Shown here piece by piece: positions 1-64,000 of a DNA stretch of 64,000 nucleotides. The stretch lies in the sequence record MT446392.1. One strand, written 5' to 3'. Under the pieces are notes generated by a model. It was not told where the DNA came from, made no database searches, and saw only the letters and a list, made by a program, of their open reading frames with translations. The translations under genes and the position numbers were made by a program. Each line of letters starts with the position of its first letter. Within the stretch, counting starts at the first letter, position 1. Origin of the DNA: Escherichia virus TH15.

Positions 1-4
1 TAAA

Positions 5-385
5 ATGTATAAAGTGTACGCGGATTATCAGGCAAACCCATCTGACAAACCAGAATGTCAAATTGGGTGGGCGCATGACACCCTGCTTGAAGCGGTAGAT
101 AACGCCCAGAAATTAGGATATAGTTACGTAGATATTGTTCAACCATCTGGAACGGTTATTACTCTTGAAGAATTCAAGAATATCAAAACAAACTTTTTAC
201 TCTTTGCTGGCGATAGCTATTATCCCCGGGGCGGTTATGCAGACCTAATCGCAAAAGCCGCTACCGAAGATGAACTGCGTGATATCATTAAAGAAAACGA
301 GAATAAGCCTCAATATGGTTCTAACCGTTTTGACTGGTGGCAGATTGTTAATGCCAATACTCATACTATTGTTGATGAAGGTTGA
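5..385 (+). CDS. hypothetical protein
   Basis: 126-aa ATG ORF; stop overlaps start region of next gene. Confidence 0.55.
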   Translation: MYKVYADYQANPSDKPECQIGWAHDTLLEAVDNAQKLGYSYVDIVQPSGTVITLEEFKNIKTNFLLFAGDSYYPRGGYADLIAKAATEDELRDIIKENENKPQYGSNRFDWWQIVNANTHTIVDEG

Positions 386-387
386 TT

Positions 388-864
388 ATGAATATTAAAT
401 TTGGTCAGACCATCCCTAAAGGTTATGTGATTGAAATTGAAACCTGGGAAAATGATGGTGACAACTATAAAACCCAGACAATATTTGGTGTAGAAGAACA
501 AGAAATCCAGCAGTACAAATATATCCTGGAACTTTTTCAAGGCTCTCATTGTAACTATCCAGATAAATGTGGTAATTCAGAATGGGACGTAGTTAAAGAC
601 TTTCTTATCGCACACATTGAATCTGGTGTAAAATCTGGTCAATTAACTCCTGAATTCATTAACAAAACACTTTGTATTGAAAATCTGGAAAACCTGGTTG
701 AAGGTGACAACGGCCAGGAATTTGAATTATTGTGTTCTCTCCAGGAATTGCTGGGCGAGCCGGTGGAATATGATAGCGTTTTGCGCGTAGTTTCGTGGGT
801 AAAATTATACATCATCGAAGAAGAAATCCAAATACCAAACGTTAAAGCACTTAATATGCTTTAA
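388..864 (+). CDS. hypothetical protein
   Basis: Track start 382 is TTG; ATG at 388 follows GAAGG SD. Confidence 0.55.
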   Translation: MNIKFGQTIPKGYVIEIETWENDGDNYKTQTIFGVEEQEIQQYKYILELFQGSHCNYPDKCGNSEWDVVKDFLIAHIESGVKSGQLTPEFINKTLCIENLENLVEGDNGQEFELLCSLQELLGEPVEYDSVLRVVSWVKLYIIEEEIQIPNVKALNML

Positions 865-942
865 GAGTTATGTGTTATTATTAATAAGTACCCTCTATTA
901 CCAAAGGTTCTTCCCTCAAAGAACCTCTCATAATAGAATTAA

Positions 943-1016
943 GGCCCTGTAGCTGGACGGTCAAGCGAGCGACTCATAATCGCTGGATGGTGGTTCGATT
1001 CCACCCAGGGCCACCA
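943..1016 (+). tRNA. tRNA, anticodon CAT (Met or lysidine-type Ile)
   Basis: Cloverleaf: acceptor GGCCCTG/CAGGGCC, anticodon stem AGCGA/TCGCT loop CTCATAA, T-arm GGTGG-TTCGATT-CCACC, encoded CCA. Confidence 0.85.
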
Positions 1017-1150
1017 AACTTATTTTAAATTATCATGGCGATAGGTATTGTAGATGCGGTTCGATTCCGTCCGGGGTAAGTGCCCTAGCATGCTTGGAGC
1101 ATGAGTGACTTAATATTGGTGGTTCGAGTCCACCCCGCTATGAACAAACA

Positions 1151-1226
1151 CGAGGCATAGCTCAGAAGGAAGAGCAAGGACCTTCTAAGTCCTAGGTCGT
1201 AGGTTCGATTCCTACTGTCTCGACCA
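1151..1226 (+). tRNA. tRNA-Arg, anticodon TCT
   Basis: Acceptor CGAGGCA/TGTCTCG, D-arm AGCTCAG, anticodon stem AGGAC/GTCCT loop CTTCTAA, T-arm GTAGG-TTCGATT-CCTAC, CCA. Confidence 0.85.
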
Positions 1227-1540
1227 AACAAGAAACCGGGTCGCTACCGGTAAGTCGTCGGACTGAAGTTCCCTGTTTAAGGACTGACATTAATAAATCT
1301 TTATGTTTTGTTAATGACCCCTTATCTCACAGCTGAAACGGCGCACCTAATTATCGATTCGAGGAAATATCTTTGCCGTAAGCCGAGTGGCGTTTTTGAC
1401 GGAACGTTCGGATATGGTCGAGATATGGCCTTTTAAAAATATTGAGTAGCGTCAACTACTTGATAACCGGGTTCGAATCCCGGCGTATCGTACAAACACT
1501 TGCCTAGCAGGTGGAACCCCGACAAGGTTACCCTAGGTTA

Positions 1541-1571
1541 AAGCCCCTCCCGAAAGGTTGGGGCTTTTTTA
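1541..1571 (+). terminator. rho-independent terminator after tRNA cluster
   Basis: GC stem AGCCCC/GGGGCT then T6. Confidence 0.6.
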
Positions 1572-1577
1572 TAAATA
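1570..1577 (+). promoter_or_regulatory. T4-type late promoter TATAAATA
   Basis: Exact TATAAATA ~27 nt upstream of ATG 1604. Confidence 0.45.
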
Positions 1578-1603
1578 TAACGTACCCATAACTAAGGAAA
1601 TTT

Positions 1604-2158
1604 ATGAAACTTTTAAAATATCTAAGCTGGATTCTGTTAGTGCCACTGGATTTCATTTCAATGATTCTGGCTGTTATCCTTGCACCATTTGTAGTGCCGT
1701 TCCATAACAAAAAGACTGGTAAGCTTCCGTTCGGATTTGACTGGATGATGACATACGATAATCCAATTGATGGTGACCGTGGTCATGTTAAACGTTGGGA
1801 AAAAATCAGAAAATGGCCGTTAGGTGTTTACTTCCAGCGAGTGGCCTGGCTCTGGCGAAATAAAGCCTACAATTTTGCTTATCATAAGCTGGGTCGCGAT
1901 TGCGATTCTAAATTCCATTATAAAGGTAATCCTGATGTTGAATCGGGCTCCCCGGATAAAGCTCACCATGGCTGGCTCTGGATGTGGAATGATAATGCAT
2001 GGGGCGTGTTCGCTTCCGTACCTTATCTTAAAGTTGGTGGAATCACCTTTTATCTGCGCGTGTATTGCGGTTGGAAGCTCAAAAGTCTTCTGTCCCGTCC
2101 TATCCCGAAAGCTATGTTAGCCTTTCATATCAATCCCTTCCGTTTTTATAAGAACTAA
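1604..2158 (+). CDS. hypothetical membrane-anchored protein
   Basis: 184-aa ORF, N-terminal hydrophobic helix, AAGGAAA SD. Confidence 0.6.
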   Translation: MKLLKYLSWILLVPLDFISMILAVILAPFVVPFHNKKTGKLPFGFDWMMTYDNPIDGDRGHVKRWEKIRKWPLGVYFQRVAWLWRNKAYNFAYHKLGRDCDSKFHYKGNPDVESGSPDKAHHGWLWMWNDNAWGVFASVPYLKVGGITFYLRVYCGWKLKSLLSRPIPKAMLAFHINPFRFYKN

Positions 2159-2162
2159 TCGA

Positions 2163-2186
2163 ACCCGCTCCGGCGGGTTTATTTTT
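2163..2186 (+). terminator. rho-independent terminator
   Basis: Stem ACCCGC/GCGGGT then T-rich run. Confidence 0.55.
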
Positions 2187-2205
2187 AATATTTCTTCAAA
2201 AAGTA

Positions 2206-2235
2206 GTGTACATCCGGATTGACCGGGTGCATAAT
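2206..2235 (+). promoter_or_regulatory. T4-type early promoter
   Basis: -35 GTGTACA, 17-nt spacer, -10 CATAAT; A-rich upstream. Confidence 0.6.
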
Positions 2236-2285
2236 GATTCCATACTGAGTTACACACTGAATCACAAAAACTTTGGAGAAATAAA

Positions 2286-2711
2286 ATGAACTTTCTGACC
2301 CTGACCTCTGCATTCTCTGTTACCCGCATCACTAACAAAATGGTTGCTGATGAAGTATGTGAAATCTGCATTCGTGAAGATGCACTTATCCATCTGACTT
2401 CAACCCAAATTGTTGCCATCGCCAAGTCCCTTAATTCTGAACTGAAGGTAAACACCAAACAGTCAAAAGAATCCATCATTGAATTAATCCAAGCTGAAAT
2501 GATTGAATTCCCAATTGAAGAAGTTAAAGAAGAAAAAATCCAGTCCAAATCTGGTAACGCCCGTGACATTTGCTTCCAGGCATTTGCAGAAATTGATATG
2601 AATGATAATGCAGCTCGTCGCGCTCTGATTGATGACCTGGTTACTACCCATGATATCAAAAAGACTGTTGTTCAGTCTTATGCTTCCAACTTCCGCAAAG
2701 CTCAAAAATAA
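2286..2711 (+). CDS. hypothetical protein (paralog of 2795..3238)
   Basis: 141 aa; C-terminal NxAARRALID...VQSYASNFRK shared with next gene. Confidence 0.6.
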   Translation: MNFLTLTSAFSVTRITNKMVADEVCEICIREDALIHLTSTQIVAIAKSLNSELKVNTKQSKESIIELIQAEMIEFPIEEVKEEKIQSKSGNARDICFQAFAEIDMNDNAARRALIDDLVTTHDIKKTVVQSYASNFRKAQK

Positions 2712-2722
2712 TTGAGAAAAGT

Positions 2723-2752
2723 GTTTTACTTCCAAGTGGGATAGTGTATAAT
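2723..2752 (+). promoter_or_regulatory. T4-type early promoter
   Basis: -35 GTTTTACT, -10 TATAAT, followed by conserved leader. Confidence 0.55.
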
Positions 2753-2794
2753 TATCCCATACTGAGTTACCAAATAAACAAACGGGATAATAAA

Positions 2795-3238
2795 ATGAAA
2801 ACTTCAAAACTGGTTAAGTACGTTAAACTGGCATTAAACAACTCTTCTGAAGCTGAAGCGCAATCCGCAGCGCGTATGTTCTTCAAACGTCTGACAGCTG
2901 AAGGTATTTCATTTAACCCGGCAGTATTTGGTATCACTCGTGGCGAAGCTGCTAAACTGGCAACTCTGGCAGGTAAAATTTTTAAAGGTCTGAATGATGG
3001 ACAGGTTAAACCAGAAGTTAAACCTACTCCTAAAGCTGAACCAAAAGCTGAGTGTAAGGCACCTAAACGCTCCGGTATGAGCAACAAAGATTTATGCTAT
3101 GATATGTTCAAAACTGTTAATATGTCTAATGGTGCTGCTCGCAGAGCTGTTATTGATATGATTGTGCGTGAGTTTGGATTCAACAAAGCATCAGTTCAAT
3201 CTTATGCTTCCAACTTCCGCAAAGAATTTGAAATTTAA
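2795..3238 (+). CDS. hypothetical protein (paralog of 2286..2711)
   Basis: ATG at 2795 after GGGATAATAAA; track ATG 2744 lies inside promoter. Confidence 0.6.
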   Translation: MKTSKLVKYVKLALNNSSEAEAQSAARMFFKRLTAEGISFNPAVFGITRGEAAKLATLAGKIFKGLNDGQVKPEVKPTPKAEPKAECKAPKRSGMSNKDLCYDMFKTVNMSNGAARRAVIDMIVREFGFNKASVQSYASNFRKEFEI

Positions 3239-3245
3239 TTCAAAA

Positions 3246-3265
3246 AGGGGGTATACAAGCCCCCT
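3246..3265 (+). terminator. GC hairpin (terminator-like) containing a promoter -35
   Basis: Stem AGGGGG/CCCCCT, 8-nt loop holding GTATACA. Confidence 0.5.
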
Positions 3266-3280
3266 GCTTTAAGGCATAAT
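3251..3280 (+). promoter_or_regulatory. T4-type early promoter embedded in hairpin
   Basis: -35 GTATACA in hairpin loop, 17-nt spacer, -10 CATAAT. Confidence 0.55.
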
Positions 3281-3319
3281 GATTCCATACTGAGTTACCA
3301 AATAAAACTGGAGAATAAA

Positions 3320-3625
3320 ATGAAATTCATCATCAACCTGGCGCTTGTTGACTTTGATAAAACTGGTAATTTCGCATCTGCTGAAAATATGATTCGCAAC
3401 ACTAAGTTCAAAGTGCAAGTCCAGCAGGCGGTAGCAAAAGAGTTCTTTACTGATAAATTAACCCACGTTGTCAATCACCTGAATGTGCAAGTTAAATTCA
3501 CTCGTAAAGCAGAAACTACAGTTGAATTTGATTTTGAATGTCGTTACCATGATGAATATGTTCGCCGCATCCTTAATATTGTATCTGATGAACTTTACTA
3601 TGGTGTGCAGGAAAACAAAATCTAA
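3320..3625 (+). CDS. hypothetical protein
   Basis: 101-aa ORF with GGAGAATAAA SD. Confidence 0.55.
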   Translation: MKFIINLALVDFDKTGNFASAENMIRNTKFKVQVQQAVAKEFFTDKLTHVVNHLNVQVKFTRKAETTVEFDFECRYHDEYVRRILNIVSDELYYGVQENKI

Positions 3626-3629
3626 ATCA

Positions 3630-3659
3630 GTGTACGCTTTAACGGGAACATGATAGTAT
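3630..3659 (+). promoter_or_regulatory. possible early promoter
   Basis: -35 GTGTACG, 17-nt spacer, weak -10 TAGTAT; overlaps 8-bp inverted repeat GGGAACAT/ATGTTCCC. Confidence 0.35.
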
Positions 3660-3701
3660 GTTCCCTGGATAATAAAACATTAACCAACTGAAGGAAATAC
3701 C

Positions 3702-4295
3702 ATGAATACTTTAAAGAAACTTGTTGAATTCATCCGCTCCAAACTGGGTACTGCAATGGCACAAAACCTGTCTATTGAAGACCAATATACTAAAGCGGCA
3801 ACAACCCTGATTGACAAGATTACTGAGCTCCAGACTGCCCACGTTAAGTCTGTTAATGAAGAAAAACGCATCCGCGAGTTAGCGAATGAAAAAGACCAGC
3901 TCGCTGCTTCAAAAGAGCGTGAAATCCGTAAACTGATTGCTGATGGTGCTGATGTTCAGGTCCATGCTAAACTAGGTCTCCTGTATCGCCACACGGCTAA
4001 ACAACTTCGTAAGAAGGCAGATGATTATGTTGAAATGCGTAATGAAATTAAATTGAAAGTTAAAGAGCTGGATGATTCTCGTCAGGAACTAGCTGTTAAA
4101 CTGGAATACATCCGCGAAACTCGTAAGGTATCTGCCCTGGGTATTGCGACTGCAGATGATGTTGTTGAAATCGCTGCATTGACTAAGATTGATATTGAAG
4201 ACACTCTGATGCGTGTTGAAACCTTCAAAGGCCCACAGGTTGGTGTGGATACCACATCCGCTGACATTGAAGAATACATCAATTCACTTAAGTAA
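3702..4295 (+). CDS. hypothetical coiled-coil protein
   Basis: 197 aa, charged heptad-rich sequence, AAGGAAA SD. Confidence 0.6.
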
Positions 4296-4301
4296 GATAA
4301 A

Positions 4302-4318
4302 AGGGGGCTTTGCCCCCT
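4302..4318 (+). terminator. GC hairpin, weak terminator
   Basis: Stem GGGGGC/GCCCCC loop TTT; no strong T-run. Confidence 0.4.
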
Positions 4319-4338
4319 AATTGGGAGAGGAGAATATT

Positions 4339-4893
4339 ATGACTTCATACGATAATCTTATATCAAATGTAGAATGGTTTGGCGGCAGTGGTCTTGCCAC
4401 TGAAACTAATACAGTTCTTTATAGAATCCGTGGTGACCTAGGTTATTCCAATGATTTCTTAAGAAGAACAACTAGTCGGGGCGATACTACCAAATTACCT
4501 TTTATTTTTGCTTTGGCTGAAGACCTTTCTTTCGCAGATGCCTTGGAAATTATTGACGTGAATCTGGGCATTCAACGAGTGGAATTCGCTGGACTACGTT
4601 ATTCAGTGTATGCATTAAACGACCCTAGCGATTATAGACAACTTATTGATGCAGACGATGATTATCATTTAGTGTGTTATTTGATGTTAGAAAATGGTGA
4701 CCACTTTGGAATGGTTGACCGCCGTCCAACTTACTCTGATATTAAAAATTATGATAAAGATGAGCTTACTATTTTGGCTGCTGAGTATACATCAGAGAGT
4801 CGTAAGCAACAACGGAAGCTTAATCGTTTTATTACTGAATGTCGTGAATATGCTAAAGGGGTTCAAAATGCGAACGCTATATCTGCCAAGTAA
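4339..4893 (+). CDS. hypothetical protein, C-terminal FITECR tail
   Basis: Track start 4321 is TTG; ATG 4339 after GGAGAGGAG SD. Confidence 0.55.
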   Translation: MTSYDNLISNVEWFGGSGLATETNTVLYRIRGDLGYSNDFLRRTTSRGDTTKLPFIFALAEDLSFADALEIIDVNLGIQRVEFAGLRYSVYALNDPSDYRQLIDADDDYHLVCYLMLENGDHFGMVDRRPTYSDIKNYDKDELTILAAEYTSESRKQQRKLNRFITECREYAKGVQNANAISAK

Positions 4894-5227
4894 ACCAGAA
4901 AAATTTGTATACGCGGACAAGATTGATAAAGACCTTATGCCTCCATTTGGAGCTTTGTCCATGTGCATCGTTGGGGTTATAATGATGGTGCTTTGTGGGG
5001 ATATGGATATCATTAGTGTCGGAGTCGCCTGGACACTAATAATCGCAACTCCTTTTATTACAGTCCTGAGTATGATTTTGATAAATGTGTGGCATCAAAA
5101 TCATATGAATAAAGGATATCGTGGACGAGTTAAAGAGTGGGAACAAAAATGTGTTTCCCTACAAAAAGAGCACAAAATTAAATGTGCAGAAGAATTTATC
5201 AAGGAGGTTCGCAATGGAACGGCCTAG
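4868..5227 (+). CDS. hypothetical membrane protein, C-terminal FIKEV tail
   Basis: ATG 4868 after AAAGGGG SD; hydrophobic helices; overlaps upstream gene end. Confidence 0.5.
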   Translation: MRTLYLPSKPEKFVYADKIDKDLMPPFGALSMCIVGVIMMVLCGDMDIISVGVAWTLIIATPFITVLSMILINVWHQNHMNKGYRGRVKEWEQKCVSLQKEHKIKCAEEFIKEVRNGTA

Positions 5228-5567
5228 TCTTGCACTACATGTTTATCAATTGGCTGAATATGATATTGGTGCCAATTTATTATTAGGGATTGTTACCGCT
5301 ATGCTCGGGGGCTTGGTTGGCCTGGTAATGACCACAGTTATGGCTGCAATCGAGGGAGTCATGCCTATTGAGATGGGCTTCTTTATGATAATTGCTCCGG
5401 CTGTTGTAGCCTATTTTATCCCGGTTGTGTATGATATCTGTCACACAAACACCTTGAATGCTCCCATCCGTAAGAGATACGCTTTGGCAATGGCTGAGTA
5501 TAATAAGTTCCTGGACAAAACAAAACGTAATGAACTTGAAACCTTTATTAAGGAATGTAAATCATGA
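5214..5567 (+). CDS. hypothetical membrane protein, C-terminal FIKECK tail
   Basis: ATG 5214 after AAGGAGG SD; hydrophobic helices. Confidence 0.55.
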   Translation: MERPSLALHVYQLAEYDIGANLLLGIVTAMLGGLVGLVMTTVMAAIEGVMPIEMGFFMIIAPAVVAYFIPVVYDICHTNTLNAPIRKRYALAMAEYNKFLDKTKRNELETFIKECKS

Positions 5568-5854
5568 ATAAAATTGAAATCGCTATCCCTAAGTATTATG
5601 ATGAGAAATCTGCAGAAAAAGCTATCTATTCTCTTCTAAATAAGACTTCTGAAATTGAAACACATTGTGAAGAAATCGCTGATGAATATGGCATTGAATT
5701 CAGCACCGGCGATTACGGCACAGGTCGTACATACCACCCAGTCGGTTATGAATGCTCTGAATGGTTTACCCATCATATTGAAGCCAATGGCGGTCGGGTT
5801 GAAAATGGTGTTGTTACCGTTGGTGCTTGGGTCTCCTCTTCTGAGATGTGTTAA
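5564..5854 (+). CDS. small protein, WVSSSxxC-tail family member 1
   Basis: 96 aa; ends GAWVSSSEMC; ATGA overlap with upstream gene. Confidence 0.55.
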   Translation: MNKIEIAIPKYYDEKSAEKAIYSLLNKTSEIETHCEEIADEYGIEFSTGDYGTGRTYHPVGYECSEWFTHHIEANGGRVENGVVTVGAWVSSSEMC

Positions 5855-5863
5855 GGAAATGGT

Positions 5864-6145
5864 ATGATGAACGATTACAGTAAAAATAAAGAACTGGCCA
5901 ACGCAGTAAACGAAATCCATAAAGCTATTCGGCGCGCCGAGGAAATTGCAGACAAATATGAGACTCATTTTAATATATACCCTGCTCGCGGTATGGGCGG
6001 TGACTATTATTCTCCTGGCGCCTTGAAAGCTGACCTTGCTCATTGGGAAAACTACGGTGAAGCCCAATACGCCATTGTTAACCAACATGACTACACAACG
6101 GACCTTGAAAAAGGTGGTTGGGTTTCCTCTTCTTCTGAATGTTAA
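5864..6145 (+). CDS. small protein, WVSSSxxC-tail family member 2
   Basis: 93 aa; ends GGWVSSSSEC; TAAGGAA stop-SD junction. Confidence 0.55.
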   Translation: MMNDYSKNKELANAVNEIHKAIRRAEEIADKYETHFNIYPARGMGGDYYSPGALKADLAHWENYGEAQYAIVNQHDYTTDLEKGGWVSSSSEC

Positions 6146-6153
6146 GGAATTAT

Positions 6154-6351
6154 ATGTCCCGTGAATTAGATTGTGCAATCCGTACTGCTGCGGCAGCTAT
6201 TGAAAACGTTATCCAGATTTGCAAAGAAGAACGCGAAGAAGCTGATATCTATATTGACGGTCAGCGTAATCTGGAACAACATATTACGCTTTATAATGGT
6301 TGTATTACTATTAGTGGTACCTCTTGGGTGTCCTCCTCTTACGAATGCTAA
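6154..6351 (+). CDS. small protein, WVSSSxxC-tail family member 3
   Basis: ATG 6154 after TAAGGAA; ends TSWVSSSYEC. Confidence 0.55.
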   Translation: MSRELDCAIRTAAAAIENVIQICKEEREEADIYIDGQRNLEQHITLYNGCITISGTSWVSSSYEC

Positions 6352-6359
6352 GGAAATAA

Positions 6360-6587
6360 ATGACTACTAAAACTGTTAAAGAAATTGAAGACCAAATCCG
6401 TGCACTAATCTGTGAAGGTGAACAGCTGGCCGATAAAACTGGTGAATACTTTCATGTATATGCTGACAGTCTTCAACGATATATTCCTGCGGGCTGTCCA
6501 GAATATGAAGAATATGACTGGATTCGCGGTGATTATGGTATCCCAGAAGGTAAAGGTTTCTGGTACACCTCCTCTATGTCTTGCTAA
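6360..6587 (+). CDS. small protein, WxSSxxC-tail family member 4
   Basis: 75 aa; ends GFWYTSSMSC; TAAGGAA junction. Confidence 0.55.
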   Translation: MTTKTVKEIEDQIRALICEGEQLADKTGEYFHVYADSLQRYIPAGCPEYEEYDWIRGDYGIPEGKGFWYTSSMSC

Positions 6588-6596
6588 GGAATAAAA

Positions 6597-6821
6597 ATGT
6601 CTGATATTAATGAATTAGAAAAAGCAGCTCTTGAACTGGCTGCGCTGTATAAGAAAGTTAAAGATATGGCTTCTGCTCAAGATTTCGGTATTGAGCTCGA
6701 TGATTATGATGGCGAAGTTCGTCTTGAAGACTGGTTGAACAGCTCTTGTTATGGTGAAGAAGCTGGTCGAACCTTCGTTGCTCACCCGGATGGTAAAATC
6801 TGGTACCCGAGCAGCTGCTAA
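6597..6821 (+). CDS. small protein, WxSSC-tail family member 5
   Basis: 74 aa; ends KIWYPSSC; TAAGGAA junction. Confidence 0.55.
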   Translation: MSDINELEKAALELAALYKKVKDMASAQDFGIELDDYDGEVRLEDWLNSSCYGEEAGRTFVAHPDGKIWYPSSC

Positions 6822-6865
6822 AATTATCACAAGGATGTGATAGGAGGACTTATGCACAAGATTTA

Positions 6866-6895
6866 GTATACAAGTCTAAAGAAACATAGTATCAT
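6866..6895 (+). promoter_or_regulatory. T4-type early promoter
   Basis: -35 GTATACA, 17-nt spacer, -10 TATCAT. Confidence 0.5.
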
Positions 6896-6923
6896 TATCT
6901 CGTCAACTAATGAGGAAATCAAT

Positions 6924-7154
6924 ATGTGGTATTACGCCCCAATGGCTGATGAGCCTGTGAAAATTAGTCGCGCTAAGTTTACAAAGATTTACGGCCTCGT
7001 TTATAAGAAGTCTGATTACGGTGTTCGTTTTGAAGATGCACACTGTATCAACGACCCTTATAATGAAGACCTCTATGGCAAATTGGTTCCTATCGTTAAG
7101 GGGTCCGCCTCTGAGATGATAGATGAATCTAATATCTCTGCTGCTGAAATTTAA
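6924..7154 (+). CDS. hypothetical protein
   Basis: 76-aa ORF after TGAGGAAA SD. Confidence 0.5.
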   Translation: MWYYAPMADEPVKISRAKFTKIYGLVYKKSDYGVRFEDAHCINDPYNEDLYGKLVPIVKGSASEMIDESNISAAEI

Positions 7155-7172
7155 GTTACTGAGGAAAATATT

Positions 7173-8132
7173 ATGATGTTAGTTATTGGCTCTCGCGCAT
7201 TACATAACGCCGGTCTGATTGAAAGTAAGAAAATTGAAAACTCTGATTGGGATTTTATCGCTGACCAGGGTTCCTGGAACAGCTTTAAAACCCAGATGAT
7301 GGGGCAGCATGTTCATGTGGATAACCCAGATGTGCAAGCTTTTAAATGTATGCACAATGGTAAAGAAACTTATTTTGAAGCGTACATCGTCCGCGCACTG
7401 ACAAGTGTTCGTGAGTTGACTGATGAGTTGCAAGAGGAAGATTTTACTTCCAGTTATCGTCTGCTCAAATATGCAAAGGCAAATATTCAGAAAGACCGTC
7501 TATCTGGTTTTTACTGGGCGACCCCTGATATTTGTCTGGCAATTAAATTGTCTCATCGTTACCTGAAGAACAATCCATTCTTCCTGAAGACAATGAGCCA
7601 TATTAATTACCTTCGTAATAAGGGTGTTGTTCTTAATGATGAACTACAAAAAATCATGCAACAACGACAGGCAGAAACACTGTCATATAGTCACCCTAAA
7701 CTAGACGTGGGCAAGAAAACTTTCTTTAATGATACAATCTATACCCTTGACCATGACTCCATCCACGAGGCCGTGGCGCTTGCTGATAAGCCTGCATATA
7801 AGTTCTATATGAAGGATGATTCAGAAGTCATGACCTCACGTGAAAAATTTGAAGCACTCCCTGATGTTATTAAACTGGCAGGGGTTTATGAAGAAGCATG
7901 TGTGCTCGCTCTGGAGCGTTCGCAGGTTCCTAACGAGTTTAGTATCCCGGCCAGTCATAGCTTCCATATGGCTCTGGAAAAAGTCTGCACCTCCATTACT
8001 TCTGGATGGTTTCGTGAGTATGCCTGGGAACATTACCAGGATGTGGTTAATATGTACAACACCCTGGGTCGCGAAGACTATGTTAAACGTTTCAAGGCTA
8101 ACCAGCATTTAATTCGTCCTTTTTCAAAATAA
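7173..8132 (+). CDS. hypothetical protein with possible nucleotidyltransferase-fold motif
   Basis: 319 aa; N-terminal IGSRALH...SDWDF resembles GS...DxD. Confidence 0.6.
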   Translation: MMLVIGSRALHNAGLIESKKIENSDWDFIADQGSWNSFKTQMMGQHVHVDNPDVQAFKCMHNGKETYFEAYIVRALTSVRELTDELQEEDFTSSYRLLKYAKANIQKDRLSGFYWATPDICLAIKLSHRYLKNNPFFLKTMSHINYLRNKGVVLNDELQKIMQQRQAETLSYSHPKLDVGKKTFFNDTIYTLDHDSIHEAVALADKPAYKFYMKDDSEVMTSREKFEALPDVIKLAGVYEEACVLALERSQVPNEFSIPASHSFHMALEKVCTSITSGWFREYAWEHYQDVVNMYNTLGREDYVKRFKANQHLIRPFSK

Positions 8133-8134
8133 GT

Positions 8135-8164
8135 GTGTACAACCAAATGGGGCTATGACATAAT
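8135..8164 (+). promoter_or_regulatory. T4-type early promoter
   Basis: -35 GTGTACA, 17-nt spacer, -10 CATAAT. Confidence 0.6.
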
Positions 8165-8191
8165 GGTCCCACAATCAATGAGGAAAATATT

Positions 8192-8878
8192 ATGAACGGT
8201 CCTAAAACTTTTAATAGTCAAGCTCGTGCAGTTGGTGGTTTTGCACATAACGTACAAAATGACCAAATCAAAAATGAACCAATGTTCTTTAACTGTGATT
8301 TGAGTTTTGCTTGGGATAATGGTGGTCCAATCACTCGTAGCTTTATTGCCAATCTCCCAATTGATTGGACTAATCAACATGTTGTGTTTGATTCACGTGC
8401 GCATATGTTAATGCCAGGTTGGTATCCAGCTATCCCTGGCTATCATCATGATGATGTTCCTCGTCCACCCATTCCAACAGGACAACATTTTATTACTGCA
8501 GGACAACCTGATTATGACAATCCTCGCTATTTGTCTGAACACATTCTTGGTCTTGTTAACGCTGATGTGTGCCCTACCCATTTTGCTACAGGCGAAGCCA
8601 CCTTTAGTGAAATCCCAGAAGGTGAACTGATTTATCGCCAATGGCATAAAGAAGTTCTGGCTAAAATTGAATCAGGTGAATTAGAGCAATGGGAAGCTCC
8701 TGACCGCACACTCCTGCAGTTTAATTGTCATACCTGGCATACTGGTTCCCAGACAGTGCGCAATGGCTGGCGTTGGTTTGGTCGTGTATCTCGTAACACT
8801 GACCGTGTTAAAAATATTACCAATGAAATCCGCGTTAATGCCCAAGTATATCTGGAATTCCCTATGGAGGGATGGTAA
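8192..8878 (+). CDS. hypothetical protein
   Basis: 228-aa ORF after TGAGGAAAA SD. Confidence 0.6.
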   Translation: MNGPKTFNSQARAVGGFAHNVQNDQIKNEPMFFNCDLSFAWDNGGPITRSFIANLPIDWTNQHVVFDSRAHMLMPGWYPAIPGYHHDDVPRPPIPTGQHFITAGQPDYDNPRYLSEHILGLVNADVCPTHFATGEATFSEIPEGELIYRQWHKEVLAKIESGELEQWEAPDRTLLQFNCHTWHTGSQTVRNGWRWFGRVSRNTDRVKNITNEIRVNAQVYLEFPMEGW

Positions 8879-9453
8879 TGATGTATGAACCCGGTTGCAT
8901 GGGTGATATGAAAGGTCCACAAGGATGTGCAGGTATTCCAGTTCCAAGAGATGAATTTATGATTACCAAAAGATATTGGGCAAACCTTGATGATGGTGAT
9001 GAAGGAATCAAGGTGGAAAACGTTGATTGGTCGCACTGTAACCGTCATATGAAAGAGCTTTTGATTGAGGAATATAAAATGAAGCACATCGTTAAAGGTT
9101 GGCAACCAGAACCACATAAAGAACAAACACCTGACCCATTGATTTGTTATAGTGAAAAATATGGTTTTCGTACATGGAGCGATGAATATGACAAGTTGGT
9201 GTGCTCCAGGTTCTATGTTTGGATGGGAATACTATTTTTTCCAATCCTGTGGTTTTTCCTGACAACGAAAAATGACTTGCCAATTTGCGTATTCGGGGCA
9301 GCAGTATCTGCGGCCATTGCAGGTATTATCGCATCATTTTTGTGGACCTCTGTTATTGAAGTACCTTTTCGTATTTCTAAAGTTAAAAAGGTATATGACA
9401 ATATCACAAAGAAAAATACATTAAACTCTTTTATTGAGGAATGTCGTAAATGA
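8878..9453 (+). CDS. hypothetical membrane protein, C-terminal FIEECRK tail
   Basis: GGAGG SD then ATG 8878/8881; hydrophobic helices; tail matches 4339-5567 family. Confidence 0.55.
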   Translation: MMYEPGCMGDMKGPQGCAGIPVPRDEFMITKRYWANLDDGDEGIKVENVDWSHCNRHMKELLIEEYKMKHIVKGWQPEPHKEQTPDPLICYSEKYGFRTWSDEYDKLVCSRFYVWMGILFFPILWFFLTTKNDLPICVFGAAVSAAIAGIIASFLWTSVIEVPFRISKVKKVYDNITKKNTLNSFIEECRK

Positions 9454-9686
9454 GTATTGCAATTTATATTAAATCAGAGTCATGTGATTCTTACCTGTAT
9501 TCCTATGATAAAGGTACGCCCGAAGTTGAAATCAAAGATGATTTAGAAATTGACCTGGACTTGTTCCGCCCGATTTCTGAATACAGAGTTCAAACTTCTA
9601 GTAGTGAATCGCCATCAACAGAAACACGTATTGAAATTATTATGGCCGAAATCTTTAAAAAATCTTGGGAACGTGATGATGAGTAA
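9450..9686 (+). CDS. hypothetical protein
   Basis: 78-aa ORF, ATGA overlap with upstream gene. Confidence 0.45.
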   Translation: MSIAIYIKSESCDSYLYSYDKGTPEVEIKDDLEIDLDLFRPISEYRVQTSSSESPSTETRIEIIMAEIFKKSWERDDE

Positions 9687-10137
9687 GAAAAACGTGGTGA
9701 AAGAATTATCTGCTGGCATTATTTTCATGACTGAAGATAAAGAGTTATTCATGGGTCGTGTGACTGGTTCTCGCAAACCGGGTATGCCTGCACATAAATG
9801 GGATATCCCTAAGGGTCATGTTGAAGCCGGCGAATCCCCGATTGAAGCGGCTATGCGTGAATGTGAAGAAGAAACAGGCTTTACCCAGTATGACCCGGCA
9901 TTCTTAAAAGACCTAGGCGAGTTCCGTTATTCAGATAACAAAAACCTTCACCTGTTTTTGTACACGGTCCCGGTCGAGCATGAGCAATTCAGACATAGTA
10001 AATGCTCCGCATATCATACATTCCCGGATGGTAGTTCGGTCCCAGAGTTTGATGCATTTGCTCTGATTAAACCGAGTCAATGGCAATACGTAATGGGTAA
10101 ATCGATGTATAAGGTTTTGACTCAAATTTTCGGATAA
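9676..10137 (+). CDS. nudE: Nudix hydrolase (T4 NudE-like)
   Basis: Nudix box GHVEAGESPIEAAMRECEEETG; ATG 9676 after GGAACG; position upstream of e as in T4. Confidence 0.8.
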   Translation: MMSKKNVVKELSAGIIFMTEDKELFMGRVTGSRKPGMPAHKWDIPKGHVEAGESPIEAAMRECEEETGFTQYDPAFLKDLGEFRYSDNKNLHLFLYTVPVEHEQFRHSKCSAYHTFPDGSSVPEFDAFALIKPSQWQYVMGKSMYKVLTQIFG

Positions 10138-10148
10138 TAAATACACAT

Positions 10149-10904
10149 ATGAATTATCTAAAAATATATGAATCTTTAATAGTATCTGCTATTAAAAGAC
10201 CTCTTACACAAGGATACACCGAAAAACATCATATTTTACCGAAATCGATGGGTGGTAATGATTCTATTGATAATTTAGTTACCCTTACCGCCCGTGAACA
10301 TTTTATTGCACACTTATTATTGGCAAGAATTTTTAAGAATCGCGAAATGTGGTCCGCTGCATATATGATGGCTTCAACAAGTCTAACTAACTCGGATAGA
10401 CATAGATGCTCGTCACATTTATATGAATTATTGCGTAAACAAGCGTCGGTATATAATTCAGGTGAAAATTCTCCAAATTGGGGAATAAAACGTTCTGAAG
10501 AAACACGATTAAAAATGTCAATTTCAAAAATGGGTATCAGGAATCCAATGTACGGTATTCCACAATGTTTGGAACACTCTCATAAAATTAGCCTTGGTGT
10601 TACCGAAGCTTTTAAAAATCCAGAAATGAAAGAACGCCACCGTCAAAGTGTTTCTGGAGAGAATAATGGGTTTTATGGAAAAAAACATTCCGAAAAAAGT
10701 TTGGAAAAACAGCGGAATACAAAACGGAAAGGATTTCCTTGGGACAATTATTTGGAATTGTACCCAATTTGGGTTTCATTAAATTGCCCCAAGCATCCAA
10801 CATTCACAAATGAACTTGTTAAATTGGGATACCCCAAAAAGAAGCTTGTTCGAATAGTGGAAGAGTTTAAAAATGAATATATTCGAAATGCTACGCATAG
10901 ATGA
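10149..10904 (+). CDS. HNH homing endonuclease
   Basis: HNH motif [31 protein letters not shown]; inserted between nudE and e. Confidence 0.8.
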
Positions 10905-11361
10905 AGGTTGTAAATTAGATTTGTATAAAGATACCGAGGGGTACTATACCATTGGTATCGGGCAACTGATAACTAAGAACCCATCGAAAGATGTTGCTCG
11001 TGCCGAGCTCGACAAGCTCATGGGTCGCGTCTGTAATGGTCGCATAACCCAGCACGAAGCTGAAACATTGTTTAACCGTTCGGTCGAAAAAGCTAAAGCC
11101 GGAATATTGAGGCATCCTGTCTTAAAACCTGTTTATGATGTACTGGATGAAGTTCGTCGTTGTGCACTCATTAATATGGTATTCCAGATGGGTGTTGCCG
11201 GGGTTGCTGGTTTTCCTAAGGGACTGCGATTGCTCAAGGCCAAATCGTGGGAAGCTGCTGCTAAGGAACTGGCGGACTCAAGATGGTATAAAGTCCAGAC
11301 TCCAAACCGGGCCAAACGAGTTATTGAAACTTTCCGTACTGGAACTTTTGACGCTTATTAG
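10873..11361 (+). CDS. e: lysozyme (T4 gene e endolysin)
   Basis: Near-identity in N-terminal [12 protein letters not shown]...[13 protein letters not shown] to T4 lysozyme. Confidence 0.95.
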
Positions 11362-11390
11362 TTTACATCTCCAAACGATAGGGTTATAAT
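11361..11390 (+). promoter_or_regulatory. T4-type early promoter
   Basis: -35 GTTTACA, 17-nt spacer, -10 TATAAT. Confidence 0.65.
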
Positions 11391-11416
11391 GACCCTATCA
11401 ACTACGGAGAACAAAC

Positions 11417-11833
11417 ATGACTCGCATTAATTTAACCCTGGTATCTGAACTTGCTGACCAACACCTTATGGCTGAATACCGCGAGCTTCCTCGCGTGTTT
11501 GGTGCTGTTCGTAAGCATGTGCAAAATGGTAAAAAGGTGTCTGACTTTAAAATCCCATCATCTTTTCTTTTAGGAACTGGTCATGTCACCTTCTTTTATG
11601 ATAAGCTTTTGTTCCTTAAAAACCGTCATCAAGAACTTATTGCTGAATGTTTAAAGCGAGGGTTTAATATAAAAGATATTTCTACCCAAGATTTAAATGA
11701 TATTCCTGATGAATGGAAGAATGATTATCAACCATCAATCTGGTCAATTGAAATCAGTCAATCCAGACTGAATGAGAAAATTTCTCAAAAGCCTACCTGG
11801 TACAAATACTATGGGAAAGCTGTGTACGCTTAA
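11417..11833 (+). CDS. denV: pyrimidine dimer DNA glycosylase (endonuclease V)
   Basis: [34 protein letters not shown] matches T4 DenV. Confidence 0.95.
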
Positions 11834-11851
11834 CTAAAAAGGTTGTATAAT
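11822..11851 (+). promoter_or_regulatory. T4-type early promoter
   Basis: -35 GTGTACG, 17-nt spacer, -10 TATAAT. Confidence 0.65.
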
Positions 11852-11881
11852 GATTTTATCAACCAAACAATGGAATATAAA

Positions 11882-12145
11882 ATGAAAACTTATCAAGAAT
11901 TTATTACTGAATCTGCCAAAGCTCCTGCTGGTTCCTTTAAAGTCCGTGCCTTCGCTGGTGATGCTGAAGACTTTGGCTCACTGAAGCGCAACGGTTATTC
12001 TTTCTTTGGTGGTGATGGTAAAGAAATTGTTACCTATGCAAAACGTCGCGAAATCGCATTCGTGGTTGCTGGTAAGAAAGTATCCCCAGAAGATATTGAA
12101 GTTGACTTTGAGACCTTTGGTATTGTTTCTGGCGGTAAAGCTTAA
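11882..12145 (+). CDS. internal-protein-like (capsid targeting sequence)
   Basis: Starts MKTYQEFITE, matching the T4 internal-protein capsid targeting sequence MKTYQEFIAE. Confidence 0.6.
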   Translation: MKTYQEFITESAKAPAGSFKVRAFAGDAEDFGSLKRNGYSFFGGDGKEIVTYAKRREIAFVVAGKKVSPEDIEVDFETFGIVSGGKA

Positions 12146-12147
12146 CT

Positions 12148-12176
12148 GTTTACTTTATGATGGGATAGTGTATAAT
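12148..12176 (+). promoter_or_regulatory. T4-type early promoter overlapping the next start codon
   Basis: -35 GTTTACT, 16-nt spacer, -10 TATAAT whose last bases form the ATG at 12175. Confidence 0.55.
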
Positions 12177-12474
12177 GTTAACTTATCAAGAATTTATCAC
12201 AGAAGCCAAAGTTCCTAAAGCATTTCAAATTGGGGTTCAAGGCAATTTAGACCAACAATATGTTGATGCTATTGTAGCAAGCCTCGGTAAACAAGGGGTG
12301 CAAGTGGATTTGGTTGATTTTACCAAAGGCAATACTTTTAATATTGTTACATCTAAAGGTTCTTTAGCTAAAGTTAAAAAGGCCTTTGGCGTAGCACAAG
12401 CATACGAAATCGACCATTCTGAATTCGAAAATAAAGGTCGCCAGAACACAATTAAAGGCTCTGGTTCTTTTTAA
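12175..12474 (+). CDS. internal-protein-like (capsid targeting sequence)
   Basis: Starts MLTYQEFITE; paralog of 11882..12145. Confidence 0.55.
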   Translation: MLTYQEFITEAKVPKAFQIGVQGNLDQQYVDAIVASLGKQGVQVDLVDFTKGNTFNIVTSKGSLAKVKKAFGVAQAYEIDHSEFENKGRQNTIKGSGSF

Positions 12475-12570
12475 TAAAGGCAAACCGACCCTCTCCTCAT
12501 GAACGTCGTGTCCTCTGAGTGATGGACCTTTCCCTACCTGTAATAAGGTCGAGCCCGAGTGCGGTAAGGG

Positions 12571-12600
12571 GTTTACATTCGGATACATGGATGAATTAAT
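12571..12600 (+). promoter_or_regulatory. possible early promoter
   Basis: -35 GTTTACA, 17-nt spacer, weak -10 ATTAAT. Confidence 0.4.
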
Positions 12601-12638
12601 GTGCCAAGGAATGGCCCCAAAACCTTAAGAGAAACAAT

Positions 12639-13184
12639 ATGAGAACTTTTTTAACTGGACCTTATCTATCCCTGATGAATGCTTTTACCCACCATTCTGA
12701 TGCTCGAATAGAAGAACTTTGTAAGACCGATTGTTATATTCCTCCAATGGAAGTCTTGCTCAAAGAATACTGCACACTCCGTATGGATGGCGGGCGACAA
12801 TCAGGTAAATCTACTGCAGTAACTAATTTTGCTGCTAACTGGATTTATGACGGAGGTACAGTAATTGTCCTGTCTAATACCTCGGCTTATGCAAGAATTT
12901 CATCCGATTCTATCAAAAATGATTTTATTCGTTTTAGCGCGGAAGATATTCGTTACCGGCTTTTCCATGATTCATTACGTAGCTTTATCGGTAATAAAGG
13001 TTCTAAATTCCGTGGCCTTGCGCTTTCACGCGTATTGTATATAATTGATGAACCTATTAAAGCTCCTGATATGGACAAGATTTACGATATCCATATGAAA
13101 ACTGTACAACACTGCTGCCATGCTCATTGTTTTAAAACGGGTGAAACAGTTCGTCCTCAATTTTTTGTGATTGGAATGCAATGA
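12639..13184 (+). CDS. small P-loop NTPase
   Basis: Walker A GGRQSGKST and Walker B VLYIIDEP. Confidence 0.65.
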   Translation: MRTFLTGPYLSLMNAFTHHSDARIEELCKTDCYIPPMEVLLKEYCTLRMDGGRQSGKSTAVTNFAANWIYDGGTVIVLSNTSAYARISSDSIKNDFIRFSAEDIRYRLFHDSLRSFIGNKGSKFRGLALSRVLYIIDEPIKAPDMDKIYDIHMKTVQHCCHAHCFKTGETVRPQFFVIGMQ

Positions 13185-13537
13185 TGAATACTATCGAAGT
13201 TTTTGAATATTGTTATAGCAGCTCCGCTTGTAATAAAAAGGCCCTCGTAGAAAACTATGAGATATTCCATTTTAAACCTAAACGGTATCGTTTGACTAAA
13301 GGTCCATTCAAGGGACAACAGGTTCTCTGTACCGCACCAAATGAACGTCTGATGAATATCATTCCATATTTCAAAATGGAATTCATTGGCAGACGTTATA
13401 AAGGGCTAATCACTCAAAGCCTGATGGCTTATGGCTCTGATCCGATTTTGATGGAACAAACCGAATTTAAAAAGTTTTATACAGGTTCAGCCGTTTTAGC
13501 TGAACCTAAAGGCTTTACGGTGGCCCATCATGGCTAA
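13181..13537 (+). CDS. hypothetical protein
   Basis: 118-aa ORF, ATGA overlap. Confidence 0.55.
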   Translation: MMNTIEVFEYCYSSSACNKKALVENYEIFHFKPKRYRLTKGPFKGQQVLCTAPNERLMNIIPYFKMEFIGRRYKGLITQSLMAYGSDPILMEQTEFKKFYTGSAVLAEPKGFTVAHHG

Positions 13538-13748
13538 ATTGATTATCGAAGGTTCTGATGAAGCCTTGAAAAGATTCGTTGAATGGTTTAATGGCCCGGG
13601 CGAACAAGACTTTCTGGAAGTCTGGGACGGTGGTCAATGGAATGGTAAAGAAATGGTTTACCCAACTACCTATATCTCCGTGCAAGGGTGGACTGACAGA
13701 CTTCGTTTGGTAGAATATGATATCGCAACTGGCGAGGAAGTGAAATGA
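13530..13748 (+). CDS. hypothetical protein
   Basis: 72-aa ORF, overlapping start. Confidence 0.5.
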   Translation: MAKLIIEGSDEALKRFVEWFNGPGEQDFLEVWDGGQWNGKEMVYPTTYISVQGWTDRLRLVEYDIATGEEVK

Positions 13749-14008
13749 TTGAAGATATCAAAGGTTACAAGCCACATACCGACGATAAAATCGGTAAAGT
13801 GAACGCTATTAAAGATGCAGAAGTTCGTCTTGGATTGATGTTTGATGCTCTGATTGAAGAAGCATATATCTTGAAAGAAAATGAAACAGAGCAACAAACC
13901 AAAGAAGATATGGATGCAGTGCAGGCTCTTAAGTATGCTAAGCAACATCTAAAAGAAGCCAGCATGTGGGCATGTCGTGCAGTATTTCGACCCGAGGAAA
14001 AATACTAA
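13745..14008 (+). CDS. hypothetical protein
   Basis: 87-aa ORF, ATGA overlap. Confidence 0.5.
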
Positions 14009-14313
14009 TGGCGCAGATTAATTCTGGTTTTGGTTATGAGTTATCAACCGCTTCTCATCGCCGCATAAATGATTCCAATCCGTTTGGATTCACATCGAAA
14101 CAGCCAAAAATTCAAAGTCTAGACGATTTCCAGGAAGTTATTCGTAAGGCCTTTCAGGACTACGGGAACTATCTTAAAGAAGATTCAAACGACTGTCTTG
14201 AAGAAGATGAAATTGCTTACTACGAGCAACGCCTTGAACAGCTTAAGAATTTGCACGCTGTTCGTGCCGAAGTCTCACAATCATTAAATAAGCTAATTCG
14301 TTTTAAAGAATAG
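14008..14313 (+). CDS. hypothetical protein
   Basis: ATG 14008 after GAGGAAAAA SD. Confidence 0.5.
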
Positions 14314-14342
14314 TGTACAAGCAGGTTGAAATGAGTTATGAT
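14314..14342 (+). promoter_or_regulatory. T4-type early promoter
   Basis: -35 GTGTACA, 16-nt spacer, -10 TATGAT. Confidence 0.5.
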
Positions 14343-14369
14343 TATCCCATCAAACAAAAGGAGATAATC

Positions 14370-14828
14370 ATGACTACTATCGATTCAAGTGTTTACATTC
14401 GCCGCAATAAACTTCGTCGTATTTTTGAAACGGAGTTCCTCAAAATTAATAATGCTATCAACAAGGCTTGTAAAGAAGCAGGCCTTGAAGCATTCTTCAT
14501 TAAGTACAGTCCACACCTGTTGGACCGTGCAATCCAACGTGAAATTGACGAACAATATGTTTTTGACTTGTTTGGAAAAATCACACCACATGTAAAAGAA
14601 ATTGTTGAATTCCTGGAGATGAAACCACTCCCGGAAGTTGAAGCACAAATTGACCCGAATGTGAACTACCGTCCACTTCGTCTGGAAATCACAGACAAGA
14701 ACCTATGGTTAGGAATGACAGTTAACCCAGCTCTTCCTGGGAAGTCTCCAACCATGTGTTGTCGTATGGCGTTTGTTAACTCTAATCGTCTGGAAGGAAA
14801 AATTAGCACAAAAGTGATTTATATCTAA
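14370..14828 (+). CDS. regB: RegB endoribonuclease
   Basis: MTTIDSSVYIRRNKLRRIFETEF...HLLDRAIQREIDE matches T4 RegB; ATG 14370 after AAGGAG. Confidence 0.85.
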   Translation: MTTIDSSVYIRRNKLRRIFETEFLKINNAINKACKEAGLEAFFIKYSPHLLDRAIQREIDEQYVFDLFGKITPHVKEIVEFLEMKPLPEVEAQIDPNVNYRPLRLEITDKNLWLGMTVNPALPGKSPTMCCRMAFVNSNRLEGKISTKVIYI

Positions 14829-14838
14829 TGGGGAATTC

Positions 14839-15381
14839 ATGAAAAAAGTAATAGCCACTTTACTATTGACAGTTAGTATGTCTGCCCATAGCGTAGAGCC
14901 TACTTTCAGTAATGAACAGATGGAAAATCTTCAATATGCGTATGCATTTGGAGAACAGTTCCAGAAAAATGGTAAGTACAAAGAAAATCCGCACCAACAT
15001 AATGGTTTGGGATATATCATGGCTGGATTAACCTGGCAGGAAAGTTCTGCCGGGGTTAATACAGGATTAAATAAAGATAAGCATCATGCATATGGTATAT
15101 TCCAAAATTATCTTCCAACCGTGCGCGAGCGCGTAAAACAGGTTGGGTGGACAATGACAGATAAAGAAATAATCAAGATGATAAGCAAGAGAGAGAACAG
15201 TGCACGCTGGGCTTATATTGAGCTTTCATACTGGTTGAACATTCACAAGGGGGACATAAGAAAAACACTATCATCATATAACGCAGGGTGGAATGTGAAA
15301 GCTGGAAATACGTATGCTTCACAGGTCCTAGAAAAAGCTAACTACTTAAAATCACGAGGCCTATTAAAAACGGTGGATTAA
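14839..15381 (+). CDS. periplasmic lytic transglycosylase (SLT-like) with signal peptide
   Basis: Signal peptide MKKVIATLLLTVSMSAHS; motifs WQESSAG, AYGIFQ, SYNAGWN. Confidence 0.65.
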   Translation: MKKVIATLLLTVSMSAHSVEPTFSNEQMENLQYAYAFGEQFQKNGKYKENPHQHNGLGYIMAGLTWQESSAGVNTGLNKDKHHAYGIFQNYLPTVRERVKQVGWTMTDKEIIKMISKRENSARWAYIELSYWLNIHKGDIRKTLSSYNAGWNVKAGNTYASQVLEKANYLKSRGLLKTVD

Positions 15382-15741
15382 ATGGTAAGAGTCATAACTT
15401 TAGCCATAGGGTTAGTATTCAGCACGGGAGGAATAGCTTCAGTACAGAGCGATGATAATAATAGCATCATAGAATATGCAACGAGGACGGCCAAAGATTA
15501 TTGTGCATCAAGCAATGTGGATTGTGTAATCCAGTTTAGTGCCAAACTCACTGCTGCATATAAAGACGGTCAAAATGATGTTGAACACACTCTTATGAAA
15601 AAGAGTATTTTATCCAACAAATATGAAAAGAAACTATTTGAAATGGATTGTATTCTGTCGAGTGCCAAATATAAAGCGGCCTGCACCAGTATGGTTGACA
15701 GGTTAGTCGATTCCTATAACAGAGGATTGAACTCTAAATGA
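15382..15741 (+). CDS. hypothetical secreted protein
   Basis: 119 aa; hydrophobic signal-like N-terminus; several Cys. Confidence 0.55.
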   Translation: MVRVITLAIGLVFSTGGIASVQSDDNNSIIEYATRTAKDYCASSNVDCVIQFSAKLTAAYKDGQNDVEHTLMKKSILSNKYEKKLFEMDCILSSAKYKAACTSMVDRLVDSYNRGLNSK

Positions 15742-16202
15742 TTGTTAACTATATTAAGGGCGATATTGTCGCCCTTTTTCTCGAAGGAAACATCATAGCT
15801 CATGGCTGTAATTGTTTCCATACAATGGGTTCAGGCGTTGCTGGCCAACTGGCAAAGGCTTACCCAAAAATTTTAGAAATGGATAAGACATCAACTGAAT
15901 ACGGTTCCCGAGAAAAACTCGGTGATATGTCTATCGTTTTTAAACATAAACCAACTGGATTTGGTATGTGCTATAACCTTTATACCCAGTATGAACCGGG
16001 TCCAAATCTGGATTATGGTGCTTTAGTAAATTGCATGATAGAATTAAATCGACAAGCAGAATCCCTTTTGTTCAAGCCTGTGATTTATATTCCCAGGATT
16101 GGATGTGGTATTGCAGGTGGTGATTGGGATAAGGTTTCCCGGTTAATTGATATGTTTACTCCTGACATTGATTTGATAGTGGTGGATTATGAGTCAAACT
16201 AG
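15738..16202 (+). CDS. macro-domain-like protein (putative ADP-ribose binding/hydrolase)
   Basis: GDIV...GNIIAHGCN...GSGVAGQL and IPRIGCGIAGG resemble macro-domain motifs. Confidence 0.55.
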   Translation: MIVNYIKGDIVALFLEGNIIAHGCNCFHTMGSGVAGQLAKAYPKILEMDKTSTEYGSREKLGDMSIVFKHKPTGFGMCYNLYTQYEPGPNLDYGALVNCMIELNRQAESLLFKPVIYIPRIGCGIAGGDWDKVSRLIDMFTPDIDLIVVDYESN

Positions 16203-16395
16203 TATTCTTAAAAATGCTCACTGTGAAAAGTGTAAATGGCCAGTTGTTTTTGCTTTATGCAACGATGAAATGATATGTGATTTTGATTATTGGTGCTATT
16301 GTTCTAATAAAGGGTGTGTGAATCATGCAGGCGCCGGTTTCTATTCCGGGTTTCAACCGTATCCAGACTTTGTAAAACAAGGTGAACCGAAATGA
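16189..16395 (+). CDS. hypothetical Cys-rich small protein
   Basis: 68 aa with 9 Cys. Confidence 0.5.
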   Translation: MSQTSILKNAHCEKCKWPVVFALCNDEMICDFDYWCYCSNKGCVNHAGAGFYSGFQPYPDFVKQGEPK

Positions 16396-16577
16396 GTTTA
16401 AGTATTAGTCAGAAAAGTAGATTGTTTGAGCTTATCCATGAGCTTTTGGACGAGCATACGGAAGCGAACGCTTTTTATGATGAATACGGCCCGATAGATG
16501 CCGAACATCAGGAAGAATTTGCTAATCGGTTTGATGAGAAAGAAAACGAATTAATTGCTTATGTGAATACTCTTTAA
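16392..16577 (+). CDS. hypothetical protein
   Basis: 61-aa acidic ORF. Confidence 0.5.
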   Translation: MSLSISQKSRLFELIHELLDEHTEANAFYDEYGPIDAEHQEEFANRFDEKENELIAYVNTL

Positions 16578-16586
16578 GAAGGTGAT

Positions 16587-17159
16587 ATGGCGAGTTTAAT
16601 TTATCATTACGCAGCAATGAATGCAGGCAAAACAGCTTCATTGCTGACTGCAGCTTATTCCTATAAAGAGCGTGGAATGAGTGTGCTTTTGCTAAAACCT
16701 GTTATTGATAATCGGGACTCGGAATCTGAAATTAAATCACGTATTGGTATTAGCCAGGAAGCAAACCTGGTAACGGCCGACATGAACCTGTTTGAATTCT
16801 ATAAATGGGCCGAGTCTCAAAAGGATATCCATTGTGTCCTGGTTGATGAAGCTCAATTTTTGTTACCAGAGCAAATTGACCAGTTAGCACGAGTGGTTGA
16901 TAATTACAATATCCCCGTTATGTGTTACGGGTTAAGAACAGATTTTCGGGGTCAATTATTTCCCGGTTCAGCCAGACTTCTGGCTATTTCGGATAAACTG
17001 GTTGAATTAAAGGGCGTCTGCCATTGCGGCCGGAAAGCAACCATGACCGCTCGAGTAATCGACGGTGCTGCTGTAAAGGACGGCGAGCAAGTGTTAGTCG
17101 GTGGGAATGAATCGTACGTATCTTTATGCAGGAAACATTGGCTCGAATTGACAAGCTGA
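16587..17159 (+). CDS. tk: thymidine kinase
   Basis: P-loop NAGKTASLL, VDEAQF, C-terminal CHCGRKAT zinc ribbon. Confidence 0.95.
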   Translation: MASLIYHYAAMNAGKTASLLTAAYSYKERGMSVLLLKPVIDNRDSESEIKSRIGISQEANLVTADMNLFEFYKWAESQKDIHCVLVDEAQFLLPEQIDQLARVVDNYNIPVMCYGLRTDFRGQLFPGSARLLAISDKLVELKGVCHCGRKATMTARVIDGAAVKDGEQVLVGGNESYVSLCRKHWLELTS

Positions 17160-17166
17160 GGTCCTT

Positions 17167-17442
17167 ATGATATATAAGATTTGGACGTATATCTCTATTT
17201 TTGTTATTGCTGGAATTGCATTTATCCCCACACAAACAGATAGCGAGAGATATGAAAGGGAAATTGAAATAGTAGCAAGCACGTACCATTCTGTTAATAA
17301 AGAATGCCCGAATAAAAATGGAATAAATTTACAAAAAGCACATTATATGCTGACTGTTACTAGCCCAGTGCAAAGAATATGGGTTGATAGACATTTTTCT
17401 GATTTATTTGCAATATATTGTTTCAAGTTTAAAAGATTATAA
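17167..17442 (+). CDS. hypothetical membrane-anchored protein
   Basis: 91 aa, N-terminal TM helix. Confidence 0.5.
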   Translation: MIYKIWTYISIFVIAGIAFIPTQTDSERYEREIEIVASTYHSVNKECPNKNGINLQKAHYMLTVTSPVQRIWVDRHFSDLFAIYCFKFKRL

Positions 17443-17445
17443 ATA
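17438..17445 (+). promoter_or_regulatory. T4-type late promoter TATAAATA
   Basis: Exact TATAAATA upstream of rI. Confidence 0.4.
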
Positions 17446-17516
17446 CAGTTACTAACTAGTATTCCGCTATGTTAAGGCTGCAAAGCGTAATCATGACCAA
17501 CAATAAGGAGTCCTTT

Positions 17517-17813
17517 ATGGACCTTATTCGAGGACTTTCTCTAAGTCTATTACTAATGGGCTGTTTAGGCCCAAATCTGTCCTCTGCTACAGATGGTAAA
17601 TTTACCCAGTATGCAGATAGTGCGATGCAAATCTATTCGCAATTCAAAGAACCCAGCGTCGAGCAGTCCGAACAATTTTGGGCTTTTATTAAAACCGAAT
17701 GGAACAATAAGAGTCAATGTGTAAATGAAATCACATGTCAAATTGATGGCCGGGCTGCTGCAGTCGAATACGCTAAATTAATGAAGGTAAAATTGGAAGA
17801 TGAAATTCGATGA
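17517..17813 (+). CDS. rI: lysis inhibition regulator rI
   Basis: Signal-anchor then EQSEQFWAF...AAAVEYAKLMKVKLEDE resembles T4 rI; position next to tk. Confidence 0.75.
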   Translation: MDLIRGLSLSLLLMGCLGPNLSSATDGKFTQYADSAMQIYSQFKEPSVEQSEQFWAFIKTEWNNKSQCVNEITCQIDGRAAAVEYAKLMKVKLEDEIR

Positions 17814-18183
17814 TTTCGTAACAGGTCGTGGGTCTGAGGTGGATTCATACATTGGGTGGCTATTAACCTCTTTAGCATATTTTAAGTCCGCCCATCTTGA
17901 AACCAAAAGTTACGCCCGCCATAAAGCTTATGATTTCTACTTCACAGAAATCCAAGGTCCACTCGACCAGTTCAGTGAGCAATGGTTAGGTTACAGCGGG
18001 AAACAATACAAAGCTGCATTACCGTCCGCCTCGGACTTGCCGAAAGATACAATTTTGTTTTTAGATGAAATGATTAAAAGCTCGGAAAGAGTCTATAAAG
18101 TTGTACCCAAGGCTATTCAATCGACTCTGGACGATATCGTTGGAGTTTTCTTTCAGACTAAGTATCTGTTAACACTAGAGTAA
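17800..18183 (+). CDS. hypothetical protein
   Basis: 127-aa ORF overlapping rI end. Confidence 0.5.
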   Translation: MKFDDFVTGRGSEVDSYIGWLLTSLAYFKSAHLETKSYARHKAYDFYFTEIQGPLDQFSEQWLGYSGKQYKAALPSASDLPKDTILFLDEMIKSSERVYKVVPKAIQSTLDDIVGVFFQTKYLLTLE

Positions 18184-18190
18184 TTCAAAA

Positions 18191-18216
18191 GGTCTGCCTT
18201 CGGGTGGACCTTTTTT
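18191..18216 (+). terminator. rho-independent terminator
   Basis: Stem GGTCTGCC/GGTGGACC, loop TTCG, T6. Confidence 0.6.
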
Positions 18217-18225
18217 CATTTAGGG

Positions 18226-18255
18226 GTTTACATCCTCATAAAAAGGGTGTACTAT
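18226..18255 (+). promoter_or_regulatory. T4-type early promoter
   Basis: -35 GTTTACA, 17-nt spacer, -10 TACTAT. Confidence 0.5.
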
Positions 18256-18283
18256 TATCCCATCAACTACTGAGGAGAACACA

Positions 18284-18487
18284 ATGAGAATTAAAAATAT
18301 CAAGATTGATGCAGTTAATACTGGTGATGAGGTTGTTATCTATCTTAATGATTATGCAATCTTTATGGACAGTGCCACTGATGAAGAAGTGGTTGAACTC
18401 TTACAGAAAGCTCCATTTGAACTGTGTGAAGAAGATGCTACTCATCTTTCATCAGCAATTTTCTCATTATCATATGTGGTGGAATAA
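18284..18487 (+). CDS. hypothetical protein
   Basis: 67-aa ORF after CTGAGGAG leader. Confidence 0.5.
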   Translation: MRIKNIKIDAVNTGDEVVIYLNDYAIFMDSATDEEVVELLQKAPFELCEEDATHLSSAIFSLSYVVE

Positions 18488-18723
18488 TGAAACTTACAAA
18501 TACCATGGTTTCATTGGAATATGAAACCAATAATCATATTCTTGAAATTAAGATATTTGATGACAGAAGCATATTTGCTGATTACAGGGGGTACAGAATC
18601 CGCTTGGAAAAGGAACAGCTTAAAGATGTTGAGCTTTTTAAAGAAACATTAAAAAGTTGCGGGTGTAAACTGAAAAATACTCAAGTCCAAGAATTAATTT
18701 CTACCATTATCAAATACTGGTGA
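18487..18723 (+). CDS. hypothetical protein
   Basis: 78-aa ORF, TAATG overlap. Confidence 0.5.
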   Translation: MKLTNTMVSLEYETNNHILEIKIFDDRSIFADYRGYRIRLEKEQLKDVELFKETLKSCGCKLKNTQVQELISTIIKYW

Positions 18724-18726
18724 TAT

Positions 18727-18909
18727 ATGATTACTTTAGAACAAATTGAAAAAATTATTAAACTCGCTCGCGATATTGAAATTGACTCATATGAACTAGC
18801 TGTTGAACATTGCGAAGGATATTCATATTCTGGGATAGAGCAGTGCAAACGTGATTTAAATGGTTCTAAAGAAAAATTAGTCGCTTATCTAAACGAGTTG
18901 AAAGCATAA
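18727..18909 (+). CDS. hypothetical protein
   Basis: 60-aa ORF. Confidence 0.5.
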   Translation: MITLEQIEKIIKLARDIEIDSYELAVEHCEGYSYSGIEQCKRDLNGSKEKLVAYLNELKA

Positions 18910-19166
18910 TGGCTGTTGGATTTGCAAAAGATGGTGCTGAACAGTTAGAGATGGAAGCGGTTGTACAAGCCGCTATCACCCATGCGAGAGCACAGGTTTC
19001 AGTTGAAAGGGAGTCTGCTAAATTCTGTTTTGACTGCGATGAAAAAATTCCTGAAGCGCGGAGACAAGCGATTAAAGGTGTGATATATTGTGTTGGTTGC
19101 CAATCAATGCATGATAAAGTTTTTAAACGTGAGCCACGTAACTGTTGGCATAGGAGCATGAGATGA
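18909..19166 (+). CDS. TraR/DksA-family C4 zinc-finger protein
   Basis: CFDCDEKIPEARRQAIKGVIYCVGCQ C4 motif. Confidence 0.6.
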   Translation: MAVGFAKDGAEQLEMEAVVQAAITHARAQVSVERESAKFCFDCDEKIPEARRQAIKGVIYCVGCQSMHDKVFKREPRNCWHRSMR

Positions 19167-19258
19167 TTTACTATCTTGAACCTTGGGCTTGGTTAATAAT
19201 GGCTGTAGGGCCTGTTTTAATTGGTTTATTCTTTTCATGGTTAGCGAGGAAACTGTAA
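19163..19258 (+). CDS. hydrophobic micro-protein (31 aa)
   Basis: ATG after TAGGAGCATGAG; single TM helix; TAATG junction to next gene; below track cutoff. Confidence 0.3.
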   Translation: MIYYLEPWAWLIMAVGPVLIGLFFSWLARKL

Positions 19259-19473
19259 TGTTATACGACCCTAGTGGTAATTCTGAAAATGGTGTGATTG
19301 TTCTGGAGCCTGAGCATCCGACTGGTGATGTATACCGTACCGTTGAAGTGTGTGAATGTAATTTCGTTGAAGGAAATACCGGTGGGATTTCCATTGAGCA
19401 AGATGATGATGTTATTTACCTGGATGCAAGCCAAGTAGAAGCTCTTTATAGTATTTTAAAACATAACCGTTAA
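19258..19473 (+). CDS. hypothetical protein
   Basis: ATG 19258 after GCGAGGAAA; track start 19183 lacks SD. Confidence 0.45.
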   Translation: MLYDPSGNSENGVIVLEPEHPTGDVYRTVEVCECNFVEGNTGGISIEQDDDVIYLDASQVEALYSILKHNR

Positions 19474-19485
19474 GAGGAAATTAAA

Positions 19486-20040
19486 ATGATTATTGAAAAA
19501 TCTGGGTTGTTTGGTGACCTGACTGCCGATGTAATTGATAATGCAATCGTGCTTAAACAAGAAGATGATACAGTCGTTTTGACCATTCAAGATATTCAGA
19601 ACCTGTACGAGTTGTCTGTTATTGATGCAGAGCAGTATATTCGAACTCGTAATCGTGTCTTTAAAATTAACGATGAAGTTGTGGCTTGGTTGTATCGAGG
19701 TGAAAATGGCTTTAATCTGGAAACCGAATGGGCTTGTTTATCCATTAAAAACCGTTCAGAATTTTTAGAGAAAATTTTTAAACTCTTCCAAGAAGAGTGT
19801 GTACCTGAGCTCGAATGGAAAATCCCCGGTTGTGATGCTATTATACATTCAAGCGAAACCTTTGAAGGTGATGAAGAAGGTGATTATAATACTGAATTCA
19901 GTGTCTACCAATATCAAGGTCGCGATATGTTATCTATCATCCAGACCCACGGTGGTGAAGCTGAAGTAGTATTCACTAAAGACGAATTAAAAGTTCTGGT
20001 AAAATACCTGAACACTGTTATCCCAACTATGAACCCTTAA
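19486..20040 (+). CDS. hypothetical protein
   Basis: 184-aa ORF after AAGAGGAAA SD. Confidence 0.6.
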   Translation: MIIEKSGLFGDLTADVIDNAIVLKQEDDTVVLTIQDIQNLYELSVIDAEQYIRTRNRVFKINDEVVAWLYRGENGFNLETEWACLSIKNRSEFLEKIFKLFQEECVPELEWKIPGCDAIIHSSETFEGDEEGDYNTEFSVYQYQGRDMLSIIQTHGGEAEVVFTKDELKVLVKYLNTVIPTMNP

Positions 20041-20050
20041 GGAAAATATT

Positions 20051-20503
20051 ATGATTATCAATACAAACTCTTGGCACGCTAAATTACACGACCGTTTTTA
20101 TGACCGTCATTCTCGACCACACTCTTTGTGTGCTTACTTCTGGAAAATTGTATGGGCCTGTTTTGTTTGTGCAGGTTTTATTGGCAGTACAGTCTTCTGC
20201 TTAACTGTTGCAGGTGCTGGTGTATTGGAGCAGTTCTTTGTATTAAGTATTCCGGTTGGTTTAGGGCTAGGGTTTATTTTAGGACTGGCTACAATGGCTA
20301 TTATTCTGGCGGTAGTATTTGGTTTAATGTATGGTCTAATGAATTTATGGTCCTGGTATGATTTACGTAAAGAAGAAAAAGAATGGGAACGAATTAAAGC
20401 TGGGCGTGAAGGCCGAGAAACTAAAGAAAACGTTTTCATTCAATATATCAAAGCTCGTAAATCTAAGATGTGCCCGGTAATCCATTTTGAGGCGAAGAAA
20501 TGA
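20051..20503 (+). CDS. hypothetical multi-pass membrane protein
   Basis: 150 aa with several hydrophobic helices. Confidence 0.55.
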   Translation: MIINTNSWHAKLHDRFYDRHSRPHSLCAYFWKIVWACFVCAGFIGSTVFCLTVAGAGVLEQFFVLSIPVGLGLGFILGLATMAIILAVVFGLMYGLMNLWSWYDLRKEEKEWERIKAGREGRETKENVFIQYIKARKSKMCPVIHFEAKK

Positions 20504-21510
20504 GAACAGTTATGAAGGGCTATTTTGGCTCACATCTTTATGGAACAAGTACTCCGGAATCTGATGTTGATTTTAAAGAAATCTTTGTTCCACACCCACG
20601 TGACATTCTGTTAGGTACGGCTATGAACCATACCAACTTGAACACGAATAATACGGCATCCAAAAACACTAAAGACGATGTTGACCACGAGCTTTATAGT
20701 CTGAAATATTTCTTTAAACTGGCGGCTGAAGGCGAAACTGTTGCTCTGGACATGATTCACACTCCGGCTAACCTGGTAGTCAAATCCGATTTACCAGATG
20801 TATGGAAGTTTATCCAAGACAACCGTTCACGGTTCTATACGACCAACATGAAAGCATATTTGGGGTACGTCCGTAAGCAAGCTTCAAAATATGGTGTTAA
20901 AGGTTCTAGACTGGCTGCTTTACGTGGTGTACTGGCAATTGTTAACCAGATTCCTGAACAGTGGGTTGACTACCAAGAAGATGGTTCGACTAAACAACGT
21001 CGCACTAAAGTTGAAGATATTAAGCATCGTCTCCCAGAGAACGAATTCTGTGAATGGGTATTCCATAACCATGAGAAAACTGGCCCTCAAACGTTTTATA
21101 CTGTTCTCGGTCGCAAATACCAAACTACTTTGTCATTAATCGAGCTTAAGCAATCTCTGAATAAACTTGATGCTGAATATGGTGAACGTGCTCGTAAGGC
21201 TGAAGCTAACGAAGGTATTGACTGGAAAGCTCTGAGCCACGCTTATCGTGCTGGATATCAGTTGAAGGAAATTTATATGACCGGTGACCTTCAATATCCT
21301 TTACGAACAGCCCCATTTATCCTTGAAATCAAACAAGGGCTACATGCTTTTAAAGATGTACAGGCTGAACTTGAAGCTATCGTTGATGAAGTCGAAACTA
21401 ATGCCATCTGGGCTGCTAAGAACGGTATGCCCGATAAGGTAGACATGAAGTTCTGGGACAAGTTTGTTGAAGAGGTATATCTTGACAACCACAATTCCTA
21501 TTATTGTTAA
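20500..21510 (+). CDS. putative nucleotidyltransferase-fold protein
   Basis: N-terminal GSHLYGTSTPESDVDF fits GS-x(9-13)-DxD nucleotidyltransferase motif; ATGA overlap with membrane gene. Confidence 0.65.
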   Translation: MRTVMKGYFGSHLYGTSTPESDVDFKEIFVPHPRDILLGTAMNHTNLNTNNTASKNTKDDVDHELYSLKYFFKLAAEGETVALDMIHTPANLVVKSDLPDVWKFIQDNRSRFYTTNMKAYLGYVRKQASKYGVKGSRLAALRGVLAIVNQIPEQWVDYQEDGSTKQRRTKVEDIKHRLPENEFCEWVFHNHEKTGPQTFYTVLGRKYQTTLSLIELKQSLNKLDAEYGERARKAEANEGIDWKALSHAYRAGYQLKEIYMTGDLQYPLRTAPFILEIKQGLHAFKDVQAELEAIVDEVETNAIWAAKNGMPDKVDMKFWDKFVEEVYLDNHNSYYC

Positions 21511-21516
21511 ATTCTA

Positions 21517-21540
21517 AGGACCCTTCGGGGTCCTTTTTTA
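21517..21540 (+). terminator. rho-independent terminator
   Basis: Stem GGACCC/GGGTCC, loop TTCG, T6. Confidence 0.65.
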
Positions 21541-21552
21541 TTTTAAAAAGTA

Positions 21553-21582
21553 GTGTACAACAAGATGGTCATGAGGCATAAT
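21553..21582 (+). promoter_or_regulatory. T4-type early promoter
   Basis: -35 GTGTACA, 17-nt spacer, -10 CATAAT. Confidence 0.6.
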
Positions 21583-21622
21583 GATTCCATACTGAGTTAC
21601 CAAATAAAAACGGGAGAATAAA

Positions 21623-21829
21623 ATGTTAGAATTAATCAAAGCTGCTGGTGAAAAAGGTCTGATGGTTAACACTCGTGACCCTGAACAACGTCAAGCATTT
21701 GGTGAGTTAAAAGCCAAAGGTCTGGTTAAAGCATCCCTTGGTATTGGTAATGCTTTGCGTGTGACTTTGACCCCTGCAGGTAAAGCAATGTTCTTCCCTA
21801 AACCATTACCAAAACGTCGTCGCAAGTGA
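21623..21829 (+). CDS. hypothetical basic protein
   Basis: 68 aa, C-terminal KRRRK. Confidence 0.5.
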   Translation: MLELIKAAGEKGLMVNTRDPEQRQAFGELKAKGLVKASLGIGNALRVTLTPAGKAMFFPKPLPKRRRK

Positions 21830-21835
21830 GGAATT

Positions 21836-22138
21836 ATGAAAAAGTATGAAATTGACATGATTGATGCATGTCTTAAATCTGCTGACCATTTTAAGTTGAA
21901 AATGCACAAGTTAAGAGGAATGGTCAAAACTCCAGAAGAGAAGAAACGTTATGCTCTGAAGGAGAAATGTAAAGCTCTTATCATGATGGATAAGATGCAA
22001 ATGGTCGCCGCAGAAGCCCACAGGACAAGAAAAGCAGAGGCCCTTGGTGTTTATATGGCTGAACAGATTCATCGCGCACAGCAAGCCGTTAAGAGCGCCT
22101 GGTTCAGTGGCAGTGATGGTGAAAGAACTTTTAATTAA
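21836..22138 (+). CDS. hypothetical protein
   Basis: 100-aa ORF after GAGGAA. Confidence 0.5.
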   Translation: MKKYEIDMIDACLKSADHFKLKMHKLRGMVKTPEEKKRYALKEKCKALIMMDKMQMVAAEAHRTRKAEALGVYMAEQIHRAQQAVKSAWFSGSDGERTFN

Positions 22139-22140
22139 AT

Positions 22141-22170
22141 GTGTACACCAGTATGGGAGCGTGACATAAT
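22141..22170 (+). promoter_or_regulatory. T4-type early promoter
   Basis: -35 GTGTACA, 17-nt spacer, -10 CATAAT. Confidence 0.6.
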
Positions 22171-22208
22171 GTTCCTATACTGAGTTACCAAACAAACGGG
22201 AGAATAAA

Positions 22209-22733
22209 ATGGAAGCCAAATCAATCTTTAATCTGATTAATTACAATAATGGTAATTTTAAATCAGAAGCACAAAGCAAGTTCTTTAATGATGTTGCTTG
22301 TGCAGGTGAGATTACAGTATCAGGCGGTCAAACTTATAAAAACGCCTGGAACTGGATTGTAAATGTTGATTCAGTTGGTATTGTTGATGTGTATAAAAAC
22401 ACCAACAAAAACCGCTCTTTGTTCTGGTCAAGAGAGACTAATGCTGAGTATCAGGCAACAAGAGCAAAGAAAAATATGCCTACTGAATCTGATGTACAGA
22501 ACATCAAATCAGATATCCAATATTATGATGGTCTGATTGCTGAACAACAAGCAGTGCTTGATAAGTTCAATGAAATCAAAGCATGTAAAGAGATTCCTGA
22601 ATTCATGAGGGAATCAGTTAATGAACAATACAATCTCACTTCAGAGCGTATTGAAACCTATACCAAACAAAGAGCAGAGCGCCAGGTACTCCTTCAGAAG
22701 TTTGAAGAGCGTTTAAAGACGGTTCTCGCATAA
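22209..22733 (+). CDS. hypothetical protein
   Basis: 174-aa ORF. Confidence 0.6.
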   Translation: MEAKSIFNLINYNNGNFKSEAQSKFFNDVACAGEITVSGGQTYKNAWNWIVNVDSVGIVDVYKNTNKNRSLFWSRETNAEYQATRAKKNMPTESDVQNIKSDIQYYDGLIAEQQAVLDKFNEIKACKEIPEFMRESVNEQYNLTSERIETYTKQRAERQVLLQKFEERLKTVLA

Positions 22734-22759
22734 ACGCTTTATACCAAGGATGGTATAAT
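22733..22759 (+). promoter_or_regulatory. possible middle-type promoter (MotA-box-like)
   Basis: AACGCTTTA, 12-nt spacer, -10 TATAAT. Confidence 0.4.
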
Positions 22760-22796
22760 GGTTCTGACCTTTGATTAATCTATTGAGGAAAATAAT

Positions 22797-23210
22797 ATGT
22801 CACAAGCAATTAATGAAATTCGTTCTGAAGTTAAAAAAGCAGTTAAATTTAACAGTATTCCGAGCACTAAAGATGTGGTTTTAAATGTTTTATATATGAT
22901 GTGGAATAAGTTCAATGTTTGTACTAATTCTGCTGAATTCACTAAAATCTTTAATAAAACAACGGGCTTGCTTACATTAGAAGACCGAGTCATGAAATCT
23001 CTTCATCGTTCAGGTATGTTGTCTCGTGCTAATGCCAAAATTTTACTTAAAAATTATAATAAAGGTTATGACCTTTATGGTCGTGCGATTAGCACCATGA
23101 CATTTGATGAAGTGGTCAAAGACCTTCATACTAACCAACGCCGTTTATTGGCATTAGGTGCTCGTTTAGCAAGCGGTCAAGATAAACAAATGACCTTTAA
23201 AAACCAATAA
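22797..23210 (+). CDS. hypothetical protein
   Basis: 137-aa ORF after TGAGGAAAA. Confidence 0.6.
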   Translation: MSQAINEIRSEVKKAVKFNSIPSTKDVVLNVLYMMWNKFNVCTNSAEFTKIFNKTTGLLTLEDRVMKSLHRSGMLSRANAKILLKNYNKGYDLYGRAISTMTFDEVVKDLHTNQRRLLALGARLASGQDKQMTFKNQ

Positions 23211-23319
23211 TTCTTTAGATTATAAACTATTTAATGTTATTAAAGGTCAAAATGAAGGCGAATACAGTATTTCTTCTTTTAGTGGATGTCAATACGAAAA
23301 CTGGAAATTCCATCTTCGT

Positions 23320-23646
23320 TTGGCTTTGTCTGAACTCGAACATCATGGGGTTCTTACCTTCTATGATGTTAAAACTGGAGGCGTCCAGCGTATTAAACTA
23401 TGTCAAATTAAAGACCGAGTTGTAGTTGATAGTCCTTCAGAACAAGCTCCTAAAATGGAACCTGTTCCAGTGCGAAGCAATGAAAAATATTCAGAGCAAA
23501 TTGAGCTTTTCACTAAACAGATTGAAGAGCTTAACATCACCATCCAGCAGCAAGATGATGAAATTTTCCGTCTGTCAGGACTGAATAATGCAGCGAAAGC
23601 CGAACGTCAGAAACTGATGAACGTTATTAAATTGCTTAAGGATTAA
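23320..23646 (+). CDS. hypothetical coiled-coil protein, start unresolved
   Basis: Frame open from 23236 with no in-frame ATG; track start is TTG; nearby ATG 23252 is in another frame. Confidence 0.35.
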   Translation: MALSELEHHGVLTFYDVKTGGVQRIKLCQIKDRVVVDSPSEQAPKMEPVPVRSNEKYSEQIELFTKQIEELNITIQQQDDEIFRLSGLNNAAKAERQKLMNVIKLLKD

Positions 23647-23648
23647 TT

Positions 23649-23729
23649 ATGGAATGGCTTGCTGTTCTTGGTTATGTATTCGTTGCCACAGGTATTCTGT
23701 GGCTGATATTCTCAAATATTGTAGGTTAA
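23649..23729 (+). CDS. hydrophobic micro-protein (26 aa)
   Basis: Single TM helix; TAATATG junction to next gene. Confidence 0.3.
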   Translation: MEWLAVLGYVFVATGILWLIFSNIVG

Positions 23730-23730
23730 T

Positions 23731-23946
23731 ATGGAAATTGTAGGTTTTATTCTCCTTTACTTTATGTTAGGATTCATGACGACCATTATCATTCATAAAT
23801 CGGGTGATTGGAATCCAATCGAAATTGAATCAAGTTATGATGCAGTATTCATTACACTAGTATGGCCTCTGCTTTGGTTTGCTTTGGCAATTATGATGGT
23901 GTTTTGGCCTATTGCTAAATTCTATGAAAAATTATTTGGACTATGA
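23731..23946 (+). CDS. hypothetical membrane protein
   Basis: 71 aa, two hydrophobic helices. Confidence 0.5.
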   Translation: MEIVGFILLYFMLGFMTTIIIHKSGDWNPIEIESSYDAVFITLVWPLLWFALAIMMVFWPIAKFYEKLFGL

Positions 23947-23947
23947 T

Positions 23948-24847
23948 ATGAAAATTAAAACTCGCGCTGAATATGCTAGTAGTTATGAACCACATGACGG
24001 TCGTGTGACTCGTCTTATCGCAATGAATTCTTTGGTTAACTTTGGCAAAATCAAATCAGGTTCTGCTACCCAGGGGTATGGTCAACGTATTGTAAGAATT
24101 AACTCTCTGAATGATTACTGCCGCCGCCCAGCGTTTTTGTTTGGTGCCACGGTTCGTAAGAGTATCAAGGAAATTCTGGCCGGCGGATTTCGTATTCGCA
24201 AAGCTCCGGTTAACATCAAGAACTATAATTTTAACTCTGACAACTTGATTATCAATATCAAGAATGATGGTGTACAGATTAAGTTCAAACCAACTACCAA
24301 GGGCGATGTTGCTCTTTGTCATAACTTTAAAGAGGTTATGGGTATTGCGCTGTTTTATATGCGCCATGCTGTTGAATCGTACACGTTTGATGAAGATACA
24401 AATTATATCCACCAAACGGAAAAATTCCTCAAAACTATAGTCATTGATATTAAATTAACTAAAGAATATCTTTTGTCTTATGCTCCTTATCAAGAGAAAA
24501 ATGAACCAGAAGAGGAAAAGGAACCAGAAATGGAACGTATCCCTACCGCATCATATGGCCCAGCATTTGCAGGTCAGTTTAAATCTTACGACCAGACTAA
24601 AATTTCACCACTGGAAGTTAAAAATATGTATCAATGGAAAATCCAGCCAAACAGCTCTCTTGAAATCTTTAACCCACCAATGAAGCCTATTGAGAGCTAT
24701 CATGCTGATGCTATCCGGGAATCAGTTAACCGCTTAAATGGTCTGATTGAAGATGAGAAAAAGGGTATCCAGGATGTTCTGAATCGCATCAAGAATATGG
24801 AAAAACAACGCAATAAATTGCAAGCGGCAATCAAAGCATTAAAATAA
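23948..24847 (+). CDS. hypothetical protein
   Basis: ATG 23948 just after upstream stop; 299 aa. Confidence 0.65.
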   Translation: MKIKTRAEYASSYEPHDGRVTRLIAMNSLVNFGKIKSGSATQGYGQRIVRINSLNDYCRRPAFLFGATVRKSIKEILAGGFRIRKAPVNIKNYNFNSDNLIINIKNDGVQIKFKPTTKGDVALCHNFKEVMGIALFYMRHAVESYTFDEDTNYIHQTEKFLKTIVIDIKLTKEYLLSYAPYQEKNEPEEEKEPEMERIPTASYGPAFAGQFKSYDQTKISPLEVKNMYQWKIQPNSSLEIFNPPMKPIESYHADAIRESVNRLNGLIEDEKKGIQDVLNRIKNMEKQRNKLQAAIKALK

Positions 24848-24848
24848 T

Positions 24849-24878
24849 GTTTACTTCCAAGGATGGAGGGAGTATAAT
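24849..24878 (+). promoter_or_regulatory. T4-type early promoter
   Basis: -35 GTTTACT, 17-nt spacer, -10 TATAAT. Confidence 0.6.
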
Positions 24879-24905
24879 GAATTCCTACTTTATGAGGAGA
24901 ACACT

Positions 24906-25898
24906 ATGACACGTAATGAATATATCCAGGCCTTTAACTCAACTATCGACACAAAAGTAAAACCATTAATAGGTGAATCGGCTATCCTTTTAATTATCAA
25001 TTTCTGGTTAAATCAGATTGACTCGACAATTGTTGCATCTGGACGCTTCAAGAAAGACATTGCAACTATTGCGAGTCGTGCTGGTAACGATGATATCAAG
25101 AAAACTTTTAAAAGTTCCCGAGTCCTGGCATACCTGGTTAATAAAGACCTTCTTAACAAGTTTGGTGTTGAATCCAGACGTGGTAAAGGTACAATTGGAT
25201 ATCATTGGTTTGGCGATGTTGAAAAATACTATCTTGATAAACAAGGCTATACTGCTTCTGAATTCGCAAATTGTTGGGCTCGTGAATTCAGAGATAACAA
25301 AATGTCTATCATCAAATCAGCGACAAAATTGATGGGTGGTGATTTTCGCACTATCTCCCATTTGGCTGAGCACATGATAAATGTTAAAGATTCTGGTGAA
25401 AACCAGGTAATTATTGCAGTTAAGTATGAATTCTTTACGCCAGTGGCTACTCCAGAAAATGTCAAAAAGTACCTTGATGTTGCCTGTACGCTTACTCATC
25501 AGCTGCAGTGTGCACTTAATTATATGCGCACTGTTGAAAAAATTAAAGTAGACCCTATCACCAGTGCTCATGGTTGGAAAGGTTGGAAAATTGTGGTGAC
25601 ATTACGCGAAGTTAAATGTGCAAAGCAACCAACTGTTGCAGAAATCTATAAAAAGAAAAGTGAGGAAATTATGAATGCTCCGCATGAAGTTACTACCCTT
25701 GAAGACCTGATTGATAACCTGAATAATGAGCCAGTGAAACAAAAAGCGCCTGAAATTGTTGCCCTGGAAACAGCGTATAATGAAGCTCTTGCTGTTAATA
25801 AAAAGGCAACTGAAGACTATACAAAAGCCAAGCGACTTTGGGAAGAATCAACCAATCGTCTGGATAAACTGGAACAGGCTCTGGAGCTGTTGAAATGA
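24906..25898 (+). CDS. hypothetical protein
   Basis: 330-aa ORF after TGAGGAGAA. Confidence 0.65.
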   Translation: MTRNEYIQAFNSTIDTKVKPLIGESAILLIINFWLNQIDSTIVASGRFKKDIATIASRAGNDDIKKTFKSSRVLAYLVNKDLLNKFGVESRRGKGTIGYHWFGDVEKYYLDKQGYTASEFANCWAREFRDNKMSIIKSATKLMGGDFRTISHLAEHMINVKDSGENQVIIAVKYEFFTPVATPENVKKYLDVACTLTHQLQCALNYMRTVEKIKVDPITSAHGWKGWKIVVTLREVKCAKQPTVAEIYKKKSEEIMNAPHEVTTLEDLIDNLNNEPVKQKAPEIVALETAYNEALAVNKKATEDYTKAKRLWEESTNRLDKLEQALELLK

Positions 25899-26212
25899 AA
25901 AATCGTTTAAGAGAAGATATTGCTGCAGCCTCTAATACAGATTTATTGAAATTTATTAAAGAAGCCGAGCTCGATGAAATTAAATTGAATGGAAAAATTC
26001 ATGGCTGTGATGATTATAGCCGAGATATTCCTGATTGGAATGCTATTATTAAAATTGTCGAACGTCGTGAAAAAGCTTCTAAGAACGTTCCTAACTGTCC
26101 TATGTGTGGAACTGAACAAGTCCAGTTGATTCAATGGCGACATAATCCGCTTCAGTATAAATGTCGCATGTGTAAACACAAATTTGAGAGAGATGAAAAT
26201 GGCAAAGCGTAA
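25895..26212 (+). CDS. hypothetical zinc-ribbon protein
   Basis: CPMCG...CRMCKH motif. Confidence 0.55.
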
Positions 26213-26444
26213 AGAATATGTTGAGACCGCCGAAAGGGTGGTCCGTGAATTAACTCTGGCCTATTATAAAGAACACGGCAAATTTCCGGATAGTTATTCG
26301 GTATTGAAATCCGCTTTAACCCGTTCGTATAATAATATCCTTACTGAAGTGCATGATATCAGAAATGCACACCTTAAAGAAACTGGAACAGAGCTTGACC
26401 GCTCTGAAGTATTCAAACAAGTATTAGGAATTCAAGATGTTTAA
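26199..26444 (+). CDS. hypothetical protein
   Basis: ATG 26199 after GAGAGAGATGAAA. Confidence 0.5.
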
Positions 26445-26700
26445 AGTATATGGCTATGATTCAAACATTCATCGTTGTGTTTTCTGCGACAATGCAAAAC
26501 GTCTACTTGACGTTAAAAAACAGCCTTACGAATTCATCAACGTGATGCCTGAAAAAGGTGTGTTTGATGATGAGAAGATTGCTCAACTCCTGGCTGCACT
26601 TGGTCGCGAATCCCAAATTGGTTTGACTATGCCACAAGTGTTTGCTCCTGACGGAAGTCATATTGGTGGCTTCGACCAACTGCGAGAATATTTCAAATGA
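26437..26700 (+). CDS. nrdC: glutaredoxin/thioredoxin NrdC
   Basis: [24 protein letters not shown]... near-identical to T4 NrdC. Confidence 0.9.
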
Positions 26701-26864
26701 TTGAATTAATGTTGGGTGTTTTGTATCTTATCATTGGTATTGGTTATGCTAAGACCCTAGCTAAATTAGATGATTTCGGTGCAGGTGATTTTTGTTGGTG
26801 GCTGACGTCTATGATTTGTTGGCCTTTATTTCTGGTTGGTGCTTCATTCTGGAACTTTAAATGA
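26697..26864 (+). CDS. hydrophobic small membrane protein (55 aa)
   Basis: ATGA overlap with nrdC stop; two TM helices; below track cutoff. Confidence 0.4.
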   Translation: MIELMLGVLYLIIGIGYAKTLAKLDDFGAGDFCWWLTSMICWPLFLVGASFWNFK

Positions 26865-26886
26865 TTGACGAATTTATGGTGGAATT

Positions 26887-27195
26887 ATGATTGGATTAAA
26901 TGAACAGACTATTTTTCTAGGTGATGGTACCGAAGATGACCTAGAATATAAACTCTATGAATACATGGTAGCCCTGGCGAAAGAAGAAGGTATTGACTTT
27001 GCTGTGGCTAATCCATATGGCGAGAACACCGTTGTAATCGGTGGCACTGCTTATGAAGTCCAATGGCAATACGTTGGGCTTGAATCTGAAGAATATGAAG
27101 AAGATAAGCATGGCGATTGGCATCCGGTTGGTCCTTGGTATTGGGACGACGGCGAGCCTGATTTTGAAGTAAGTAGTTATTGGTGTGACCGTTAA
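26887..27195 (+). CDS. hypothetical acidic protein
   Basis: 102-aa ORF. Confidence 0.55.
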   Translation: MIGLNEQTIFLGDGTEDDLEYKLYEYMVALAKEEGIDFAVANPYGENTVVIGGTAYEVQWQYVGLESEEYEEDKHGDWHPVGPWYWDDGEPDFEVSSYWCDR

Positions 27196-27311
27196 GCCAT
27201 GGTATACCGCTCGATGGGAAACTGTCGAGCCAGAGGAACCGGTTTACAACGGTTTCGAAACAGAGTATAATGAACCTTCAAACAATGATTTAATCGATAT
27301 GGAGTTTGGAT

Positions 27312-27485
27312 ATGAGTACCAAAATTGAAGTTGGCCGTCACAAAGGCCGTTTAATTGAACATTCTCTTTACGAGTTGTCGGATTCTCGTAAGTTACCTGA
27401 TGAAGAATCTGCTTTAATTTTTGCCGCGGCAGATTATATTCATTGGCTTGAAGCCCAACTTCGCTTTTCTGATGAGGTCTTTTAA
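27312..27485 (+). CDS. hypothetical small protein (57 aa)
   Basis: GGAG SD; TAATG junction to next gene. Confidence 0.35.
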   Translation: MSTKIEVGRHKGRLIEHSLYELSDSRKLPDEESALIFAAADYIHWLEAQLRFSDEVF

Positions 27486-27754
27486 TGTTTTTAGAAATTG
27501 TTAATATTCATGCTGCTCAATCAGGTTTTATGAAAGAGCTTCAAGACGCGGGATTTAAAAATGGTGATGTTATCCAGGCGTTAAGACAACGTTTTGACCC
27601 TGATGTTGAATGTAATGTTTGGGACGTTGTTGAAGCAGATGAATACCTTTTTGATACCATAGAAATTGAAGGGTCATGGACCTGTATCACTGAGTATATG
27701 ATAATTGATAATGGTAACGTTGAATGCCATTATCCTTGTTTTAGGATTGTTTAA
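27485..27754 (+). CDS. hypothetical protein
   Basis: 89-aa ORF. Confidence 0.5.
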   Translation: MFLEIVNIHAAQSGFMKELQDAGFKNGDVIQALRQRFDPDVECNVWDVVEADEYLFDTIEIEGSWTCITEYMIIDNGNVECHYPCFRIV

Positions 27755-27930
27755 TGAAAACTAAATTAGTCTATACTGAAAAATTAAATGGTGCCAAGGT
27801 CTGGAAACTTCTTATCAAAGGAAGTCCTACCGACCAGTTTATGGCCACCTGTGTGGGATTGTATACTCGTCCTACCAAAAAGATGATTCGTCAATTTAAA
27901 CGGTTGCATCGCTCTTTCTATAATATTTAA
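27754..27930 (+). CDS. hypothetical small basic protein (58 aa)
   Basis: TAATG junction; below track cutoff. Confidence 0.35.
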   Translation: MKTKLVYTEKLNGAKVWKLLIKGSPTDQFMATCVGLYTRPTKKMIRQFKRLHRSFYNI

Positions 27931-27966
27931 TAAATACCCTTATCTAATAATGGTAGGGGTTAAATT

Positions 27967-29043
27967 ATGCAAGATTATGGCCATTGGTCTGTATTTGAAG
28001 AAGTTGACATTAAAAATTATATTGGGTTTGTGTACGTGATTACATTTGAAGACGGTCGCAAATATGTTGGTGCTAAAAAGATTTGGAAACGAATCAAAGC
28101 AGCTCCATGCACATTCAAGCGCGGTCCCAAAAAAGGTTTTGAAGAATCTGATTGGAAAACCTACACATCCTCATCAAATGAGTTAAACTCAATTCTGGAA
28201 AATGGTATAAAGCCAAAAGAAATGATTATCATGGGTTGGTATCCAACTTGGGGTAAAACACTTATGGCTGAAATGGAAATGCAACTAGCTAATGATGTTT
28301 TGCGAGACCCAATGTGGCTCAACAAACAGATTGGTGGTCATTTCAACCCCAACTGTTTTGATGATTTGACTCAAGATGATATTGCTCGATGGATTGAATT
28401 TGACAAAGGCAATGAACATGTTAATTGGCCTGTGATGTATAAAATGGGTCAGAAAACTAAATATGTTAAACCTGACGAAGTTGAAAATTATTTGGCGAAG
28501 GGTTGGCAGTTTGGGCGTTCTCGTTCAGAAAAGCATGGAATAATTACCAATTGTTCTTCGTATAAAATTTGGGATTACCAGACTGATACGGAAGTTGAAG
28601 TCGTTAACCAAACCGAGTTCGCGCAAGAAAATGAAATCTCTGCAAGTCATTTAACCAGACTGTTACAGGGTGATTTAGACCTAATTCAGGAACGTTGGGG
28701 CTTACCTCCGACCATTGCACGACAAAGATACAAATTTGCTTTGGCTGATGATAGTGTAAAATTTATATCGAACGCTGATGTTGAACAATATTTTGGTGTT
28801 GGTCGCGGTGGTTGTGCAAAAATATTAAAAGATGGAAAAATTAAAAAGTTGGTCGTGGAAGACAAAAAATCGCATAAAGCAAAACTTGCAACCATGGATT
28901 TAGTCAAAACAGTTCGACATGAAAAAGTTTCACAAATGGAATTAAACTTTTTCAAAGATATGGTTAATCCGCTATCTCAAACTGAAAGAGATAACTTAAC
29001 AGTATGGCTCGAAAGCTATATACAGTATTTAAAAAACAACTGA
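27967..29043 (+). CDS. GIY-YIG homing endonuclease-like protein
   Basis: N-terminal IGFVYVITFEDGRKYVGAKK GIY-YIG-like motif; 358 aa. Confidence 0.65.
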   Translation: MQDYGHWSVFEEVDIKNYIGFVYVITFEDGRKYVGAKKIWKRIKAAPCTFKRGPKKGFEESDWKTYTSSSNELNSILENGIKPKEMIIMGWYPTWGKTLMAEMEMQLANDVLRDPMWLNKQIGGHFNPNCFDDLTQDDIARWIEFDKGNEHVNWPVMYKMGQKTKYVKPDEVENYLAKGWQFGRSRSEKHGIITNCSSYKIWDYQTDTEVEVVNQTEFAQENEISASHLTRLLQGDLDLIQERWGLPPTIARQRYKFALADDSVKFISNADVEQYFGVGRGGCAKILKDGKIKKLVVEDKKSHKAKLATMDLVKTVRHEKVSQMELNFFKDMVNPLSQTERDNLTVWLESYIQYLKNN

Positions 29044-29181
29044 GGAAATCGCTCAAATGATTAATTTTTATGGCTACATATTTTATGCTTTAGCTGAATC
29101 TATGAATGATATTATCCGCCGCATGGGTGACGAGTATCCTTCTCAATGGCTATTCCTCGTAACCAATACAGGACCTTTCTA

Positions 29182-29397
29182 ATGAATAATTTTCGCAATG
29201 CGGCGGCAGATATCCTGGCAAACATAACGCTTGTGTTGTTCATCGTTTGTCTGCTTATTCTGGCTATCCCGTTTGGTTTGCTGTTTGTTATCATCGGTTG
29301 GTTAAGCACTAATCCTGGCCTCGAAAGCTCTGAATTCAACAAAAGAATCCAGGCTATTCATAATACCATTGCAAAAATGCTGAAGGTGAAAGAATGA
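29182..29397 (+). CDS. hypothetical membrane protein
   Basis: ATG 29182; TM helices. Confidence 0.45.
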   Translation: MNNFRNAAADILANITLVLFIVCLLILAIPFGLLFVIIGWLSTNPGLESSEFNKRIQAIHNTIAKMLKVKE

Positions 29398-29693
29398 AAC
29401 GTTTTGAAGAATATGTAGCTACTAATTGGACCGCATGGGACAAGTTCGGTGATGAATGGTACTTCCATGACTGTGACTTGGACCCGAAATTCTTTGCTGA
29501 TAAAGAAGAAGACCTTAAAGATATCTATGCTCTATCTGAGATTCATGGAATCAAACCGACGGTTTATTTCTCTTTCGACGACACTGGTTTCCTTGTACAG
29601 GTTTATGTCCCGTATGCAACCGCCAGCGATGAAGAAGTTATTAAAACCTGGAACTACCAAGGAGTGATTTCCTGTGGGCCAAAACTCGACTAA
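29394..29693 (+). CDS. hypothetical protein
   Basis: 99-aa ORF, ATGA overlap. Confidence 0.5.
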   Translation: MKRFEEYVATNWTAWDKFGDEWYFHDCDLDPKFFADKEEDLKDIYALSEIHGIKPTVYFSFDDTGFLVQVYVPYATASDEEVIKTWNYQGVISCGPKLD

Positions 29694-29991
29694 GATTGAA
29701 ATCTATGGTATCCCCGAAGAAGTCGGTCGATGCCCTGGTTGTATGCACGTCAGGAGCCTTCTGGGCTCCTTAAACCTTCCTTATACATTCTATTCAGTCC
29801 TTAACAAACAAGGCTCTGAAATCGCTTATGACAGGCCATTAATCGTGTCTTTGGCTAAGCGTGCTGGATATCCTACCCTTAACATTCGTTACCCAGTGAT
29901 TTTTGTCAATGATGAAAAAATGACCAATATTCCTGCCTTTAAAACAAAACTGATATCCCTGGGGTATGACCAGGACTTAATTGAAGATTAA
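29674..29991 (+). CDS. thioredoxin/glutaredoxin-like protein
   Basis: CPGC motif after first beta-strand; GTG start preceded by AAGGAG. Confidence 0.5.
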   Translation: MGQNSTKIEIYGIPEEVGRCPGCMHVRSLLGSLNLPYTFYSVLNKQGSEIAYDRPLIVSLAKRAGYPTLNIRYPVIFVNDEKMTNIPAFKTKLISLGYDQDLIED

Positions 29992-30013
29992 AAAGGGGTG
30001 TACAAGCCCCTTT
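29992..30013 (+). terminator. GC hairpin (terminator-like) containing a promoter -35
   Basis: Stem AAAGGGG/CCCCTTT with GTGTACA in loop. Confidence 0.5.
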
Positions 30014-30027
30014 GAATGATGTATCAT
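29998..30027 (+). promoter_or_regulatory. T4-type early promoter embedded in hairpin
   Basis: -35 GTGTACA, 17-nt spacer, -10 TATCAT. Confidence 0.5.
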
Positions 30028-30058
30028 TATCCCATCAACTACTGATGAGGAAAACAAA

Positions 30059-30241
30059 ATGGTTATTCAAGATAAAGAAATTAAAGTTGACCGGTATTAT
30101 TCTGTAAATGGCTATCCTGTACAGGTAACCAAAGTGACTGACCAAGATGTATGGTATCGTCCTTTGAAATGGCCTGATGCTCCGTTGATGGTGTGTGACC
30201 GTAGCTTGTTCAATACAGTTGCAAAAGGACCTAAATTATGA
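30059..30241 (+). CDS. hypothetical protein
   Basis: 60-aa ORF after TGAGGAAAA. Confidence 0.45.
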   Translation: MVIQDKEIKVDRYYSVNGYPVQVTKVTDQDVWYRPLKWPDAPLMVCDRSLFNTVAKGPKL

Positions 30242-30486
30242 GCCTTAAATTGCACGCAATGAAAAATATCATTACCCTTAATCTGGATGATGAGCGTCTG
30301 ATTTTTCTCACCATCACTGATAAGAATATTGAAATTGCAAATGGTCCTAAGACTTATTGTTGCCCAGTAAAAAATTGGAAGCATGTAACCTTTTTGTCCC
30401 TGGGCGAACGTCTGGAAGACCTTAAGTTGGATTTGGGTATCAAAGATATCCAGTATATCAAAAATCTTATTGACGCTAACTGCTGA
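30238..30486 (+). CDS. hypothetical protein
   Basis: 82-aa ORF, ATGA overlap. Confidence 0.5.
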   Translation: MSLKLHAMKNIITLNLDDERLIFLTITDKNIEIANGPKTYCCPVKNWKHVTFLSLGERLEDLKLDLGIKDIQYIKNLIDANC

Positions 30487-30493
30487 GGTAACT

Positions 30494-30787
30494 ATGGGTA
30501 AAACTATTCGTCGCAAAGAATTGTCTGTAAAAGATTTTTATTATTCAGGGCGTCGTCAGGCGCGCTGTGGTGTAAGTCAGGAACAAGTTGAAGAAAATAT
30601 CTTCCGTTCAGACAAATGGAAGCGTATGCGTGGTGTTGATTCAGAAGTTAAGAATGAGATGAATCGTCAACTGCGTAAAGAAGTTCGTCAGTTGAAAAAA
30701 GATGTGTACGTTGAGGATGATTTTGATTATAATACTTCTCATCGTGTTGCAAAGCGTAAATCAAATGAATGTTACCGTTATAGCTGA
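30494..30787 (+). CDS. hypothetical basic protein
   Basis: Track start 30470 is TTG; ATG 30494 after GAGG. Confidence 0.5.
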   Translation: MGKTIRRKELSVKDFYYSGRRQARCGVSQEQVEENIFRSDKWKRMRGVDSEVKNEMNRQLRKEVRQLKKDVYVEDDFDYNTSHRVAKRKSNECYRYS

Positions 30788-30794
30788 GGAAAAT

Positions 30795-30926
30795 ATGAAT
30801 ATCAAACGAATGTTTTTTAAGCAGGGGTTATACACTTTAAATGCTACTCCAAAGGGTGATACAACTAAGTGGTCAGTAAATGACTGGATTAAATTCATTG
30901 ATGAAAATGGCAATTGGAAAATTTAA
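30795..30926 (+). CDS. hypothetical small protein (43 aa)
   Basis: ATG after TGAGGAAAA; upstream part of track ORF overlaps previous gene. Confidence 0.35.
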   Translation: MNIKRMFFKQGLYTLNATPKGDTTKWSVNDWIKFIDENGNWKI

Positions 30927-31124
30927 ATGAATCCTGAATCTAAATTATCACAGCGAATTGCCGAATCTCGTCGTCAGTTCTTTGAAAATATGATGGCCCA
31001 AGGTATTGATGACGAAGTTTTTCTGAACTGGTTTTGGAATCACAAATATTCAAGCTGTTCAGGAGCAATATTAATATCCGTCGCATTGATGTATGAAGGA
31101 TGGAAAGCCGCTAAAGCGCAGTAA
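30927..31124 (+). CDS. hypothetical protein
   Basis: 65-aa ORF. Confidence 0.45.
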   Translation: MNPESKLSQRIAESRRQFFENMMAQGIDDEVFLNWFWNHKYSSCSGAILISVALMYEGWKAAKAQ

Positions 31125-31191
31125 AAACCAACGGGGTCATGGTATAATGACCCCAAGGATAATAAAATTTTAATTGAATGAGGAATATATC

Positions 31192-31518
31192 ATGACTGCA
31201 TCTATCACTAACACCATCGCTAATTTCGCATTTGCTAAAGTCAACACTCTGATGAAATCTGGTTTCGTTACTCCTGAGATTCTGGACCAGTGGGAAGGTG
31301 ATGTACAGAAGTTGATTATTGCAGAAGGTCAGACAATGGGTAAAGCACGTATTCGTGAAAGCCTTGTTCAGTATATCCTGAATGAATTTGATGTAGTAGC
31401 GTTTGGTCTGCCGCTCCCACGTGAAAACAAAGAAGTTTCTGACAAAGCCATCAAGCGCATGAATTCCCAGCGCAAGAAAGGTTTTGTTGACCTGAAAATT
31501 GTTAAGGGCGAGAAATGA
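31192..31518 (+). CDS. hypothetical protein
   Basis: ATG 31192 after TGAGGAA. Confidence 0.55.
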   Translation: MTASITNTIANFAFAKVNTLMKSGFVTPEILDQWEGDVQKLIIAEGQTMGKARIRESLVQYILNEFDVVAFGLPLPRENKEVSDKAIKRMNSQRKKGFVDLKIVKGEK

Positions 31519-31781
31519 TTAAAATTAAACTCTCTCATTATGAGAAAAACCTGGAAATGATTACTATGAAAGAAGAACTCCTAAATGATATCCGCTTTAC
31601 GGGTTACGCAGTTCAATTTAATGATGTTGGTGTCCTCCAGATTGAAGGCGACCACTTTATTATTGAATATGAATTCAAGCAGTATTGGTTGTATGCCAAA
31701 GATGAAGTTGGCGGGATTGATTATGTTGACCAGTTTGATAAGCTTGATGATGTTTTAGAAGCTGCCCAATTGGTGCACTGA
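31515..31781 (+). CDS. hypothetical protein
   Basis: 88-aa ORF, ATGA overlap. Confidence 0.5.
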   Translation: MIKIKLSHYEKNLEMITMKEELLNDIRFTGYAVQFNDVGVLQIEGDHFIIEYEFKQYWLYAKDEVGGIDYVDQFDKLDDVLEAAQLVH

Positions 31782-32047
31782 TGCACATCAATCATACAAT
31801 GATATCCGTCCAGGACCTGGGAACGTTTTGGGTGGATGAATTCATGAAAATAACATTCTTCCCACACGCAGAAGGGTATGGCTCCTGGGAATCTCATATC
31901 AGCATGTTGAATGAAGGTCAATACCGCAACGAGCATGACCGGCTGATGGAATTCATTAGTGATGCTGAGGTTATCCCTTATATTGACATCCACGAATTTA
32001 AGGCAATTATGGAGAAGGTCTTCCAGGCTTACTGTTTACTTCGCTAA
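31781..32047 (+). CDS. hypothetical protein
   Basis: 88-aa ORF, overlap with upstream stop. Confidence 0.5.
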   Translation: MHINHTMISVQDLGTFWVDEFMKITFFPHAEGYGSWESHISMLNEGQYRNEHDRLMEFISDAEVIPYIDIHEFKAIMEKVFQAYCLLR

Positions 32048-32072
32048 CGCTTTGTATCAAGGATGATATAAT
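32046..32072 (+). promoter_or_regulatory. possible middle-type promoter upstream of gene 55
   Basis: AACGCTTTG, 12-nt spacer, -10 TATAAT. Confidence 0.4.
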
Positions 32073-32095
32073 ATTCATATACTAAGTGAGGCGAT

Positions 32096-32653
32096 ATGAA
32101 CGAAATTAAATTAACCAAGAATAACTATGTAAATAATAAAGAGCTTCTGAAAGCTATTTCGGAGTGGAAACAGAAGCTGAATGCGAACACCGACCCAAAT
32201 AAAATTATTCGCCAGAACGATGTTATTGGTCTGGCAATTATGCTTATAGCCGAAGGTCTTAGCAAACGTTTCAACTTTTCAGGATATACCCAATCTTGGA
32301 AGCAGGAAATGATAGCGGACGGAATTGAGGCCGCAATAAAAGGTCTTCATAACTTCGACGAAACAAAATACGATAATCCACATGCTTACATAACAATGGC
32401 TTGCTTCAATGCTTTCGTTCAGCGTATCAAAAAAGAACGTAAAGAAATGGCAAAGAAATATAGCTACTTCGTCCATAACGTGTACGATTCACGTGACGAC
32501 GATATGGTGGCTCTGGCTGACGAAACATTTATCCAGGACATCTATGACAAAATGACACAGTACGAATCCTCCTTAGTTAAAGCGCCAGGGTCTGATAAGA
32601 GCGCCAAAGATAAAGAAGGTGATTTGGATTTTTTATATGGAACATCAATTTGA
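32096..32653 (+). CDS. 55: late-transcription sigma factor gp55
   Basis: [16 protein letters not shown]...[19 protein letters not shown] matches T4 gp55. Confidence 0.9.
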
Positions 32654-32870
32654 TATTACCGATTTTTTAGATAAAATCGAGGAAGACTTTACAGCGCTCC
32701 CATATTTCATTAAACTTTATCTGCGAGACATAAAAGGTCTTCCAATTGATATCGACCCTTTAAACGTCCGGAATCTGGAATTTACTTCACCGGATAATAA
32801 CGTTGATTACCGTTATCATGTGGATAATGCTAATCTATATTTTACAATTGAGTTAACTCCCAAGGATTAA
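32637..32870 (+). CDS. hypothetical protein
   Basis: ATG 32637 overlapping end of 55. Confidence 0.45.
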
Positions 32871-32871
32871 T

Positions 32872-33183
32872 ATGCAAGCTCCAGATATTTCTCAACTGAC
32901 CGATAAGCAGATTGAAGAAGCACAGGAACGTCTCGAAGAAGCGAACGCACTCGAAGCTACCAGCCAGGCAGCAAAGATTCTGAAAAAGAATGCTCGTGAA
33001 ATTGAACGCCTGAATAAGCATGCTCAAGGGGCAGTGCTGGAAAACAATTTTGAAGCATACAAATATGCTTTAGTTAAACTGCGTGGAATTTACCGCCAAC
33101 CAGTTACGGAAGACCTGATTAAGTTGATGTGGGAAACTACTCGCAAGCAAATTTGGGAAATCGTAAATGGCATTAGTAAATAA
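32872..33183 (+). CDS. hypothetical coiled-coil protein
   Basis: 103-aa ORF. Confidence 0.5.
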   Translation: MQAPDISQLTDKQIEEAQERLEEANALEATSQAAKILKKNAREIERLNKHAQGAVLENNFEAYKYALVKLRGIYRQPVTEDLIKLMWETTRKQIWEIVNGISK

Positions 33184-33367
33184 ACCTTTTAAACGGCTTC
33201 TTGTTGGAGCCGCTTTCAGACTTCGCTCATATGGTAATATCTGTATTAAGCAGACTGAAACCGAATACAAAATGATTGGCCAGTATTCTGACGGTATTTT
33301 TCAGATTGAGCCAGTAGCGAAGGTGTGGGTTGATTCACATCAACTTAAGAAATGGTGGCAAAGGTGA
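33167..33367 (+). CDS. hypothetical protein
   Basis: 66-aa ORF. Confidence 0.35.
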   Translation: MALVNKPFKRLLVGAAFRLRSYGNICIKQTETEYKMIGQYSDGIFQIEPVAKVWVDSHQLKKWWQR

Positions 33368-33459
33368 TAACATGGACGGCGGGCTAATGAAAGACGAACA
33401 TCCAGATTTTTAAGAGGTCATATGAATGACGAGTACGAAAAAGTTTAAGAGACTACGTT

Positions 33460-33633
33460 ATGATGAATTCGACGGATTTTGATAAGATTAAATCTGACAA
33501 AAATGAGATGATGCTTCAATTTGAAGCCGCTCGTATTAAAGCAGAAAATGAAGGTACTATTACCTATAAACCCATCAAGTTCAAGTCTTCTCATGAACCT
33601 CTGTATGGTGTATTAATTGGAAAGGAAGCCTAG
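33460..33633 (+). CDS. hypothetical small protein (57 aa)
   Basis: ATGATG start, weak SD; stop inside terminator hairpin. Confidence 0.3.
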   Translation: MMNSTDFDKIKSDKNEMMLQFEAARIKAENEGTITYKPIKFKSSHEPLYGVLIGKEA

Positions 33634-33646
33634 TGCTTCCTTTTTT
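33623..33646 (+). terminator. rho-independent terminator
   Basis: Stem GGAAGC/GCTTCC then T6. Confidence 0.6.
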
Positions 33647-33670
33647 GCTTTATAGTCGGGATGATAAAAT
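33644..33670 (+). promoter_or_regulatory. T4 middle-type promoter (MotA box)
   Basis: TTTGCTTTA, 12-nt spacer, -10 TAAAAT; upstream of gene 47. Confidence 0.5.
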
Positions 33671-33690
33671 GAACCAACTGAGGAGAACAT

Positions 33691-33834
33691 ATGGAATTAT
33701 TTTTAGGATATGTCGTGTTATTCATGGCATTCTACACATTCACACGAACTTGTTGGATAGGATTCTTTTCTACTCCTGACGGGTTCATCTCATTAATTTT
33801 ATTTTGCATTGCGATAACGGCGCTTGGCTTATGA
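33691..33834 (+). CDS. hydrophobic small membrane protein (47 aa)
   Basis: ATG after TGAGGAGAACAT; ATGA overlap with gene 47. Confidence 0.4.
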   Translation: MELFLGYVVLFMAFYTFTRTCWIGFFSTPDGFISLILFCIAITALGL

Positions 33835-34850
33835 AAATTTTAAATTTAGGTGATTGGCACTTAGGTGTCAAAGCTGACGACCCATGGGCTCAAAACATTC
33901 AACGCGATGGTATTTTACAGGCGATTGCATATTCCAAGGCAAATGGGATTAAAGTCTGGATTCAATATGGTGATATTTTTGACGTCCGTAAGGCCGTAAC
34001 GCATAAGACGATGGAATTCAGCCGCGAGATTATGGAACTCCTTCGTGAAGCAGGAATTACTATGCACACGATAGTCGGGAACCATGACATGAATCTGAAG
34101 AATAAGATTCATCCTAATGCTATCACTGAACTCCTGAATAAGTATGACCATGTTAAAATCTACGACAAGCCAACGACTGTTGATTTTGACGGTTGTCAGA
34201 TTGATATGATTCCATGGATGTGTGACGAGAACGCGACTGACATTCATCAACACATCAAAACTTCTGGTGCCGAATATTGCATCGGTCATTGGGAATTAAC
34301 TGGGTTTTATTTCTATAAAGGATTGAAATCTCACGGACTTGAGCCTGATTTCCTTAAGAAGTACAAGCAAGTTTGGTCTGGTCACTTTCACACCATTTCA
34401 GAAGCTGCAAACGTTAAGTACATCGGTACACCATGGACATTAACAGCAGGTGATGAGAATGACCCGCGCGGATTCTGGGAATTTGATACCGAAACCGAAG
34501 AGATGAAATTTATTCCGAATGAAACCACCTGGCATCGGAAGATTTTCTATCCAAACGAAACTATTAACTACGACGACTTCAAAGACTTATCAGTCCGTGT
34601 TATTGTAGAAAAAGTCGATAAAGACCTGACCAAGTTCGAATCTGAATTAGAAAAGCGTGTGCATGAATTGCGTGTTGTCAATAAGGTTGATAACAGTGTT
34701 GATACATCAGATTCCGAAGAAGAGTTAGACATAAAACGCTTAACTGATATGATGGCAGAATATATCGATGCATTACCTGATGCCAATGAGAAAGAATCAA
34801 AAGCTCTCAAAGCATTGGCCAACAAATTATATCTTGAGGTGCAACCGTGA
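33831..34850 (+). CDS. 47: recombination endonuclease subunit gp47 (Mre11-like)
   Basis: MKILNLGDWHLG, GDIFD, GNHD phosphoesterase motifs; matches T4 gp47. Confidence 0.9.
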   Translation: MKILNLGDWHLGVKADDPWAQNIQRDGILQAIAYSKANGIKVWIQYGDIFDVRKAVTHKTMEFSREIMELLREAGITMHTIVGNHDMNLKNKIHPNAITELLNKYDHVKIYDKPTTVDFDGCQIDMIPWMCDENATDIHQHIKTSGAEYCIGHWELTGFYFYKGLKSHGLEPDFLKKYKQVWSGHFHTISEAANVKYIGTPWTLTAGDENDPRGFWEFDTETEEMKFIPNETTWHRKIFYPNETINYDDFKDLSVRVIVEKVDKDLTKFESELEKRVHELRVVNKVDNSVDTSDSEEELDIKRLTDMMAEYIDALPDANEKESKALKALANKLYLEVQP

Positions 34851-35110
34851 GACTTTATGATTTTAATGAAGCGGGACTTGAACATATCCGCGAATGTGAT
34901 GTGGTTGACGATGATAACCAACCGAATACGATTAAGTATTGGTTTGAAGCCATTACTGACCGGGAAACCGGCCAACTTATCAAAGTCTATGTAGTCACTG
35001 ATTGGGCTGTAGAATTTAGCTTTAATGTAATGGAAGATGATACTCCAGAGACATTAATTCATATGGCTGAATCATGTATCAAGGATGCTTATTACGATGA
35101 AGACTTTTAA
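34847..35110 (+). CDS. hypothetical protein
   Basis: 87-aa ORF between 47 and 46. Confidence 0.55.
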   Translation: MRLYDFNEAGLEHIRECDVVDDDNQPNTIKYWFEAITDRETGQLIKVYVVTDWAVEFSFNVMEDDTPETLIHMAESCIKDAYYDEDF

Positions 35111-36779
35111 GCTAAAGAAAGTTATCTATAAAAATATCATGTCAGTTGGAGCGCAAGCAATTACGGTTCAACTTGATAAAGTCCAGAAAACTCTGGTGAC
35201 CGGTAAGAACGGTGCAGGTAAATCAACCTTCCTTGAAGCCGTTACATTTGCATTGTTTGGTAAGCCTTTTCGTGATGTTAAGAAAGGGCAGTTGATTAAC
35301 TCGAGCAACAAAAAAGATATGCTCGTTGAATTGTGGATGGAATATGATGGAAAAGAATACTATATCAAGCGTGGGCAAAAACCCAATGTTTTTGAAATCT
35401 CTTGTGGCGGTGAACGTCTTGATGAATCTGCCAGCAGTAAAGACTTCCAAGCAGAATTTGAACAGCTTATCGGAATGTCATACGCCAGTTTCAAACAGAT
35501 TGTCGTGCTCGGCACAGCTGGATATACCCCTTTCATGGGCCTATCCACTCCTGCAAGAAGAAAACTTGTCGAAGACCTGTTAGAGGTTTCTGTACTGGCG
35601 GATATGGATAAGCTGAACAAATCTCTTATCCGTGAAGTCAACAGTCAAATCCAGGTGATTGATGTTCAGCATGATGGTGTTGTGCAACAGATTAAAATCT
35701 ACCAGGACAACGTTGAAAAGCAGAAAAAATTATCAGGTGATAATCTGCTGCGGTTGCAAACGATGTATGATGATTTGGCTTCAGAAGCTCGTGATATCAA
35801 ATCAACGATTGATGAAGCAACGACAAGATTGACCGAGATTATTTTGGGCGAAGACCCTGAACAGGAACTGACGAAAGTCAAGCAAGAATCGTTCCTGATT
35901 AAATCGAAAATCGATAGCTTCCGTAAAGTAATCGGTTTGTACGAGAAAGGCGGTTGTTGCCAAACGTGTTTGAGTCAATTGTCGCCAGGAGACTCCATAG
36001 TCCCCAGGATTGAGACAAAGATTGAAGAGTATAATCGTGAGTCTGATAGCCATAAAGCTCTCCAGGCCTCCATTCAGGAGCGATTTGATGCGTACGCTGA
36101 AGCAAGACAAAACCAACGTACAATAGCTCAAGAGATTCAAACTAAGAAACAAACATTAATCCAGACTGTGGATAAAGCTAAAAAGGTTAAGACGTTAATT
36201 GAACAAGCTAAGTCTGAATTCATTGACCATGCCGATGATATTAAAACGCTTCAAGACCAGCTTGATAAAATAGTCAAACAGAAATCTGACCTTGTTATGG
36301 AAAAATATCAACGTGGTATCTTAACTGATATGTTGAAAGATTCTGGAATCAAAGGCGCGATTATTAAGAAATATATTCCTATCTTTAATAAGCAAATTAA
36401 TGCTTATCTGAAAGTTATGGAAGCTGATTATAGTTTTACGCTTGATGAAGAATTCAACGAAACAATTAAATCTCGTGGGCGTGAAGACTTTAGCTATGCA
36501 TCATTTAGCCAGGGTGAAAAAGCTCGTATCGATATTGCATTGTTGTTTACATGGCGTGATATTGCTGCGAAAGTATCTGGTGTGCAAATTAGTACGTTGA
36601 TTCTGGATGAGGTCATGGATTCAGCCACTGACGCCGAAGGCATCAAAGCTATCCAGGCAATTATCAATAAATTAGAAGGTCAAAACGTGTTTATCATTAG
36701 CCATCGTGAACACGACCCAGAAGCATATGGGCAGCATCTTCAAATGAAAAAAGTTGGTCGATTTACTGTTCTGGAATGA
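35097..36779 (+). CDS. 46: recombination endonuclease subunit gp46 (Rad50-like ATPase)
   Basis: Walker A GKNGAGKST, coiled coil with CxxC hook, C-terminal signature/Walker B; ATG 35097. Confidence 0.9.
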   Translation: MKTFKLKKVIYKNIMSVGAQAITVQLDKVQKTLVTGKNGAGKSTFLEAVTFALFGKPFRDVKKGQLINSSNKKDMLVELWMEYDGKEYYIKRGQKPNVFEISCGGERLDESASSKDFQAEFEQLIGMSYASFKQIVVLGTAGYTPFMGLSTPARRKLVEDLLEVSVLADMDKLNKSLIREVNSQIQVIDVQHDGVVQQIKIYQDNVEKQKKLSGDNLLRLQTMYDDLASEARDIKSTIDEATTRLTEIILGEDPEQELTKVKQESFLIKSKIDSFRKVIGLYEKGGCCQTCLSQLSPGDSIVPRIETKIEEYNRESDSHKALQASIQERFDAYAEARQNQRTIAQEIQTKKQTLIQTVDKAKKVKTLIEQAKSEFIDHADDIKTLQDQLDKIVKQKSDLVMEKYQRGILTDMLKDSGIKGAIIKKYIPIFNKQINAYLKVMEADYSFTLDEEFNETIKSRGREDFSYASFSQGEKARIDIALLFTWRDIAAKVSGVQISTLILDEVMDSATDAEGIKAIQAIINKLEGQNVFIISHREHDPEAYGQHLQMKKVGRFTVLE

Positions 36780-36802
36780 GCCTCTTATTGAGGCTTCATT
36801 TT
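36779..36802. terminator. bidirectional terminator hairpin between convergent genes
   Basis: Stem GAGCCTC/GAGGCT(T)C with T-rich flank. Confidence 0.5.
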
Positions 36803-37501
36803 GCAGTTATCAAAATGCCAACGTTTCATATTAGCTGGTGTACCGACTACATTACAGTGTGGACACTGAATTTTGGGGTCCACCTTTTTCTTCCGGTTTG
36901 GATTGGATTTGCAGAATTGTCGGTGAGTGGATATAACACACTTTTTACCTTCAATACCACAAAATTCACAAGTTAAAATTTCATGTTTAGCTTGTTTTAA
37001 TCCTACTGAAATTTTTTGCTTTCGTTCTTCTGAAATAGTATGAACAACCTTGTTTGGACCTTTGGAACAGTTATCAAAATGCCAACGATTCATATTGCCA
37101 ACGAGACCGGTTTTTCCACAATGTGGACATTCAACTCTCGGTTTTAATTTGGCAGATTCTGACATTTTCTTTCTGGTTTCATCGGAGAAAATTTTATTTT
37201 GTTGAGCTTCCAAGTTTTTACGACGAAGCCATCCAAATAATTTGTTTTTGCTTCTGTCGGTGTTTGGTGCAGAAACTGTCATCATGCGTGCGGCATAGAC
37301 CAAAGAAGCATTATTTGGATGCATTTTGACCAACAGTTGATGACAAACGAAATGTTCCTCGGGAGTTAAATCAACAAGATTTGAAGCGTCGTCTGCCCCA
37401 CCCATACAACGGGGTATAATGTGATGACTTTCAGAGTATGTGGTTAATTTGCGATTCAATGCTCTGCTAATAAGCTTTTGGTAAATGATGTTATAATTCA
37501 T
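36785..37501 (-). CDS. HNH homing endonuclease with zinc-finger repeats
   Basis: SESHHIIPRCMGGADDASNLVDLTPEEHFVCH plus repeated CPHC...WHFDNC; start at internal ATG with AAGGG SD. Confidence 0.7.
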   Translation of the reverse strand: MNYNIIYQKLISRALNRKLTTYSESHHIIPRCMGGADDASNLVDLTPEEHFVCHQLLVKMHPNNASLVYAARMMTVSAPNTDRSKNKLFGWLRRKNLEAQQNKIFSDETRKKMSESAKLKPRVECPHCGKTGLVGNMNRWHFDNCSKGPNKVVHTISEERKQKISVGLKQAKHEILTCEFCGIEGKKCVISTHRQFCKSNPNRKKKVDPKIQCPHCNVVGTPANMKRWHFDNCKMKPQ

Positions 37502-37541
37502 ATCAGACCCTTGTTTGATACTGCAACGGATAATATTATTT

Positions 37542-37733
37542 ATGAGCAATTTTTTAACCGGGCAGCATTTACTGGCTGTCCCCGAAATTAAACGATATGT
37601 GTTAGTTAATACCTTTTCGAAAGATGAACACCTAGTTACTGAACGTGACTTACAAAACGCTTTCGGTGAAGAATATGTTAAAATAATCGCGAACAGACAC
37701 AAAGCCTGGTTCGCATATGAATACTTTGATTAA
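37542..37733 (+). CDS. hypothetical protein (uncertain)
   Basis: 63-aa ORF in divergent intergenic region; weak SD. Confidence 0.3.
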   Translation: MSNFLTGQHLLAVPEIKRYVLVNTFSKDEHLVTERDLQNAFGEEYVKIIANRHKAWFAYEYFD

Positions 37734-37756
37734 TTGAATTGAATAGAGAGAATATT

Positions 37757-38164
37757 ATGAACAACGTAACTGCTAAAGATATCCAAGTTAAAACCATCCG
37801 CACCGACGCTAACCCACATAACCAAAACCGCATCCGTAAATCCTGGGTCCTGGCATGTGATGAAGTATCTGCCACCCGTCTGAAATCACTTCCTCAAGAA
37901 GTTAAATTTATGTTGTATGGTGTTATTGATACTGATGTATCTGATAAGTGGATTGAACTGATGCAACGTCATTACACCGAATCTCTGGCAGCTGGTGCTA
38001 AACTGGTTATCGACCGTGACGGCTCCGAACGTCTAGAAGATGATTACTGTGTTGACTTCGATGACCACCTGGTCCAAGCTGGTTCTATTATTGCTGCGCA
38101 ACTTCCAGAGTATATTGAATCTCTTCCGGAAGCTATCCGCAAACAAATGGCAGTTGTTGCGTGA
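37757..38164 (+). CDS. rpbA: RNA polymerase-binding protein RpbA-like
   Basis: Position between 46 and 45 as in T4, similar size; not sequence-verified. Confidence 0.45.
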   Translation: MNNVTAKDIQVKTIRTDANPHNQNRIRKSWVLACDEVSATRLKSLPQEVKFMLYGVIDTDVSDKWIELMQRHYTESLAAGAKLVIDRDGSERLEDDYCVDFDDHLVQAGSIIAAQLPEYIESLPEAIRKQMAVVA

Positions 38165-39048
38165 ATTTGATTTATAAAATAACCTTTATAACAAGGGAAC
38201 AAAATAACGAATTCCCTTGTTATTATATTGGTTCAAAGGTTGATGCGACATTTAACGGTCAAAATATTCTCGACAAAAATAATAAAATTTATACAGGTTC
38301 TCCGAATTCAAAATACACTAAGCTGTATAATGAATTGATTGATAGAGGTGACTATATTGTTACTATCATTGGAGAAACAAAGCAGGACCCAAGAAAAATA
38401 GAAAATATTTTTCAAATGTCAGTTAAAGCTGTAACCAATGAGAAGTACTTTAATAAAACGTATGCTCACGACCAAAGCCGGTATGATGCTCCTGGATATG
38501 CTCCATACCGAAACTTGAAAACAGGTAAAGTCGTTAAATTGCATCCATCTGAACTTACATCTGATTATGTTGGTGTTCGTAAAGACTGCTCAATTTCGGA
38601 TAAGCACATTCAAGCAATTAAAGACTTTCAAAAAGAATATTGGACTGCCGAAGCTCGACAAGCAAGGTCTATTGAAGTCAAAAATCGTTATAAAGATGCC
38701 GAGTATGCTTTAAAATTCAAAGTTATAATGAATACATCTGAAGTATACGAAAAATATTTAAAATCAATTACTGAATATTGGAATAATTCAGATAATAGAA
38801 TAAAGGCTTCAAAACGAGCAACTGAAAGAAATGCTAGTCCTGAGTTTAAAGAAAAATTTAGGAAATCCAAAGCAAGGGGAACCTGGTTGCAGTATGAAGA
38901 TGAACTTAAAACATTGTGGAATGCTTTAGGTCAACCGGGGTATATTAAGTTTAGAAAACACGCCATTGAACATGGGTTTAATGATGAAAATTATCAGGGT
39001 GCAATCCGGTCCTGGTCAAATTATTATGTTAATAGGAAAATGAAATGA
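38161..39048 (+). CDS. GIY-YIG homing endonuclease-like protein
   Basis: N-terminal IYKITFITREQNNEFPCYYIGS motif; GTG/TTG start; inserted between rpbA and 45. Confidence 0.65.
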   Translation: MNLIYKITFITREQNNEFPCYYIGSKVDATFNGQNILDKNNKIYTGSPNSKYTKLYNELIDRGDYIVTIIGETKQDPRKIENIFQMSVKAVTNEKYFNKTYAHDQSRYDAPGYAPYRNLKTGKVVKLHPSELTSDYVGVRKDCSISDKHIQAIKDFQKEYWTAEARQARSIEVKNRYKDAEYALKFKVIMNTSEVYEKYLKSITEYWNNSDNRIKASKRATERNASPEFKEKFRKSKARGTWLQYEDELKTLWNALGQPGYIKFRKHAIEHGFNDENYQGAIRSWSNYYVNRKMK

Positions 39049-39740
39049 AATTTAGTCGTGACACCATCGCAGTTCTGAAAAACTTCACCTCCATCTACTC
39101 TGGCATTATGCTTAAGCCGGGTAATACCATCTTGACTCGTTCCGTAACTGGAGCGTCATATGGCGAAGCCGAAATCAATGATACAATTGACTTTGAAGCT
39201 GCGATTTATGACCTGAACGGCTTCTTAAGTATCCTGGGCCTGGTAACTGACCAAGCTGAAGTATCTCTAGCTGAAGACGCATCAAACATCATTATCAAAG
39301 ACCAACGTTCAACGATTCACTGGCCTGCAGCAGACCCGAGCACTATCGTGTTCCCTGCTAAGAAGATTCCTTTCCCGGTAGCTAAGGTTATCTTCGACCT
39401 GAAAGGCAGTGACCTGCAGCAGCTTCTGCGTGTGGCTGGTGGTTTGTCTCTGGATACTTTTGCAATCACCAACAAAGACGGTAAGATTGTTATCCATGGT
39501 TATAACCAGCTCGAAGATAAAGAATTAGCGCGTCCATTGTATTCCCTGGTGTGTGGTGATTACGAAGGTGATGCAGCGTTTAAATTTATCATTAACAAAC
39601 TGAACATGAAAATGATTCCGGCTGATTACCGTGTTATGCTTTGGGCGAAAGATGATAAATTTGCTACGAAGTTTGAAGGCACACAAGCAAGTTATGTGAT
39701 TGCAATGGAACAAGGCTCTAGCCACGAATTCCAAGATTAA
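39045..39740 (+). CDS. 45: sliding clamp gp45
   Basis: 231 aa; extensive match to T4 gp45 (IHWPAADPST, FIINKLNMKM, LWAK). Confidence 0.95.
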   Translation: MKFSRDTIAVLKNFTSIYSGIMLKPGNTILTRSVTGASYGEAEINDTIDFEAAIYDLNGFLSILGLVTDQAEVSLAEDASNIIIKDQRSTIHWPAADPSTIVFPAKKIPFPVAKVIFDLKGSDLQQLLRVAGGLSLDTFAITNKDGKIVIHGYNQLEDKELARPLYSLVCGDYEGDAAFKFIINKLNMKMIPADYRVMLWAKDDKFATKFEGTQASYVIAMEQGSSHEFQD

Positions 39741-39743
39741 TAA

Positions 39744-39761
39744 ATGGGGCTTCGGCCCCAT
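39744..39761 (+). terminator. GC hairpin with UUCG loop
   Basis: Stem ATGGGGC/GCCCCAT; no T-run. Confidence 0.4.
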
Positions 39762-39794
39762 GGAGTATTGAGTAGAAACTAATGAGGAAAATAT

Positions 39795-40754
39795 ATGTTA
39801 ACGGTTAATGACAAAGAATTCATGTGGGAACAAAAATACCGCCCAGGTACATTATCAGAGTGTATTCTGCCGGCTCATGATAAAGAAACATTAGAGGCGA
39901 TTGTTAAAAAAGGTTTGATTCCTAACTTGATTCTGGTCAGTAGTTCCCCTGGTACTGGTAAGACAACAGTTGCGAAAGCTATGTGCGCGGATACGAATTC
40001 TGATATGCTGTTTGTTAACGGCTCCGATTGCCGAATTGACTTTGTGCGTAATGAATTGACTCGCTTTGCATCATCCAAATCAATCGAAGGACGCCGTAAG
40101 GTAATCGTGATTGACGAGTTCGACCGCGCGGGTCTGGCGGAATCCCAGCGACACCTCCGTAGTTTCATGGAAGCTTATTCAAGCAACTGTTCTATCATTA
40201 TGACCGCGAACAACATCGATGGTATCATCACTCCATTGCAGTCCCGTTGTCGTGTGATTAAATTCGGTGAGTCAACCGATGAAGACCGCACCTCCATGCT
40301 TAAGCAGATGATTCATCGTTCAGTGGCTATCTGTAAGAACGAAGGTGTTGAAATCGAAGACCTGAAAGTTGTTGCTGCCCTGGTTAAGCATAACTTCCCG
40401 GACTTGCGTAAGACAATTAACGAGCTTGACCGTTACTCTGCGAAGGGTGTTATCGATTCTGGTATCTTAAGTATCGTGACAAATAATCGCACTCCAATCG
40501 ATGATGTGATTGATGCCCTTAAAGACCGTAACTTTAAAGTTCTTCGTGGTCTGGCACCGAAATTTGCAAACGATTATTCAAACTTCATTGCCAAGCTCGC
40601 TGATGAAATGTATGGCAAACTGACTGGTGCAAGCATCATCCGTATGTATGAAATTGTGGGTGAGAACAATCAGTATCACGGGCTGGCAGCGAACACCGAA
40701 GTTCACCTGACCTACTTGTTTGCTCAACTGGCTGGGGAAATGAAATGGCTGTAA
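39795..40754 (+). CDS. 44: clamp loader large subunit gp44
   Basis: AAA+ Walker A SPGTGKTT, Walker B VIVIDEFD, SRC motif. Confidence 0.95.
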   Translation: MLTVNDKEFMWEQKYRPGTLSECILPAHDKETLEAIVKKGLIPNLILVSSSPGTGKTTVAKAMCADTNSDMLFVNGSDCRIDFVRNELTRFASSKSIEGRRKVIVIDEFDRAGLAESQRHLRSFMEAYSSNCSIIMTANNIDGIITPLQSRCRVIKFGESTDEDRTSMLKQMIHRSVAICKNEGVEIEDLKVVAALVKHNFPDLRKTINELDRYSAKGVIDSGILSIVTNNRTPIDDVIDALKDRNFKVLRGLAPKFANDYSNFIAKLADEMYGKLTGASIIRMYEIVGENNQYHGLAANTEVHLTYLFAQLAGEMKWL

Positions 40755-41323
40755 GTCTCTTTGATGATGACGTTCAATTAAACGAACATGAGGTTGCGTG
40801 GAAATCACGCGACTTTAACAAAATTCAGGAATTGTCTGATTCATACAAAGAGAAAGCCGAAAATGAATTGTTTGCGATTCTTAATGATGTCACCGTGAGT
40901 AAAAAGCCTCGGTGTCTGATTCAATCGGAAAACTATAATAAATTTTGGTTGGACAATGCCCTGAGCCAACATGTTGATTGTATTATGCAGGTCAATGTGA
41001 TGAACTTAATCGGGGCCGGGTTAACAGACCAGCAGCATTACAATTATCTGTTGCATGCAGTTCCACAAGGCAAGCGTTATGGCAAATGGGCGAAGGCTGA
41101 GCCGGATGTAGTCAGCGTCCAGCTTGTGTTAAAGCTTTTAATGAAATATTATACAATTAATGCAGATGATGCTTTGATGTATATGGAAACATTGAAAGTC
41201 AAAGGTAGTCTTAAAGATGTTTTGAAAAAGACAAAGGGTCTGGTGACGGATGAATTCTTAAAGACCGTTACCAGTAATGTGAAAGAACAAAAAGAAATTA
41301 AAAAACAAATATTGGAATGGTAA
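40745..41323 (+). CDS. 62: clamp loader small subunit gp62
   Basis: 192 aa directly after 44 with overlap; T4 synteny. Confidence 0.85.
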   Translation: MAVSLFDDDVQLNEHEVAWKSRDFNKIQELSDSYKEKAENELFAILNDVTVSKKPRCLIQSENYNKFWLDNALSQHVDCIMQVNVMNLIGAGLTDQQHYNYLLHAVPQGKRYGKWAKAEPDVVSVQLVLKLLMKYYTINADDALMYMETLKVKGSLKDVLKKTKGLVTDEFLKTVTSNVKEQKEIKKQILEW

Positions 41324-41324
41324 A

Positions 41325-41693
41325 ATGATTGAAATTACATTAAAGCAACCTGAAGACTTCCTGAAAGTTAAAGAAACTCTGACCCGTATGGGCATCGCAA
41401 ATAATAAAGACCGTGTGCTGTACCAGAGCTGTCACATCCTCCAAAAGCAAGGTCGTTACTATATTGTTCACTTCAAAGAAATGCTGCGCATGGATGGCCG
41501 CCAGGTGGATATTGATGGCGAAGACTATCAGCGCCGTGATTCCATCGCTCAACTGCTCGAAGACTGGGGCTTAATCGCTATCAAAGAAGAAGAGCATAAT
41601 GAATTGTTCGCAGTAACAAATAACTTCCGTGTTATCTCATTCAAACAAAAAGACGACTGGAAGCTCGTGGCCAAATATACAATTGGAAATTAA
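41325..41693 (+). CDS. regA: translational repressor RegA
   Basis: MIEITLKQPEDFLKVKETLTRMGIANNKD... near-identical to T4 RegA. Confidence 0.9.
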   Translation: MIEITLKQPEDFLKVKETLTRMGIANNKDRVLYQSCHILQKQGRYYIVHFKEMLRMDGRQVDIDGEDYQRRDSIAQLLEDWGLIAIKEEEHNELFAVTNNFRVISFKQKDDWKLVAKYTIGN

Positions 41694-41694
41694 T

Positions 41695-41913
41695 ATGAAT
41701 ACTGAAATTAAACAAGAATTGATGAATGACATTAAAGTTGCTTATGGATTGACTGAAGACCAGACCGTATTTGACCTTGATGAAGATTTACAGCTAGAAT
41801 TCCAAAAAGAATTTGAAAGGGCTGTTAATCCAAACTGCAAAGTTTTCCAAGCCGTTATTAAAACTATTACATCCGAAGGCGTAAGGTATACTCGTCATGC
41901 GGTAGAAATTTAA
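41695..41913 (+). CDS. hypothetical protein
   Basis: ATG 41695 overlapping regA stop. Confidence 0.5.
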   Translation: MNTEIKQELMNDIKVAYGLTEDQTVFDLDEDLQLEFQKEFERAVNPNCKVFQAVIKTITSEGVRYTRHAVEI

Positions 41914-41916
41914 AGC

Positions 41917-41937
41917 AAAGGGACTTCGGTCCCTTTT
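41917..41937 (+). terminator. rho-independent terminator
   Basis: Stem AAAGGGAC/GTCCCTTT loop TTCG. Confidence 0.6.
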
Positions 41938-41998
41938 GTAGTATAATAGCGTCAAGTCATAAAACAAAAGTCAATCACTCGACTATAAAGGAAACCAA

Positions 41999-43522
41999 AT
42001 GCAAGAATTTTATTTAACTATCGAACAAATCGGTGACAACCTGCTCGAACGGTACATTGACAAGAATGGTCATGAACGTGTTCGTGAAATCCCTTATGCT
42101 CCATGCTTGTTTATGCATGCTCGCGAAGACCAGGCTGCAAAGTATACAGACATCTATAATAAAGGTTGTGTGAAAAAAGAATTCGATTCCATGCGTGATG
42201 CATCCCAGTGGATGAAGCGCATGAACGATATGGGCCTCGAAGCTATGGGTATGGACGATTTCAAACTCGCGTACCTGAGCGACCGTTACCCACATGAAAT
42301 CAAATACGATTCAAGTAAAATCCGTGTGGCTAACTTCGATATCGAGGTGACATCTCCTGATGGGTTCCCTGAGCCGTCTGAAGCACGTCACCCTATCGAT
42401 GCCCTGACGCACTATGATTCGGTAGACGATAAATTCTATGTCTTTGACCTTTTGAGCTCGCCATACGCCACTGTGGAGCAATGGTCTATTGATATTGCTG
42501 CTAAGCTGCAGGAAGATGGCGGTGATGAAGTCCCCGAAGAAATCCTGGAAAAAATTGTTTATATGGCTTTCGATTCAGAAGAAGAAATGCTCCAGCAGTA
42601 TTTGGTATTCTGGAACGAGAAAACTCCGGTTATGTTAACTGGTTGGAACATCGAGAAATTTGATATTCCGTATATCTACAACCGCATTAAAAATGTATTT
42701 GGTGAAGCTACGGCCAAACGTCTGAGCCCACATCGTCGTACAAAAGTTAAAGTCATTAACAACGGCTTTGGTGAAGAACAAGAAATCATTCAGATTCTGG
42801 GTATCTCTGTTCTGGATTATCTGGACCTGTACAAAAAGTTCAGCTTCACAAACCAACCGTCTTACTCGTTGGACTATGTTGCGGAATCTGAGCTGGGTGT
42901 TGGTAAACTTCCGTATGATGGCCCGATTTCTAAATTACGTGAATCCAATCACCAGCGATACATCAGCTATAACATCATTGACGTTTATCGTGTTGTGCAG
43001 ATTGACCGTAAGCGACAGTTCATTAACCTGAGCCAATCGATGGGTTATTATGCAAAGATGCAGATTCAGTCTGTATTCAGCCCAATCAAAACTTGGGATG
43101 CGATTATCTTTAACAGTCTGAAGACTCAAAACAAGGTTATCCCTGAAACCAAATCACATGTTCGTCAATCGTTCCCTGGTGCATTTGTTAAGGAACCGAT
43201 TCCGAACGCATACAAATATGTAATGAGCTGTGACTTAACATCTCTGTATCCGAGCATCATCCGACAGATTAACATCAGTCCAGAAACGATTGCCGGGTCA
43301 TTTGCACCAGCCCAGATGCACGAATACATCGCAGGAACTGCTGACCGTCCATCTGATGCATTTAGTTGTGCGCCAAATGGTATGATGTATTTTAAAGATG
43401 TTGCGGGTATTATTCCGACAGAAGTTGAGAAAGTTTTTAATCAACGAAAAACCGAAAAGAAAAAGATGTTGGCGGCACAACGTAATAGTGAATTGATTAA
43501 AGAAATTTTACATGGAAAATAA
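41999..43522 (+). CDS. 43: DNA polymerase gp43, N-terminal fragment
   Basis: 507 aa: 3'-5' exonuclease region and pol motif A (DLTSLYPSII); ends where the endonuclease gene begins. Confidence 0.9.
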   Translation: MQEFYLTIEQIGDNLLERYIDKNGHERVREIPYAPCLFMHAREDQAAKYTDIYNKGCVKKEFDSMRDASQWMKRMNDMGLEAMGMDDFKLAYLSDRYPHEIKYDSSKIRVANFDIEVTSPDGFPEPSEARHPIDALTHYDSVDDKFYVFDLLSSPYATVEQWSIDIAAKLQEDGGDEVPEEILEKIVYMAFDSEEEMLQQYLVFWNEKTPVMLTGWNIEKFDIPYIYNRIKNVFGEATAKRLSPHRRTKVKVINNGFGEEQEIIQILGISVLDYLDLYKKFSFTNQPSYSLDYVAESELGVGKLPYDGPISKLRESNHQRYISYNIIDVYRVVQIDRKRQFINLSQSMGYYAKMQIQSVFSPIKTWDAIIFNSLKTQNKVIPETKSHVRQSFPGAFVKEPIPNAYKYVMSCDLTSLYPSIIRQINISPETIAGSFAPAQMHEYIAGTADRPSDAFSCAPNGMMYFKDVAGIIPTEVEKVFNQRKTEKKKMLAAQRNSELIKEILHGK

Positions 43523-44210
43523 ATTGCATTTTGTGTATAAAATTACAAATAACATTAATGGTAAAATTTACATCGGTGTTCACAGCACCGATGATATTAA
43601 TGATGGATATTTGGGCAAAGGTACTTTAATTCAGAAAGCTATTAAAAAATATGGGAAATCTAATTTTAAAAAGGAAATTTTGGAATTTTTCGAGGACCGC
43701 ACTTCAGCCTTTGACAAAGAGCGAGAGCTTGTAACCAGAGAATTTGTCAGTTTGACAACAAACTATAATTTAAAAACTGGCGGCGAAGGTGGTGCAATGT
43801 ATGGTAAAACCAATCCGATGTATGGTCGAACATATAGGAAGTCGGAATCAGAGAAGACCCAAATTTCGTTGCGATTTAAAAATGTTCCCAAAACCAACCA
43901 GCACAAACAAAACCTATCCAATTCATTACTCGGTAAACCCAGACCGGACATCGCTGAGAGACAGCGCGGATTGTTACCCTGGAATGTTAATTCTATTCGC
44001 AATAACAAAACCAGACTAAGAAAATTCGCCGACCTGGATATTATTTTCGATTATTGGTCTAGTCATAAATGTGGTGTTAAAGCATTAGCGAATTGGTATC
44101 AACTGGCGACGTATAATGAATTAGCATCCGTTATGCGATTCATTAAAAAGTATGGTGACCCGCGACTGAATGGTGATTGGAAAAAATTTAAGGCTGACTA
44201 TGAATATTGA
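43512..44210 (+). CDS. GIY-YIG homing endonuclease inserted in gene 43
   Basis: N-terminal HFVYKITNNINGKIYIGVHS GIY-YIG motif; overlaps both polymerase ORFs. Confidence 0.75.
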   Translation: MENKLHFVYKITNNINGKIYIGVHSTDDINDGYLGKGTLIQKAIKKYGKSNFKKEILEFFEDRTSAFDKERELVTREFVSLTTNYNLKTGGEGGAMYGKTNPMYGRTYRKSESEKTQISLRFKNVPKTNQHKQNLSNSLLGKPRPDIAERQRGLLPWNVNSIRNNKTRLRKFADLDIIFDYWSSHKCGVKALANWYQLATYNELASVMRFIKKYGDPRLNGDWKKFKADYEY

Positions 44211-45375
44211 TTATAATGCTGATTTTACAGAAGAACAAATCGAATACTTAAAAACTTTGTCTAAAGATGAATTGGAACACCATTTATACAATTCTCAAAT
44301 GGCTGAAGTAGCTGCAAACACCGCGCAGATTAACCGTAAACTGCTTATCAATAGCTGTTATGGTGCTCTGGGCAATATCTGGTTCCGTTACTTTGACCTG
44401 CGAAATGCAACTGCGATTACATCTTTCGGGCAACTTGCATTGCAGTGGATTGAGCGTAAAGTTAACGAATACTTCGATAGTGTTTGTGGTACAAGTGGTG
44501 AGACTTACGTATTCTATGGCGATACTGACTCCATTTATATCCAGTGCGATAACCTGATTAAAAAGGTTGGTGGTGAATCTAAATTCCGCGATACAAACCA
44601 CCTGGTTGACTTCATGGACAAGTTTGCAAAAGACCGTCTGGAACCGGCAATTGATAAAGCTTTCCGTGAACTGGCCGAATACATGAACAATAAACAGCAC
44701 CTTATGTTTATGGACCGTGAAGCGATTGCATGTCCTCCGCTGGGTTCTAAAGGCGTGGGTGGATTCTGGACGGCGAAGAAGCGTTATGCGTTGAACGTGT
44801 ATGATATGGAAGGCACACGATATGCTGTTCCGAAACTGAAAATTATGGGTCTGGAAACTCAAAAGTCGAGCACTCCAAAAGCATGTCAGAAAGCTCTGAA
44901 AGAATGTATCCGTCGCATGCTGCAAGAAGGTGAAGAATCTCTGCAGACATACTTCAAGGAATTCAATAAGGAATTTAATGAGCTTAACTACATGACCATC
45001 GCAGGTGTATCATCGGTTAACAACATCCAGAAATATAATGAGGGCGGTTTCCCTGGATTTAAGTGCCCGGCTCATATCAAAGGTGTGCTTGCATATATGC
45101 GTGCAACTAAAGGGCTGAAGACTGTTCCGCAAATCATGGAAGGGGAAAAGGTGTATGTGCTTCCTCTTAAAGTTGGTAATCCGTTTGGCGAAACCGTGAT
45201 TGCGTGGCCATCAGGGATTGAACTCCCGATTGAAATTCGTGACCAAGTCTTGCAGTGGATGGACTACAACACACTGTTCCAGAAGACTTTTGTTAAGCCA
45301 TTGACAGGGTTCTCTGAAGCAGCTAAGGTTGATTACGAGAAAAAAGCATCTCTTTTTGATATGTTTGATTTTTAA
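44200..45375 (+). CDS. 43: DNA polymerase gp43, C-terminal fragment
   Basis: 391 aa: pol motif B KLLINSCYGALG and motif C YGDTDS; 507+391=898 aa, the length I recall for T4 gp43. Confidence 0.9.
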   Translation: MNIDYNADFTEEQIEYLKTLSKDELEHHLYNSQMAEVAANTAQINRKLLINSCYGALGNIWFRYFDLRNATAITSFGQLALQWIERKVNEYFDSVCGTSGETYVFYGDTDSIYIQCDNLIKKVGGESKFRDTNHLVDFMDKFAKDRLEPAIDKAFRELAEYMNNKQHLMFMDREAIACPPLGSKGVGGFWTAKKRYALNVYDMEGTRYAVPKLKIMGLETQKSSTPKACQKALKECIRRMLQEGEESLQTYFKEFNKEFNELNYMTIAGVSSVNNIQKYNEGGFPGFKCPAHIKGVLAYMRATKGLKTVPQIMEGEKVYVLPLKVGNPFGETVIAWPSGIELPIEIRDQVLQWMDYNTLFQKTFVKPLTGFSEAAKVDYEKKASLFDMFDF

Positions 45376-45377
45376 GT

Positions 45378-45407
45378 GTTTACAATGGCAAAGGATTGCC
45401 GTATGAT
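45378..45407 (+). promoter_or_regulatory. T4-type early promoter
   Basis: -35 GTTTACA, 17-nt spacer, -10 TATGAT. Confidence 0.5.
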
Positions 45408-45447
45408 TACTCCATCAATTACTGATGATTAACTTAAGGATATTAAA

Positions 45448-45690
45448 ATGGAAACATTAATTGCGGGTACTGTTGTTCTTGGTGCTGGTTCTTTCTTCTT
45501 GGCTGCACTGACCTATTTTCTACCGTGGATTATCGCGCTACTGCGTGGAACCAAAAGTAATTGCGGAATCTTCTTTGTTAACCTTCTGTTAGGTTGGACA
45601 ATGGTTGGGTGGTTTATTGCGTTTATTTGGGCACTCGTTGCTGAACGTAAATCAAACGCACAGTTAATTATCATCAAGGAAACCAAATGA
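45448..45690 (+). CDS. imm: small membrane protein, Imm-like
   Basis: 80 aa, two TM helices, adjacent to 43 as T4 imm; not sequence-verified. Confidence 0.45.
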   Translation: METLIAGTVVLGAGSFFLAALTYFLPWIIALLRGTKSNCGIFFVNLLLGWTMVGWFIAFIWALVAERKSNAQLIIIKETK

Positions 45691-45830
45691 AGATAATTAC
45701 AATTATTGTACTGATTGCATTTTTTAGTATGTCAATCTATTGGGCAATAATGACTCCGCATATGATTCCAACTTTAATTTTGGGTTGGATATTTTTGGGA
45801 CTCCAAGCCCGTTATGAATGTTTTAATTGA
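45687..45830 (+). CDS. hydrophobic small membrane protein (47 aa)
   Basis: ATGA overlap with imm-like gene; below track cutoff. Confidence 0.35.
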   Translation: MKIITIIVLIAFFSMSIYWAIMTPHMIPTLILGWIFLGLQARYECFN

Positions 45831-45840
45831 GGAAAATACA

Positions 45841-46344
45841 ATGAAAAAGTTAGCTATCGCAGCTGTTATGCTGCTATCTGGTTGTGCTTACCAGGGTGAT
45901 GTAGTTAATGTCAGTGAAATTGGTAAAGCGCGAATTGCTGCAGACCGTCAGGTGCATAATGGTTCCTTTGATTTCAAAGGTGGTACTGGGCTTATCTACA
46001 AACGCGACAATAGTCAGTGTGGAAATAACTGCGCGAAATATGCTCAACAAGAAATTGAGTACAAACGCGAGCAAGCTGCGAAGCATGATGAAGTAATCGC
46101 TAAATTAGAAGCAGAAACTAAGCGACAAAATGACTTGGATACTGTTAACCAGATTTCACAGGTCTGCATGTCTTACATCAATATGCAGATAAACATCATG
46201 CGCGCGGAAGCTTATCAGGCAGCGGAGACTGGTTCTCCAAAAGCCAATGAGTATCGCGATATGTATCAGCGTTCTGCTCAAAATCGTCTGAGCTATATTA
46301 ATAAATGTGTGGCTAAAGAGAAAGCCCGCCAAGGTATTAACTAA
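45841..46344 (+). CDS. putative lipoprotein
   Basis: ATG 45841 after TGAGGAAAA; signal peptide with lipobox LLSGC. Confidence 0.6.
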   Translation: MKKLAIAAVMLLSGCAYQGDVVNVSEIGKARIAADRQVHNGSFDFKGGTGLIYKRDNSQCGNNCAKYAQQEIEYKREQAAKHDEVIAKLEAETKRQNDLDTVNQISQVCMSYINMQINIMRAEAYQAAETGSPKANEYRDMYQRSAQNRLSYINKCVAKEKARQGIN

Positions 46345-46348
46345 CATT

Positions 46349-46376
46349 AATTGCTCTAAAAATACAGTGATATAAT
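46349..46376 (+). promoter_or_regulatory. T4 middle-type promoter (MotA-box-like) for uvsX
   Basis: ATTGCTCTA, 13-nt spacer, -10 TATAAT. Confidence 0.5.
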
Positions 46377-46429
46377 TATCCTATCTTAAACCTGTGAGAA
46401 AAATATAATGGTGCCTATGGAAAAAATGA

Positions 46430-47608
46430 ATGTCTATTGCAGATTTGAAATCCCGTTTGATTAAAGCTTCTACATCCAAAATGACCGCGACTCTTACCAA
46501 GTCCAAGTTTTTTAATGATAAAGATGTAGTTCGTACAAAAATCCCGATGCTGAACATTGCAATCAGCGGTGCACTAGATGGTGGTATGCAGTCAGGTTTG
46601 ACTATTTTTGCTGGTCCGTCAAAACACTTTAAATCCAATATGGGTTTAACGATGGTCTCTGCATATATGAACAAATACCCCGAAGCAATCTGTTTGTTCT
46701 ATGATTCAGAATTTGGTATCACAGAAGCCTATCTGCGTGCAATGAAAGTAGACCCGGAACGTGTTATTCATACACCAATCCAGTCGGTTGAACAATTGAA
46801 AGTTGATATGGTTAACCAGCTTGAAGCAATTGAGCGTGGTGAAAAAGTCATTATCTTTATTGACTCAATCGGTAACATGGCGTCGAAAAAAGAAACAGAA
46901 GATGCGATGAACGAAAAAGTCGTTGGTGATATGACTCGCGCTAAATCCCTGAAATCTCTGTTCCGTATTGTTACCCCATATTTTAGTATCAAGGATATTC
47001 CTTGTGTCGCGGTTAACCATACAATTGAGACGATTGAGATGTATAGCAAAACCGTTATGACCGGTGGTACAGGTGTTATGTATTCTGCGGACACCGTATT
47101 CATTATCGGCAAACGCCAGATTAAAGAAACCGGTAAAGAGCTTGAAGGTTTCCAATTTGTACTGAACGCCGAAAAATCTCGTATGGTCAAAGAGAAAAGT
47201 AAATTCTTCATTGATGTAAAATTCGATGGTGGTATTGACCCGTATTCTGGCCTGCTTGATATGGCAATGGAAATTGGATTTGTGGTGAAGCCGAAAGTTG
47301 GTTGGTATAACCGTGAATATCTTGATGTTGAGACCGGTGAAATGGTCCGCGAAGAAAAATCATGGCGAGCAAAAGATACTAACTGCACTGAATTCTGGGG
47401 CCCGCTGTTCAAGCACGAACCTTTCCGTGATGCAATCAAACGTCATTACCAACTGGGTGCAATCGATAGCAATGCTGTTGTTGATGCCGAAGTTGATGAG
47501 CTTATTAGTTCGAAAGTTGAAAAATACTCTGCACCAGAAGGCAAATCAAAACCATCTGCGGCAGACATCGAAAACGATTTAGATATGATGGAAGACCTTG
47601 ATGAGTGA
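46430..47608 (+). CDS. uvsX: recombinase UvsX (RecA-like)
   Basis: 392 aa; long identical stretches to T4 UvsX (KSRLIKASTS, FAGPSK, KSKFFIDVKFDGGIDPYSGLLDMA). Confidence 0.95.
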   Translation: MSIADLKSRLIKASTSKMTATLTKSKFFNDKDVVRTKIPMLNIAISGALDGGMQSGLTIFAGPSKHFKSNMGLTMVSAYMNKYPEAICLFYDSEFGITEAYLRAMKVDPERVIHTPIQSVEQLKVDMVNQLEAIERGEKVIIFIDSIGNMASKKETEDAMNEKVVGDMTRAKSLKSLFRIVTPYFSIKDIPCVAVNHTIETIEMYSKTVMTGGTGVMYSADTVFIIGKRQIKETGKELEGFQFVLNAEKSRMVKEKSKFFIDVKFDGGIDPYSGLLDMAMEIGFVVKPKVGWYNREYLDVETGEMVREEKSWRAKDTNCTEFWGPLFKHEPFRDAIKRHYQLGAIDSNAVVDAEVDELISSKVEKYSAPEGKSKPSAADIENDLDMMEDLDE

Positions 47609-47942
47609 TATCGATTTATCTGATTTAGATAATTTCGAGAAAGATGCGGAGGGAGCTAAGGCTCCTTCTGTGCCTTACTACGAAAAAAGTTTGGAGATTA
47701 TCCGGCAATCCATGGGAACTGTACGACAGGAAATTCTGTTATCACTTCCCGATGGGTCCAGTCACATCGTGTACGTAACCGGAATTAAAATTGAACCATC
47801 TGGAAAAGTTTCAGTTGATTTCGGCACCCCTTCTGAAGACCGCAAAGCGGAGCTTGCAGTGCATGTAGAAAAGTGTGTTACAATGCAAATACAAGATGAA
47901 ATTGATAAGATTAAAATGAAAAAGAGGTGGTGGAAGTGGTAG
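47601..47942 (+). CDS. 40: gp40-like protein
   Basis: Size and position between uvsX and 41 as T4 gene 40; ATG 47601. Confidence 0.5.
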   Translation: MSDIDLSDLDNFEKDAEGAKAPSVPYYEKSLEIIRQSMGTVRQEILLSLPDGSSHIVYVTGIKIEPSGKVSVDFGTPSEDRKAELAVHVEKCVTMQIQDEIDKIKMKKRWWKW

Positions 47943-49366
47943 AAACTATTTTATCCCAGCTACTCTTTAACAAGGAATATTTTGTTAAAGTCTGGCCATA
48001 TCTGAATAATACATATTTTGAAAAGGGTCCTGCGAAGACCCTTTTTAATACGATTAACGAACATGTAAAAGAATATCAAGCAGTGCCAACTAAGACTGCA
48101 CTTGATATCGCGCTCGACGGTTCTGACCTTTCTGAAGTTGAATATGAAGGCACAAAGAAACTCTTAGGAGTCCTGGCCGATACTCCAGAAGACCAGGAAT
48201 GGTTGGTCAGAGAAACCGAGAAGTATGTACAGAAGTCTGCGATGTTCAATGCCACATCCAGGATTATCGAAATCCAGAGTAATGCCGAACTTCCGAAAGA
48301 TAAGCGTGATAAACGAATCCCGGATATCGGGGCTATCCCTGACATTATGCGCGATGCATTGTCTATTTGTTTTGACTCTGCTCTGGGCCATGACTGGTTA
48401 AACGATTACGAAGCTCGATTCCAGACTTATCTGAACAAATCGAAGAAAGTTCCGTTCCGTATTAACATCCTGAATAAAATTACGAAGGGTGGAGTTGAGT
48501 ACGGTACAGAGAACGTTTTACTAGCCGGGACAAACGTCGGGAAATCCCTTGGACTCTGTTCATTAGCCGCTGACTATCTTCAGACTGGTCATAACGTTCT
48601 TTATATAAGCATGGAAATGGCTGAAGAAGTATGTGCCAAACGTATTGATGCCAACTTGCTGGATGTGTCTCTGGATGATATTGATGAAGGTCATATATCA
48701 TGGGCGGAATATAAAGCTAAGATGGAAAAATGGCGTGCTTCCGGGACTCTCGGGACTCTGAAGATAAAACAATATCCAACTGGGGGCGCGCATGCGGATA
48801 CCTTCCGTGCATTACTGAACGAGTACAAACTGAAGCAAGGATTTGTACCAGATGTGATTATTGTTGACTACCTGGCAATCTGCGCAAGCTCAAGACTGAA
48901 AACGTTTACCGAAAACAGTTACGGCCTGATTAAGATGGTTGCAGAAGAACTTCGTGGTCTGGCGGTCGAGAAAAATGTGGTCCTATGGACCGCGGCGCAG
49001 ACAACCAGGGGCGCGAACGTTGCAGCTGAGATTGATATGGCTGACATCGCAGAATCCTTTGGTATTGCTCACACGGCTGACTTTATGTTGGGTGTTGTTG
49101 AGACCGAAGAATTCGCTCAAATGGGACTGCAGTTAATCAAACAGCTTAAGTCTCGTTATGGCGATAAGAACTACTATAATAAATTCAAGATGGGTGTTAA
49201 GAAAGGTAATCAACGCTGGTATGAGGTTGATGATGATTCAGCTCCTAAACAAGGCCCTACGGTGAAAGAAGCCACTGGTGAGATGAATCGTCAGGCTGAA
49301 ATGAATAGACAAACCAGGGTCAACAGGAGCGACCTGGATGACCTTGCCGCTCAAATGAAATTTTAA
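47936..49366 (+). CDS. 41: replicative DNA helicase gp41
   Basis: DnaB-like; Walker A AGTNVGKS; GTG at 47936 gives MVETILSQL matching T4 MVEIILSHL. Confidence 0.9.
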   Translation: MVETILSQLLFNKEYFVKVWPYLNNTYFEKGPAKTLFNTINEHVKEYQAVPTKTALDIALDGSDLSEVEYEGTKKLLGVLADTPEDQEWLVRETEKYVQKSAMFNATSRIIEIQSNAELPKDKRDKRIPDIGAIPDIMRDALSICFDSALGHDWLNDYEARFQTYLNKSKKVPFRINILNKITKGGVEYGTENVLLAGTNVGKSLGLCSLAADYLQTGHNVLYISMEMAEEVCAKRIDANLLDVSLDDIDEGHISWAEYKAKMEKWRASGTLGTLKIKQYPTGGAHADTFRALLNEYKLKQGFVPDVIIVDYLAICASSRLKTFTENSYGLIKMVAEELRGLAVEKNVVLWTAAQTTRGANVAAEIDMADIAESFGIAHTADFMLGVVETEEFAQMGLQLIKQLKSRYGDKNYYNKFKMGVKKGNQRWYEVDDDSAPKQGPTVKEATGEMNRQAEMNRQTRVNRSDLDDLAAQMKF

Positions 49367-49374
49367 AATATTTT

Positions 49375-49397
49375 AAAAGGGGCTTACAGCCCCTTTT
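49375..49397 (+). terminator. terminator hairpin containing a promoter -35
   Basis: Stem AAAAGGGG/CCCCTTTT, loop CTTACAG. Confidence 0.6.
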
Positions 49398-49411
49398 TCT
49401 TATGTTATAAT
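49383..49411 (+). promoter_or_regulatory. T4-type early promoter embedded in terminator hairpin
   Basis: -35 CTTACA in loop, 17-nt spacer, -10 TATAAT. Confidence 0.5.
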
Positions 49412-49437
49412 GACCCTATCAACTACTGGAGAATAAA

Positions 49438-49755
49438 ATGAAAACTATTGATTGCAAAGCGGAATACAAAGTTTATTATCATGGCTCAAGCTCTAATGCT
49501 GGAATCCAAAATATGCTTTGCCCTCCTGATGCAACTGGTGTTCTGTCAGAAGTTGGGCGCAAGAAAAATTTAGGGCGTGTGTTTTTTACTGAAGATATTG
49601 GTTTGGCACGTATCTATGCAGGAAGAGCAGCTCGTTCAGTGGGAGGAGAACCCCGTCTTTATCGTGTGATTGCACCTGTTGATGTGGTTTGTTTAAATGA
49701 TACTAAAGGCGCAACAGTTTATCACGCAGACTGGGCGTTTTGTGAGGAAATCTAA
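49438..49755 (+). CDS. hypothetical protein
   Basis: 105 aa; ends EEI with GAGGAAATCTAA forming SD of next gene. Confidence 0.55.
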   Translation: MKTIDCKAEYKVYYHGSSSNAGIQNMLCPPDATGVLSEVGRKKNLGRVFFTEDIGLARIYAGRAARSVGGEPRLYRVIAPVDVVCLNDTKGATVYHADWAFCEEI

Positions 49756-49968
49756 ATGTATAAATTAGAGAACGTAGTGTTTATTGGTTGGTTTGAAAAT
49801 GGTAATATGTTTACCAAAGAAACCGCGCTGGATGTTAGTGACCAAAAAATGATTGAATGGGTTACGGTGCAGTATGCAGAGGTGAATAATGCGCTGGTGA
49901 AAGCCTTTGTTAATGACAATAAAGTTTTTGAATGTGATTATCGTATCCACTTATCTGAGGAAATCTAA
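49756..49968 (+). CDS. hypothetical protein
   Basis: 70 aa; NALVKAFVNDNKVF shared with next gene; ends EEI. Confidence 0.5.
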   Translation: MYKLENVVFIGWFENGNMFTKETALDVSDQKMIEWVTVQYAEVNNALVKAFVNDNKVFECDYRIHLSEEI

Positions 49969-50310
49969 ATGGCTTTTAATCCAGAAGACCGCGTAAAAGT
50001 AACAATCAAAGTGAGTGCTGTTGGCGTTCCATCTTTTGAGCGCTCAAGTATGTTCCATCCCGCAGGTATTCACTGGTATGTTCAGAAGACTGCTGATAAC
50101 TATAATGCGCTTGTTGAAGCTTTTGTTGATGACAAGCTAATTCATAAAGTAGACATGCGTAAGGGTACCGCATTGCGTAATCTGATTTTGACCGTTGAAG
50201 CGCAACTGTTAAATGAAGAAATCTGCCTTACTGATATTGAAGCAGCTCTTCATATTGCACGTGCTGAATATTACAACTTGACCGGTTTTTCAGTTGAAGG
50301 CGAAAAATAA
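49969..50310 (+). CDS. hypothetical protein
   Basis: 113 aa; paralogous core NALVEAFVDDKLIH. Confidence 0.5.
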   Translation: MAFNPEDRVKVTIKVSAVGVPSFERSSMFHPAGIHWYVQKTADNYNALVEAFVDDKLIHKVDMRKGTALRNLILTVEAQLLNEEICLTDIEAALHIARAEYYNLTGFSVEGEK

Positions 50311-50340
50311 GTGTACAACAAAGGGATAATGCAGTATATT
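50311..50340 (+). promoter_or_regulatory. T4-type early promoter
   Basis: -35 GTGTACA, 17-nt spacer, -10 TATATT; flanked by 9-bp inverted repeat AGGGATAAT/ATTATCCCT. Confidence 0.5.
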
Positions 50341-50368
50341 ATCCCTATCAACTACTGAGGAGATTGAA

Positions 50369-50662
50369 ATGAAAAAGTTATTAATCGCGGCAATTCTTAC
50401 CGTAGCATCATGTGGTACAGCTCCTGTAACCGCTGGACTTGATAAAGACCTTTGTGAGTGGTCTATGACTGCTGACCAGACTGATGTTGAACATCAGATT
50501 TATGCTGATATCATGAATATTACTAAACGTGACCGCCCAGATATGGTTAAAGAAGTATCTGACCAACTGGCTTCTGGCGACGTTATGCAGTATAACTATG
50601 TTCTGTATTGCGATGCTTCATTTGACAACAGCAAGATTGTTCAATGGGTTACAGGTGAATAA
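50369..50662 (+). CDS. putative lipoprotein
   Basis: Signal peptide with lipobox TVASC. Confidence 0.55.
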   Translation: MKKLLIAAILTVASCGTAPVTAGLDKDLCEWSMTADQTDVEHQIYADIMNITKRDRPDMVKEVSDQLASGDVMQYNYVLYCDASFDNSKIVQWVTGE

Positions 50663-50663
50663 A

Positions 50664-51104
50664 ATGATTAACAGAAATTTAGTTATCAAAAAACTTCGTT
50701 GTAAAAATCAAAATGCACAGGCATACAGGATGTTTTGGAGCGACGACCCCATCCAATACCTGGGTTATTTTCTTGTTGATAGTGATAATAGAATTACGTT
50801 TGCTCATAAACTTCTTAACAAAGAATTAAACCATTGGCAAGAACTTATTGCGGTCAAGTCTAAATTATTTTCGCGCAATACAATGCACCAATTGGTTTAT
50901 TTTTTCGCTGATGGTATTCCTGACAAGGTTGAATTTGATGGGTTTGAATTTAAAGACATCAACCCTGATAATGAATTGAATGACAGTATTGTTAATATGG
51001 GTATCCCGGGTAAGTACATCAAAAACAGTCTTTTGAAACTTCTGGAAACTCCTGTATATTCAGTTGACGACCAAATTTTTAATGCCTTCATGAAGCGAGA
51101 TTAA
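50664..51104 (+). CDS. hypothetical protein, C-terminal DDQIFNAFMKRD tail
   Basis: ATG 50664 after GGTGAATAAA; track ATG 50529 overlaps upstream gene. Confidence 0.55.
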   Translation: MINRNLVIKKLRCKNQNAQAYRMFWSDDPIQYLGYFLVDSDNRITFAHKLLNKELNHWQELIAVKSKLFSRNTMHQLVYFFADGIPDKVEFDGFEFKDINPDNELNDSIVNMGIPGKYIKNSLLKLLETPVYSVDDQIFNAFMKRD

Positions 51105-51105
51105 T

Positions 51106-51465
51106 ATGAGTTATTATAATTTTCTGAATTTTGAACTGGTGAGCAATAATGATGGTAATGCCCGTTATGAATTTCGTGAGCCTCGGTTTAATCAGGCGAT
51201 TGGTTATATTATCGTTAAAGATGATGTTATCATAAAGGCTCGCTCATTTATGGTAATGAGTGGACCTTATGAAGATACTCGTGGCTATCCATTTGATAAA
51301 AAGAATGTACGCGATTGTGCAGCATGGATAACCGGAAACCCTGAAATTGGGGTCATGATATCTACTGAAGCAAATGACATTCTGGAAGGGGCTTGGGTTA
51401 AAGCTCAAGAACTGCCTACTGATATTGATGACCAGATTTTTAATGCCTTCATGAAGCGAGGTTAA
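51106..51465 (+). CDS. hypothetical protein, C-terminal DDQIFNAFMKRG tail
   Basis: 119 aa; last 12 codons repeat those of previous gene. Confidence 0.55.
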   Translation: MSYYNFLNFELVSNNDGNARYEFREPRFNQAIGYIIVKDDVIIKARSFMVMSGPYEDTRGYPFDKKNVRDCAAWITGNPEIGVMISTEANDILEGAWVKAQELPTDIDDQIFNAFMKRG

Positions 51466-51466
51466 T

Positions 51467-51688
51467 ATGTTTGTTTTGACCCAATTCTCTAAAGCAATAT
51501 ATAGTTACTCTTGTCAGTGGGAAGTCTTTATTGATACTCCTTCGCCTAAGTATGGTGTTTTTGGACGAGTAACTACACAAGCTTACGTTGCGCGACCGAC
51601 TAAACGTCAGATTCGTAAGCTTAAAAAGGCACATCGTCAATTGATTAAAAGAAGGGAACAATATGAGTGCAATGTGTACGGGCTCTAA
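51467..51688 (+). CDS. hypothetical basic protein
   Basis: 73-aa ORF. Confidence 0.45.
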   Translation: MFVLTQFSKAIYSYSCQWEVFIDTPSPKYGVFGRVTTQAYVARPTKRQIRKLKKAHRQLIKRREQYECNVYGL

Positions 51689-51854
51689 GATTTCGGTCTT
51701 CCAGATTTTTGAAGAATATGAAATCGTGTCGCAAGACCAAGAAGCAATCCATGTTATCGCTGATGATGGTGTTACCTGGATTATTCCATTGTATCATGAA
51801 GACACTTATGAAGTGACTGATGCAAATGGTGATAAAGCTATCTTCGTTGTATAA
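51663..51854 (+). CDS. hypothetical protein
   Basis: 63-aa ORF. Confidence 0.4.
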   Translation: MSAMCTGSKISVFQIFEEYEIVSQDQEAIHVIADDGVTWIIPLYHEDTYEVTDANGDKAIFVV

Positions 51855-51857
51855 ATA
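51850..51857 (+). promoter_or_regulatory. T4-type late promoter TATAAATA
   Basis: Exact TATAAATA 17 nt upstream of ATG 51874. Confidence 0.45.
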
Positions 51858-51873
51858 GCGGAAAGGGGGTGTT

Positions 51874-52041
51874 ATGAAAACATTCAAAGATTTTATAAAC
51901 GAAGATATGGTTGCAGGTGATGCAGGTGGAAACCCAACTAATATCGCAACAGGTACCACTTCCGGGGCAGTTGTCAATAAAGGCCCTGAACAAATCCCAT
52001 CAAAAAAGCGTAAGAATAAAGACGATAAACCTACAGTATAA
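51874..52041 (+). CDS. small protein with capsid-targeting-like N-terminus
   Basis: 55 aa starting MKTFKDFINED after GGAAAGGGGG SD; below track cutoff. Confidence 0.4.
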   Translation: MKTFKDFINEDMVAGDAGGNPTNIATGTTSGAVVNKGPEQIPSKKRKNKDDKPTV

Positions 52042-52058
52042 TGGTCCTTCGGGGCCAT
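52041..52058 (+). terminator. GC hairpin with UUCG loop
   Basis: Stem ATGGTCC/GGGCCAT. Confidence 0.4.
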
Positions 52059-52073
52059 TGAAATGAGGAAACT

Positions 52074-53102
52074 ATGTCATATATTGATAGAGAATTTGCA
52101 ATCAGAGCTTTATCGTATCAACCACGTTATAGAGAAGTCACCGGGAGCACATTTAAGGCAAACTGTCGTTGTAAGGTTTGCGGTGACTCCCAGAAAGATT
52201 CACACAAGGCCCGATTCTGGGCGTATACCAATCCGTCTGATGGTGCGGTTTACGTGAAATGTTTTAACTGTGACTACTCCACGCATATAAGCAAATACAT
52301 AAAAGAGTTTGAGCCGGATTTGCACCGGGAATATATGGTTGAGAAGTACAAGGAAAACGCCTTCGGTCGACAACGTAATGAAGTTGCAGAAGCTCCGAAA
52401 GAACAAGAAAAAACTCCGGTTATTGAAGAGCTTGCTTTTTGCGAAAGAATCGATACTTTACCAGAAGAGCATCCGATAGTTAAGTATGTAAAAAGTCGGT
52501 GTATTCCGAGCAATGTTTGGAACCGGTTATGGTTTACAAACAAATGGCCTGCATTAGTTAACTCCGTTAATCCTGGGACGTATAAGAATGAAACGAATGA
52601 ACCACGCTTGGTTATTCCTATCTTCAACGGCAAAAAAGAAATCGAATCTTTCCAAGGACGAGCTCTTCGCAAAGATGCACCACAAAAATATATCACAATC
52701 AAAGCTCACCCAGAAGCTTCCAAAGTCTACGGAGTAGACAAGATTGATGAGCGCAAACGTGTGTGGGTAATGGAAGGTCCGATTGATAGTTTGTTTATCC
52801 CTAACAGCATTGCGATAACTGGCGGCACATTGTCATTGGAAGCGGTTCCTTATCCAGAAACCAGAGTATGGGTAATGGACAACGAGCCAAGACATCCTGA
52901 TACGATTAAACGTATGAAGAAGCTCGTTGAGGCTGGTGAAGCCGTTATGTTCTGGGATAATGCGCCATGGCATACAAAAGACATAAATGAGATGGTTAAA
53001 TCAGAAGGGGCAACCCCTGAACAAATCGAATCATATATGGCTGATAACGTTGCCCAAGGGTTGATGGCAAGAATGCGACTTTCGAAGTACGCAAAAGTTT
53101 AG
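52074..53102 (+). CDS. 61: DNA primase gp61
   Basis: 342 aa; zinc-binding CRCKVCGD...CFNCDY, C-terminal TOPRIM; matches T4 gp61. Confidence 0.9.
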   Translation: MSYIDREFAIRALSYQPRYREVTGSTFKANCRCKVCGDSQKDSHKARFWAYTNPSDGAVYVKCFNCDYSTHISKYIKEFEPDLHREYMVEKYKENAFGRQRNEVAEAPKEQEKTPVIEELAFCERIDTLPEEHPIVKYVKSRCIPSNVWNRLWFTNKWPALVNSVNPGTYKNETNEPRLVIPIFNGKKEIESFQGRALRKDAPQKYITIKAHPEASKVYGVDKIDERKRVWVMEGPIDSLFIPNSIAITGGTLSLEAVPYPETRVWVMDNEPRHPDTIKRMKKLVEAGEAVMFWDNAPWHTKDINEMVKSEGATPEQIESYMADNVAQGLMARMRLSKYAKV

Positions 53103-53299
53103 GAAGGGATTCCGGTAAAGTAACCGATGATGGAATGGATATGCTCCATTGTGACCTGGGGTAAGATAACCCCTTGTGTTGCGGCGATAGGCACAACCAG
53201 TAAGTTCCATAGGAAAACATCAAGAGCTAAAAAACCCATGATAAGCTTCTTGTCTTTCTTACTGGTTAATTTCCATATCTGATAGAATAATGTTCCCAT
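53099..53299 (-). CDS. small hydrophobic membrane protein (antisense paralog B)
   Basis: Minus strand; start at internal ATG with GGTGGA SD; paralog of 53308..53505. Confidence 0.45.
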   Translation of the reverse strand: MGTLFYQIWKLTSKKDKKLIMGFLALDVFLWNLLVVPIAATQGVILPQVTMEHIHSIIGYFTGIPS

Positions 53300-53307
53300 A
53301 ATTCCAC

Positions 53308-53505
53308 CTATACAAGGCCGATTAATGCCAGTGAAACATCTACAACTGATTCGAAGGCAACGACTGGAAGCACAAGACCGTGCGCCAGTGCAATCGGTGC
53401 TACAATAAAGTTCCATAAAAGAACTATACCTAGCACAGAAAACGTCAGAATCATTCGCTTGCGACTGCCTTTGATGGCTTGAATTAAACTAGAAAGTTTT
53501 AGCAT
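53308..53505 (-). CDS. small hydrophobic membrane protein (antisense paralog A)
   Basis: Minus strand; strong SD AGGAGG 4 nt before ATG; 65 aa, two TM helices; no + strand ORF here. Confidence 0.5.
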   Translation of the reverse strand: MLKLSSLIQAIKGSRKRMILTFSVLGIVLLWNFIVAPIALAHGLVLPVVAFESVVDVSLALIGLV

Positions 53506-53524
53506 ACATCCTCCTTTCTTTTAT

Positions 53525-53551
53525 TTATGCTTCAACTCAATATGATATAAT
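53525..53551 (+). promoter_or_regulatory. T4 middle-type promoter (MotA box) for gene 56
   Basis: TTTATGCTTCA, 11-nt spacer, -10 TATAAT. Confidence 0.5.
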
Positions 53552-53587
53552 TAACATACAAACAACATGAATTGATAAGGAAAAATA

Positions 53588-54106
53588 ATGGCACATTTTA
53601 ATGAATGCAGTGGTCTGATTACTGGTGTTGATAAAGCTGAAGAAGCTTATTTTAATGCTCTGATTCACGAAGATAAAGACCCTCTGCAAGTTATGCTTGA
53701 TATGCAGAAATCATTGCAGGTTCGTCTGGCTAATGACCGCGAATATTGCTATCATCCAGATAAACTGGCCACTGCGGGTGATGTTGTTGCCTGGATGCGT
53801 GAACAAAAAGATTGTATTGATGACGAATTCCGTGAACTTCTGACATCCCTTGGTGAAATGTCCAAAGGTGAAAAAGATGCGTCGGCTGTGTGGAAAAAAT
53901 GGAAAGCTCGTTACCAAGAAGCTCAAGCCAAGCCAATTTCTGAAATGTCTCCTGAAGACCAGCTTGAAATTAAATTTGAACTAATTGACATTATGCACTT
54001 TGTATTCAACATGGCTATTGGCCTTAATATGTCAGCAGAAGAAATATTCAAGCTTTATTATCTGAAGAATAAAGCCAACTTTGAGCGTCAAGACAACGGT
54101 TATTAA
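53588..54106 (+). CDS. 56: dCTP pyrophosphatase gp56
   Basis: MAHFNECSGLITGVDKA...REYCYHPDKLATAGDVVAWMREQKDCIDDEFRELLTSLGEMS near-identical to T4 gp56. Confidence 0.9.
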   Translation: MAHFNECSGLITGVDKAEEAYFNALIHEDKDPLQVMLDMQKSLQVRLANDREYCYHPDKLATAGDVVAWMREQKDCIDDEFRELLTSLGEMSKGEKDASAVWKKWKARYQEAQAKPISEMSPEDQLEIKFELIDIMHFVFNMAIGLNMSAEEIFKLYYLKNKANFERQDNGY

Positions 54107-54109
54107 TGA

Positions 54110-54117
54110 TATAAATA
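54110..54117 (+). promoter_or_regulatory. T4-type late promoter TATAAATA
   Basis: Exact TATAAATA ~32 nt upstream of soc. Confidence 0.55.
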
Positions 54118-54148
54118 CATCTGTAATTAAACAACAAAGGAGTTTATT

Positions 54149-54382
54149 ATGGGTGGTTTCGTTAATATCAAAACCTTTACGCATGCAGCTGGTGAAGGTA
54201 AAGAAGTTAAAGGTACCGAGGTTTCGGTTCCGTTTGAAATCTATTCTAATGCGCATCGTATTGCTAATGCTCATTATCAGACTTTCCCTTCGGCGGTAGC
54301 GGCCTACTCAACTGTGGTCACTGATGCTGCTGACTGGAAGACCAAAAACGAGGCAATGTTTACGCCGACTGCTATTGTTTAA
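54149..54382 (+). CDS. soc: small outer capsid protein Soc
   Basis: GFVNIKTF...AHYQTFPS..AAYSTV matches T4 Soc. Confidence 0.8.
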   Translation: MGGFVNIKTFTHAAGEGKEVKGTEVSVPFEIYSNAHRIANAHYQTFPSAVAAYSTVVTDAADWKTKNEAMFTPTAIV

Positions 54383-54384
54383 TT

Positions 54385-54410
54385 AAAGGGAACCTTCGGG
54401 TTCCCTTTTT
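54385..54410 (+). terminator. rho-independent terminator
   Basis: Stem AAAGGGAACC/GGTTCCCTTT loop TTCG then T-run. Confidence 0.65.
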
Positions 54411-54433
54411 GCTTTTAATAGAGATGGTATAAT
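54408..54433 (+). promoter_or_regulatory. possible middle-type promoter
   Basis: TTGCTTTTA box-like, ~10-nt spacer, -10 TATAAT. Confidence 0.35.
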
Positions 54434-54458
54434 TATTTCAATTACAGAGGAGAATACT

Positions 54459-54656
54459 ATGTTAAACCGTTGGATTAAACCAAATAAAACTTTAGATGAA
54501 GTTATTGCCCATGATGTCCATTTTAAGTATGGCCTGGGTGTGTTTGATGAGGTTATCGTACATTCATTCATGATGCACGATGATGATTCTTTAGAATTCA
54601 ATATTGAAATCCGTTGTGATGATGGTAAAGTTGAATTTAAACGAGGTTTCCTATGA
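54459..54656 (+). CDS. hypothetical protein
   Basis: 65-aa ORF after AGAGGAGAA. Confidence 0.5.
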   Translation: MLNRWIKPNKTLDEVIAHDVHFKYGLGVFDEVIVHSFMMHDDDSLEFNIEIRCDDGKVEFKRGFL

Positions 54657-55000
54657 TTAGTTGGCTCAAGAATTTATTCAAGACTAAACCAGGTGAAGGT
54701 GTGGTTCCTATTGCGCCATCGGATGTTAAACTAAGAGAATATGTTTACATGGGTGATGGTATGATGGAAGAAGTTATTCGTCAACCAGAAAAAGCTGGTA
54801 ATGTTGGCACAGGTGCATTGCCGTTGAATTCTAAAAAGTTAAAAGAACATTTGGATGCTCGCCGTACAAGTCATATCGGTACTACTTCGATTGTGGTGAC
54901 TGCGGCTGCGGTTAGTTCGTGGACAGGTGATTCATCTTATTCATCTTATTCATCATATGATTCAGGAAGCTGCGATTCGTCTTCCAGCTCGTGTGATTAA
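54653..55000 (+). CDS. hypothetical protein with Ser/Tyr-rich C-terminal tail
   Basis: 115 aa ending SSYSSYSSYDSGSCDSSSSSCD. Confidence 0.5.
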   Translation: MISWLKNLFKTKPGEGVVPIAPSDVKLREYVYMGDGMMEEVIRQPEKAGNVGTGALPLNSKKLKEHLDARRTSHIGTTSIVVTAAAVSSWTGDSSYSSYSSYDSGSCDSSSSSCD

Positions 55001-55195
55001 ATGAGAATTACAAGTTGGCTTAAAGATTGGTTAGTTACTCCAGGGATTGATGATTCCTGGGTAGCCCGAGCCGAGGAAGAAATGCAACGTGAAGCCGAAG
55101 AATGGGCTGCTAATGGTATTAAAGCCATGCAGGAAAAGAAGACTGAACGAGCAGCCCTTAAACTGATGCGTGATATCTACGGAGATAAATCATGA
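55001..55195 (+). CDS. hypothetical protein
   Basis: 64-aa ORF. Confidence 0.45.
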
Positions 55196-55341
55196 CACAA
55201 GAAGAAGCTGAACGCCAGGCAAAAGAAGCACTGGATTTGCTTTTGAAAATTGGCAGTAAAATGATGGAAGAAAACGAAAAGTACATCAAGGAAAATAAAG
55301 TTCCTGATGGTCCATTAGTCGGTAAGAGGAAAACATTATGA
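55192..55341 (+). CDS. hypothetical small protein (49 aa)
   Basis: ATGA overlaps both neighbours. Confidence 0.35.
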
Positions 55342-55826
55342 AAGTATACGAATTAGAATTTTACGTCCGTGATTCGGCAGGCCAAACACGACCTTACGAT
55401 GCAACAGCCTGTCTTATCTTTGCATATAATGGCATGGATTCGGTTACTGAGTTGGAAACAAAATTAATGAACCTGACGATGCCAGAAAATGTCACGATGA
55501 AGGTATTTCATAACAAAAACGTTAATGTGGCTGAAGGGTGTCCGTTTACTGTTTCCGAAGCTCTACACATCAAAGGCTATCGCCACCCGGACCCATATGC
55601 AGAAGGTACTGCGGATATTTTCTATAAAGATAGAGATAAAATGGCCACTGAACGACTTAAAGGTCGCACATATCTGATTTCCACTACCGACGACCTTGCT
55701 GAAGTTGAACGTCAGATTTGGAAGCACTTTGATATTGGTCTACGCTTTACTTTAACAGAAGAAGCTATTCAAGATACTAAAATGCGTGCTCGTATGTATG
55801 GTTACGGTCCGATTGGTGGTTACTAA
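55338..55826 (+). CDS. hypothetical protein (mrh-position)
   Basis: 162 aa; position between soc and the ART genes corresponds to T4 mrh; not sequence-verified. Confidence 0.55.
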
Positions 55827-56002
55827 TGGATTTATTTGAACTTTTTGAAGAGCCTAAAGCGCATACGGAAGCCCGTGTGGACCTAGTTGACGAACTTGAT
55901 GCGATTATACAGAAGCATGGTTTTAGTCTCCCATTGGAAGTTCTACGCGACCTGGCCTCATATTACGACGACCCACCTCCGTGGGCACCATGGGGGAAAT
56001 GA
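55826..56002 (+). CDS. hypothetical small acidic protein (58 aa)
   Basis: TAATG junction; below track cutoff. Confidence 0.3.
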   Translation: MDLFELFEEPKAHTEARVDLVDELDAIIQKHGFSLPLEVLRDLASYYDDPPPWAPWGK

Positions 56003-56235
56003 TGAACTGGTTAACAAATATTCCCACATCGGCGCAGGATATCGACCGTAAACACGCTCATAAGGAAATCGAGCAACAAAAAATTAATCGTGTACAAAGG
56101 CTTAAGATTGAATCCGAGACAATTAAAGCCAAACGACCAACAGAATCGAAAAGTTCTTACTCATCATGCCAATCCCCAATTGGCATGGCCGCAGACATCG
56201 CTATCTTCGGCGTCCCACTTGGAGTATTTAAGTAG
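55999..56235 (+). CDS. hypothetical protein
   Basis: ATG 55999; track start 55981 is GTG. Confidence 0.4.
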   Translation: MMNWLTNIPTSAQDIDRKHAHKEIEQQKINRVQRLKIESETIKAKRPTESKSSYSSCQSPIGMAADIAIFGVPLGVFK

Positions 56236-56264
56236 TTTACTTACTCCCCTCCTAATGACATAAT
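56235..56264 (+). promoter_or_regulatory. T4-type early promoter
   Basis: -35 GTTTACT, 17-nt spacer, -10 CATAAT. Confidence 0.6.
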
Positions 56265-56291
56265 GGCCTTTCTTACAACAGAGAGGCCATT

Positions 56292-56852
56292 ATGAACATC
56301 ATCAAATCTGATACCGAACCCAACCAGTTAAAATTTAGTGAAATGGAGATAGCTTCATTGTTTGAATGTCGCACATCAAAGGTTGACAAAACCTTGCATT
56401 CAAACGTCAACTCAATCATCAAGTCAAGGTTATCTGTACCTGATACAGTCTTGTATCGCGGGGTTACCCAGCAAGAGATTGATTTGTTAGATGAAGCAAA
56501 AGAATCAATGCAACCTTTTGAATTTGGAAGAATAACTTCCTTTACAGAAGACTACGGTATTGCCAGGGATTTTGCTGCAATGGAATATGTGACAAGGACT
56601 ATCGTCAGATTGAATCAGACCAAAGCTTTTTGTTACCATGATGCGATGCGCAAAATCGCGCTTGATGTTCCACTGGAATTCTTCAATACTGCTTCTGGTT
56701 CCAAACAGGCAGCTACATTAAGGCGTGAAGAATACATGGACATGATTGATTCTGAGCTTGAATGGTTTGTTCCAGTTGACCAGAAATACGTGATAGTTGA
56801 TGCTGGATTTGTTGGTGATTATTATGTTCTTGACTGTGTACAAGAACAATAA
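56292..56852 (+). CDS. ADP-ribosyltransferase-like protein (ModB position)
   Basis: R-S-E-type motifs: LYRGV, TSFTED, SELEW; T4 synteny soc-mrh-modB-modA-srd. Confidence 0.6.
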   Translation: MNIIKSDTEPNQLKFSEMEIASLFECRTSKVDKTLHSNVNSIIKSRLSVPDTVLYRGVTQQEIDLLDEAKESMQPFEFGRITSFTEDYGIARDFAAMEYVTRTIVRLNQTKAFCYHDAMRKIALDVPLEFFNTASGSKQAATLRREEYMDMIDSELEWFVPVDQKYVIVDAGFVGDYYVLDCVQEQ

Positions 56853-56865
56853 GACACGTTAAGAT
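56836..56865 (+). promoter_or_regulatory. possible early promoter
   Basis: -35 GTGTACA inside upstream coding end, weak -10 TAAGAT. Confidence 0.35.
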
Positions 56866-56896
56866 GTTCCTATCAACTACTGATGAGGATAATAAA

Positions 56897-57511
56897 ATGC
56901 TGTACACTGATGACGTTTTGAATGGAATTATTGACACTGCCGCTTCTAGTGAGTCTTTTCGTGACCAATGTCAAGCAGAGATTGATGCTCTTTATACAGA
57001 TAATGAGCAATCAGTACTCTGGCAGTGTATGGAAAATAAACCCGACCTGATTCAAGAAGACTTAACCAGGATTATCCGCAACAATCTGACTAAAGAAATT
57101 CCTACAAAATTGTATCGTGGGATTTCGCAGAAAACCATGGAATACCTGGAATCAGAAGGGTGTGTTGGCGGGATTATCAACTTTGACAGAGTGATGAGTT
57201 TTTCCAGGGACTGGCAGGTTGCAAGAAATTTCGCATCATATAGCTTCTATGGTACAAGGAATATTTTCTGCATAAACAATGCACCTTATGCGTATAACTA
57301 TCAGGAAGCAATCTTTAAAATGATTTGCGGCGCTCCTCCTGAAGAGTTCAATGGTGCATATCCAGAAGCAACCAGGAAGTCAAACTTACACCTGGTTAAT
57401 GATGAGGATGAGTTTATGTTTCCCGCTGGGACTACGCTTCGCGTAGATTTAATTGAGACACACCCATTGAATAACCTGTATACTGTTTGGCATTTAACTG
57501 TTTTGAACTAA
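56897..57511 (+). CDS. ADP-ribosyltransferase-like protein (ModA position)
   Basis: LYRGI, MSFSRD, EDEF motifs; ATG 56897 after TGATGAGGATAATAAA. Confidence 0.6.
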   Translation: MLYTDDVLNGIIDTAASSESFRDQCQAEIDALYTDNEQSVLWQCMENKPDLIQEDLTRIIRNNLTKEIPTKLYRGISQKTMEYLESEGCVGGIINFDRVMSFSRDWQVARNFASYSFYGTRNIFCINNAPYAYNYQEAIFKMICGAPPEEFNGAYPEATRKSNLHLVNDEDEFMFPAGTTLRVDLIETHPLNNLYTVWHLTVLN

Positions 57512-57570
57512 CTAAAGACCTTAGAACCATTATACACAGTAAAAATAAAAGCGTTAAAGGTGAAAAAGTA

Positions 57571-57599
57571 GTGTACATAAAAGATGAATAGTGTATAAT
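57571..57599 (+). promoter_or_regulatory. T4-type early promoter
   Basis: -35 GTGTACA, 16-nt spacer, -10 TATAAT. Confidence 0.6.
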
Positions 57600-57646
57600 G
57601 ATTCCGTACTGAGTTATTCAATCGTCCGTAAGATGAGAAAAATATC

Positions 57647-58393
57647 ATGACTTTATCAAAAACCAAAACGCTGAAAGTTAAACGTCGTCTGGAACACACT
57701 CAAGCTTCTGCTAAACGTCGCGGTAAGGACTTTAACCTGGATTTCAATTACCTGGTTAACATTCTTGACCAAAAAGTTTGTGCTTATTCTGGTGAAGCAT
57801 TTAATAACTCTATTGAAGGTGAGAAGTTATCATTAGAGCGTTTTAACAATGATATTGGTTATATCAAAGGTAATGTTATTCCTGTTAAAAAGAAATACAA
57901 TACCATGCGTTCTGATTGGTCCCTGGGTGAGCTTAAACAACGTCGTGATGATGTTGCTGTAAAAATTGCTCGCCCATCTGCCAAGAAGATTGAAAAGTTA
58001 AATCTGACTTCAGAGAAATGGGAACAGATTAAAAAGTCATACAACCATATAAAGAACATCCAGCACAAACGTGAGAATCGCGTTAAGCATTATGCCCAAA
58101 TGAGTAAATCAGAGCAGTCAAAAGAAAACCAATTAAAAATGGTTGCTCTGAAGGCTCGCATTGATGGTTCCCGTATTGCGGAAGGTCATGAGCTTACTAA
58201 ATTGAACGTCTTACTCAAAGGTAATGACTGGAAAGTTACCAAGAAATTAACTGATGCTGAAACGCTTTTTGATTGCTATGATAAAATCATTCAAGGTCTT
58301 GAGCGTTTTGAGAAGATTGGTTTTATTGGTAAATTAAAACTGAAACGTGGTCTACCTTTGAACGCGTCAATTTTTAAACTGATTAGAGGTTAA
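57647..58393 (+). CDS. hypothetical basic protein (srd-position)
   Basis: 248 aa between ART genes and dda, where T4 srd lies; not sequence-verified. Confidence 0.5.
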   Translation: MTLSKTKTLKVKRRLEHTQASAKRRGKDFNLDFNYLVNILDQKVCAYSGEAFNNSIEGEKLSLERFNNDIGYIKGNVIPVKKKYNTMRSDWSLGELKQRRDDVAVKIARPSAKKIEKLNLTSEKWEQIKKSYNHIKNIQHKRENRVKHYAQMSKSEQSKENQLKMVALKARIDGSRIAEGHELTKLNVLLKGNDWKVTKKLTDAETLFDCYDKIIQGLERFEKIGFIGKLKLKRGLPLNASIFKLIRG

Positions 58394-58394
58394 T

Positions 58395-58694
58395 GTGATG
58401 TACTACGCTTATGTATTGGTTTACAAAGATAAGGATGGATTTGAACATCCATTGGAGTATGATGGGAAGGTTACCTTGTATACCACAAAGTTCGCCGCGG
58501 ATTATGAACTTGCCAACTATTCATACACCACAAAAAGATATTTAAGTATGGGACGTATTGAAACTTTGTACATTCCAAGAAAATGGTGGTTTGATAAGCG
58601 GGAAACCAAAACTGTGTTCCCTACAGAAGACCGTGCAAGAGAACTGAAATTGGTTTTAGATACTGTTAATGTTAAGCGAGTAAAATTGGCATGA
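58395..58694 (+). CDS. hypothetical protein
   Basis: 99-aa ORF. Confidence 0.5.
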   Translation: MMYYAYVLVYKDKDGFEHPLEYDGKVTLYTTKFAADYELANYSYTTKRYLSMGRIETLYIPRKWWFDKRETKTVFPTEDRARELKLVLDTVNVKRVKLA

Positions 58695-60019
58695 TTAAAT
58701 TTGAAGACTTGAACACAGGACAAAAAGAAGCTTTTGATTATATCACCCAAGCTATTCAGCGACGTTCAGGGGAATGTATCACTCTGAATGGTCCAGCTGG
58801 TACAGGTAAGACTACTCTGACAAAATTTGTCATTGACCACCTAGTACGTAATGGAGTTTTGGGAATTGTGCTTGCTGCACCAACTCACCAGGCAAAAAAG
58901 GTTTTATCCAAATTGTCTGGTCAAACAGCGAATACAATCCATAGCATCCTGAAGATTAACCCAACCACATATGAAGACCAAAACATTTTTGAACAGCGCG
59001 AAATGCCTGATATGTCAAAATGTAATGTTCTGATTTGTGATGAAGCAAGTATGTATGACGGGCCTCTGTTTAAGATTATTTGCAATTCTGTTCCTGAGTG
59101 GTGTACCATTCTTGGGATTGGTGATATGCACCAGCTGCAGCCAGTTGACCCAGGAAGCACACAGCAAAAGATAAGTCCATTCTTTACACATCCTAAGTTC
59201 AAACAGATTCATCTGACTGAGGTCATGCGAAGCAATGCTCCTATCATTGAAGTGGCGACAGAAATTCGTAATGGTGGTTGGTTCCGTGATTGCATGTATG
59301 AAGGCCATGGTGTACAAGGTTTCACCTCACAAACCGCTTTAAAGGATTTCATGGTAAACTATTTCAGTCATGTAAAAGATGCTGATATGTTGATGGAAAA
59401 CAGGATGTATGCGTACACGAATAAATCAGTTGAAAAACTGAATAATATTATTCGTCGCAAGCTCTATGAAACGGATAAAGCATTTTTACCGTATGAAGTC
59501 CTGGTTATGCAAGAGCCGCACATGAAAGAGCTGGAATTTGAAGGTAAGAAATTCAGCGAAACCATTTTTAATAATGGTCAGTTGGTTCGTATCAAGGATT
59601 GCAAATACACTTCCACCATTCTCCGTTGTAAAGGGGAATCGCACCAGTTGGTAATTAATTACTGGGACCTGGAAGTTGAGTCAATTGATGAAGATGAAGA
59701 GTATCAGGTTGACCGTATCAAAGTTTTACCAGAAGACCAGCAACCAAAATTCCAGGCATATCTGGCGAAAGTTGCTGATACATACAAACAGATGAAAGCT
59801 GCTGGTAAACGTCCAGAGTGGAAAGACTTCTGGAAAGCACGCCGGACCTTCTTGAAAGTTCGTGCTCTTCCAGTCAGTACAATCCACAAGGCGCAGGGTG
59901 TTTCAGTAAACAAAGCATTCATCTATACTCCATGCATCCATATGGCTGAAGCTTCATTAGCGAGCCAGTTGGCTTATGTAGGAATCACACGAGCGAGGTA
60001 CGACGCATATTATGTATAA
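58691..60019 (+). CDS. dda: DNA helicase Dda (SF1B)
   Basis: Walker A GPAGTGKTT, LICDEASM, C-terminal KAQGVSV; matches T4 Dda. Confidence 0.9.
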   Translation: MIKFEDLNTGQKEAFDYITQAIQRRSGECITLNGPAGTGKTTLTKFVIDHLVRNGVLGIVLAAPTHQAKKVLSKLSGQTANTIHSILKINPTTYEDQNIFEQREMPDMSKCNVLICDEASMYDGPLFKIICNSVPEWCTILGIGDMHQLQPVDPGSTQQKISPFFTHPKFKQIHLTEVMRSNAPIIEVATEIRNGGWFRDCMYEGHGVQGFTSQTALKDFMVNYFSHVKDADMLMENRMYAYTNKSVEKLNNIIRRKLYETDKAFLPYEVLVMQEPHMKELEFEGKKFSETIFNNGQLVRIKDCKYTSTILRCKGESHQLVINYWDLEVESIDEDEEYQVDRIKVLPEDQQPKFQAYLAKVADTYKQMKAAGKRPEWKDFWKARRTFLKVRALPVSTIHKAQGVSVNKAFIYTPCIHMAEASLASQLAYVGITRARYDAYYV

Positions 60020-60251
60020 GGTATATAAAGAAGATTTAGATAATCTTATCTACGGTATTCATGATGCCGTTGAATTTTACGAAGATAATCCGACTATCGT
60101 CCAACAGGGCAATTATGTTTTACTGGAACTGAGTCTTATCCAGAAACGTATGGCTGCGATTGAATATTTTAACAATGAAGAGCCAGGGATTTTTATCTCT
60201 GACTATGTTGCTGGTGAAATTCAGAAATTAAAAGAGATGTGCGATGATTGA
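60012..60251 (+). CDS. hypothetical protein
   Basis: 79-aa ORF. Confidence 0.5.
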   Translation: MYKVYKEDLDNLIYGIHDAVEFYEDNPTIVQQGNYVLLELSLIQKRMAAIEYFNNEEPGIFISDYVAGEIQKLKEMCDD

Positions 60252-60927
60252 TGCTATTATTGACTTTGAAACTCTGGGAAACGGCTCGAAGGGAGCCGTT
60301 ATTGACCTGGCTCTGATTACATTTGAATCTGACCCTGCTATTGTGGAATCGTTCGAAACTCTGGTTAATCGCGGTAAACGAATTAAGTTCAGCCTAGAAT
60401 ACCAGAAAGGTAAACGTCTGTTTGACACAACAACTATGGGTTGGTGGAAAAAGCAATCTCCAGAAGCTCGTGTTAACCTGGCGCCGACGGCACAAGATGT
60501 TGATACTCTGACTGGTATCCAACAAGCGATTGATTATCTGAAGGGTAATGGAATTAACAAATACGAAAGCCTTATGTGGTGTCGTGGAATGTCTTTTGAC
60601 TTCCCGTTGTTTGTTGACCTTATTCGCGACCTGCAGCGCAATGAGGGTATCCCTGAGCGCGAATTGAATACCTATGACCTGGAACCAGTTGTATTCTGGA
60701 ACCAGCGAGATATCCGAACAGCAATCGAAGCACTGTCACTCGTCCGTAAGATGTGTGAAACTCCGTTACCGAAGGGGACTTTGGATGGATTTGTAGCGCA
60801 TGATAGTGTGCATGATTGTGCGAAAGATATTCTTATGTTGAAGTACGCCCAGCGCTATGCTCTTGGTTTAGATGAAGTTCCTGCCGAAGAAGATGCAGAC
60901 CCGTTATCTTTACCAAAAAAACGATAA
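60244..60927 (+). CDS. dexA: exonuclease A (DEDD family)
   Basis: 227 aa; IIDFETLG, HDSVHDCAKD; matches T4 DexA. Confidence 0.9.
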   Translation: MIDAIIDFETLGNGSKGAVIDLALITFESDPAIVESFETLVNRGKRIKFSLEYQKGKRLFDTTTMGWWKKQSPEARVNLAPTAQDVDTLTGIQQAIDYLKGNGINKYESLMWCRGMSFDFPLFVDLIRDLQRNEGIPERELNTYDLEPVVFWNQRDIRTAIEALSLVRKMCETPLPKGTLDGFVAHDSVHDCAKDILMLKYAQRYALGLDEVPAEEDADPLSLPKKR

Positions 60928-60933
60928 AAAGTA

Positions 60934-60963
60934 GTGTACAAGGCCAATGGAAAGAGACATAAT
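60934..60963 (+). promoter_or_regulatory. T4-type early promoter
   Basis: -35 GTGTACA, 17-nt spacer, -10 CATAAT. Confidence 0.6.
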
Positions 60964-60994
60964 CATCTCATCAACTACTGATGAGGAAAACAAA

Positions 60995-61252
60995 ATGATT
61001 ACTTCTTTTAAAATTGGTCAACAATATGAAATGTCTGCTATTCAAGCTGCTGAAGCAGGTCTGACCAAAGCGTTTGAATGTGCATTTACAAATATTCGTG
61101 GTAAAATCTTTACTGTCAATAAAGTTGCAGTATATGATAAAGAAACAGACATGAACAAAGGCATCTACCTGAACGTGTCAAACGCAAAAGGTCGTCGTGA
61201 AATTATGGTTGTGCAACCTAATCAACTAGCGATGTTCAACGAGGTGGCATAA
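60995..61252 (+). CDS. hypothetical protein
   Basis: ATG 60995 after TGATGAGGAAAACAAA. Confidence 0.5.
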   Translation: MITSFKIGQQYEMSAIQAAEAGLTKAFECAFTNIRGKIFTVNKVAVYDKETDMNKGIYLNVSNAKGRREIMVVQPNQLAMFNEVA

Positions 61253-62007
61253 TGAAACCAGAATTTATTGACTTTGATATCACAAGCATGTATGTTTGCC
61301 CAATTAAACCATTAAAACTTGAGAAACAAAATATGACTATTGAAATTAACAAAACTTATCATCTGATTGAACCTATTATTCAAAACGCAGCTATGATTTC
61401 TGGGTATGAAACTCTGACTGATGCTTTAGGTGAAGGTGAATTTGTTGTTGAAACTTTTGTAAAAAGTAACTGGTTTGATAAAGCATATATTTTGCATGCC
61501 CGTCGTCTGGATACTAATGAAGTAGAAAAAATTATGGTTTATGAAGCTGAGATTGAACTTTTCAAAGAAGTTGAAGAAACTCCTATTAAAGTTGGTAAAA
61601 CATATCAGCTTATTGAAGATGATAGTCAGTTTGGAAAGACTGTCGCACTGCATGCAGGTTGGCGTGTGCTGAAAGGTATTTTTGGATTTACTCCATTTAC
61701 CGTAAAAACAGTTAAGTACCGCACTCACTTAAGCATCTTTGAATTTACTGCAGTCAATGAATCAGGCGAGCATCTTGAAGCTATCCTTTACCCGCGTGAA
61801 TCTGTACTGCTGGAAGAAGTTAGCGAGCTGGGTGACCCTATTGACTTGCTATGTAAACCAGTTCAAATCAAACGCCCATTTAACAGTTCCATTTGTGGTT
61901 GGGTAACAGACCAGTGGATTGAAGATGGTGTTGAACTCCTGAACGTCGTCCATGCTGGTGAATTTACTGTTGTCCCGCGTTCCATGGTTGTTCAAATTTT
62001 TAATTAA
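61252..62007 (+). CDS. hypothetical protein
   Basis: 251 aa; C-terminal GWVTDQWIEDGVELLNVV shared with next gene. Confidence 0.6.
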   Translation: MKPEFIDFDITSMYVCPIKPLKLEKQNMTIEINKTYHLIEPIIQNAAMISGYETLTDALGEGEFVVETFVKSNWFDKAYILHARRLDTNEVEKIMVYEAEIELFKEVEETPIKVGKTYQLIEDDSQFGKTVALHAGWRVLKGIFGFTPFTVKTVKYRTHLSIFEFTAVNESGEHLEAILYPRESVLLEEVSELGDPIDLLCKPVQIKRPFNSSICGWVTDQWIEDGVELLNVVHAGEFTVVPRSMVVQIFN

Positions 62008-62012
62008 GTTTA

Positions 62013-62042
62013 GTGTACAAACTCTTGGGGCCAGAGTATAAT
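62013..62042 (+). promoter_or_regulatory. T4-type early promoter
   Basis: -35 GTGTACA, 17-nt spacer, -10 TATAAT. Confidence 0.6.
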
Positions 62043-62084
62043 GGTCCCACTGGAGAATAAACTTATTAACCAAGAGAGAAAATT

Positions 62085-62639
62085 ATGAAAGTTGAAGCTG
62101 GCGAAATCGCTCGTGTATCCAAAAAATCTCGTTCAAGAGCTGCTGGACGTTTTGTTGAGGTTGTCGGTATTCGTACTAATTTAGTAGGCGGAATTAAAGA
62201 AGTTAAAGTGCGCATCATTCCTAAAAATGGTCAGACTGAAACTCAATTCGCTTACGTGCATCCTAAATTCCTGGAATCAACCGAATTTACTGGGTATATC
62301 GCTCCTGTGGTTGAAGAAGTTGAATCCCATGATGGATACGTATGCGAAAGCAATGATATTCGTGGTGTGATTGCCCAAGACGTTGAAACCATTGACCAGT
62401 CTCATGTTGGGGTTGATTTTAAATGGAAATTAGGTAAAGGTGTCTTTTTTGTTTCGCCTAAGCCATTTGAATACATTTGCAAGTATGGTCCGACTTATGA
62501 AACCACTAGTATGTCTGGTTATATCACAGACCAATGGGTTGAAGATGGGGTTAAACTGTATAATATTGTGTTCCTTGGTACCTTTAAGGTAATTCCTGAA
62601 AGCTTTATCGTTGAGTATGCTGATATTCATTTTGCTTAA
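62085..62639 (+). CDS. hypothetical protein
   Basis: 184 aa; C-terminal GYITDQWVEDGVKLYNIV paralogous segment. Confidence 0.6.
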   Translation: MKVEAGEIARVSKKSRSRAAGRFVEVVGIRTNLVGGIKEVKVRIIPKNGQTETQFAYVHPKFLESTEFTGYIAPVVEEVESHDGYVCESNDIRGVIAQDVETIDQSHVGVDFKWKLGKGVFFVSPKPFEYICKYGPTYETTSMSGYITDQWVEDGVKLYNIVFLGTFKVIPESFIVEYADIHFA

Positions 62640-62689
62640 ATTATAAAATAATGATAGGGTAATTTTGCCCTATCAATGAGGAGAATATT

Positions 62690-62914
62690 ATGTTCAATGA
62701 AGATTGTGTGACCACTTCCCTGACCGCTGAAGAGTTTTGGGACACCGCTGAAAGTGATAAAGTGATTGTTAAGAAAAACATCAATGAGTTTCTTTGCACA
62801 ACTGATATCATTTATGTGTATGAAAATAAAGACGCACAGCTACCAAGCTATGCTTTGTTCCGCGAAGAGTCAGAAGATGGTACAGATTTTTGGAAGGAGA
62901 CTTATAATGTCTAA
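62690..62914 (+). CDS. hypothetical protein
   Basis: 74-aa ORF after TGAGGAGAA. Confidence 0.45.
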   Translation: MFNEDCVTTSLTAEEFWDTAESDKVIVKKNINEFLCTTDIIYVYENKDAQLPSYALFREESEDGTDFWKETYNV

Positions 62915-63266
62915 ATTTGAAACTGATAAATGGTATTATTTTAAAGACAATGCTTCTGAAAGTAGATTCCGTTTGTTATGCACGGATAATGATAATATAG
63001 CTGATGCTATAATCAATGGCGAAGGGTTTAGACCAGTCAAAATTGAAGGTGGCGATGTGTATAAAATAGAATTGTCAACCGGTGGGATGGAGAGTCTATT
63101 CATAACAGAAGAGGAATTCCATTTCTTTGAAGAAGAAAAAGATGACGGCGATGAAGAAACTGAAGCTCCAGAAATCACTGCATTCCCATTGACTAAAATC
63201 ACCATTAGTAATAATGAAGAAGCCTGGTCAGTTTTCCAGATGTTGAAAGCACACTTTAAGGAATAA
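62907..63266 (+). CDS. hypothetical acidic protein
   Basis: ATG 62907 after GGAGACTTATA. Confidence 0.5.
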   Translation: MSKFETDKWYYFKDNASESRFRLLCTDNDNIADAIINGEGFRPVKIEGGDVYKIELSTGGMESLFITEEEFHFFEEEKDDGDEETEAPEITAFPLTKITISNNEEAWSVFQMLKAHFKE

Positions 63267-63273
63267 TTTAGAG

Positions 63274-63447
63274 ATGCCACTTTATGATTACAAATGTCAA
63301 TCCAAAGACTGTGCGAAAGAATACGAAAAAATCAAGAAAATCTCTGAAAGAGATAATGATGTTTGCCCTGATTGCCATCGGCTGGCTGTTCGGCTAGTCT
63401 CGGCCCCTAAACATGTTAATGGCGGGTTTTACGACCTGCTTAAATGA
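63274..63447 (+). CDS. FmdB-like zinc-ribbon small protein (57 aa)
   Basis: MPLYDYKCQSKDC...CPDCH pattern; below track cutoff. Confidence 0.4.
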   Translation: MPLYDYKCQSKDCAKEYEKIKKISERDNDVCPDCHRLAVRLVSAPKHVNGGFYDLLK

Positions 63448-63453
63448 GGAAAT

Positions 63454-63714
63454 ATGAAATATATTAATCGTTCTATCGCCGGGCTGGTTTTGGCTGTTTC
63501 ATTGGCTGGTTGTACTGACGCAGATAATGCCGTTCGTGTATTAGATGCAAACGGCTATGAGCAAATCCAAATCACCGGATATAACTGGTTTGGATGCTCT
63601 AAAGATGATTTCCAGCATACTGGTTTTACAGCAGTGGGTCCAACTGGTAAGAAAGTTGAAGGAACTGTTTGTTCTGGATTGTTGCTCAAGAACAGTACCA
63701 TCCGATTTGAATAA
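63454..63714 (+). CDS. putative lipoprotein
   Basis: Signal peptide with lipobox LAGC. Confidence 0.55.
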   Translation: MKYINRSIAGLVLAVSLAGCTDADNAVRVLDANGYEQIQITGYNWFGCSKDDFQHTGFTAVGPTGKKVEGTVCSGLLLKNSTIRFE

Positions 63715-63720
63715 GGCCTT

Positions 63721-63747
63721 ATTGCTTTAAAATATGTGACTTATAAT
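63721..63747 (+). promoter_or_regulatory. T4 middle-type promoter (MotA box)
   Basis: ATTGCTTTA, 12-nt spacer, -10 TATAAT. Confidence 0.45.
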
Positions 63748-63753
63748 ACCTCC

Positions 63754-64000
63754 ATGAACTTAAAACAATTTATTGAAGAAAATCTTTTAACTAAAAATCC
63801 GAATAGACTAAACGGAAATTTATTTAAAAATGATTTAGAATTTGCAAAGAAATTTTGGGAAAAACATCCCGAGGAAGCAAATGCCTTTAGAGCAGAAGCA
63901 CTGGAATGTCAGGGAGGTAAAAGAGAACAACATCCGTATAACGAGGTCTGTTATCGTATTTTACATGATATAAAAGGGAAAGTCCTGTGTAAGTGTGGCA
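63754..64000 (+). CDS. hypothetical protein, 3'-truncated by window end
   Basis: Frame open to window end; ATG only 6 nt after the -10, so start uncertain. Confidence 0.35.
   Translation, partial: MNLKQFIEENLLTKNPNRLNGNLFKNDLEFAKKFWEKHPEEANAFRAEALECQGGKREQHPYNEVCYRILHDIKGKVLCKCG

What the first reader, a model, noticed from the sequence alone, without database searches (positions are those of the whole stretch)
3246..3280. Promoter-stem-loop cassettes: early-promoter -35 elements embedded in GC hairpins
At 3246..3280, 29992..30027 and 49375..49411 a GC-rich hairpin that looks like the upstream gene's terminator carries the -35 element (GTATACA / GTGTACA / CTTACA) in its loop, followed at 17 nt by a TATAAT-like -10. 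Other promoters sit just after UUCG-loop terminators (18191/18226, 21517/21553). Several -10 regions are flanked by short inverted repeats (3644..3665, 11380..11396, 31133..31154, 50322..50346). This resembles the mobile promoter-early stem-loop cassettes I recall being described for pseudo-T-even phages and would provide recombination substrates for shuffling small genes.
Basis: partly seen in the sequence, partly recalled or inferred. Interest (0 to 1): 0.55.

Follow-up and report, generated by a model that had tools for sequence, protein, structure and literature searches.

The report
Early promoter–hairpin cassettes in T4-like phage
These are repeated intergenic cassettes of a T4-like coliphage, each combining a strong early promoter with a GC-rich hairpin: a published design (PeSLs) found here in another phage genus, so real but not new.

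Summary
At 3246-3280, 29992-30027 and 49375-49411 a G/C-clamped hairpin holds the -35 hexamer in its loop, and a TATAAT-like -10 follows after 17 nt. The UUCG terminators followed by promoters, and the inverted repeats around the -10, are also real.

The window is an early and replication region of a Gaprivervirus (VR7/SP18 group), 90-95% identical to known genomes. It carries about 26 early promoters (consensus aaaaGTAG-TGTACA-N17-YATAAT), all on the + strand. Half have a stable hairpin inside the promoter core, against about 1.3 expected.

The -35-in-loop design is the minority class (3 solid loci). Hairpins centred on the -10 are commonest, and they lack U-tracts. The cassettes form two multicopy families with conserved leaders, and their ribosome-binding sites are often strong RegB cleavage sites.

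This matches the published PeSL cassettes of RB49/phi1, T4/PST and KVP40/nt-1 in architecture but not in sequence.

The proposed recombination role is only partly supported. Site 49367 is a textbook case and several breakpoints make chimeric promoters. However, cassette-bearing gene junctions are not significantly enriched for indel breakpoints (odds ratio 1.4-2.4, p>0.1). Many indels are homing endonucleases or lie at junctions without a cassette.

The parts
3246..3265 (+). GC-clamped hairpin with the -35 hexamer (TATACA, 3252-3257) in its loop. It starts 7 nt after the upstream stop codon.
   Evidence: dG -12.4; z -2.0. Identical in 7 relatives. Its + strand tail UGCUUUAAG is only a marginal U-tract.
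3252..3280 (+). Early promoter TATACA-N17-CATAAT.
   Evidence: (25.8 bits)
3310..3322 (+). GGAGAATAAAA-TG: ribosome-binding site that matches the strong RegB site consensus GGAGRAYARAA, plus the start codon of the downstream ORF (3320-3625).
   Evidence: consensus taken from PMC3014915
29992..30013 (+). Hairpin with the -35 (TGTACA, 29999-30004) in its loop. It starts directly after the stop codon of the nrdH-like gene.
   Evidence: dG -11.3; z -2.3; stem invariant in relatives; lies between nrdH and 55.6 in VR7
29999..30027 (+). Early promoter TGTACA-N17-TATCAT, followed by a family-B leader and the ATG at 30059.
   Evidence: 27.4 bits; repeat family D2
49375..49397 (+). Hairpin and U-tract with the -35 (CTTACA, 49383-49388) across the loop. 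It is a canonical intrinsic terminator shape located after gene 41.
   Evidence: dG -13.8; called terminator-like on both strands; z -4.0. VR7 has GGGGG-TGTACA-CCCCC at the same site.
49383..49411 (+). Early promoter CTTACA-N17-TATAAT. The RegB-consensus ribosome-binding site is at 49428-49438 and the ATG at 49438.
   Evidence: (23.3 bits)
27235..27256 (+). Weak candidate hairpin around the -35 of promoter TTTACA-N17-TATAAT (27243-27271).
   Evidence: (dG -8.6). It is not above chance (z -0.9) and its stem is partly broken in relatives.
18187..18214 (+). UUCG-loop intrinsic terminator, followed by early promoter 18227-18255.
   Evidence: (dG -16.1)
21516..21535 (+). UUCG-loop intrinsic terminator, followed by early promoter 21554-21582.
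   Evidence: (dG -13.3). Relatives carry insertions of 191-1011 bp exactly here.
2161..2235 (+). Terminator 2161-2180, then early promoter 2207-2235, with a second hairpin (2211-2229) in the spacer.
2736..2760 (+). -10-centred hairpin of promoter 2725-2752.
   Evidence: (dG -12.2)
3644..3665 (+). -10-centred hairpin of promoter 3631-3659.
   Evidence: dG -11.0; z -2.05. TH54 has a different -35 half joined at 3643.
8148..8171 (+). -10-centred hairpin of promoter 8136-8164.
   Evidence: Relatives keep the pairing through T-A/C-G exchanges.
11377..11399 (+). -10-centred hairpin of promoter 11362-11390, upstream of the denV-like gene.
   Evidence: z -6.1
22149..22182 (+). 14-bp hairpin spanning the spacer, the -10 and the start-site region of promoter 22142-22170.
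   Evidence: dG -19.6; z -5.0
31133..31154 (+). -10-centred hairpin around TGGTATAAT.
   Evidence: dG -13.8; z -3.1
50322..50346 (+). -10-centred hairpin of promoter 50312-50340.
   Evidence: z -2.3
62026..62049 (+). -10-centred hairpin of promoter 62014-62042, upstream of the motB-like gene.
   Evidence: There is a compensatory C-G to T-A change in TH40/TH54/TH57.
56259..56294 (+). 14-bp hairpin pairing the -10 region of promoter 56236-56264 with the ribosome-binding site and ATG of the modB-like gene.
   Evidence: dG -20.5; z -5.9

Best explanation
These are composite 'promoter-early stem-loop' (PeSL-type) cassettes that mark the boundaries of small early transcription units in a T4-like coliphage of the genus Gaprivervirus.

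Each cassette is an A/T-rich stretch, a host sigma-70-type early promoter (aaaaGTAG-TGTACA-N17-YATAAT), a short conserved leader and a ribosome-binding site, often GGAG. A G/C-clamped inverted repeat is overlaid on the promoter or placed just before it.

As double-stranded DNA, the element is read by E. coli RNA polymerase immediately after infection. This step is inferred from the consensus and from the T4 literature.

In RNA that reads through from the upstream gene, the inverted repeat folds into a hairpin. Where a U-tract follows (49375, 18187, 21516, 2161), the hairpin should terminate transcription. Where none follows (3246 and 29992 are marginal, and all -10-centred hairpins lack one), it more likely attenuates transcription, blocks 3' exonucleases or masks the downstream ribosome-binding site.

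The predicted transcription start lies at or beyond the 3' arm. Transcripts made from the cassette's own promoter therefore lack the hairpin, so the hairpin acts only on upstream RNA and insulates each gene module. The GGAG(RAYARAA) ribosome-binding site makes the new mRNA a target of the phage RegB nuclease, whose gene lies in the window, giving the module a built-in shut-off.

Placing the -35 in the loop, with the C-run and T-rich tail serving as promoter spacer, is simply the most compact way to overlap the two signals.

The cassettes occur in two multicopy families sharing 60-85% identity over 35-77 nt. They can serve as short homologies for recombination, and some indels and chimeric promoters between relatives have breakpoints inside them. 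In this data set they are one contributor among several, not the dominant route.
For: Identity and context:
- The window is 90-95% identical to Gaprivervirus genomes, and it is the early and replication arm running from nrdC/tRNA through e, tk, regB, g43, g41 and dda to motB.

Promoters:
- 14 strict hits against 0.2 expected, all on the + strand; 27 against 3.9; 26 by weight matrix.
- They sit 20-44 nt upstream of ribosome-binding site plus ATG, before genes that are early in T4 (modA, modB, srd, motB, regB, denV, ip).
- The region upstream of the -35 is AT-rich: 0.70 against 0.61 for the window.

Hairpins:
- 13 of 26 promoter cores have one, against 1.3 expected; 76 of 154 against 1.6.
- z-scores reach -6.
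- Stems differ in sequence between loci but keep the same register on the -10.
- Ortholog changes in stems: 31 one-sided changes that keep pairing, 6 compensatory, 26 breaking.
- VR7 keeps the -35-in-loop hairpin at the 49375 site with a G-C/C-G swap.
- The sense strand is slightly more stable than the antisense strand.

Repeat families:
- The top direct-repeat families in the window are these cassettes.
- There are 9-13 copies per genome of one family and 3-8 of the other, across the genus.
- There are none in the conserved replication block 32-45.3 kb, against 18 and 8 in the two flanking variable regions.

RegB link:
- GGAG is in the ribosome-binding site of 11/22 cassette genes against 10/120 other genes (p=1.4e-5).
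- GGAGRAYARAA gives 5 hits against 0.48 expected, and 4 of them end on a cassette gene's ATG. The consensus is from PMC3014915.

Recombination:
- At 49367 the extra genes in TH44, TH41 and VR7 are flanked by a cassette on each side.
- Breakpoints fall inside promoters at 3643, 11363, 21552 and 49399.
- Three tandem paralogue pairs are separated by cassettes.

Precedent:
- Published PeSLs have the same architecture, and promoter and terminator activity has been shown for them in reporters (PMC2839356; PMC4122927).
Against: - No transcription data exist for this phage. Start sites, termination and RegB cleavage are all inferred.
- Two of the three -35-in-loop hairpins and all -10-centred hairpins lack a canonical U-tract on the + strand, so 'terminator' is not established for most of them.
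- A generic TTGACA/TATAAT scan is not enriched over shuffles. Only the phage-specific consensus is.
- Stems do not evolve more slowly than loops (9.8% against 10.8% substitutions). 26 ortholog changes break pairs, although some of these reflect replaced or shifted hairpins.
- The sense/antisense stability difference is borderline within the window (p=0.06).
- The association with breakpoints is not significant at the junction level. Most insertion sites have one cassette or none.
Confidence: 0.8

Rival explanations
1. Coincidence of packing. Independent terminators and promoters are simply squeezed together in very short intergenic gaps, and the overlap of hairpin and -35 or -10 has no significance of its own.
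For: Intergenic gaps are short, at 55-110 nt. The upstream UUCG type (18187, 21516, 2161) is plain terminator-then-promoter. The individual z-scores for 3246 and 29992 are only about -2.
Against: Hairpins inside promoter cores are 10-50 times more frequent than expected. Eighteen distinct cores share exactly the same hairpin register on the -10 while having different stem sequences. -10-centred hairpins lack U-tracts, so they are not ordinary terminators that happen to be nearby. The -35-in-loop arrangement persists at orthologous sites with altered stem and loop sequence.
Confidence: 0.05
2. The inverted repeats act on DNA rather than RNA. They could be cruciforms or hairpins extruded from supercoiled or single-stranded DNA that modulate promoter opening. 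Alternatively they could be cut by endonuclease VII or bound by recombination proteins, which would make them recombination hotspots.
For: The repeats are centred precisely on the -10 or -35, the DNA elements contacted by polymerase. Arbiol et al. left open site-specific versus homologous recombination. Several breakpoints lie inside the cassettes.
Against: Stems contain many G-T pairs that would be A-C mismatches on the other strand, and the sense strand tends to fold better (85 against 48 cores). This bias is expected for RNA or for one DNA strand only. Breakpoints are no more frequent at cassette junctions than at others. No protein or activity links these repeats to DNA-level action here.
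Confidence: 0.12
3. The A-run/G-run...C-run/T-run hairpins are bidirectional or antisense terminators. Their main job would be to stop transcription entering the early region on the opposite strand, for example late-mode antisense transcripts.
For: The terminator scan calls 3246 and 29992 only on the - strand, and calls 49375 on both strands.
Against: Nearly all genes in the 64 kb are on the + strand, and no - strand promoters above background were found. The upstream A-run is equally explained as the A/T-rich UP-like region of early promoters. -10-centred hairpins have no T-run on either side.
Confidence: 0.1
4. The cassettes are actively mobile elements that move small genes as excised mini-circles (the PeSL mini-circle model), and they are the main driver of gene-content change in this genus.
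For: Site 49367 has a gene or genes bracketed by two cassettes in TH44, TH41 and VR7, against one cassette in the window. The 1574-2182 gene that is absent from VR7 is bracketed by two terminator hairpins. Arrays of cassettes are spaced 0.3-1.1 kb apart. Mini-circles were detected in RB49/phi1 (PMC2839356).
Against: Fisher tests give p 0.15-0.43. Only 1 of about 20 insertion sites has promoter cassettes on both sides, and about half have none. Several large indels are HNH or GIY-YIG homing endonucleases.
Confidence: 0.15

Closest known systems
PeSLs (promoter-early stem-loops) of pseudo-T-even coliphages RB49 and phi1 (Arbiol et al. 2010, PMC2839356)
   Same: - A sigma-70-like early promoter with an AT-rich upstream region.
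- A G(n)-loop-C(n) stem-loop placed upstream, over the -35, in the spacer or over the -10.
- The ribosome-binding site and start codon of a small gene follow.
- Dozens of copies, concentrated in the hyperplastic regions and avoiding core modules.
- Found at some indel boundaries between close relatives.
- -10-overlapping and spacer positions are the commonest there as well.
   Different: - There is no detectable sequence homology. Cassette searches hit only Gaprivervirus and a few neighbours, not RB49.
- The -35 consensus here is GTGTACA/GTTTACA rather than TTGACA.
- The association with indels is weaker here than the 10 of 14 reported for RB49/phi1.
- Promoter activity, terminator activity and mini-circles are untested here.
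PeSLs/PmSLs of T4/PST and KVP40/nt-1 (Comeau et al. 2014, PMC4122927)
   Same: The same composite terminator-promoter idea has been extended to other T4-like lineages, each with its own stem and promoter consensus. T4/PST uses TTTACW-N17-TAYWAT, which is close to the TTTACA/TGTACA found here. A middle-promoter version (PmSL) also has a likely counterpart here at 54385-54440.
   Different: In PST and nt-1 the stem-loops are described as lying just upstream of the promoter. Here, half of the promoters carry the hairpin inside the core. The stems here are G/C clamps rather than AGNA/TCNT.
T4 hairpins that mask translation starts in long early transcripts (genes e, soc, 49, I-TevI; reviewed in PMC3014915)
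   Same: A promoter lies inside the 5' arm of a hairpin. RNA started there is open for translation, while read-through RNA has the ribosome-binding site and AUG paired. Hairpin 56259-56294 has exactly this geometry.
   Different: In T4 the internal promoter is a late or middle promoter, and the hairpin delays expression. Here the internal promoter is an early one. For most cassettes the hairpin ends upstream of the ribosome-binding site and does not mask it.
RegB-controlled early mRNAs of T4 (GG*AGRAYARAA sites in ribosome-binding sites)
   Same: Cassette leaders carry GGAG ribosome-binding sites, and four match the full strong-site consensus. A regB homologue with its own cassette and GGAG ribosome-binding site is present (14314-14828).
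   Different: Cleavage has not been shown for this phage. Half of the cassette genes use GAGG or AGGA instead.

Membership tests
PeSL (promoter-early stem-loop cassette; Arbiol 2010, Comeau 2014) | Sigma-70-type early promoter (-35, about 17 nt, -10) in an intergenic position. | tested here: met
   14 strict hits against 0.2 expected, all on the coding strand; 27 against 3.9; 26 by weight matrix. Tested at sequence level only.
PeSL (promoter-early stem-loop cassette; Arbiol 2010, Comeau 2014) | [quoted passage not shown] | tested here: met
   Mean AT is 0.70 over the 22 nt upstream, against 0.61 for the window. The consensus there is aaaaGTAG.
PeSL (promoter-early stem-loop cassette; Arbiol 2010, Comeau 2014) | A stable stem-loop, typically G-run/C-run, placed upstream of the promoter, over the -35, in the spacer, over the -10 or just downstream. 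| tested here: met
   18 of 26 promoters have a hairpin in or just before the core. The classes seen are -35 loop (3-4), -10-centred (9), spacer (2) and upstream (5).
PeSL (promoter-early stem-loop cassette; Arbiol 2010, Comeau 2014) | Followed by the Shine-Dalgarno sequence and start codon of a (usually small, unknown-function) gene. | tested here: met
   For 22 of 26 promoters, a ribosome-binding site plus ATG lies 20-44 nt beyond the predicted start site. Products are 56-329 aa.
PeSL (promoter-early stem-loop cassette; Arbiol 2010, Comeau 2014) | Repeated motif with conservation spread over tens of nt up to about 100 nt, many copies per genome, enriched in hyperplastic regions. | tested here: met
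   Repeat families D1 (68 nt, 7 copies) and D2 (77 nt, 5 copies). There are 9-13 and 3-8 places per genome in the genus. None lies in the 32-45.3 kb replication core.
PeSL (promoter-early stem-loop cassette; Arbiol 2010, Comeau 2014) | Association with insertions, deletions and replacements between closely related phages. | tested here: inconclusive
   Clear cases exist at 49367, 3643, 11363, 21511 and 1574-2182. However, the junction-level odds ratio is 1.4-2.4 with p 0.15-0.43, and cassettes flank both sides of the insert at only one site.
PeSL (promoter-early stem-loop cassette; Arbiol 2010, Comeau 2014) | Demonstrated promoter activity and terminator or attenuator activity. | not testable with these tools
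   This needs reporter assays or 5'/3'-end mapping. By sequence, only 49375 and the UUCG hairpins look like canonical terminators.
PeSL (promoter-early stem-loop cassette; Arbiol 2010, Comeau 2014) | Formation of excised mini-circles between neighbouring cassettes. | not testable with these tools
   This requires PCR or sequencing of infected-cell or virion DNA.
Rfam-curated RNA families | A match to any curated structured-RNA model at its gathering score. | tested here: not met
   Only two tRNAs (943-1013 and 1151-1223) matched in the whole window.

The most novel reading that the evidence does not exclude
The dominant -10-centred hairpins, and the two U-poor -35-loop hairpins, may not be terminators at all. 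They could be one half of a two-part RNA-processing module. RegB would cut read-through RNA at the cassette's GGAG(AATAAAA) ribosome-binding site. Exonucleases would then trim the RNA back to the hairpin, 20-35 nt upstream. This would give each upstream small-gene mRNA a defined, protected 3' end without stopping polymerase. Transcripts started at the cassette's own promoter would be born without the hairpin. The cassette would then be a self-contained unit combining a promoter, a 3'-end maker and a shut-off site, and that complete unit would be what recombination moves around.
Probability: 0.2. Interest if true: 0.5.

Novelty: new member of a known kind. Interest (0 to 1): 0.3.

Why it matters
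The result shows that the PeSL design is also a genus-wide feature of Gaprivervirus (VR7/SP18-like coliphages, which are used in phage-therapy collections). The cassettes here have their own sequence families: an early promoter overlaid with a hairpin, plus a conserved leader. This supports the view that the architecture arises or is kept independently in different T4-like lineages.

Practically, the cassette consensus gives a quick way to annotate early transcription units and probable RegB targets in these poorly annotated genomes.

The analysis also tempers the published idea that such cassettes drive most gene shuffling. In this window they account for some events. Homing endonucleases and exchanges at cassette-less gene junctions account for at least as many.

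Tried and rejected
- The generic E. coli promoter scan (TTGACA/TATAAT, 9 of 12 matches) was not enriched over shuffles (70 against 58, 63 against 62, 49 against 53). It was therefore useless for defining the set, and the phage-specific consensus was needed.
- Rfam found nothing at gathering thresholds except two tRNAs.
- The fourth -35-in-loop candidate (27235-27256) is rejected as solid evidence. Its z-score is -0.9 and its stem is partly broken in relatives.
- An ortholog covariation test was weak. Most stems are invariant among the 8 relatives, only 6 changes are compensatory, and the stem and loop substitution rates are equal.
- The first strand-asymmetry test was biased, because the hairpins had been picked on the + strand. 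The unbiased repeat is only borderline.
- The junction-level and nucleotide-level association of breakpoints with cassettes is not significant. Eleven of 77 breakpoint clusters fall in promoter cores (my tally), which is about what is expected once breakpoints are restricted to intergenic DNA.
- Operator sites for a single repressor were rejected, because the stems differ in sequence from locus to locus.
- I did not run my pipeline on RB49 or phi1 as a positive control.
Full report
**What is there.**
The three cited sites read exactly as described:

| Site | Hairpin with -35 in the loop | Spacer | -10 |
|---|---|---|---|
| 3246-3280 | AAAAA-GGGGG-TATACAA-GCCCCC | 17 nt | CATAAT |
| 29992-30027 | AAAAA-GGGG-TGTACAA-GCCCC | 17 nt | TATCAT |
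| 49375-49411 | AAAA-GGGGC-TTACA-GCCCC-TTTTT | 17 nt | TATAAT |

Each is followed 20-33 nt beyond the predicted start site by a ribosome-binding site and an ATG. Each begins 0-8 nt after the stop codon of the upstream gene. RNA folding returns these hairpins as the minimum-energy structures, with z-scores of -2.0, -2.3 and -4.0. The UUCG terminators at 18187-18214 and 21516-21535, each followed by a promoter, are real. So are the inverted repeats around the -10 at 3644, 11377, 31133 and 50322.

**Where the window comes from.**
It is 90-95% identical to Gaprivervirus genomes (VR7, VR26, SP18 and the TH series), which are T4-like coliphages of about 170 kb. By the VR7 annotation it covers the early and replication arm, in reverse orientation. 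The gene order runs tRNAs, e.x ORFs, nudE, e, denV, ip genes, regB, tk, nrdC.x, 49, nrdH, 55, 47, 46, 45, 44, 62, regA, 43, uvsX, 41, 61, 56, soc, modB/modA, srd, dda, dexA, motB. Essentially all genes are on the + strand.

**The promoters are more than chance.**
- The pattern GTGTACA-N17-YATAAT with at most one mismatch occurs 14 times, always on the + strand, against 0.20+-0.43 in shuffles.
- A broader consensus scan gives 27 hits on the + strand, 4 on the - strand and 3.9+-2.0 in a Markov null.
- A weight matrix built from these sites finds 26 promoters at 12 bits or more (1 on the - strand, null 0.9).
- The region upstream of the -35 is A/T-rich (0.70 against 0.61).
- A generic TTGACA/TATAAT scan is not enriched, so the signal belongs to the phage's own consensus. 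That consensus resembles the T4/PST TTTACW-N17-TAYWAT and the strong UP/-35/TGn/-10 T4 early promoters reviewed in PMC2988021.

**The hairpins are more than chance.**
- Thirteen of the 26 promoter cores contain a hairpin of -8 kcal/mol or better. Random placement gives 1.3, with a maximum of 6 in 2000 trials.
- Counting hairpins just upstream as well, 18 of 26 promoters have one.
- In the window plus eight relatives there are 154 distinct promoter cores. Seventy-six have such a hairpin, against 1.6+-1.3 when the flanks are shuffled with the hexamers held fixed.
- By class, 56 cores are -10-centred, 13 are -35-centred and 7 have the hairpin in the spacer. The -35-centred cores come from only four loci, and one of those (27243) is weak.
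The usual design is a hairpin whose loop covers the first half of the -10 and whose 3' arm runs from the 'AT' of the -10 to about the transcription start.
- Eighteen distinct cores share exactly this register while having different stem sequences.
- Among orthologues, TGGGGCCA/TGGTCCCA changes to TGGGGTCA/TGACCCCA, and GGGACTAT/ATAGTCCC changes to GGGACCAT/ATGGTCCC. Both are compensatory changes.
- At the 49375 site, VR7 has GGGGG-TGTACA-CCCCC instead of GGGGC-TTACA-GCCCC.
- Overall the ortholog evidence is modest: 31 pair-keeping changes, 6 compensatory and 26 breaking, with stems evolving no more slowly than loops.

**Are the hairpins terminators?**
The upstream UUCG hairpins have 5-8 T in the next 9 nt, and 49375 has 6. 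These look like intrinsic terminators. 3246 and 29992 have marginal + strand tails, and the scan tool calls them terminators only on the - strand because of the upstream A-run. The -10-centred hairpins have only 1-3 T and are not canonical terminators.

What can be said from the sequence is that all these hairpins lie upstream of the predicted start site. They therefore exist only in RNA that reads through from upstream, never in the cassette's own transcript. In one case (56259-56294, -20.5 kcal/mol, z -5.9) the hairpin pairs the -10 region with the ribosome-binding site and ATG of the modB-like gene. This is the geometry known from T4 genes e, soc and 49. The sense strand folds somewhat better than the antisense strand (85 against 48 cores overall; 15 against 8 in the window, p=0.06). 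This leans towards an RNA-level role.

**The cassettes are repeated modules.**
- The largest direct-repeat families in the window are these intergenic elements: D1 (68 nt, 7 copies), D2 (77 nt, 5 copies) and D3-D7.
- Two leader families exist: ...GATTCCATACTGAGTTACCAAATAAA..GGAGAATAAAATG and ...TATCCCATCAACTACTGAGGAG...
- These families occur 9-13 and 3-8 times per genome, and essentially only in Gaprivervirus. They have no sequence homology with RB49/phi1 PeSLs.
- None lies in the conserved replication block at 32-45.3 kb, whereas 18 and 8 lie in the two flanking variable regions.
- GGAG is the ribosome-binding site of 11/22 cassette genes against 10/120 other genes (p=1.4e-5).
- The strong RegB site consensus GGAGRAYARAA (PMC3014915) occurs 5 times against 0.48 expected. 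Four of these hits end on the ATG of cassette genes, including those of the 3246 and 49375 cassettes.
- A regB homologue, itself behind a cassette, is at 14314-14828.

**Recombination.**
I aligned the window to eight relatives and found 77 breakpoint clusters for indels or replacements of 100 bp or more. Sixty-one lie at gene junctions.

Some cases fit the PeSL model very well:
- At 49367, TH44/TH41 (723-725 bp) and VR7 (424 bp) carry extra genes bracketed by a cassette on each side, where the window has one cassette.
- The gene at 1604-2158, absent from VR7, lies between two terminator hairpins.
- Breakpoints at 3643, 11363, 21552 and 49399 fall inside promoters and create chimeric cassettes.
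- Three tandem paralogue pairs are separated by cassettes.

The general association is nevertheless not significant. Junctions with a promoter or hairpin hold breakpoints in 16 of 40 cases, against 31 of 96 without (odds ratio 1.4, p=0.43). With both features the counts are 8 of 15 against 39 of 121 (odds ratio 2.4, p=0.15). Of 33 insertion variants at about 20 sites, only 49367 has promoter cassettes on both sides, and about half have none. Several large differences are homing endonucleases (HNH at 10149-10904, SegE-like at 27967-29043, GIY-YIG at 43512-44210).

**Comparison with what is known.**
Arbiol et al. 2010 defined PeSLs in RB49/phi1 by the following features:
- a sigma-70-like early promoter with an AT-rich upstream region;
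- a G(n)/C(n) stem-loop that may sit upstream, over the -35, in the spacer, over the -10 or downstream;
- a following ribosome-binding site and ATG;
- about 50 copies per genome, concentrated in hyperplastic regions.

They showed promoter and terminator activity and mini-circles, and they noted PeSL-like sequences near g43 of JS98. Comeau et al. 2014 extended the idea to T4/PST and KVP40/nt-1. No paper in the searched library describes PeSLs for Gaprivervirus.

All sequence-level defining features are met here. The functional features cannot be tested with these tools, and the indel association is inconclusive. I therefore file this as a new member of a known kind: the same architecture, built from lineage-specific sequence families.

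**Verdict.**
The finding is solid and useful for annotation, and of low to moderate interest (0.3).

The most novel reading not excluded is that the U-poor hairpins work together with the RegB sites as a module for making and protecting mRNA 3' ends, rather than as terminators (probability about 0.2).

Noticed in passing
window 41999-45375 (insert 43505-44283): The gene 43 DNA polymerase is in two ORFs (41999-43522, 507 aa; 44170-45375, 401 aa) separated by a GIY-YIG/SegE-like homing-endonuclease ORF (43512-44210). All eight relatives have 117-129 bp at this position instead of about 780 bp. No record in the phage collection covers the insert. This may be a 'gene in pieces' polymerase in a coliphage.
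   Followed up: partly
window 10149-10904: An HNH + NUMOD3 homing-endonuclease ORF lies between the nudE-like and e (lysozyme) genes. Seven of the eight relatives have 13-14 bp here instead of this 722-bp segment, and TH54 has a larger replacement spanning it.
   Followed up: partly
window 27921-29181: A SegE-like GIY-YIG ORF (27967-29043) occupies a site where six relatives carry about 2.9-3.0 kb and VR7/TH44 carry about 0.4-0.6 kb. From the hit annotations, the longer versions probably include the anaerobic ribonucleotide reductase genes, which this phage would then lack.
   Followed up: partly
window 36778-37550 and 38180-39038: Two further segments are absent from all eight relatives. The first holds the only long - strand ORF of the window (36785-37702, 305 aa, with only a weak zinc-ribbon hit). 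The second holds ORF 38161-39048 (295 aa, no Pfam match), inserted just before gene 45.
   Followed up: partly
window 56259-56294: A 14-bp hairpin (-20.5 kcal/mol, z -5.9) pairs the -10 region of the promoter with the ribosome-binding site and ATG of the modB-like gene. The start would be masked in read-through RNA but free in RNA started at its own promoter.
   Followed up: partly
window 12149-12204: The -10 TATAAT of this promoter overlaps the ATG (12175) of an internal-protein-like gene. TH44 has 239 bp more here (a leader plus another ip-like gene beginning MLTYKEF). The window copy therefore looks like a deletion between the conserved 5' ends of two ip genes, and it may depend on read-through for expression.
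   Followed up: partly
window 54385-54440; also 22734-22770 and 32048-32080: A UUCG hairpin is followed by TTGCTTTTA-N11-TATAAT, which is like a MotA-box middle promoter (a possible 'PmSL'). Two other intergenic sites share CGCTTT(A/G)TA(C/T)CAAGGATG(G/A)TATAAT, and the CAAGGATG motif recurs at 6832 and 24858.
   Followed up: no
window 54110-54117: A TATAAATA late-promoter motif lies 32 nt upstream of the soc-like gene (54149). Relatives carry 281-685 bp insertions (segF in VR7) exactly at 54107-54109.
   Followed up: no
window 940-1600: ARAGORN and Rfam call only tRNA-Met (943-1016) and tRNA-Arg (1151-1226). T-arm-like fragments (GGTTCGAGTCCACC near 1120, GGGTTCGAATCCCGG near 1470) suggest decayed tRNA genes. 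This stretch differs in length in every relative compared.
   Followed up: partly
window 2286-3238, 56292-57511, 61252-62639: There are three tandem paralogue pairs (42%, 30% and 42% protein identity). In each pair the two genes are separated by an early-promoter cassette, and the first pair also shares a 31-nt, 97% identical 3' end (2670-2700 and 3194-3224).
   Followed up: partly

What the first reader, a model, noticed from the sequence alone, without database searches (positions are those of the whole stretch)
4339..5567. Family of small membrane proteins sharing a C-terminal F-I-x-E-C-(R/K) tail
Three overlapping genes (4339..4893 ending LNRFITECR..., 4868..5227 ending EEFIKEVRNGTA, 5214..5567 ending ETFIKECKS) and a fourth further on (8878..9453 ending NSFIEECRK) end with the same amphipathic motif; three of the four have hydrophobic helices before it. 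Their overlapping ends imply translational coupling. Together with the WxSSxxC and DDQIFNAFMKR families, the hyperplastic regions are organised as families defined by C-terminal tails.
Basis: seen in the sequence. Interest (0 to 1): 0.5.

Follow-up and report, generated by a model that had tools for sequence, protein, structure and literature searches.

The report
Shared C-terminal tail, T4 e-cluster proteins
Four neighbouring early genes of a T4-like phage (counterparts of T4 e.5, e.4, e.3 and e.2) do end in the same short conserved peptide; that peptide also marks a dozen otherwise unrelated small proteins encoded next to a PspA-like gene in many T4-type phages, and it probably plugs them into one membrane-associated assembly of unknown function.

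Summary
The window is a Gaprivervirus/Dhakavirus-type T4 relative. The four ORFs are the orthologues of T4 e.5 (soluble), e.4, e.3 and e.2 (two-helix membrane hairpins).

Three of them carry F-I-x-E-C-[RK], against 0.007-0.1 expected by chance. It occurs nowhere else in the 64-kb window on the coding strand. In the whole T4 genome the motif lies near a C-terminus of a real gene only in e.5, e.3 and the frameshifted e.2.

The true core is Φ(-7)-[E/N](-6)-x-[F/W]-[I/V]-x-x-C-[R/K]. It is selected at protein level, since codons vary freely. It occurs on at least 10 unrelated protein families in the e.6-to-lysozyme interval in nine phage genera. Its F and C are the only invariant residues of the e.5-like family.

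- The four are not one family. Only e.3 and e.4 look like paralogues; e.5 and e.2 share the tail alone.
- e.4's tail is degenerate and doubles as the ribosome-binding site of e.3.
- The 'x-E' and last residues largely encode the next gene's Shine-Dalgarno sequence and ATGA overlap.
- Amphipathicity is weak.

The upstream gene e.6 is probably a PspA/Vipp1-like protein. My best but unproven reading is that the tail is a common docking helix tying these proteins to an e.6-centred module at the inner membrane.

The parts
3702..4295 (+). e.6 orthologue, probably a PspA/IM30/Vipp1-like (ESCRT-III-type) protein. It lies immediately upstream of the tail-bearing genes and is the candidate partner.
4339..4893 (+). 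Gene A: e.5 orthologue, a soluble 184-aa protein with a long C-terminal helix that carries the tail.
   Evidence: phrog_8788, E 1.7e-113. hhalign to the T4 e.5 family gives 92% probability over 131 columns. No TM segment. AF2 is low-confidence but places a helix at residues 140-183.
4828..4845 (+). Tail core of A: F-I-T-E-C-R, with L at -7 and N at -6.
   Evidence: F164 and C168 are the only invariant columns of the e.5-like alignment across nine genera.
4846..4870 (+). A-to-B junction, GAATATGCTAAAGGGGTTCAAAATG (Shine-Dalgarno sequence plus start codon of B). It is a direct repeat of the B-to-C junction.
4868..5227 (+). Gene B: e.4 orthologue, a 119-aa two-helix membrane hairpin with a degenerate tail.
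   Evidence: phrog_2604, E 5.6e-45, with a cross-hit to phrog_2330. TM segments at residues 26-44 and 54-72. BLASTP against C gives E 5e-5; hhalign gives 73% probability.
5195..5212 (+). Degenerate tail of B: F-I-K-E-V-R. Its K-E-V codons (AAG GAG GTT) form the Shine-Dalgarno sequence of C.
5192..5216 (+). B-to-C junction, GAATTTATCAAGGAGGTTCGCAATG, a repeat of the A-to-B junction. Relatives that lack e.4 carry a hybrid of the two junctions.
5214..5567 (+). Gene C: e.3 orthologue, a 117-aa membrane hairpin with the tail at the extreme C-terminus.
   Evidence: phrog_2330, E 1.5e-44, with a cross-hit to phrog_2203. tblastn reaches T4 e.3. TM segments.
5544..5561 (+). Tail core of C: F-I-K-E-C-K. 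The AAGGA in its K-E codons is the Shine-Dalgarno sequence of the next gene, whose ATG overlaps the stop codon.
   Evidence: repeat family D3.
8878..9453 (+). Gene D: e.2 orthologue, with an N-terminal soluble domain, two TM helices and the tail. Alternative starts are at 8872 and 8959.
   Evidence: phrog_2203, E 1.2e-69, matching from residue 28. SP18 annotates it as e.2. TM segments at residues 112-130 and 134-152, and a GGAGGG Shine-Dalgarno sequence 6 nt before 8878.
9430..9447 (+). Tail core of D: F-I-E-E-C-R. The GAGGA in its E-E codons is the Shine-Dalgarno sequence of the next gene (ATG at 9450).
   Evidence: repeat families D3 and D8.

Best explanation
The four ORFs are the orthologues of T4 e.5, e.4, e.3 and e.2. 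They share a short C-terminal helical module selected at protein level: a hydrophobic residue at -7, E/N at -6, F/W at -4, I/V at -3, Cys at 0 and Arg/Lys at +1. In the e.4 lineage the Cys is replaced by V, S, I or M.

The module sits in the cytoplasm. It ends a soluble protein (e.5) and ends the K/R-rich cytoplasmic extension of N-in/C-in two-helix hairpins (e.4, e.3, e.2). In other T4-type genera the same module is attached to further unrelated small proteins in the same genome interval.

I propose that it is a common docking or assembly helix. It would let an expandable set of soluble and membrane-anchored adaptors bind one shared partner at the inner face of the cytoplasmic membrane. The best candidate partner is the product of the adjacent, always co-occurring gene e.6, which looks like a PspA/Vipp1 (ESCRT-III-type) membrane-binding protein. 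PspA-family proteins are similarly held at the membrane by small membrane proteins encoded beside them (PspB/PspC, PspM, LiaI).

Shown here:
- The motif, its conservation and its restriction to this locus.
- The protein-level selection.
- The hydrophobic segments and charge distribution of B, C and D. The N-in/C-in topology itself is inferred from these by the positive-inside rule.
- The tight, overlapping gene packing.

Inferred: the helix as a docking element, e.6 as its partner, and a membrane-maintenance role.
For: Identity:
- PHROG matches with E from 1e-44 to 1e-113.
- Synteny e.6-e.5-e.4-e.3...e.2-nudE-e-denV, as in SP18 and T4.

Non-chance and locus-specific:
- Shuffle and six-frame scans of the window.
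- In a six-frame scan of all 168.9 kb of T4, the only real genes with [FW][IVL]xxC[RK] near a C-terminus are e.5, e.3 and the out-of-frame end of e.2. One further tail-proximal match lies in a non-gene frame.

Spread: tails of this type sit on e.5-like, e.3, e.2 and other two-TM proteins (WIKGCRK, WVKGCRK, WIRSCRK). They also sit on soluble 95-131-aa proteins (FIKYCRG, FIAKCRAK, FLEYCRS, FIRMCRK). The phages belong to Tequatro-, Mosig/Marfa-, Jiaoda-, Karam-, Winkler-, Biquarta-, Ceceduo- and Pseudotevenvirus, always between e.6 and e.

Positions not used to find the tails are also biased: -7 is I/L/F/V/M in 27 of 31 representatives and -6 is E/N/S/D in 27 of 31.

Protein-level selection:
- Cys is encoded by TGT 34 times and TGC 29 times.
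- Arg uses six codons.
- Window A (KLNRFITECR) and the e.2 of T4 relatives (KLNNFITECR) are 9/10 identical in protein, but use different codons for K, L, I, C and R.

Functional weight:
- F164 and C168 are the only invariant columns of the e.5-like alignment across nine genera.
- All representatives whose sequences I read from an exhaustive HMMER search of 1.84e9 proteins keep F-[IV]-x-x-C-[RK]. These are 9 of the 10 clusters found, 4 of which were already in the query alignment.

Module, not a family: similarity between e.5, e.3 and e.2 is confined to the tail.

Topology: two hydrophobic segments, a short loop and a K/R-rich C-terminal segment.

e.6 as PspA-like: plus the JGI name 'phage shock protein A' for orthologue P0102. 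An e.5-like tail-bearing gene immediately follows e.6 in every locus examined.

Precedent: PSP systems pair PspA with adjacent small TM proteins and with short SHOCT-like helical modules on disparate domains (PMC11237479).
Against: - No direct evidence of any interaction. All comparison loci were fetched through e.6, so co-occurrence with e.6 is not an independent test.
- e.6's PspA assignment is sub-threshold in Pfam (19.7-23.6 bits against a gathering score of 33.9).
- The tail-bearing proteins match no PspB, PspC, LiaI or SHOCT model.
- The hydrophobic moment of most tails is not above shuffled controls.
- The AF2 model of A is poor (pLDDT 45), so even the helical state rests on a weak prediction plus the i, i+3, i+4, i+7 spacing.
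- B's tail is indistinguishable from background under the Cys-type model.
- T4 itself tolerates a frameshifted e.2, so individual members are dispensable in the laboratory.
Confidence: 0.4

Rival explanations
1. The tail is a shared interaction motif, but its partner is not e.6. Either the tails bundle with one another into a hetero-oligomeric e.5/e.4/e.3/e.2 complex, with the single Cys at the interface or at a shared metal site. Or they all bind one host protein, for example a protease, chaperone or envelope factor, acting as a short linear motif or degron.
For: - The conservation, locus restriction and protein-level selection are the same as for the best explanation.
- Translationally packed neighbouring genes are typical of complex subunits.
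- The hydrophobic spacing -7, -4, -3, 0 is heptad-like.
- The near-invariant Cys is unusual for a purely hydrophobic contact.
- The basic C-terminal end loosely recalls C-terminal protease-recognition tags (own knowledge; not tested).
Against: - The Aeromonas-phage and Pseudotevenvirus loci examined carry only e.5-like tail-bearing genes: one in three loci and two tandem e.5-like copies in Ceceduovirus. Hetero-bundling of e.5 with e.2-e.4 therefore cannot be the ancestral role.
- Cys is replaced by V, I, M or S in the e.4 lineage, which argues against obligatory Cys chemistry.
- The distance from the motif to the C-terminus varies from 0 to 25 residues, which is unusual for a terminal degron.
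- No host partner could be examined.
Confidence: 0.25
2. The tail is a relic of common descent and modular recombination. Genes in this hyperplastic region arise by duplication and by swapping N-terminal parts at gene junctions. The 3' end is inherited as a structural helix cap, with no common partner.
For: - e.3 and e.4 look like tandem paralogues.
- e.4 is gained or lost by recombination between two 25-nt junction repeats. Relatives lacking e.4 carry a hybrid junction.
- Other repeated junction cassettes exist in the region (repeat families D1 and D2).
- A and C share about 40% identity over their last 24 residues or so (by eye, from the sequences).
Against: - A neutral relic would not leave F and C as the only invariant residues of a family that has otherwise diverged to 12-22% identity.
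- It would not keep 9/10 residues identical between e.5 and e.2 of different genera while synonymous sites have diverged.
- DNA similarity between the window's own tails is limited to the 15-nt motif itself (D3).
Confidence: 0.2
3. The tail is a direct membrane-targeting amphipathic helix of the MinD/FtsA type. It would bring soluble proteins to the inner membrane and lay the ends of the hairpin proteins on its surface.
For: - The location is C-terminal and cytoplasmic, with a basic end.
- The tail is found on soluble as well as membrane proteins.
- The e.5 tails have a raised hydrophobic moment (z 2.1-2.4).
Against: - Most tails have a hydrophobic moment no higher than shuffled controls and a negative mean hydrophobicity.
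- Only about four hydrophobic positions are conserved.
- A conserved Cys and a conserved acidic/amide residue at -6 are not features of such helices.
- Three of the four proteins are already membrane-anchored.
Confidence: 0.07
4. The similarity is imposed at nucleotide level by the ribosome-binding sites and start/stop overlaps of the downstream genes (a translational-coupling cassette), not by protein function.
For: - In C, D and T4 e.5 the two variable motif codons form AAGGA or GAGGA 9-10 nt before the next ATG.
- The last codon is set by the ATGA overlap.
- B's K-E-V is the AAGGAGG of C.
- Within the window, A, C and D use identical codons for F, I, E and C (D3).
Against: - The conserved F, I/V, C and R/K positions use all synonymous codons across phages.
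- The motif is equally conserved where no gene start follows at that distance. Examples are window A, the e.5-like proteins with 5-25 further residues, and FIAKCRAK, which lies 30 nt before the lysozyme gene e.
- The x-x positions, the only ones explained by a Shine-Dalgarno sequence, are the variable ones.
Confidence: 0.05

Closest known systems
T4 ORFs e.5, e.4, e.3 and e.2 (hypothetical or predicted membrane proteins; PHROGs 8788, 2604, 2330, 2203)
   Same: These are orthologues with the same order and orientation between e.6 and nudE/e/denV. The overlapping gene ends are the same. The T4 proteins end ...EKFVKECREYVKAITIPSK (e.5)...MKFVKESRCKSQS (e.4) and ...KEFVIDCRKIK (e.3).
   Different: - In this phage a 3.3-kb insert separates e.3 from e.2.
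- A is only remotely similar to T4 e.5 outside the tail.
- T4's own e.2 is frameshifted and lacks the tail.
- No function or shared motif is recorded for these ORFs in any annotation or paper I could find.
Psp/Lia envelope-stress modules: a PspA-family protein with adjacent small membrane partners (PspB, PspC, PspM, LiaI) and the PspA-PspAA dyad (PMC11237479)
   Same: A PspA-like gene (e.6) is followed directly by a small soluble alpha/beta protein and by small membrane proteins with cytoplasmic helical ends. The genes are tightly packed, operon-like (paper read).
   Different: - There is no sequence match to PspB, PspC, LiaI or any Pfam family.
- The module is phage-encoded.
- The number of partners is variable.
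- The partners are defined by a common Cys-containing tail, which is not known for Psp partners.
- e.6's own membership is only probable.
SHOCT and SHOCT-like short helical modules (PMC11237479)
   Same: A short helical unit is found at the termini of otherwise unrelated soluble and membrane proteins, in PSP-type neighbourhoods. SHOCT modules are proposed to assemble membrane-associated complexes.
   Different: - No Pfam SHOCT match.
- The tail is a single helix of about 10 conserved residues with an invariant Cys, not a bi-helical domain.
- It is restricted to T4-type phages.
T4 internal proteins (IPI, IPII, IPIII and variants), defined by a shared short capsid-targeting sequence in a polymorphic locus (own knowledge; not tested here)
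   Same: This is a hypervariable set of phage accessory proteins that share only a roughly 10-residue terminal tag, encoded a few kb away in the same genome region.
   Different: - That tag is N-terminal and is cleaved by the prohead protease at [LI]-x-E.
- Here the tag is C-terminal and sits on early cytoplasmic or membrane proteins.
- The I-x-E seen in this window is not conserved in other genera.
Modular shuffling at gene boundaries in T4-type hyperplastic regions (PeSL cassettes; own knowledge)
   Same: Short repeated junction sequences flank an insertion/deletion of a whole gene: e.4 lies between two 25-nt Shine-Dalgarno/ATG repeats.
   Different: The repeats here are coding RBS junctions inside overlapping genes, not intergenic promoter/stem-loop cassettes. 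The promoter and terminator scan shows no excess of such sites.

Membership tests
T4 e.5/e.4/e.3/e.2 ORF families (PHROG 8788, 2604, 2330, 2203) | Significant full-length profile match | tested here: met
   E-values are 1.7e-113, 5.6e-45, 1.5e-44 and 1.2e-69. hhalign of A against the T4 e.5 family gives 92% probability.
T4 e.5/e.4/e.3/e.2 ORF families (PHROG 8788, 2604, 2330, 2203) | Position between e.6 and nudE/e/denV, on the same strand | tested here: met
   Window ORF order compared with the SP18 and T4 annotations.
One paralogous family comprising all four ORFs | Collinear similarity beyond the tail between every pair | tested here: not met
   Only B-C align over their full length (108 columns, 73% probability; without the tail, 93 columns at 18%). 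The A-C, A-D and C-D alignments cover 15-19 tail columns, and nothing remains once the tail is removed.
PspA partner membrane proteins (PspB, PspC, PspM, LiaI/LiaF-TM) | Sequence match to the family models | tested here: not met
   Pfam scans of A-D and of 19 two-TM tail proteins give no such hit at E up to 0.1.
PspA partner membrane proteins (PspB, PspC, PspM, LiaI/LiaF-TM) | Small membrane protein encoded beside a PspA-family gene | tested here: inconclusive
   Adjacency to e.6 holds in every locus. However, e.6 is only probably PspA-like, and the loci were selected through e.6.
PspA partner membrane proteins (PspB, PspC, PspM, LiaI/LiaF-TM) | Physical binding to the PspA-family protein | not testable with these tools
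   This needs multimer modelling or an experiment.
SHOCT / SHOCT-like terminal modules | Match to SHOCT models; bi-helical unit | tested here: not met
   No Pfam hit. The conserved unit is a single stretch of about 10 residues.
C-terminal membrane-targeting amphipathic helix (MinD/FtsA type) | High helical hydrophobic moment with a broad hydrophobic face | tested here: not met
   The moment exceeds shuffles only for the e.5 tails (z 2.1-2.4). The others range from z -1.6 to 1.3, and mean hydrophobicity is negative.
T4 prohead-protease (gp21) sites / capsid-targeting tags | Conserved [LI]-x-E cleavage motif in an N-terminal tag | tested here: not met
   The E at -1 is replaced by Y, G, S, M, H or D in other genera, and the tag is C-terminal.
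Nucleotide-level RBS/coupling cassette | Conservation of bases rather than of amino acids | tested here: not met
   TGT/TGC are used 34/29 times, Arg uses six codons, TTT/TTC 48/10, and ATT/ATC/ATA all occur. Only the variable x-x codons coincide with Shine-Dalgarno sequences.
PspA/IM30/Vipp1 (ESCRT-III superfamily), for the neighbour e.6 | Pfam PF04012 at or above the gathering score | tested here: not met
   The best score is 23.6 bits against 33.9. The window's own e.6 gives no hit.
PspA/IM30/Vipp1 (ESCRT-III superfamily), for the neighbour e.6 | N-terminal helix plus long alpha1-alpha2/3 hairpin, with the fold closest to PspA/Vipp1 | tested here: inconclusive
   - The AF2 model shows this layout.
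- The top 8 Foldseek PDB hits are all Vipp1.
- PF04012 is the most recurrent sub-threshold hit, in 9 of 32 orthologues, collinear from residue 1.

The most novel reading that the evidence does not exclude
T4-type phages carry their own Psp-like membrane-maintenance module. It would consist of a PspA/ESCRT-III-like protein (e.6) plus an expandable, rapidly diversifying set of soluble and membrane-anchored adaptors (e.5, e.4, e.3, e.2 and others), all plugging into it through one conserved Cys-containing C-terminal helix. Such a module could keep the inner membrane energised during infection, or counter host defences that kill by membrane depolarisation.
Probability: 0.25. Interest if true: 0.8.

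Novelty: new variant of a known kind. Interest (0 to 1): 0.6.

Why it matters
The e.2-e.8 genes of T4 have been sequenced for decades without a function. A single conserved tail that links four or more of them, together with a PspA-like neighbour, turns a list of 'hypothetical proteins' into one testable module, with obvious point mutants (F, C, tail deletion).

If the partner is e.6, this would be a phage-encoded ESCRT-III/PspA system with a new type of adaptor tag. That bears on how lytic phages keep the host membrane working and on counter-defence against membrane-targeting abortive-infection systems.

The case also shows how part of an apparent protein motif (the x-E positions and the last residue) can be the imprint of the next gene's ribosome-binding site in overlapping phage genes.

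Tried and rejected
1. Chance: rejected by shuffles and by six-frame scans of the window and of all of T4.
2. A single paralogous family: rejected by hhalign with and without the tail.
3. gp21 protease site (I-x-E): the E is not conserved in other genera.
4. Membrane-targeting amphipathic helix: the hydrophobic moment is not raised.
5. Tail resembling e.6's own C-terminal helix (EYINSLK): the tail HMM does not rank e.6 among its hits.
6. Fold of A: the AF2 model was too poor (pLDDT 45) for a fold search.
7. Sequence relatives in the PDB for A and D: none. For e.6, only non-significant hits.
8. Pfam and NCBIfam for A-D, the e.5-like set and 19 two-TM tail proteins: nothing meaningful.
9. Word-indexed homologue search for C: only close relatives.
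10. Collecting tail-bearing loci independently of e.6: the diverse alignment had no conserved stretch to search with, and e.2 alone found only loci already held. Independence of the e.6 association therefore remains untested.
11. Promoter and terminator scan of 3300-10200: no excess over shuffles.
12. Literature: six searches and two papers gave nothing on the function of e.2-e.6 or on a phage PspA. One further call (37) failed on a too-short search term.
Full report
WHAT THE WINDOW IS

The region matches Gaprivervirus/Dhakavirus-type T4 relatives (TH40, VR26, SP18, JS98 group) at 87-94% DNA identity. All genes of interest lie on the + strand, in the order known from T4:
- e.6 (3702-4295)
- A = e.5 (4339-4893)
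- B = e.4 (4868-5227)
- C = e.3 (5214-5567)
- a 3.3-kb insert: five WxSSxxC genes, a DUF7277/DUF7275 gene and others
- D = e.2 (8878-9453)
- a 78-aa ORF, then nudE, an HNH-like ORF, lysozyme e and denV

PHROG profiles confirm the assignments: phrog_8788, 2604, 2330 and 2203, with E from 1e-44 to 1e-113. No Pfam, NCBIfam or PDB relative exists for any of the four.

THE OBSERVATION

Strict F[IV]x[ED]C[RK] occurs three times on the coding strand of the whole 64-kb window, all in A, C and D. Shuffles give 0.007 expected hits in C-terminal regions, and 0 of 2000 shuffles reach three.

In a six-frame scan of the complete T4 genome, the only real genes with the core motif near a C-terminus are e.5, e.3 and a 53-codon frame that is the out-of-frame end of e.2. 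One further tail-proximal match lies in a non-gene frame on the opposite strand.

B, C and D each have two strongly hydrophobic segments joined by a very short loop (roughly 1-10 residues), followed by 39-47 residues rich in K and R. A has no such segment. By the positive-inside rule the hairpins are N-in/C-in, so the tails are cytoplasmic. This topology is an inference.

WHAT THE MOTIF REALLY IS

I fetched the e.6 neighbourhood from 24 further phage loci in nine genera. Tails of the form [FW]-[IVL]-x-x-C-[RK] within 25 residues of the C-terminus occur on many different proteins, always between e.6 and the lysozyme gene:
- the e.5-like proteins (180-316 aa)
- e.3 and e.2
- other two-TM proteins (WIKGCRK, WVKGCRK, WIRSCRK, FINDCRK, FIAECRG, FISRCRIKR)
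- soluble proteins of 95-131 aa (FIKYCRGKHVS, FIAKCRAK, FLEYCRS, FIRMCRK)

Two positions that were not used to find the tails are also strongly biased. Position -7 is I/L/F/V/M in 27 of 31 representatives. Position -6 is E/N/S/D in 27 of 31. The module is therefore Φ-[E/N]-x-[F/W]-[I/V]-x-x-C-[R/K]. Its hydrophobic positions have the i, i+3, i+4, i+7 spacing of one helix face.

The e.4 lineage, and the last membrane protein before nudE in some genera, carry a variant with V, S, I or M instead of Cys (FIKEVR, FVKESR, FLKEIRK, WIKEMK, FIRGIRS).

PROTEIN-LEVEL OR NUCLEOTIDE-LEVEL CONSTRAINT?

Across 63 distinct tail-coding sequences, Cys is TGT 34 times and TGC 29 times. Arg uses six codons, Phe both and Ile all three. 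Window A (KLNRFITECR) and the e.2 of T4 relatives (KLNNFITECR) are 9/10 identical, yet differ in the codons for K, L, I, C and R. That is purifying selection on the peptide.

- In C (ATT AAG GAA TGT AAA TCA TGA) and D (ATT GAG GAA TGT CGT AAA TGA), the two 'x-E' codons spell AAGGA/GAGGA 9 nt upstream of the next gene's ATG, which overlaps the stop codon.
- T4 e.5 does the same for e.4.
- B's K-E-V is AAG GAG GTT, the Shine-Dalgarno sequence of C.

In other genera these two positions vary (H, Y, G, S, M, D), as expected if they are free in the protein.

ONE FAMILY OR A SHARED MODULE?

Profile-profile comparison of family alignments built from the loci gives:
- A against T4 e.5: 92% probability over 131 columns. 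They are true but remote orthologues.
- B against C: 73% probability, E 3e-5, 108 collinear columns. Without the tail it is still 93 columns, but only 18%.
- A-D, A-C, C-D and T4 e.5-C: similarity confined to 9-19 tail columns, and nothing is left when the tail is removed.

An iterative search from B merges e.4 with e.3. So e.3 and e.4 are probably tandem paralogues, while e.5 and e.2 share only the tail.

A leave-out HMM built from Cys-type tails of other genera scores A 12.0, C 12.0 and D 8.7 bits, against a background of at most 2.6. B scores only 2.3. B's tail is degenerate.

At DNA level, B's end (GAATTTATCAAGGAGGTTCGCAATG) is a repeat of A's post-motif junction (GAATATGCTAAAGGGGTTCAAAATG). 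JS98-type relatives that lack e.4 carry a hybrid junction that fuses the e.5 end directly to the e.3 start. e.4 is therefore gained or lost by recombination between these RBS repeats.

HOW IMPORTANT IS THE TAIL?

In an alignment of e.5-like proteins from nine genera (12-22% identity), the only invariant columns are F164 and C168 of the tail. An exhaustive HMMER search of 1.84 billion representatives finds only ten clusters. All nine whose sequences I read keep F-[IV]-x-x-C-[RK]. Four of those nine were already in the query alignment, and the tenth, P0026, was not read. The tail is thus the most constrained part of the oldest tail-bearing family. In the Aeromonas-phage and Pseudotevenvirus loci examined, only e.5-like proteins carry it: one gene in three loci and two tandem copies in Ceceduovirus.

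CONTEXT: e.6

The gene directly upstream, e.6, is the best conserved gene of the cluster, and an e.5-like gene follows it in every locus.
- Its AF2 model (pLDDT 72) has an N-terminal helix and a long helical hairpin.
- The eight best Foldseek hits in the PDB are all Vipp1, followed by CdvB2 and PspA.
- PF04012 PspA_IM30 is the top, collinear but sub-threshold, hit for distant orthologues (E 4e-5 to 7e-4). It is the most recurrent family among 32 orthologues, with 9 hits.
- One source names an orthologue 'phage shock protein A'.

I rate e.6 as PspA-like at roughly 0.65.

MECHANISM

PspA-family proteins work at the inner face of the membrane. They are typically encoded beside small membrane proteins that bind them (PspB/PspC, the two-TM PspM, LiaI), beside a small alpha/beta partner (PspAA), and beside short SHOCT-like helical modules proposed to assemble membrane complexes (PMC11237479).

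The anatomy here is parallel: a PspA-like gene, then a soluble protein and several hairpin membrane proteins, all ending in one cytoplasmic conserved helix, tightly packed and overlapping. I therefore propose that the tail is a common docking helix for an e.6-centred membrane module (confidence 0.4).

Rivals:
- Tail-tail bundling, or a host partner or degron (0.25).
- An inherited helix with no common partner, spread by junction recombination (0.2).
- A direct membrane-targeting helix (0.07). This is disfavoured by the hydrophobic-moment test.
- A purely nucleotide-level cassette (0.05). This is disfavoured by codon variation.

No interaction was or could be tested here. All comparison loci were fetched through e.6, so the association is not independently established.

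NOVELTY

The ORFs themselves are known, unnamed T4 genes. I found no description of the shared tail, of any function for e.2-e.6, or of a phage PspA homologue in the searchable literature. That library is incomplete.

The tail matches no known module. It resembles in concept SHOCT-like modules and the terminal targeting tag of the T4 internal proteins. I therefore file it as a new variant of a known kind.

Noticed in passing
[not shown]
   Followed up: yes
window 4846-4870 and 5192-5216; L007 and L008 about 8150-8190: e.4 shows a presence/absence polymorphism. Two 25-nt Shine-Dalgarno/ATG junction repeats flank e.4. JS98-type relatives lack e.4 and carry a hybrid junction, so their e.5 ends ...ECREYAKEVQNGTA.
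   Followed up: yes
L002 (T4 67472-67960): T4's own e.2 (annotated as 102 aa) is frameshifted. A 1-nt deletion in an A-run truncates it, whereas relatives encode 162 aa with two TM helices and the tail FITECRKLK. The reference sequence has a second, compensating +1 about 85 nt later. A recent T4 assembly (OZ209057) lacks that second change but keeps the 309-nt ORF.
   Followed up: partly
window 5564-6821: There are five tandem WxSSxxC genes. A 37-nt repeat covers the W-x-S-S-x-x-C codons, the stop codon and the next gene's Shine-Dalgarno sequence (TG[TC] TAA GGAA). The proteins are weakly similar over their length. The fifth has the motif twice (WLNSSC and WYPSSC).
   Followed up: partly
window 4326-4342, 7160-7176, 8179-8195: The same RBS cassette, TGAGGAAAATATTATGA (AGAGGAGAATATTATGA at gene A), precedes three unrelated genes: A, the DUF7277/DUF7275 gene and the 228-aa gene at 8192 (repeat family D2).
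   Followed up: no
window 4301-4318: A G+C-rich hairpin (AGGGGGCTTTGCCCCCT) lies in the 43-nt gap between e.6 and gene A. The terminator scan flags it only on the opposite strand. It may be an RNA-stability or attenuation element.
   Followed up: no
window 10149-10904: A 251-aa ORF with an HNH-like motif ([18 protein letters not shown]) sits between nudE and lysozyme e and overlaps the start of e. It is absent from SP18, where nudE is followed directly by e. It is probably a mobile homing-endonuclease insertion.
   Followed up: no
window 7173-8132: A 319-aa protein with Pfam DUF7277 and DUF7275 (E 1e-27 and 3e-76) lies inside the insert that separates e.3 from e.2.
   Followed up: no
L001 6085-6414 (SP18 gp135) and relatives L003-L006: A 109-aa soluble protein (JS98 gp124-like) ends ...KLFLEYCRSSIQV. 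It is a further tail-bearing family, present in close relatives but not in this window.
   Followed up: no
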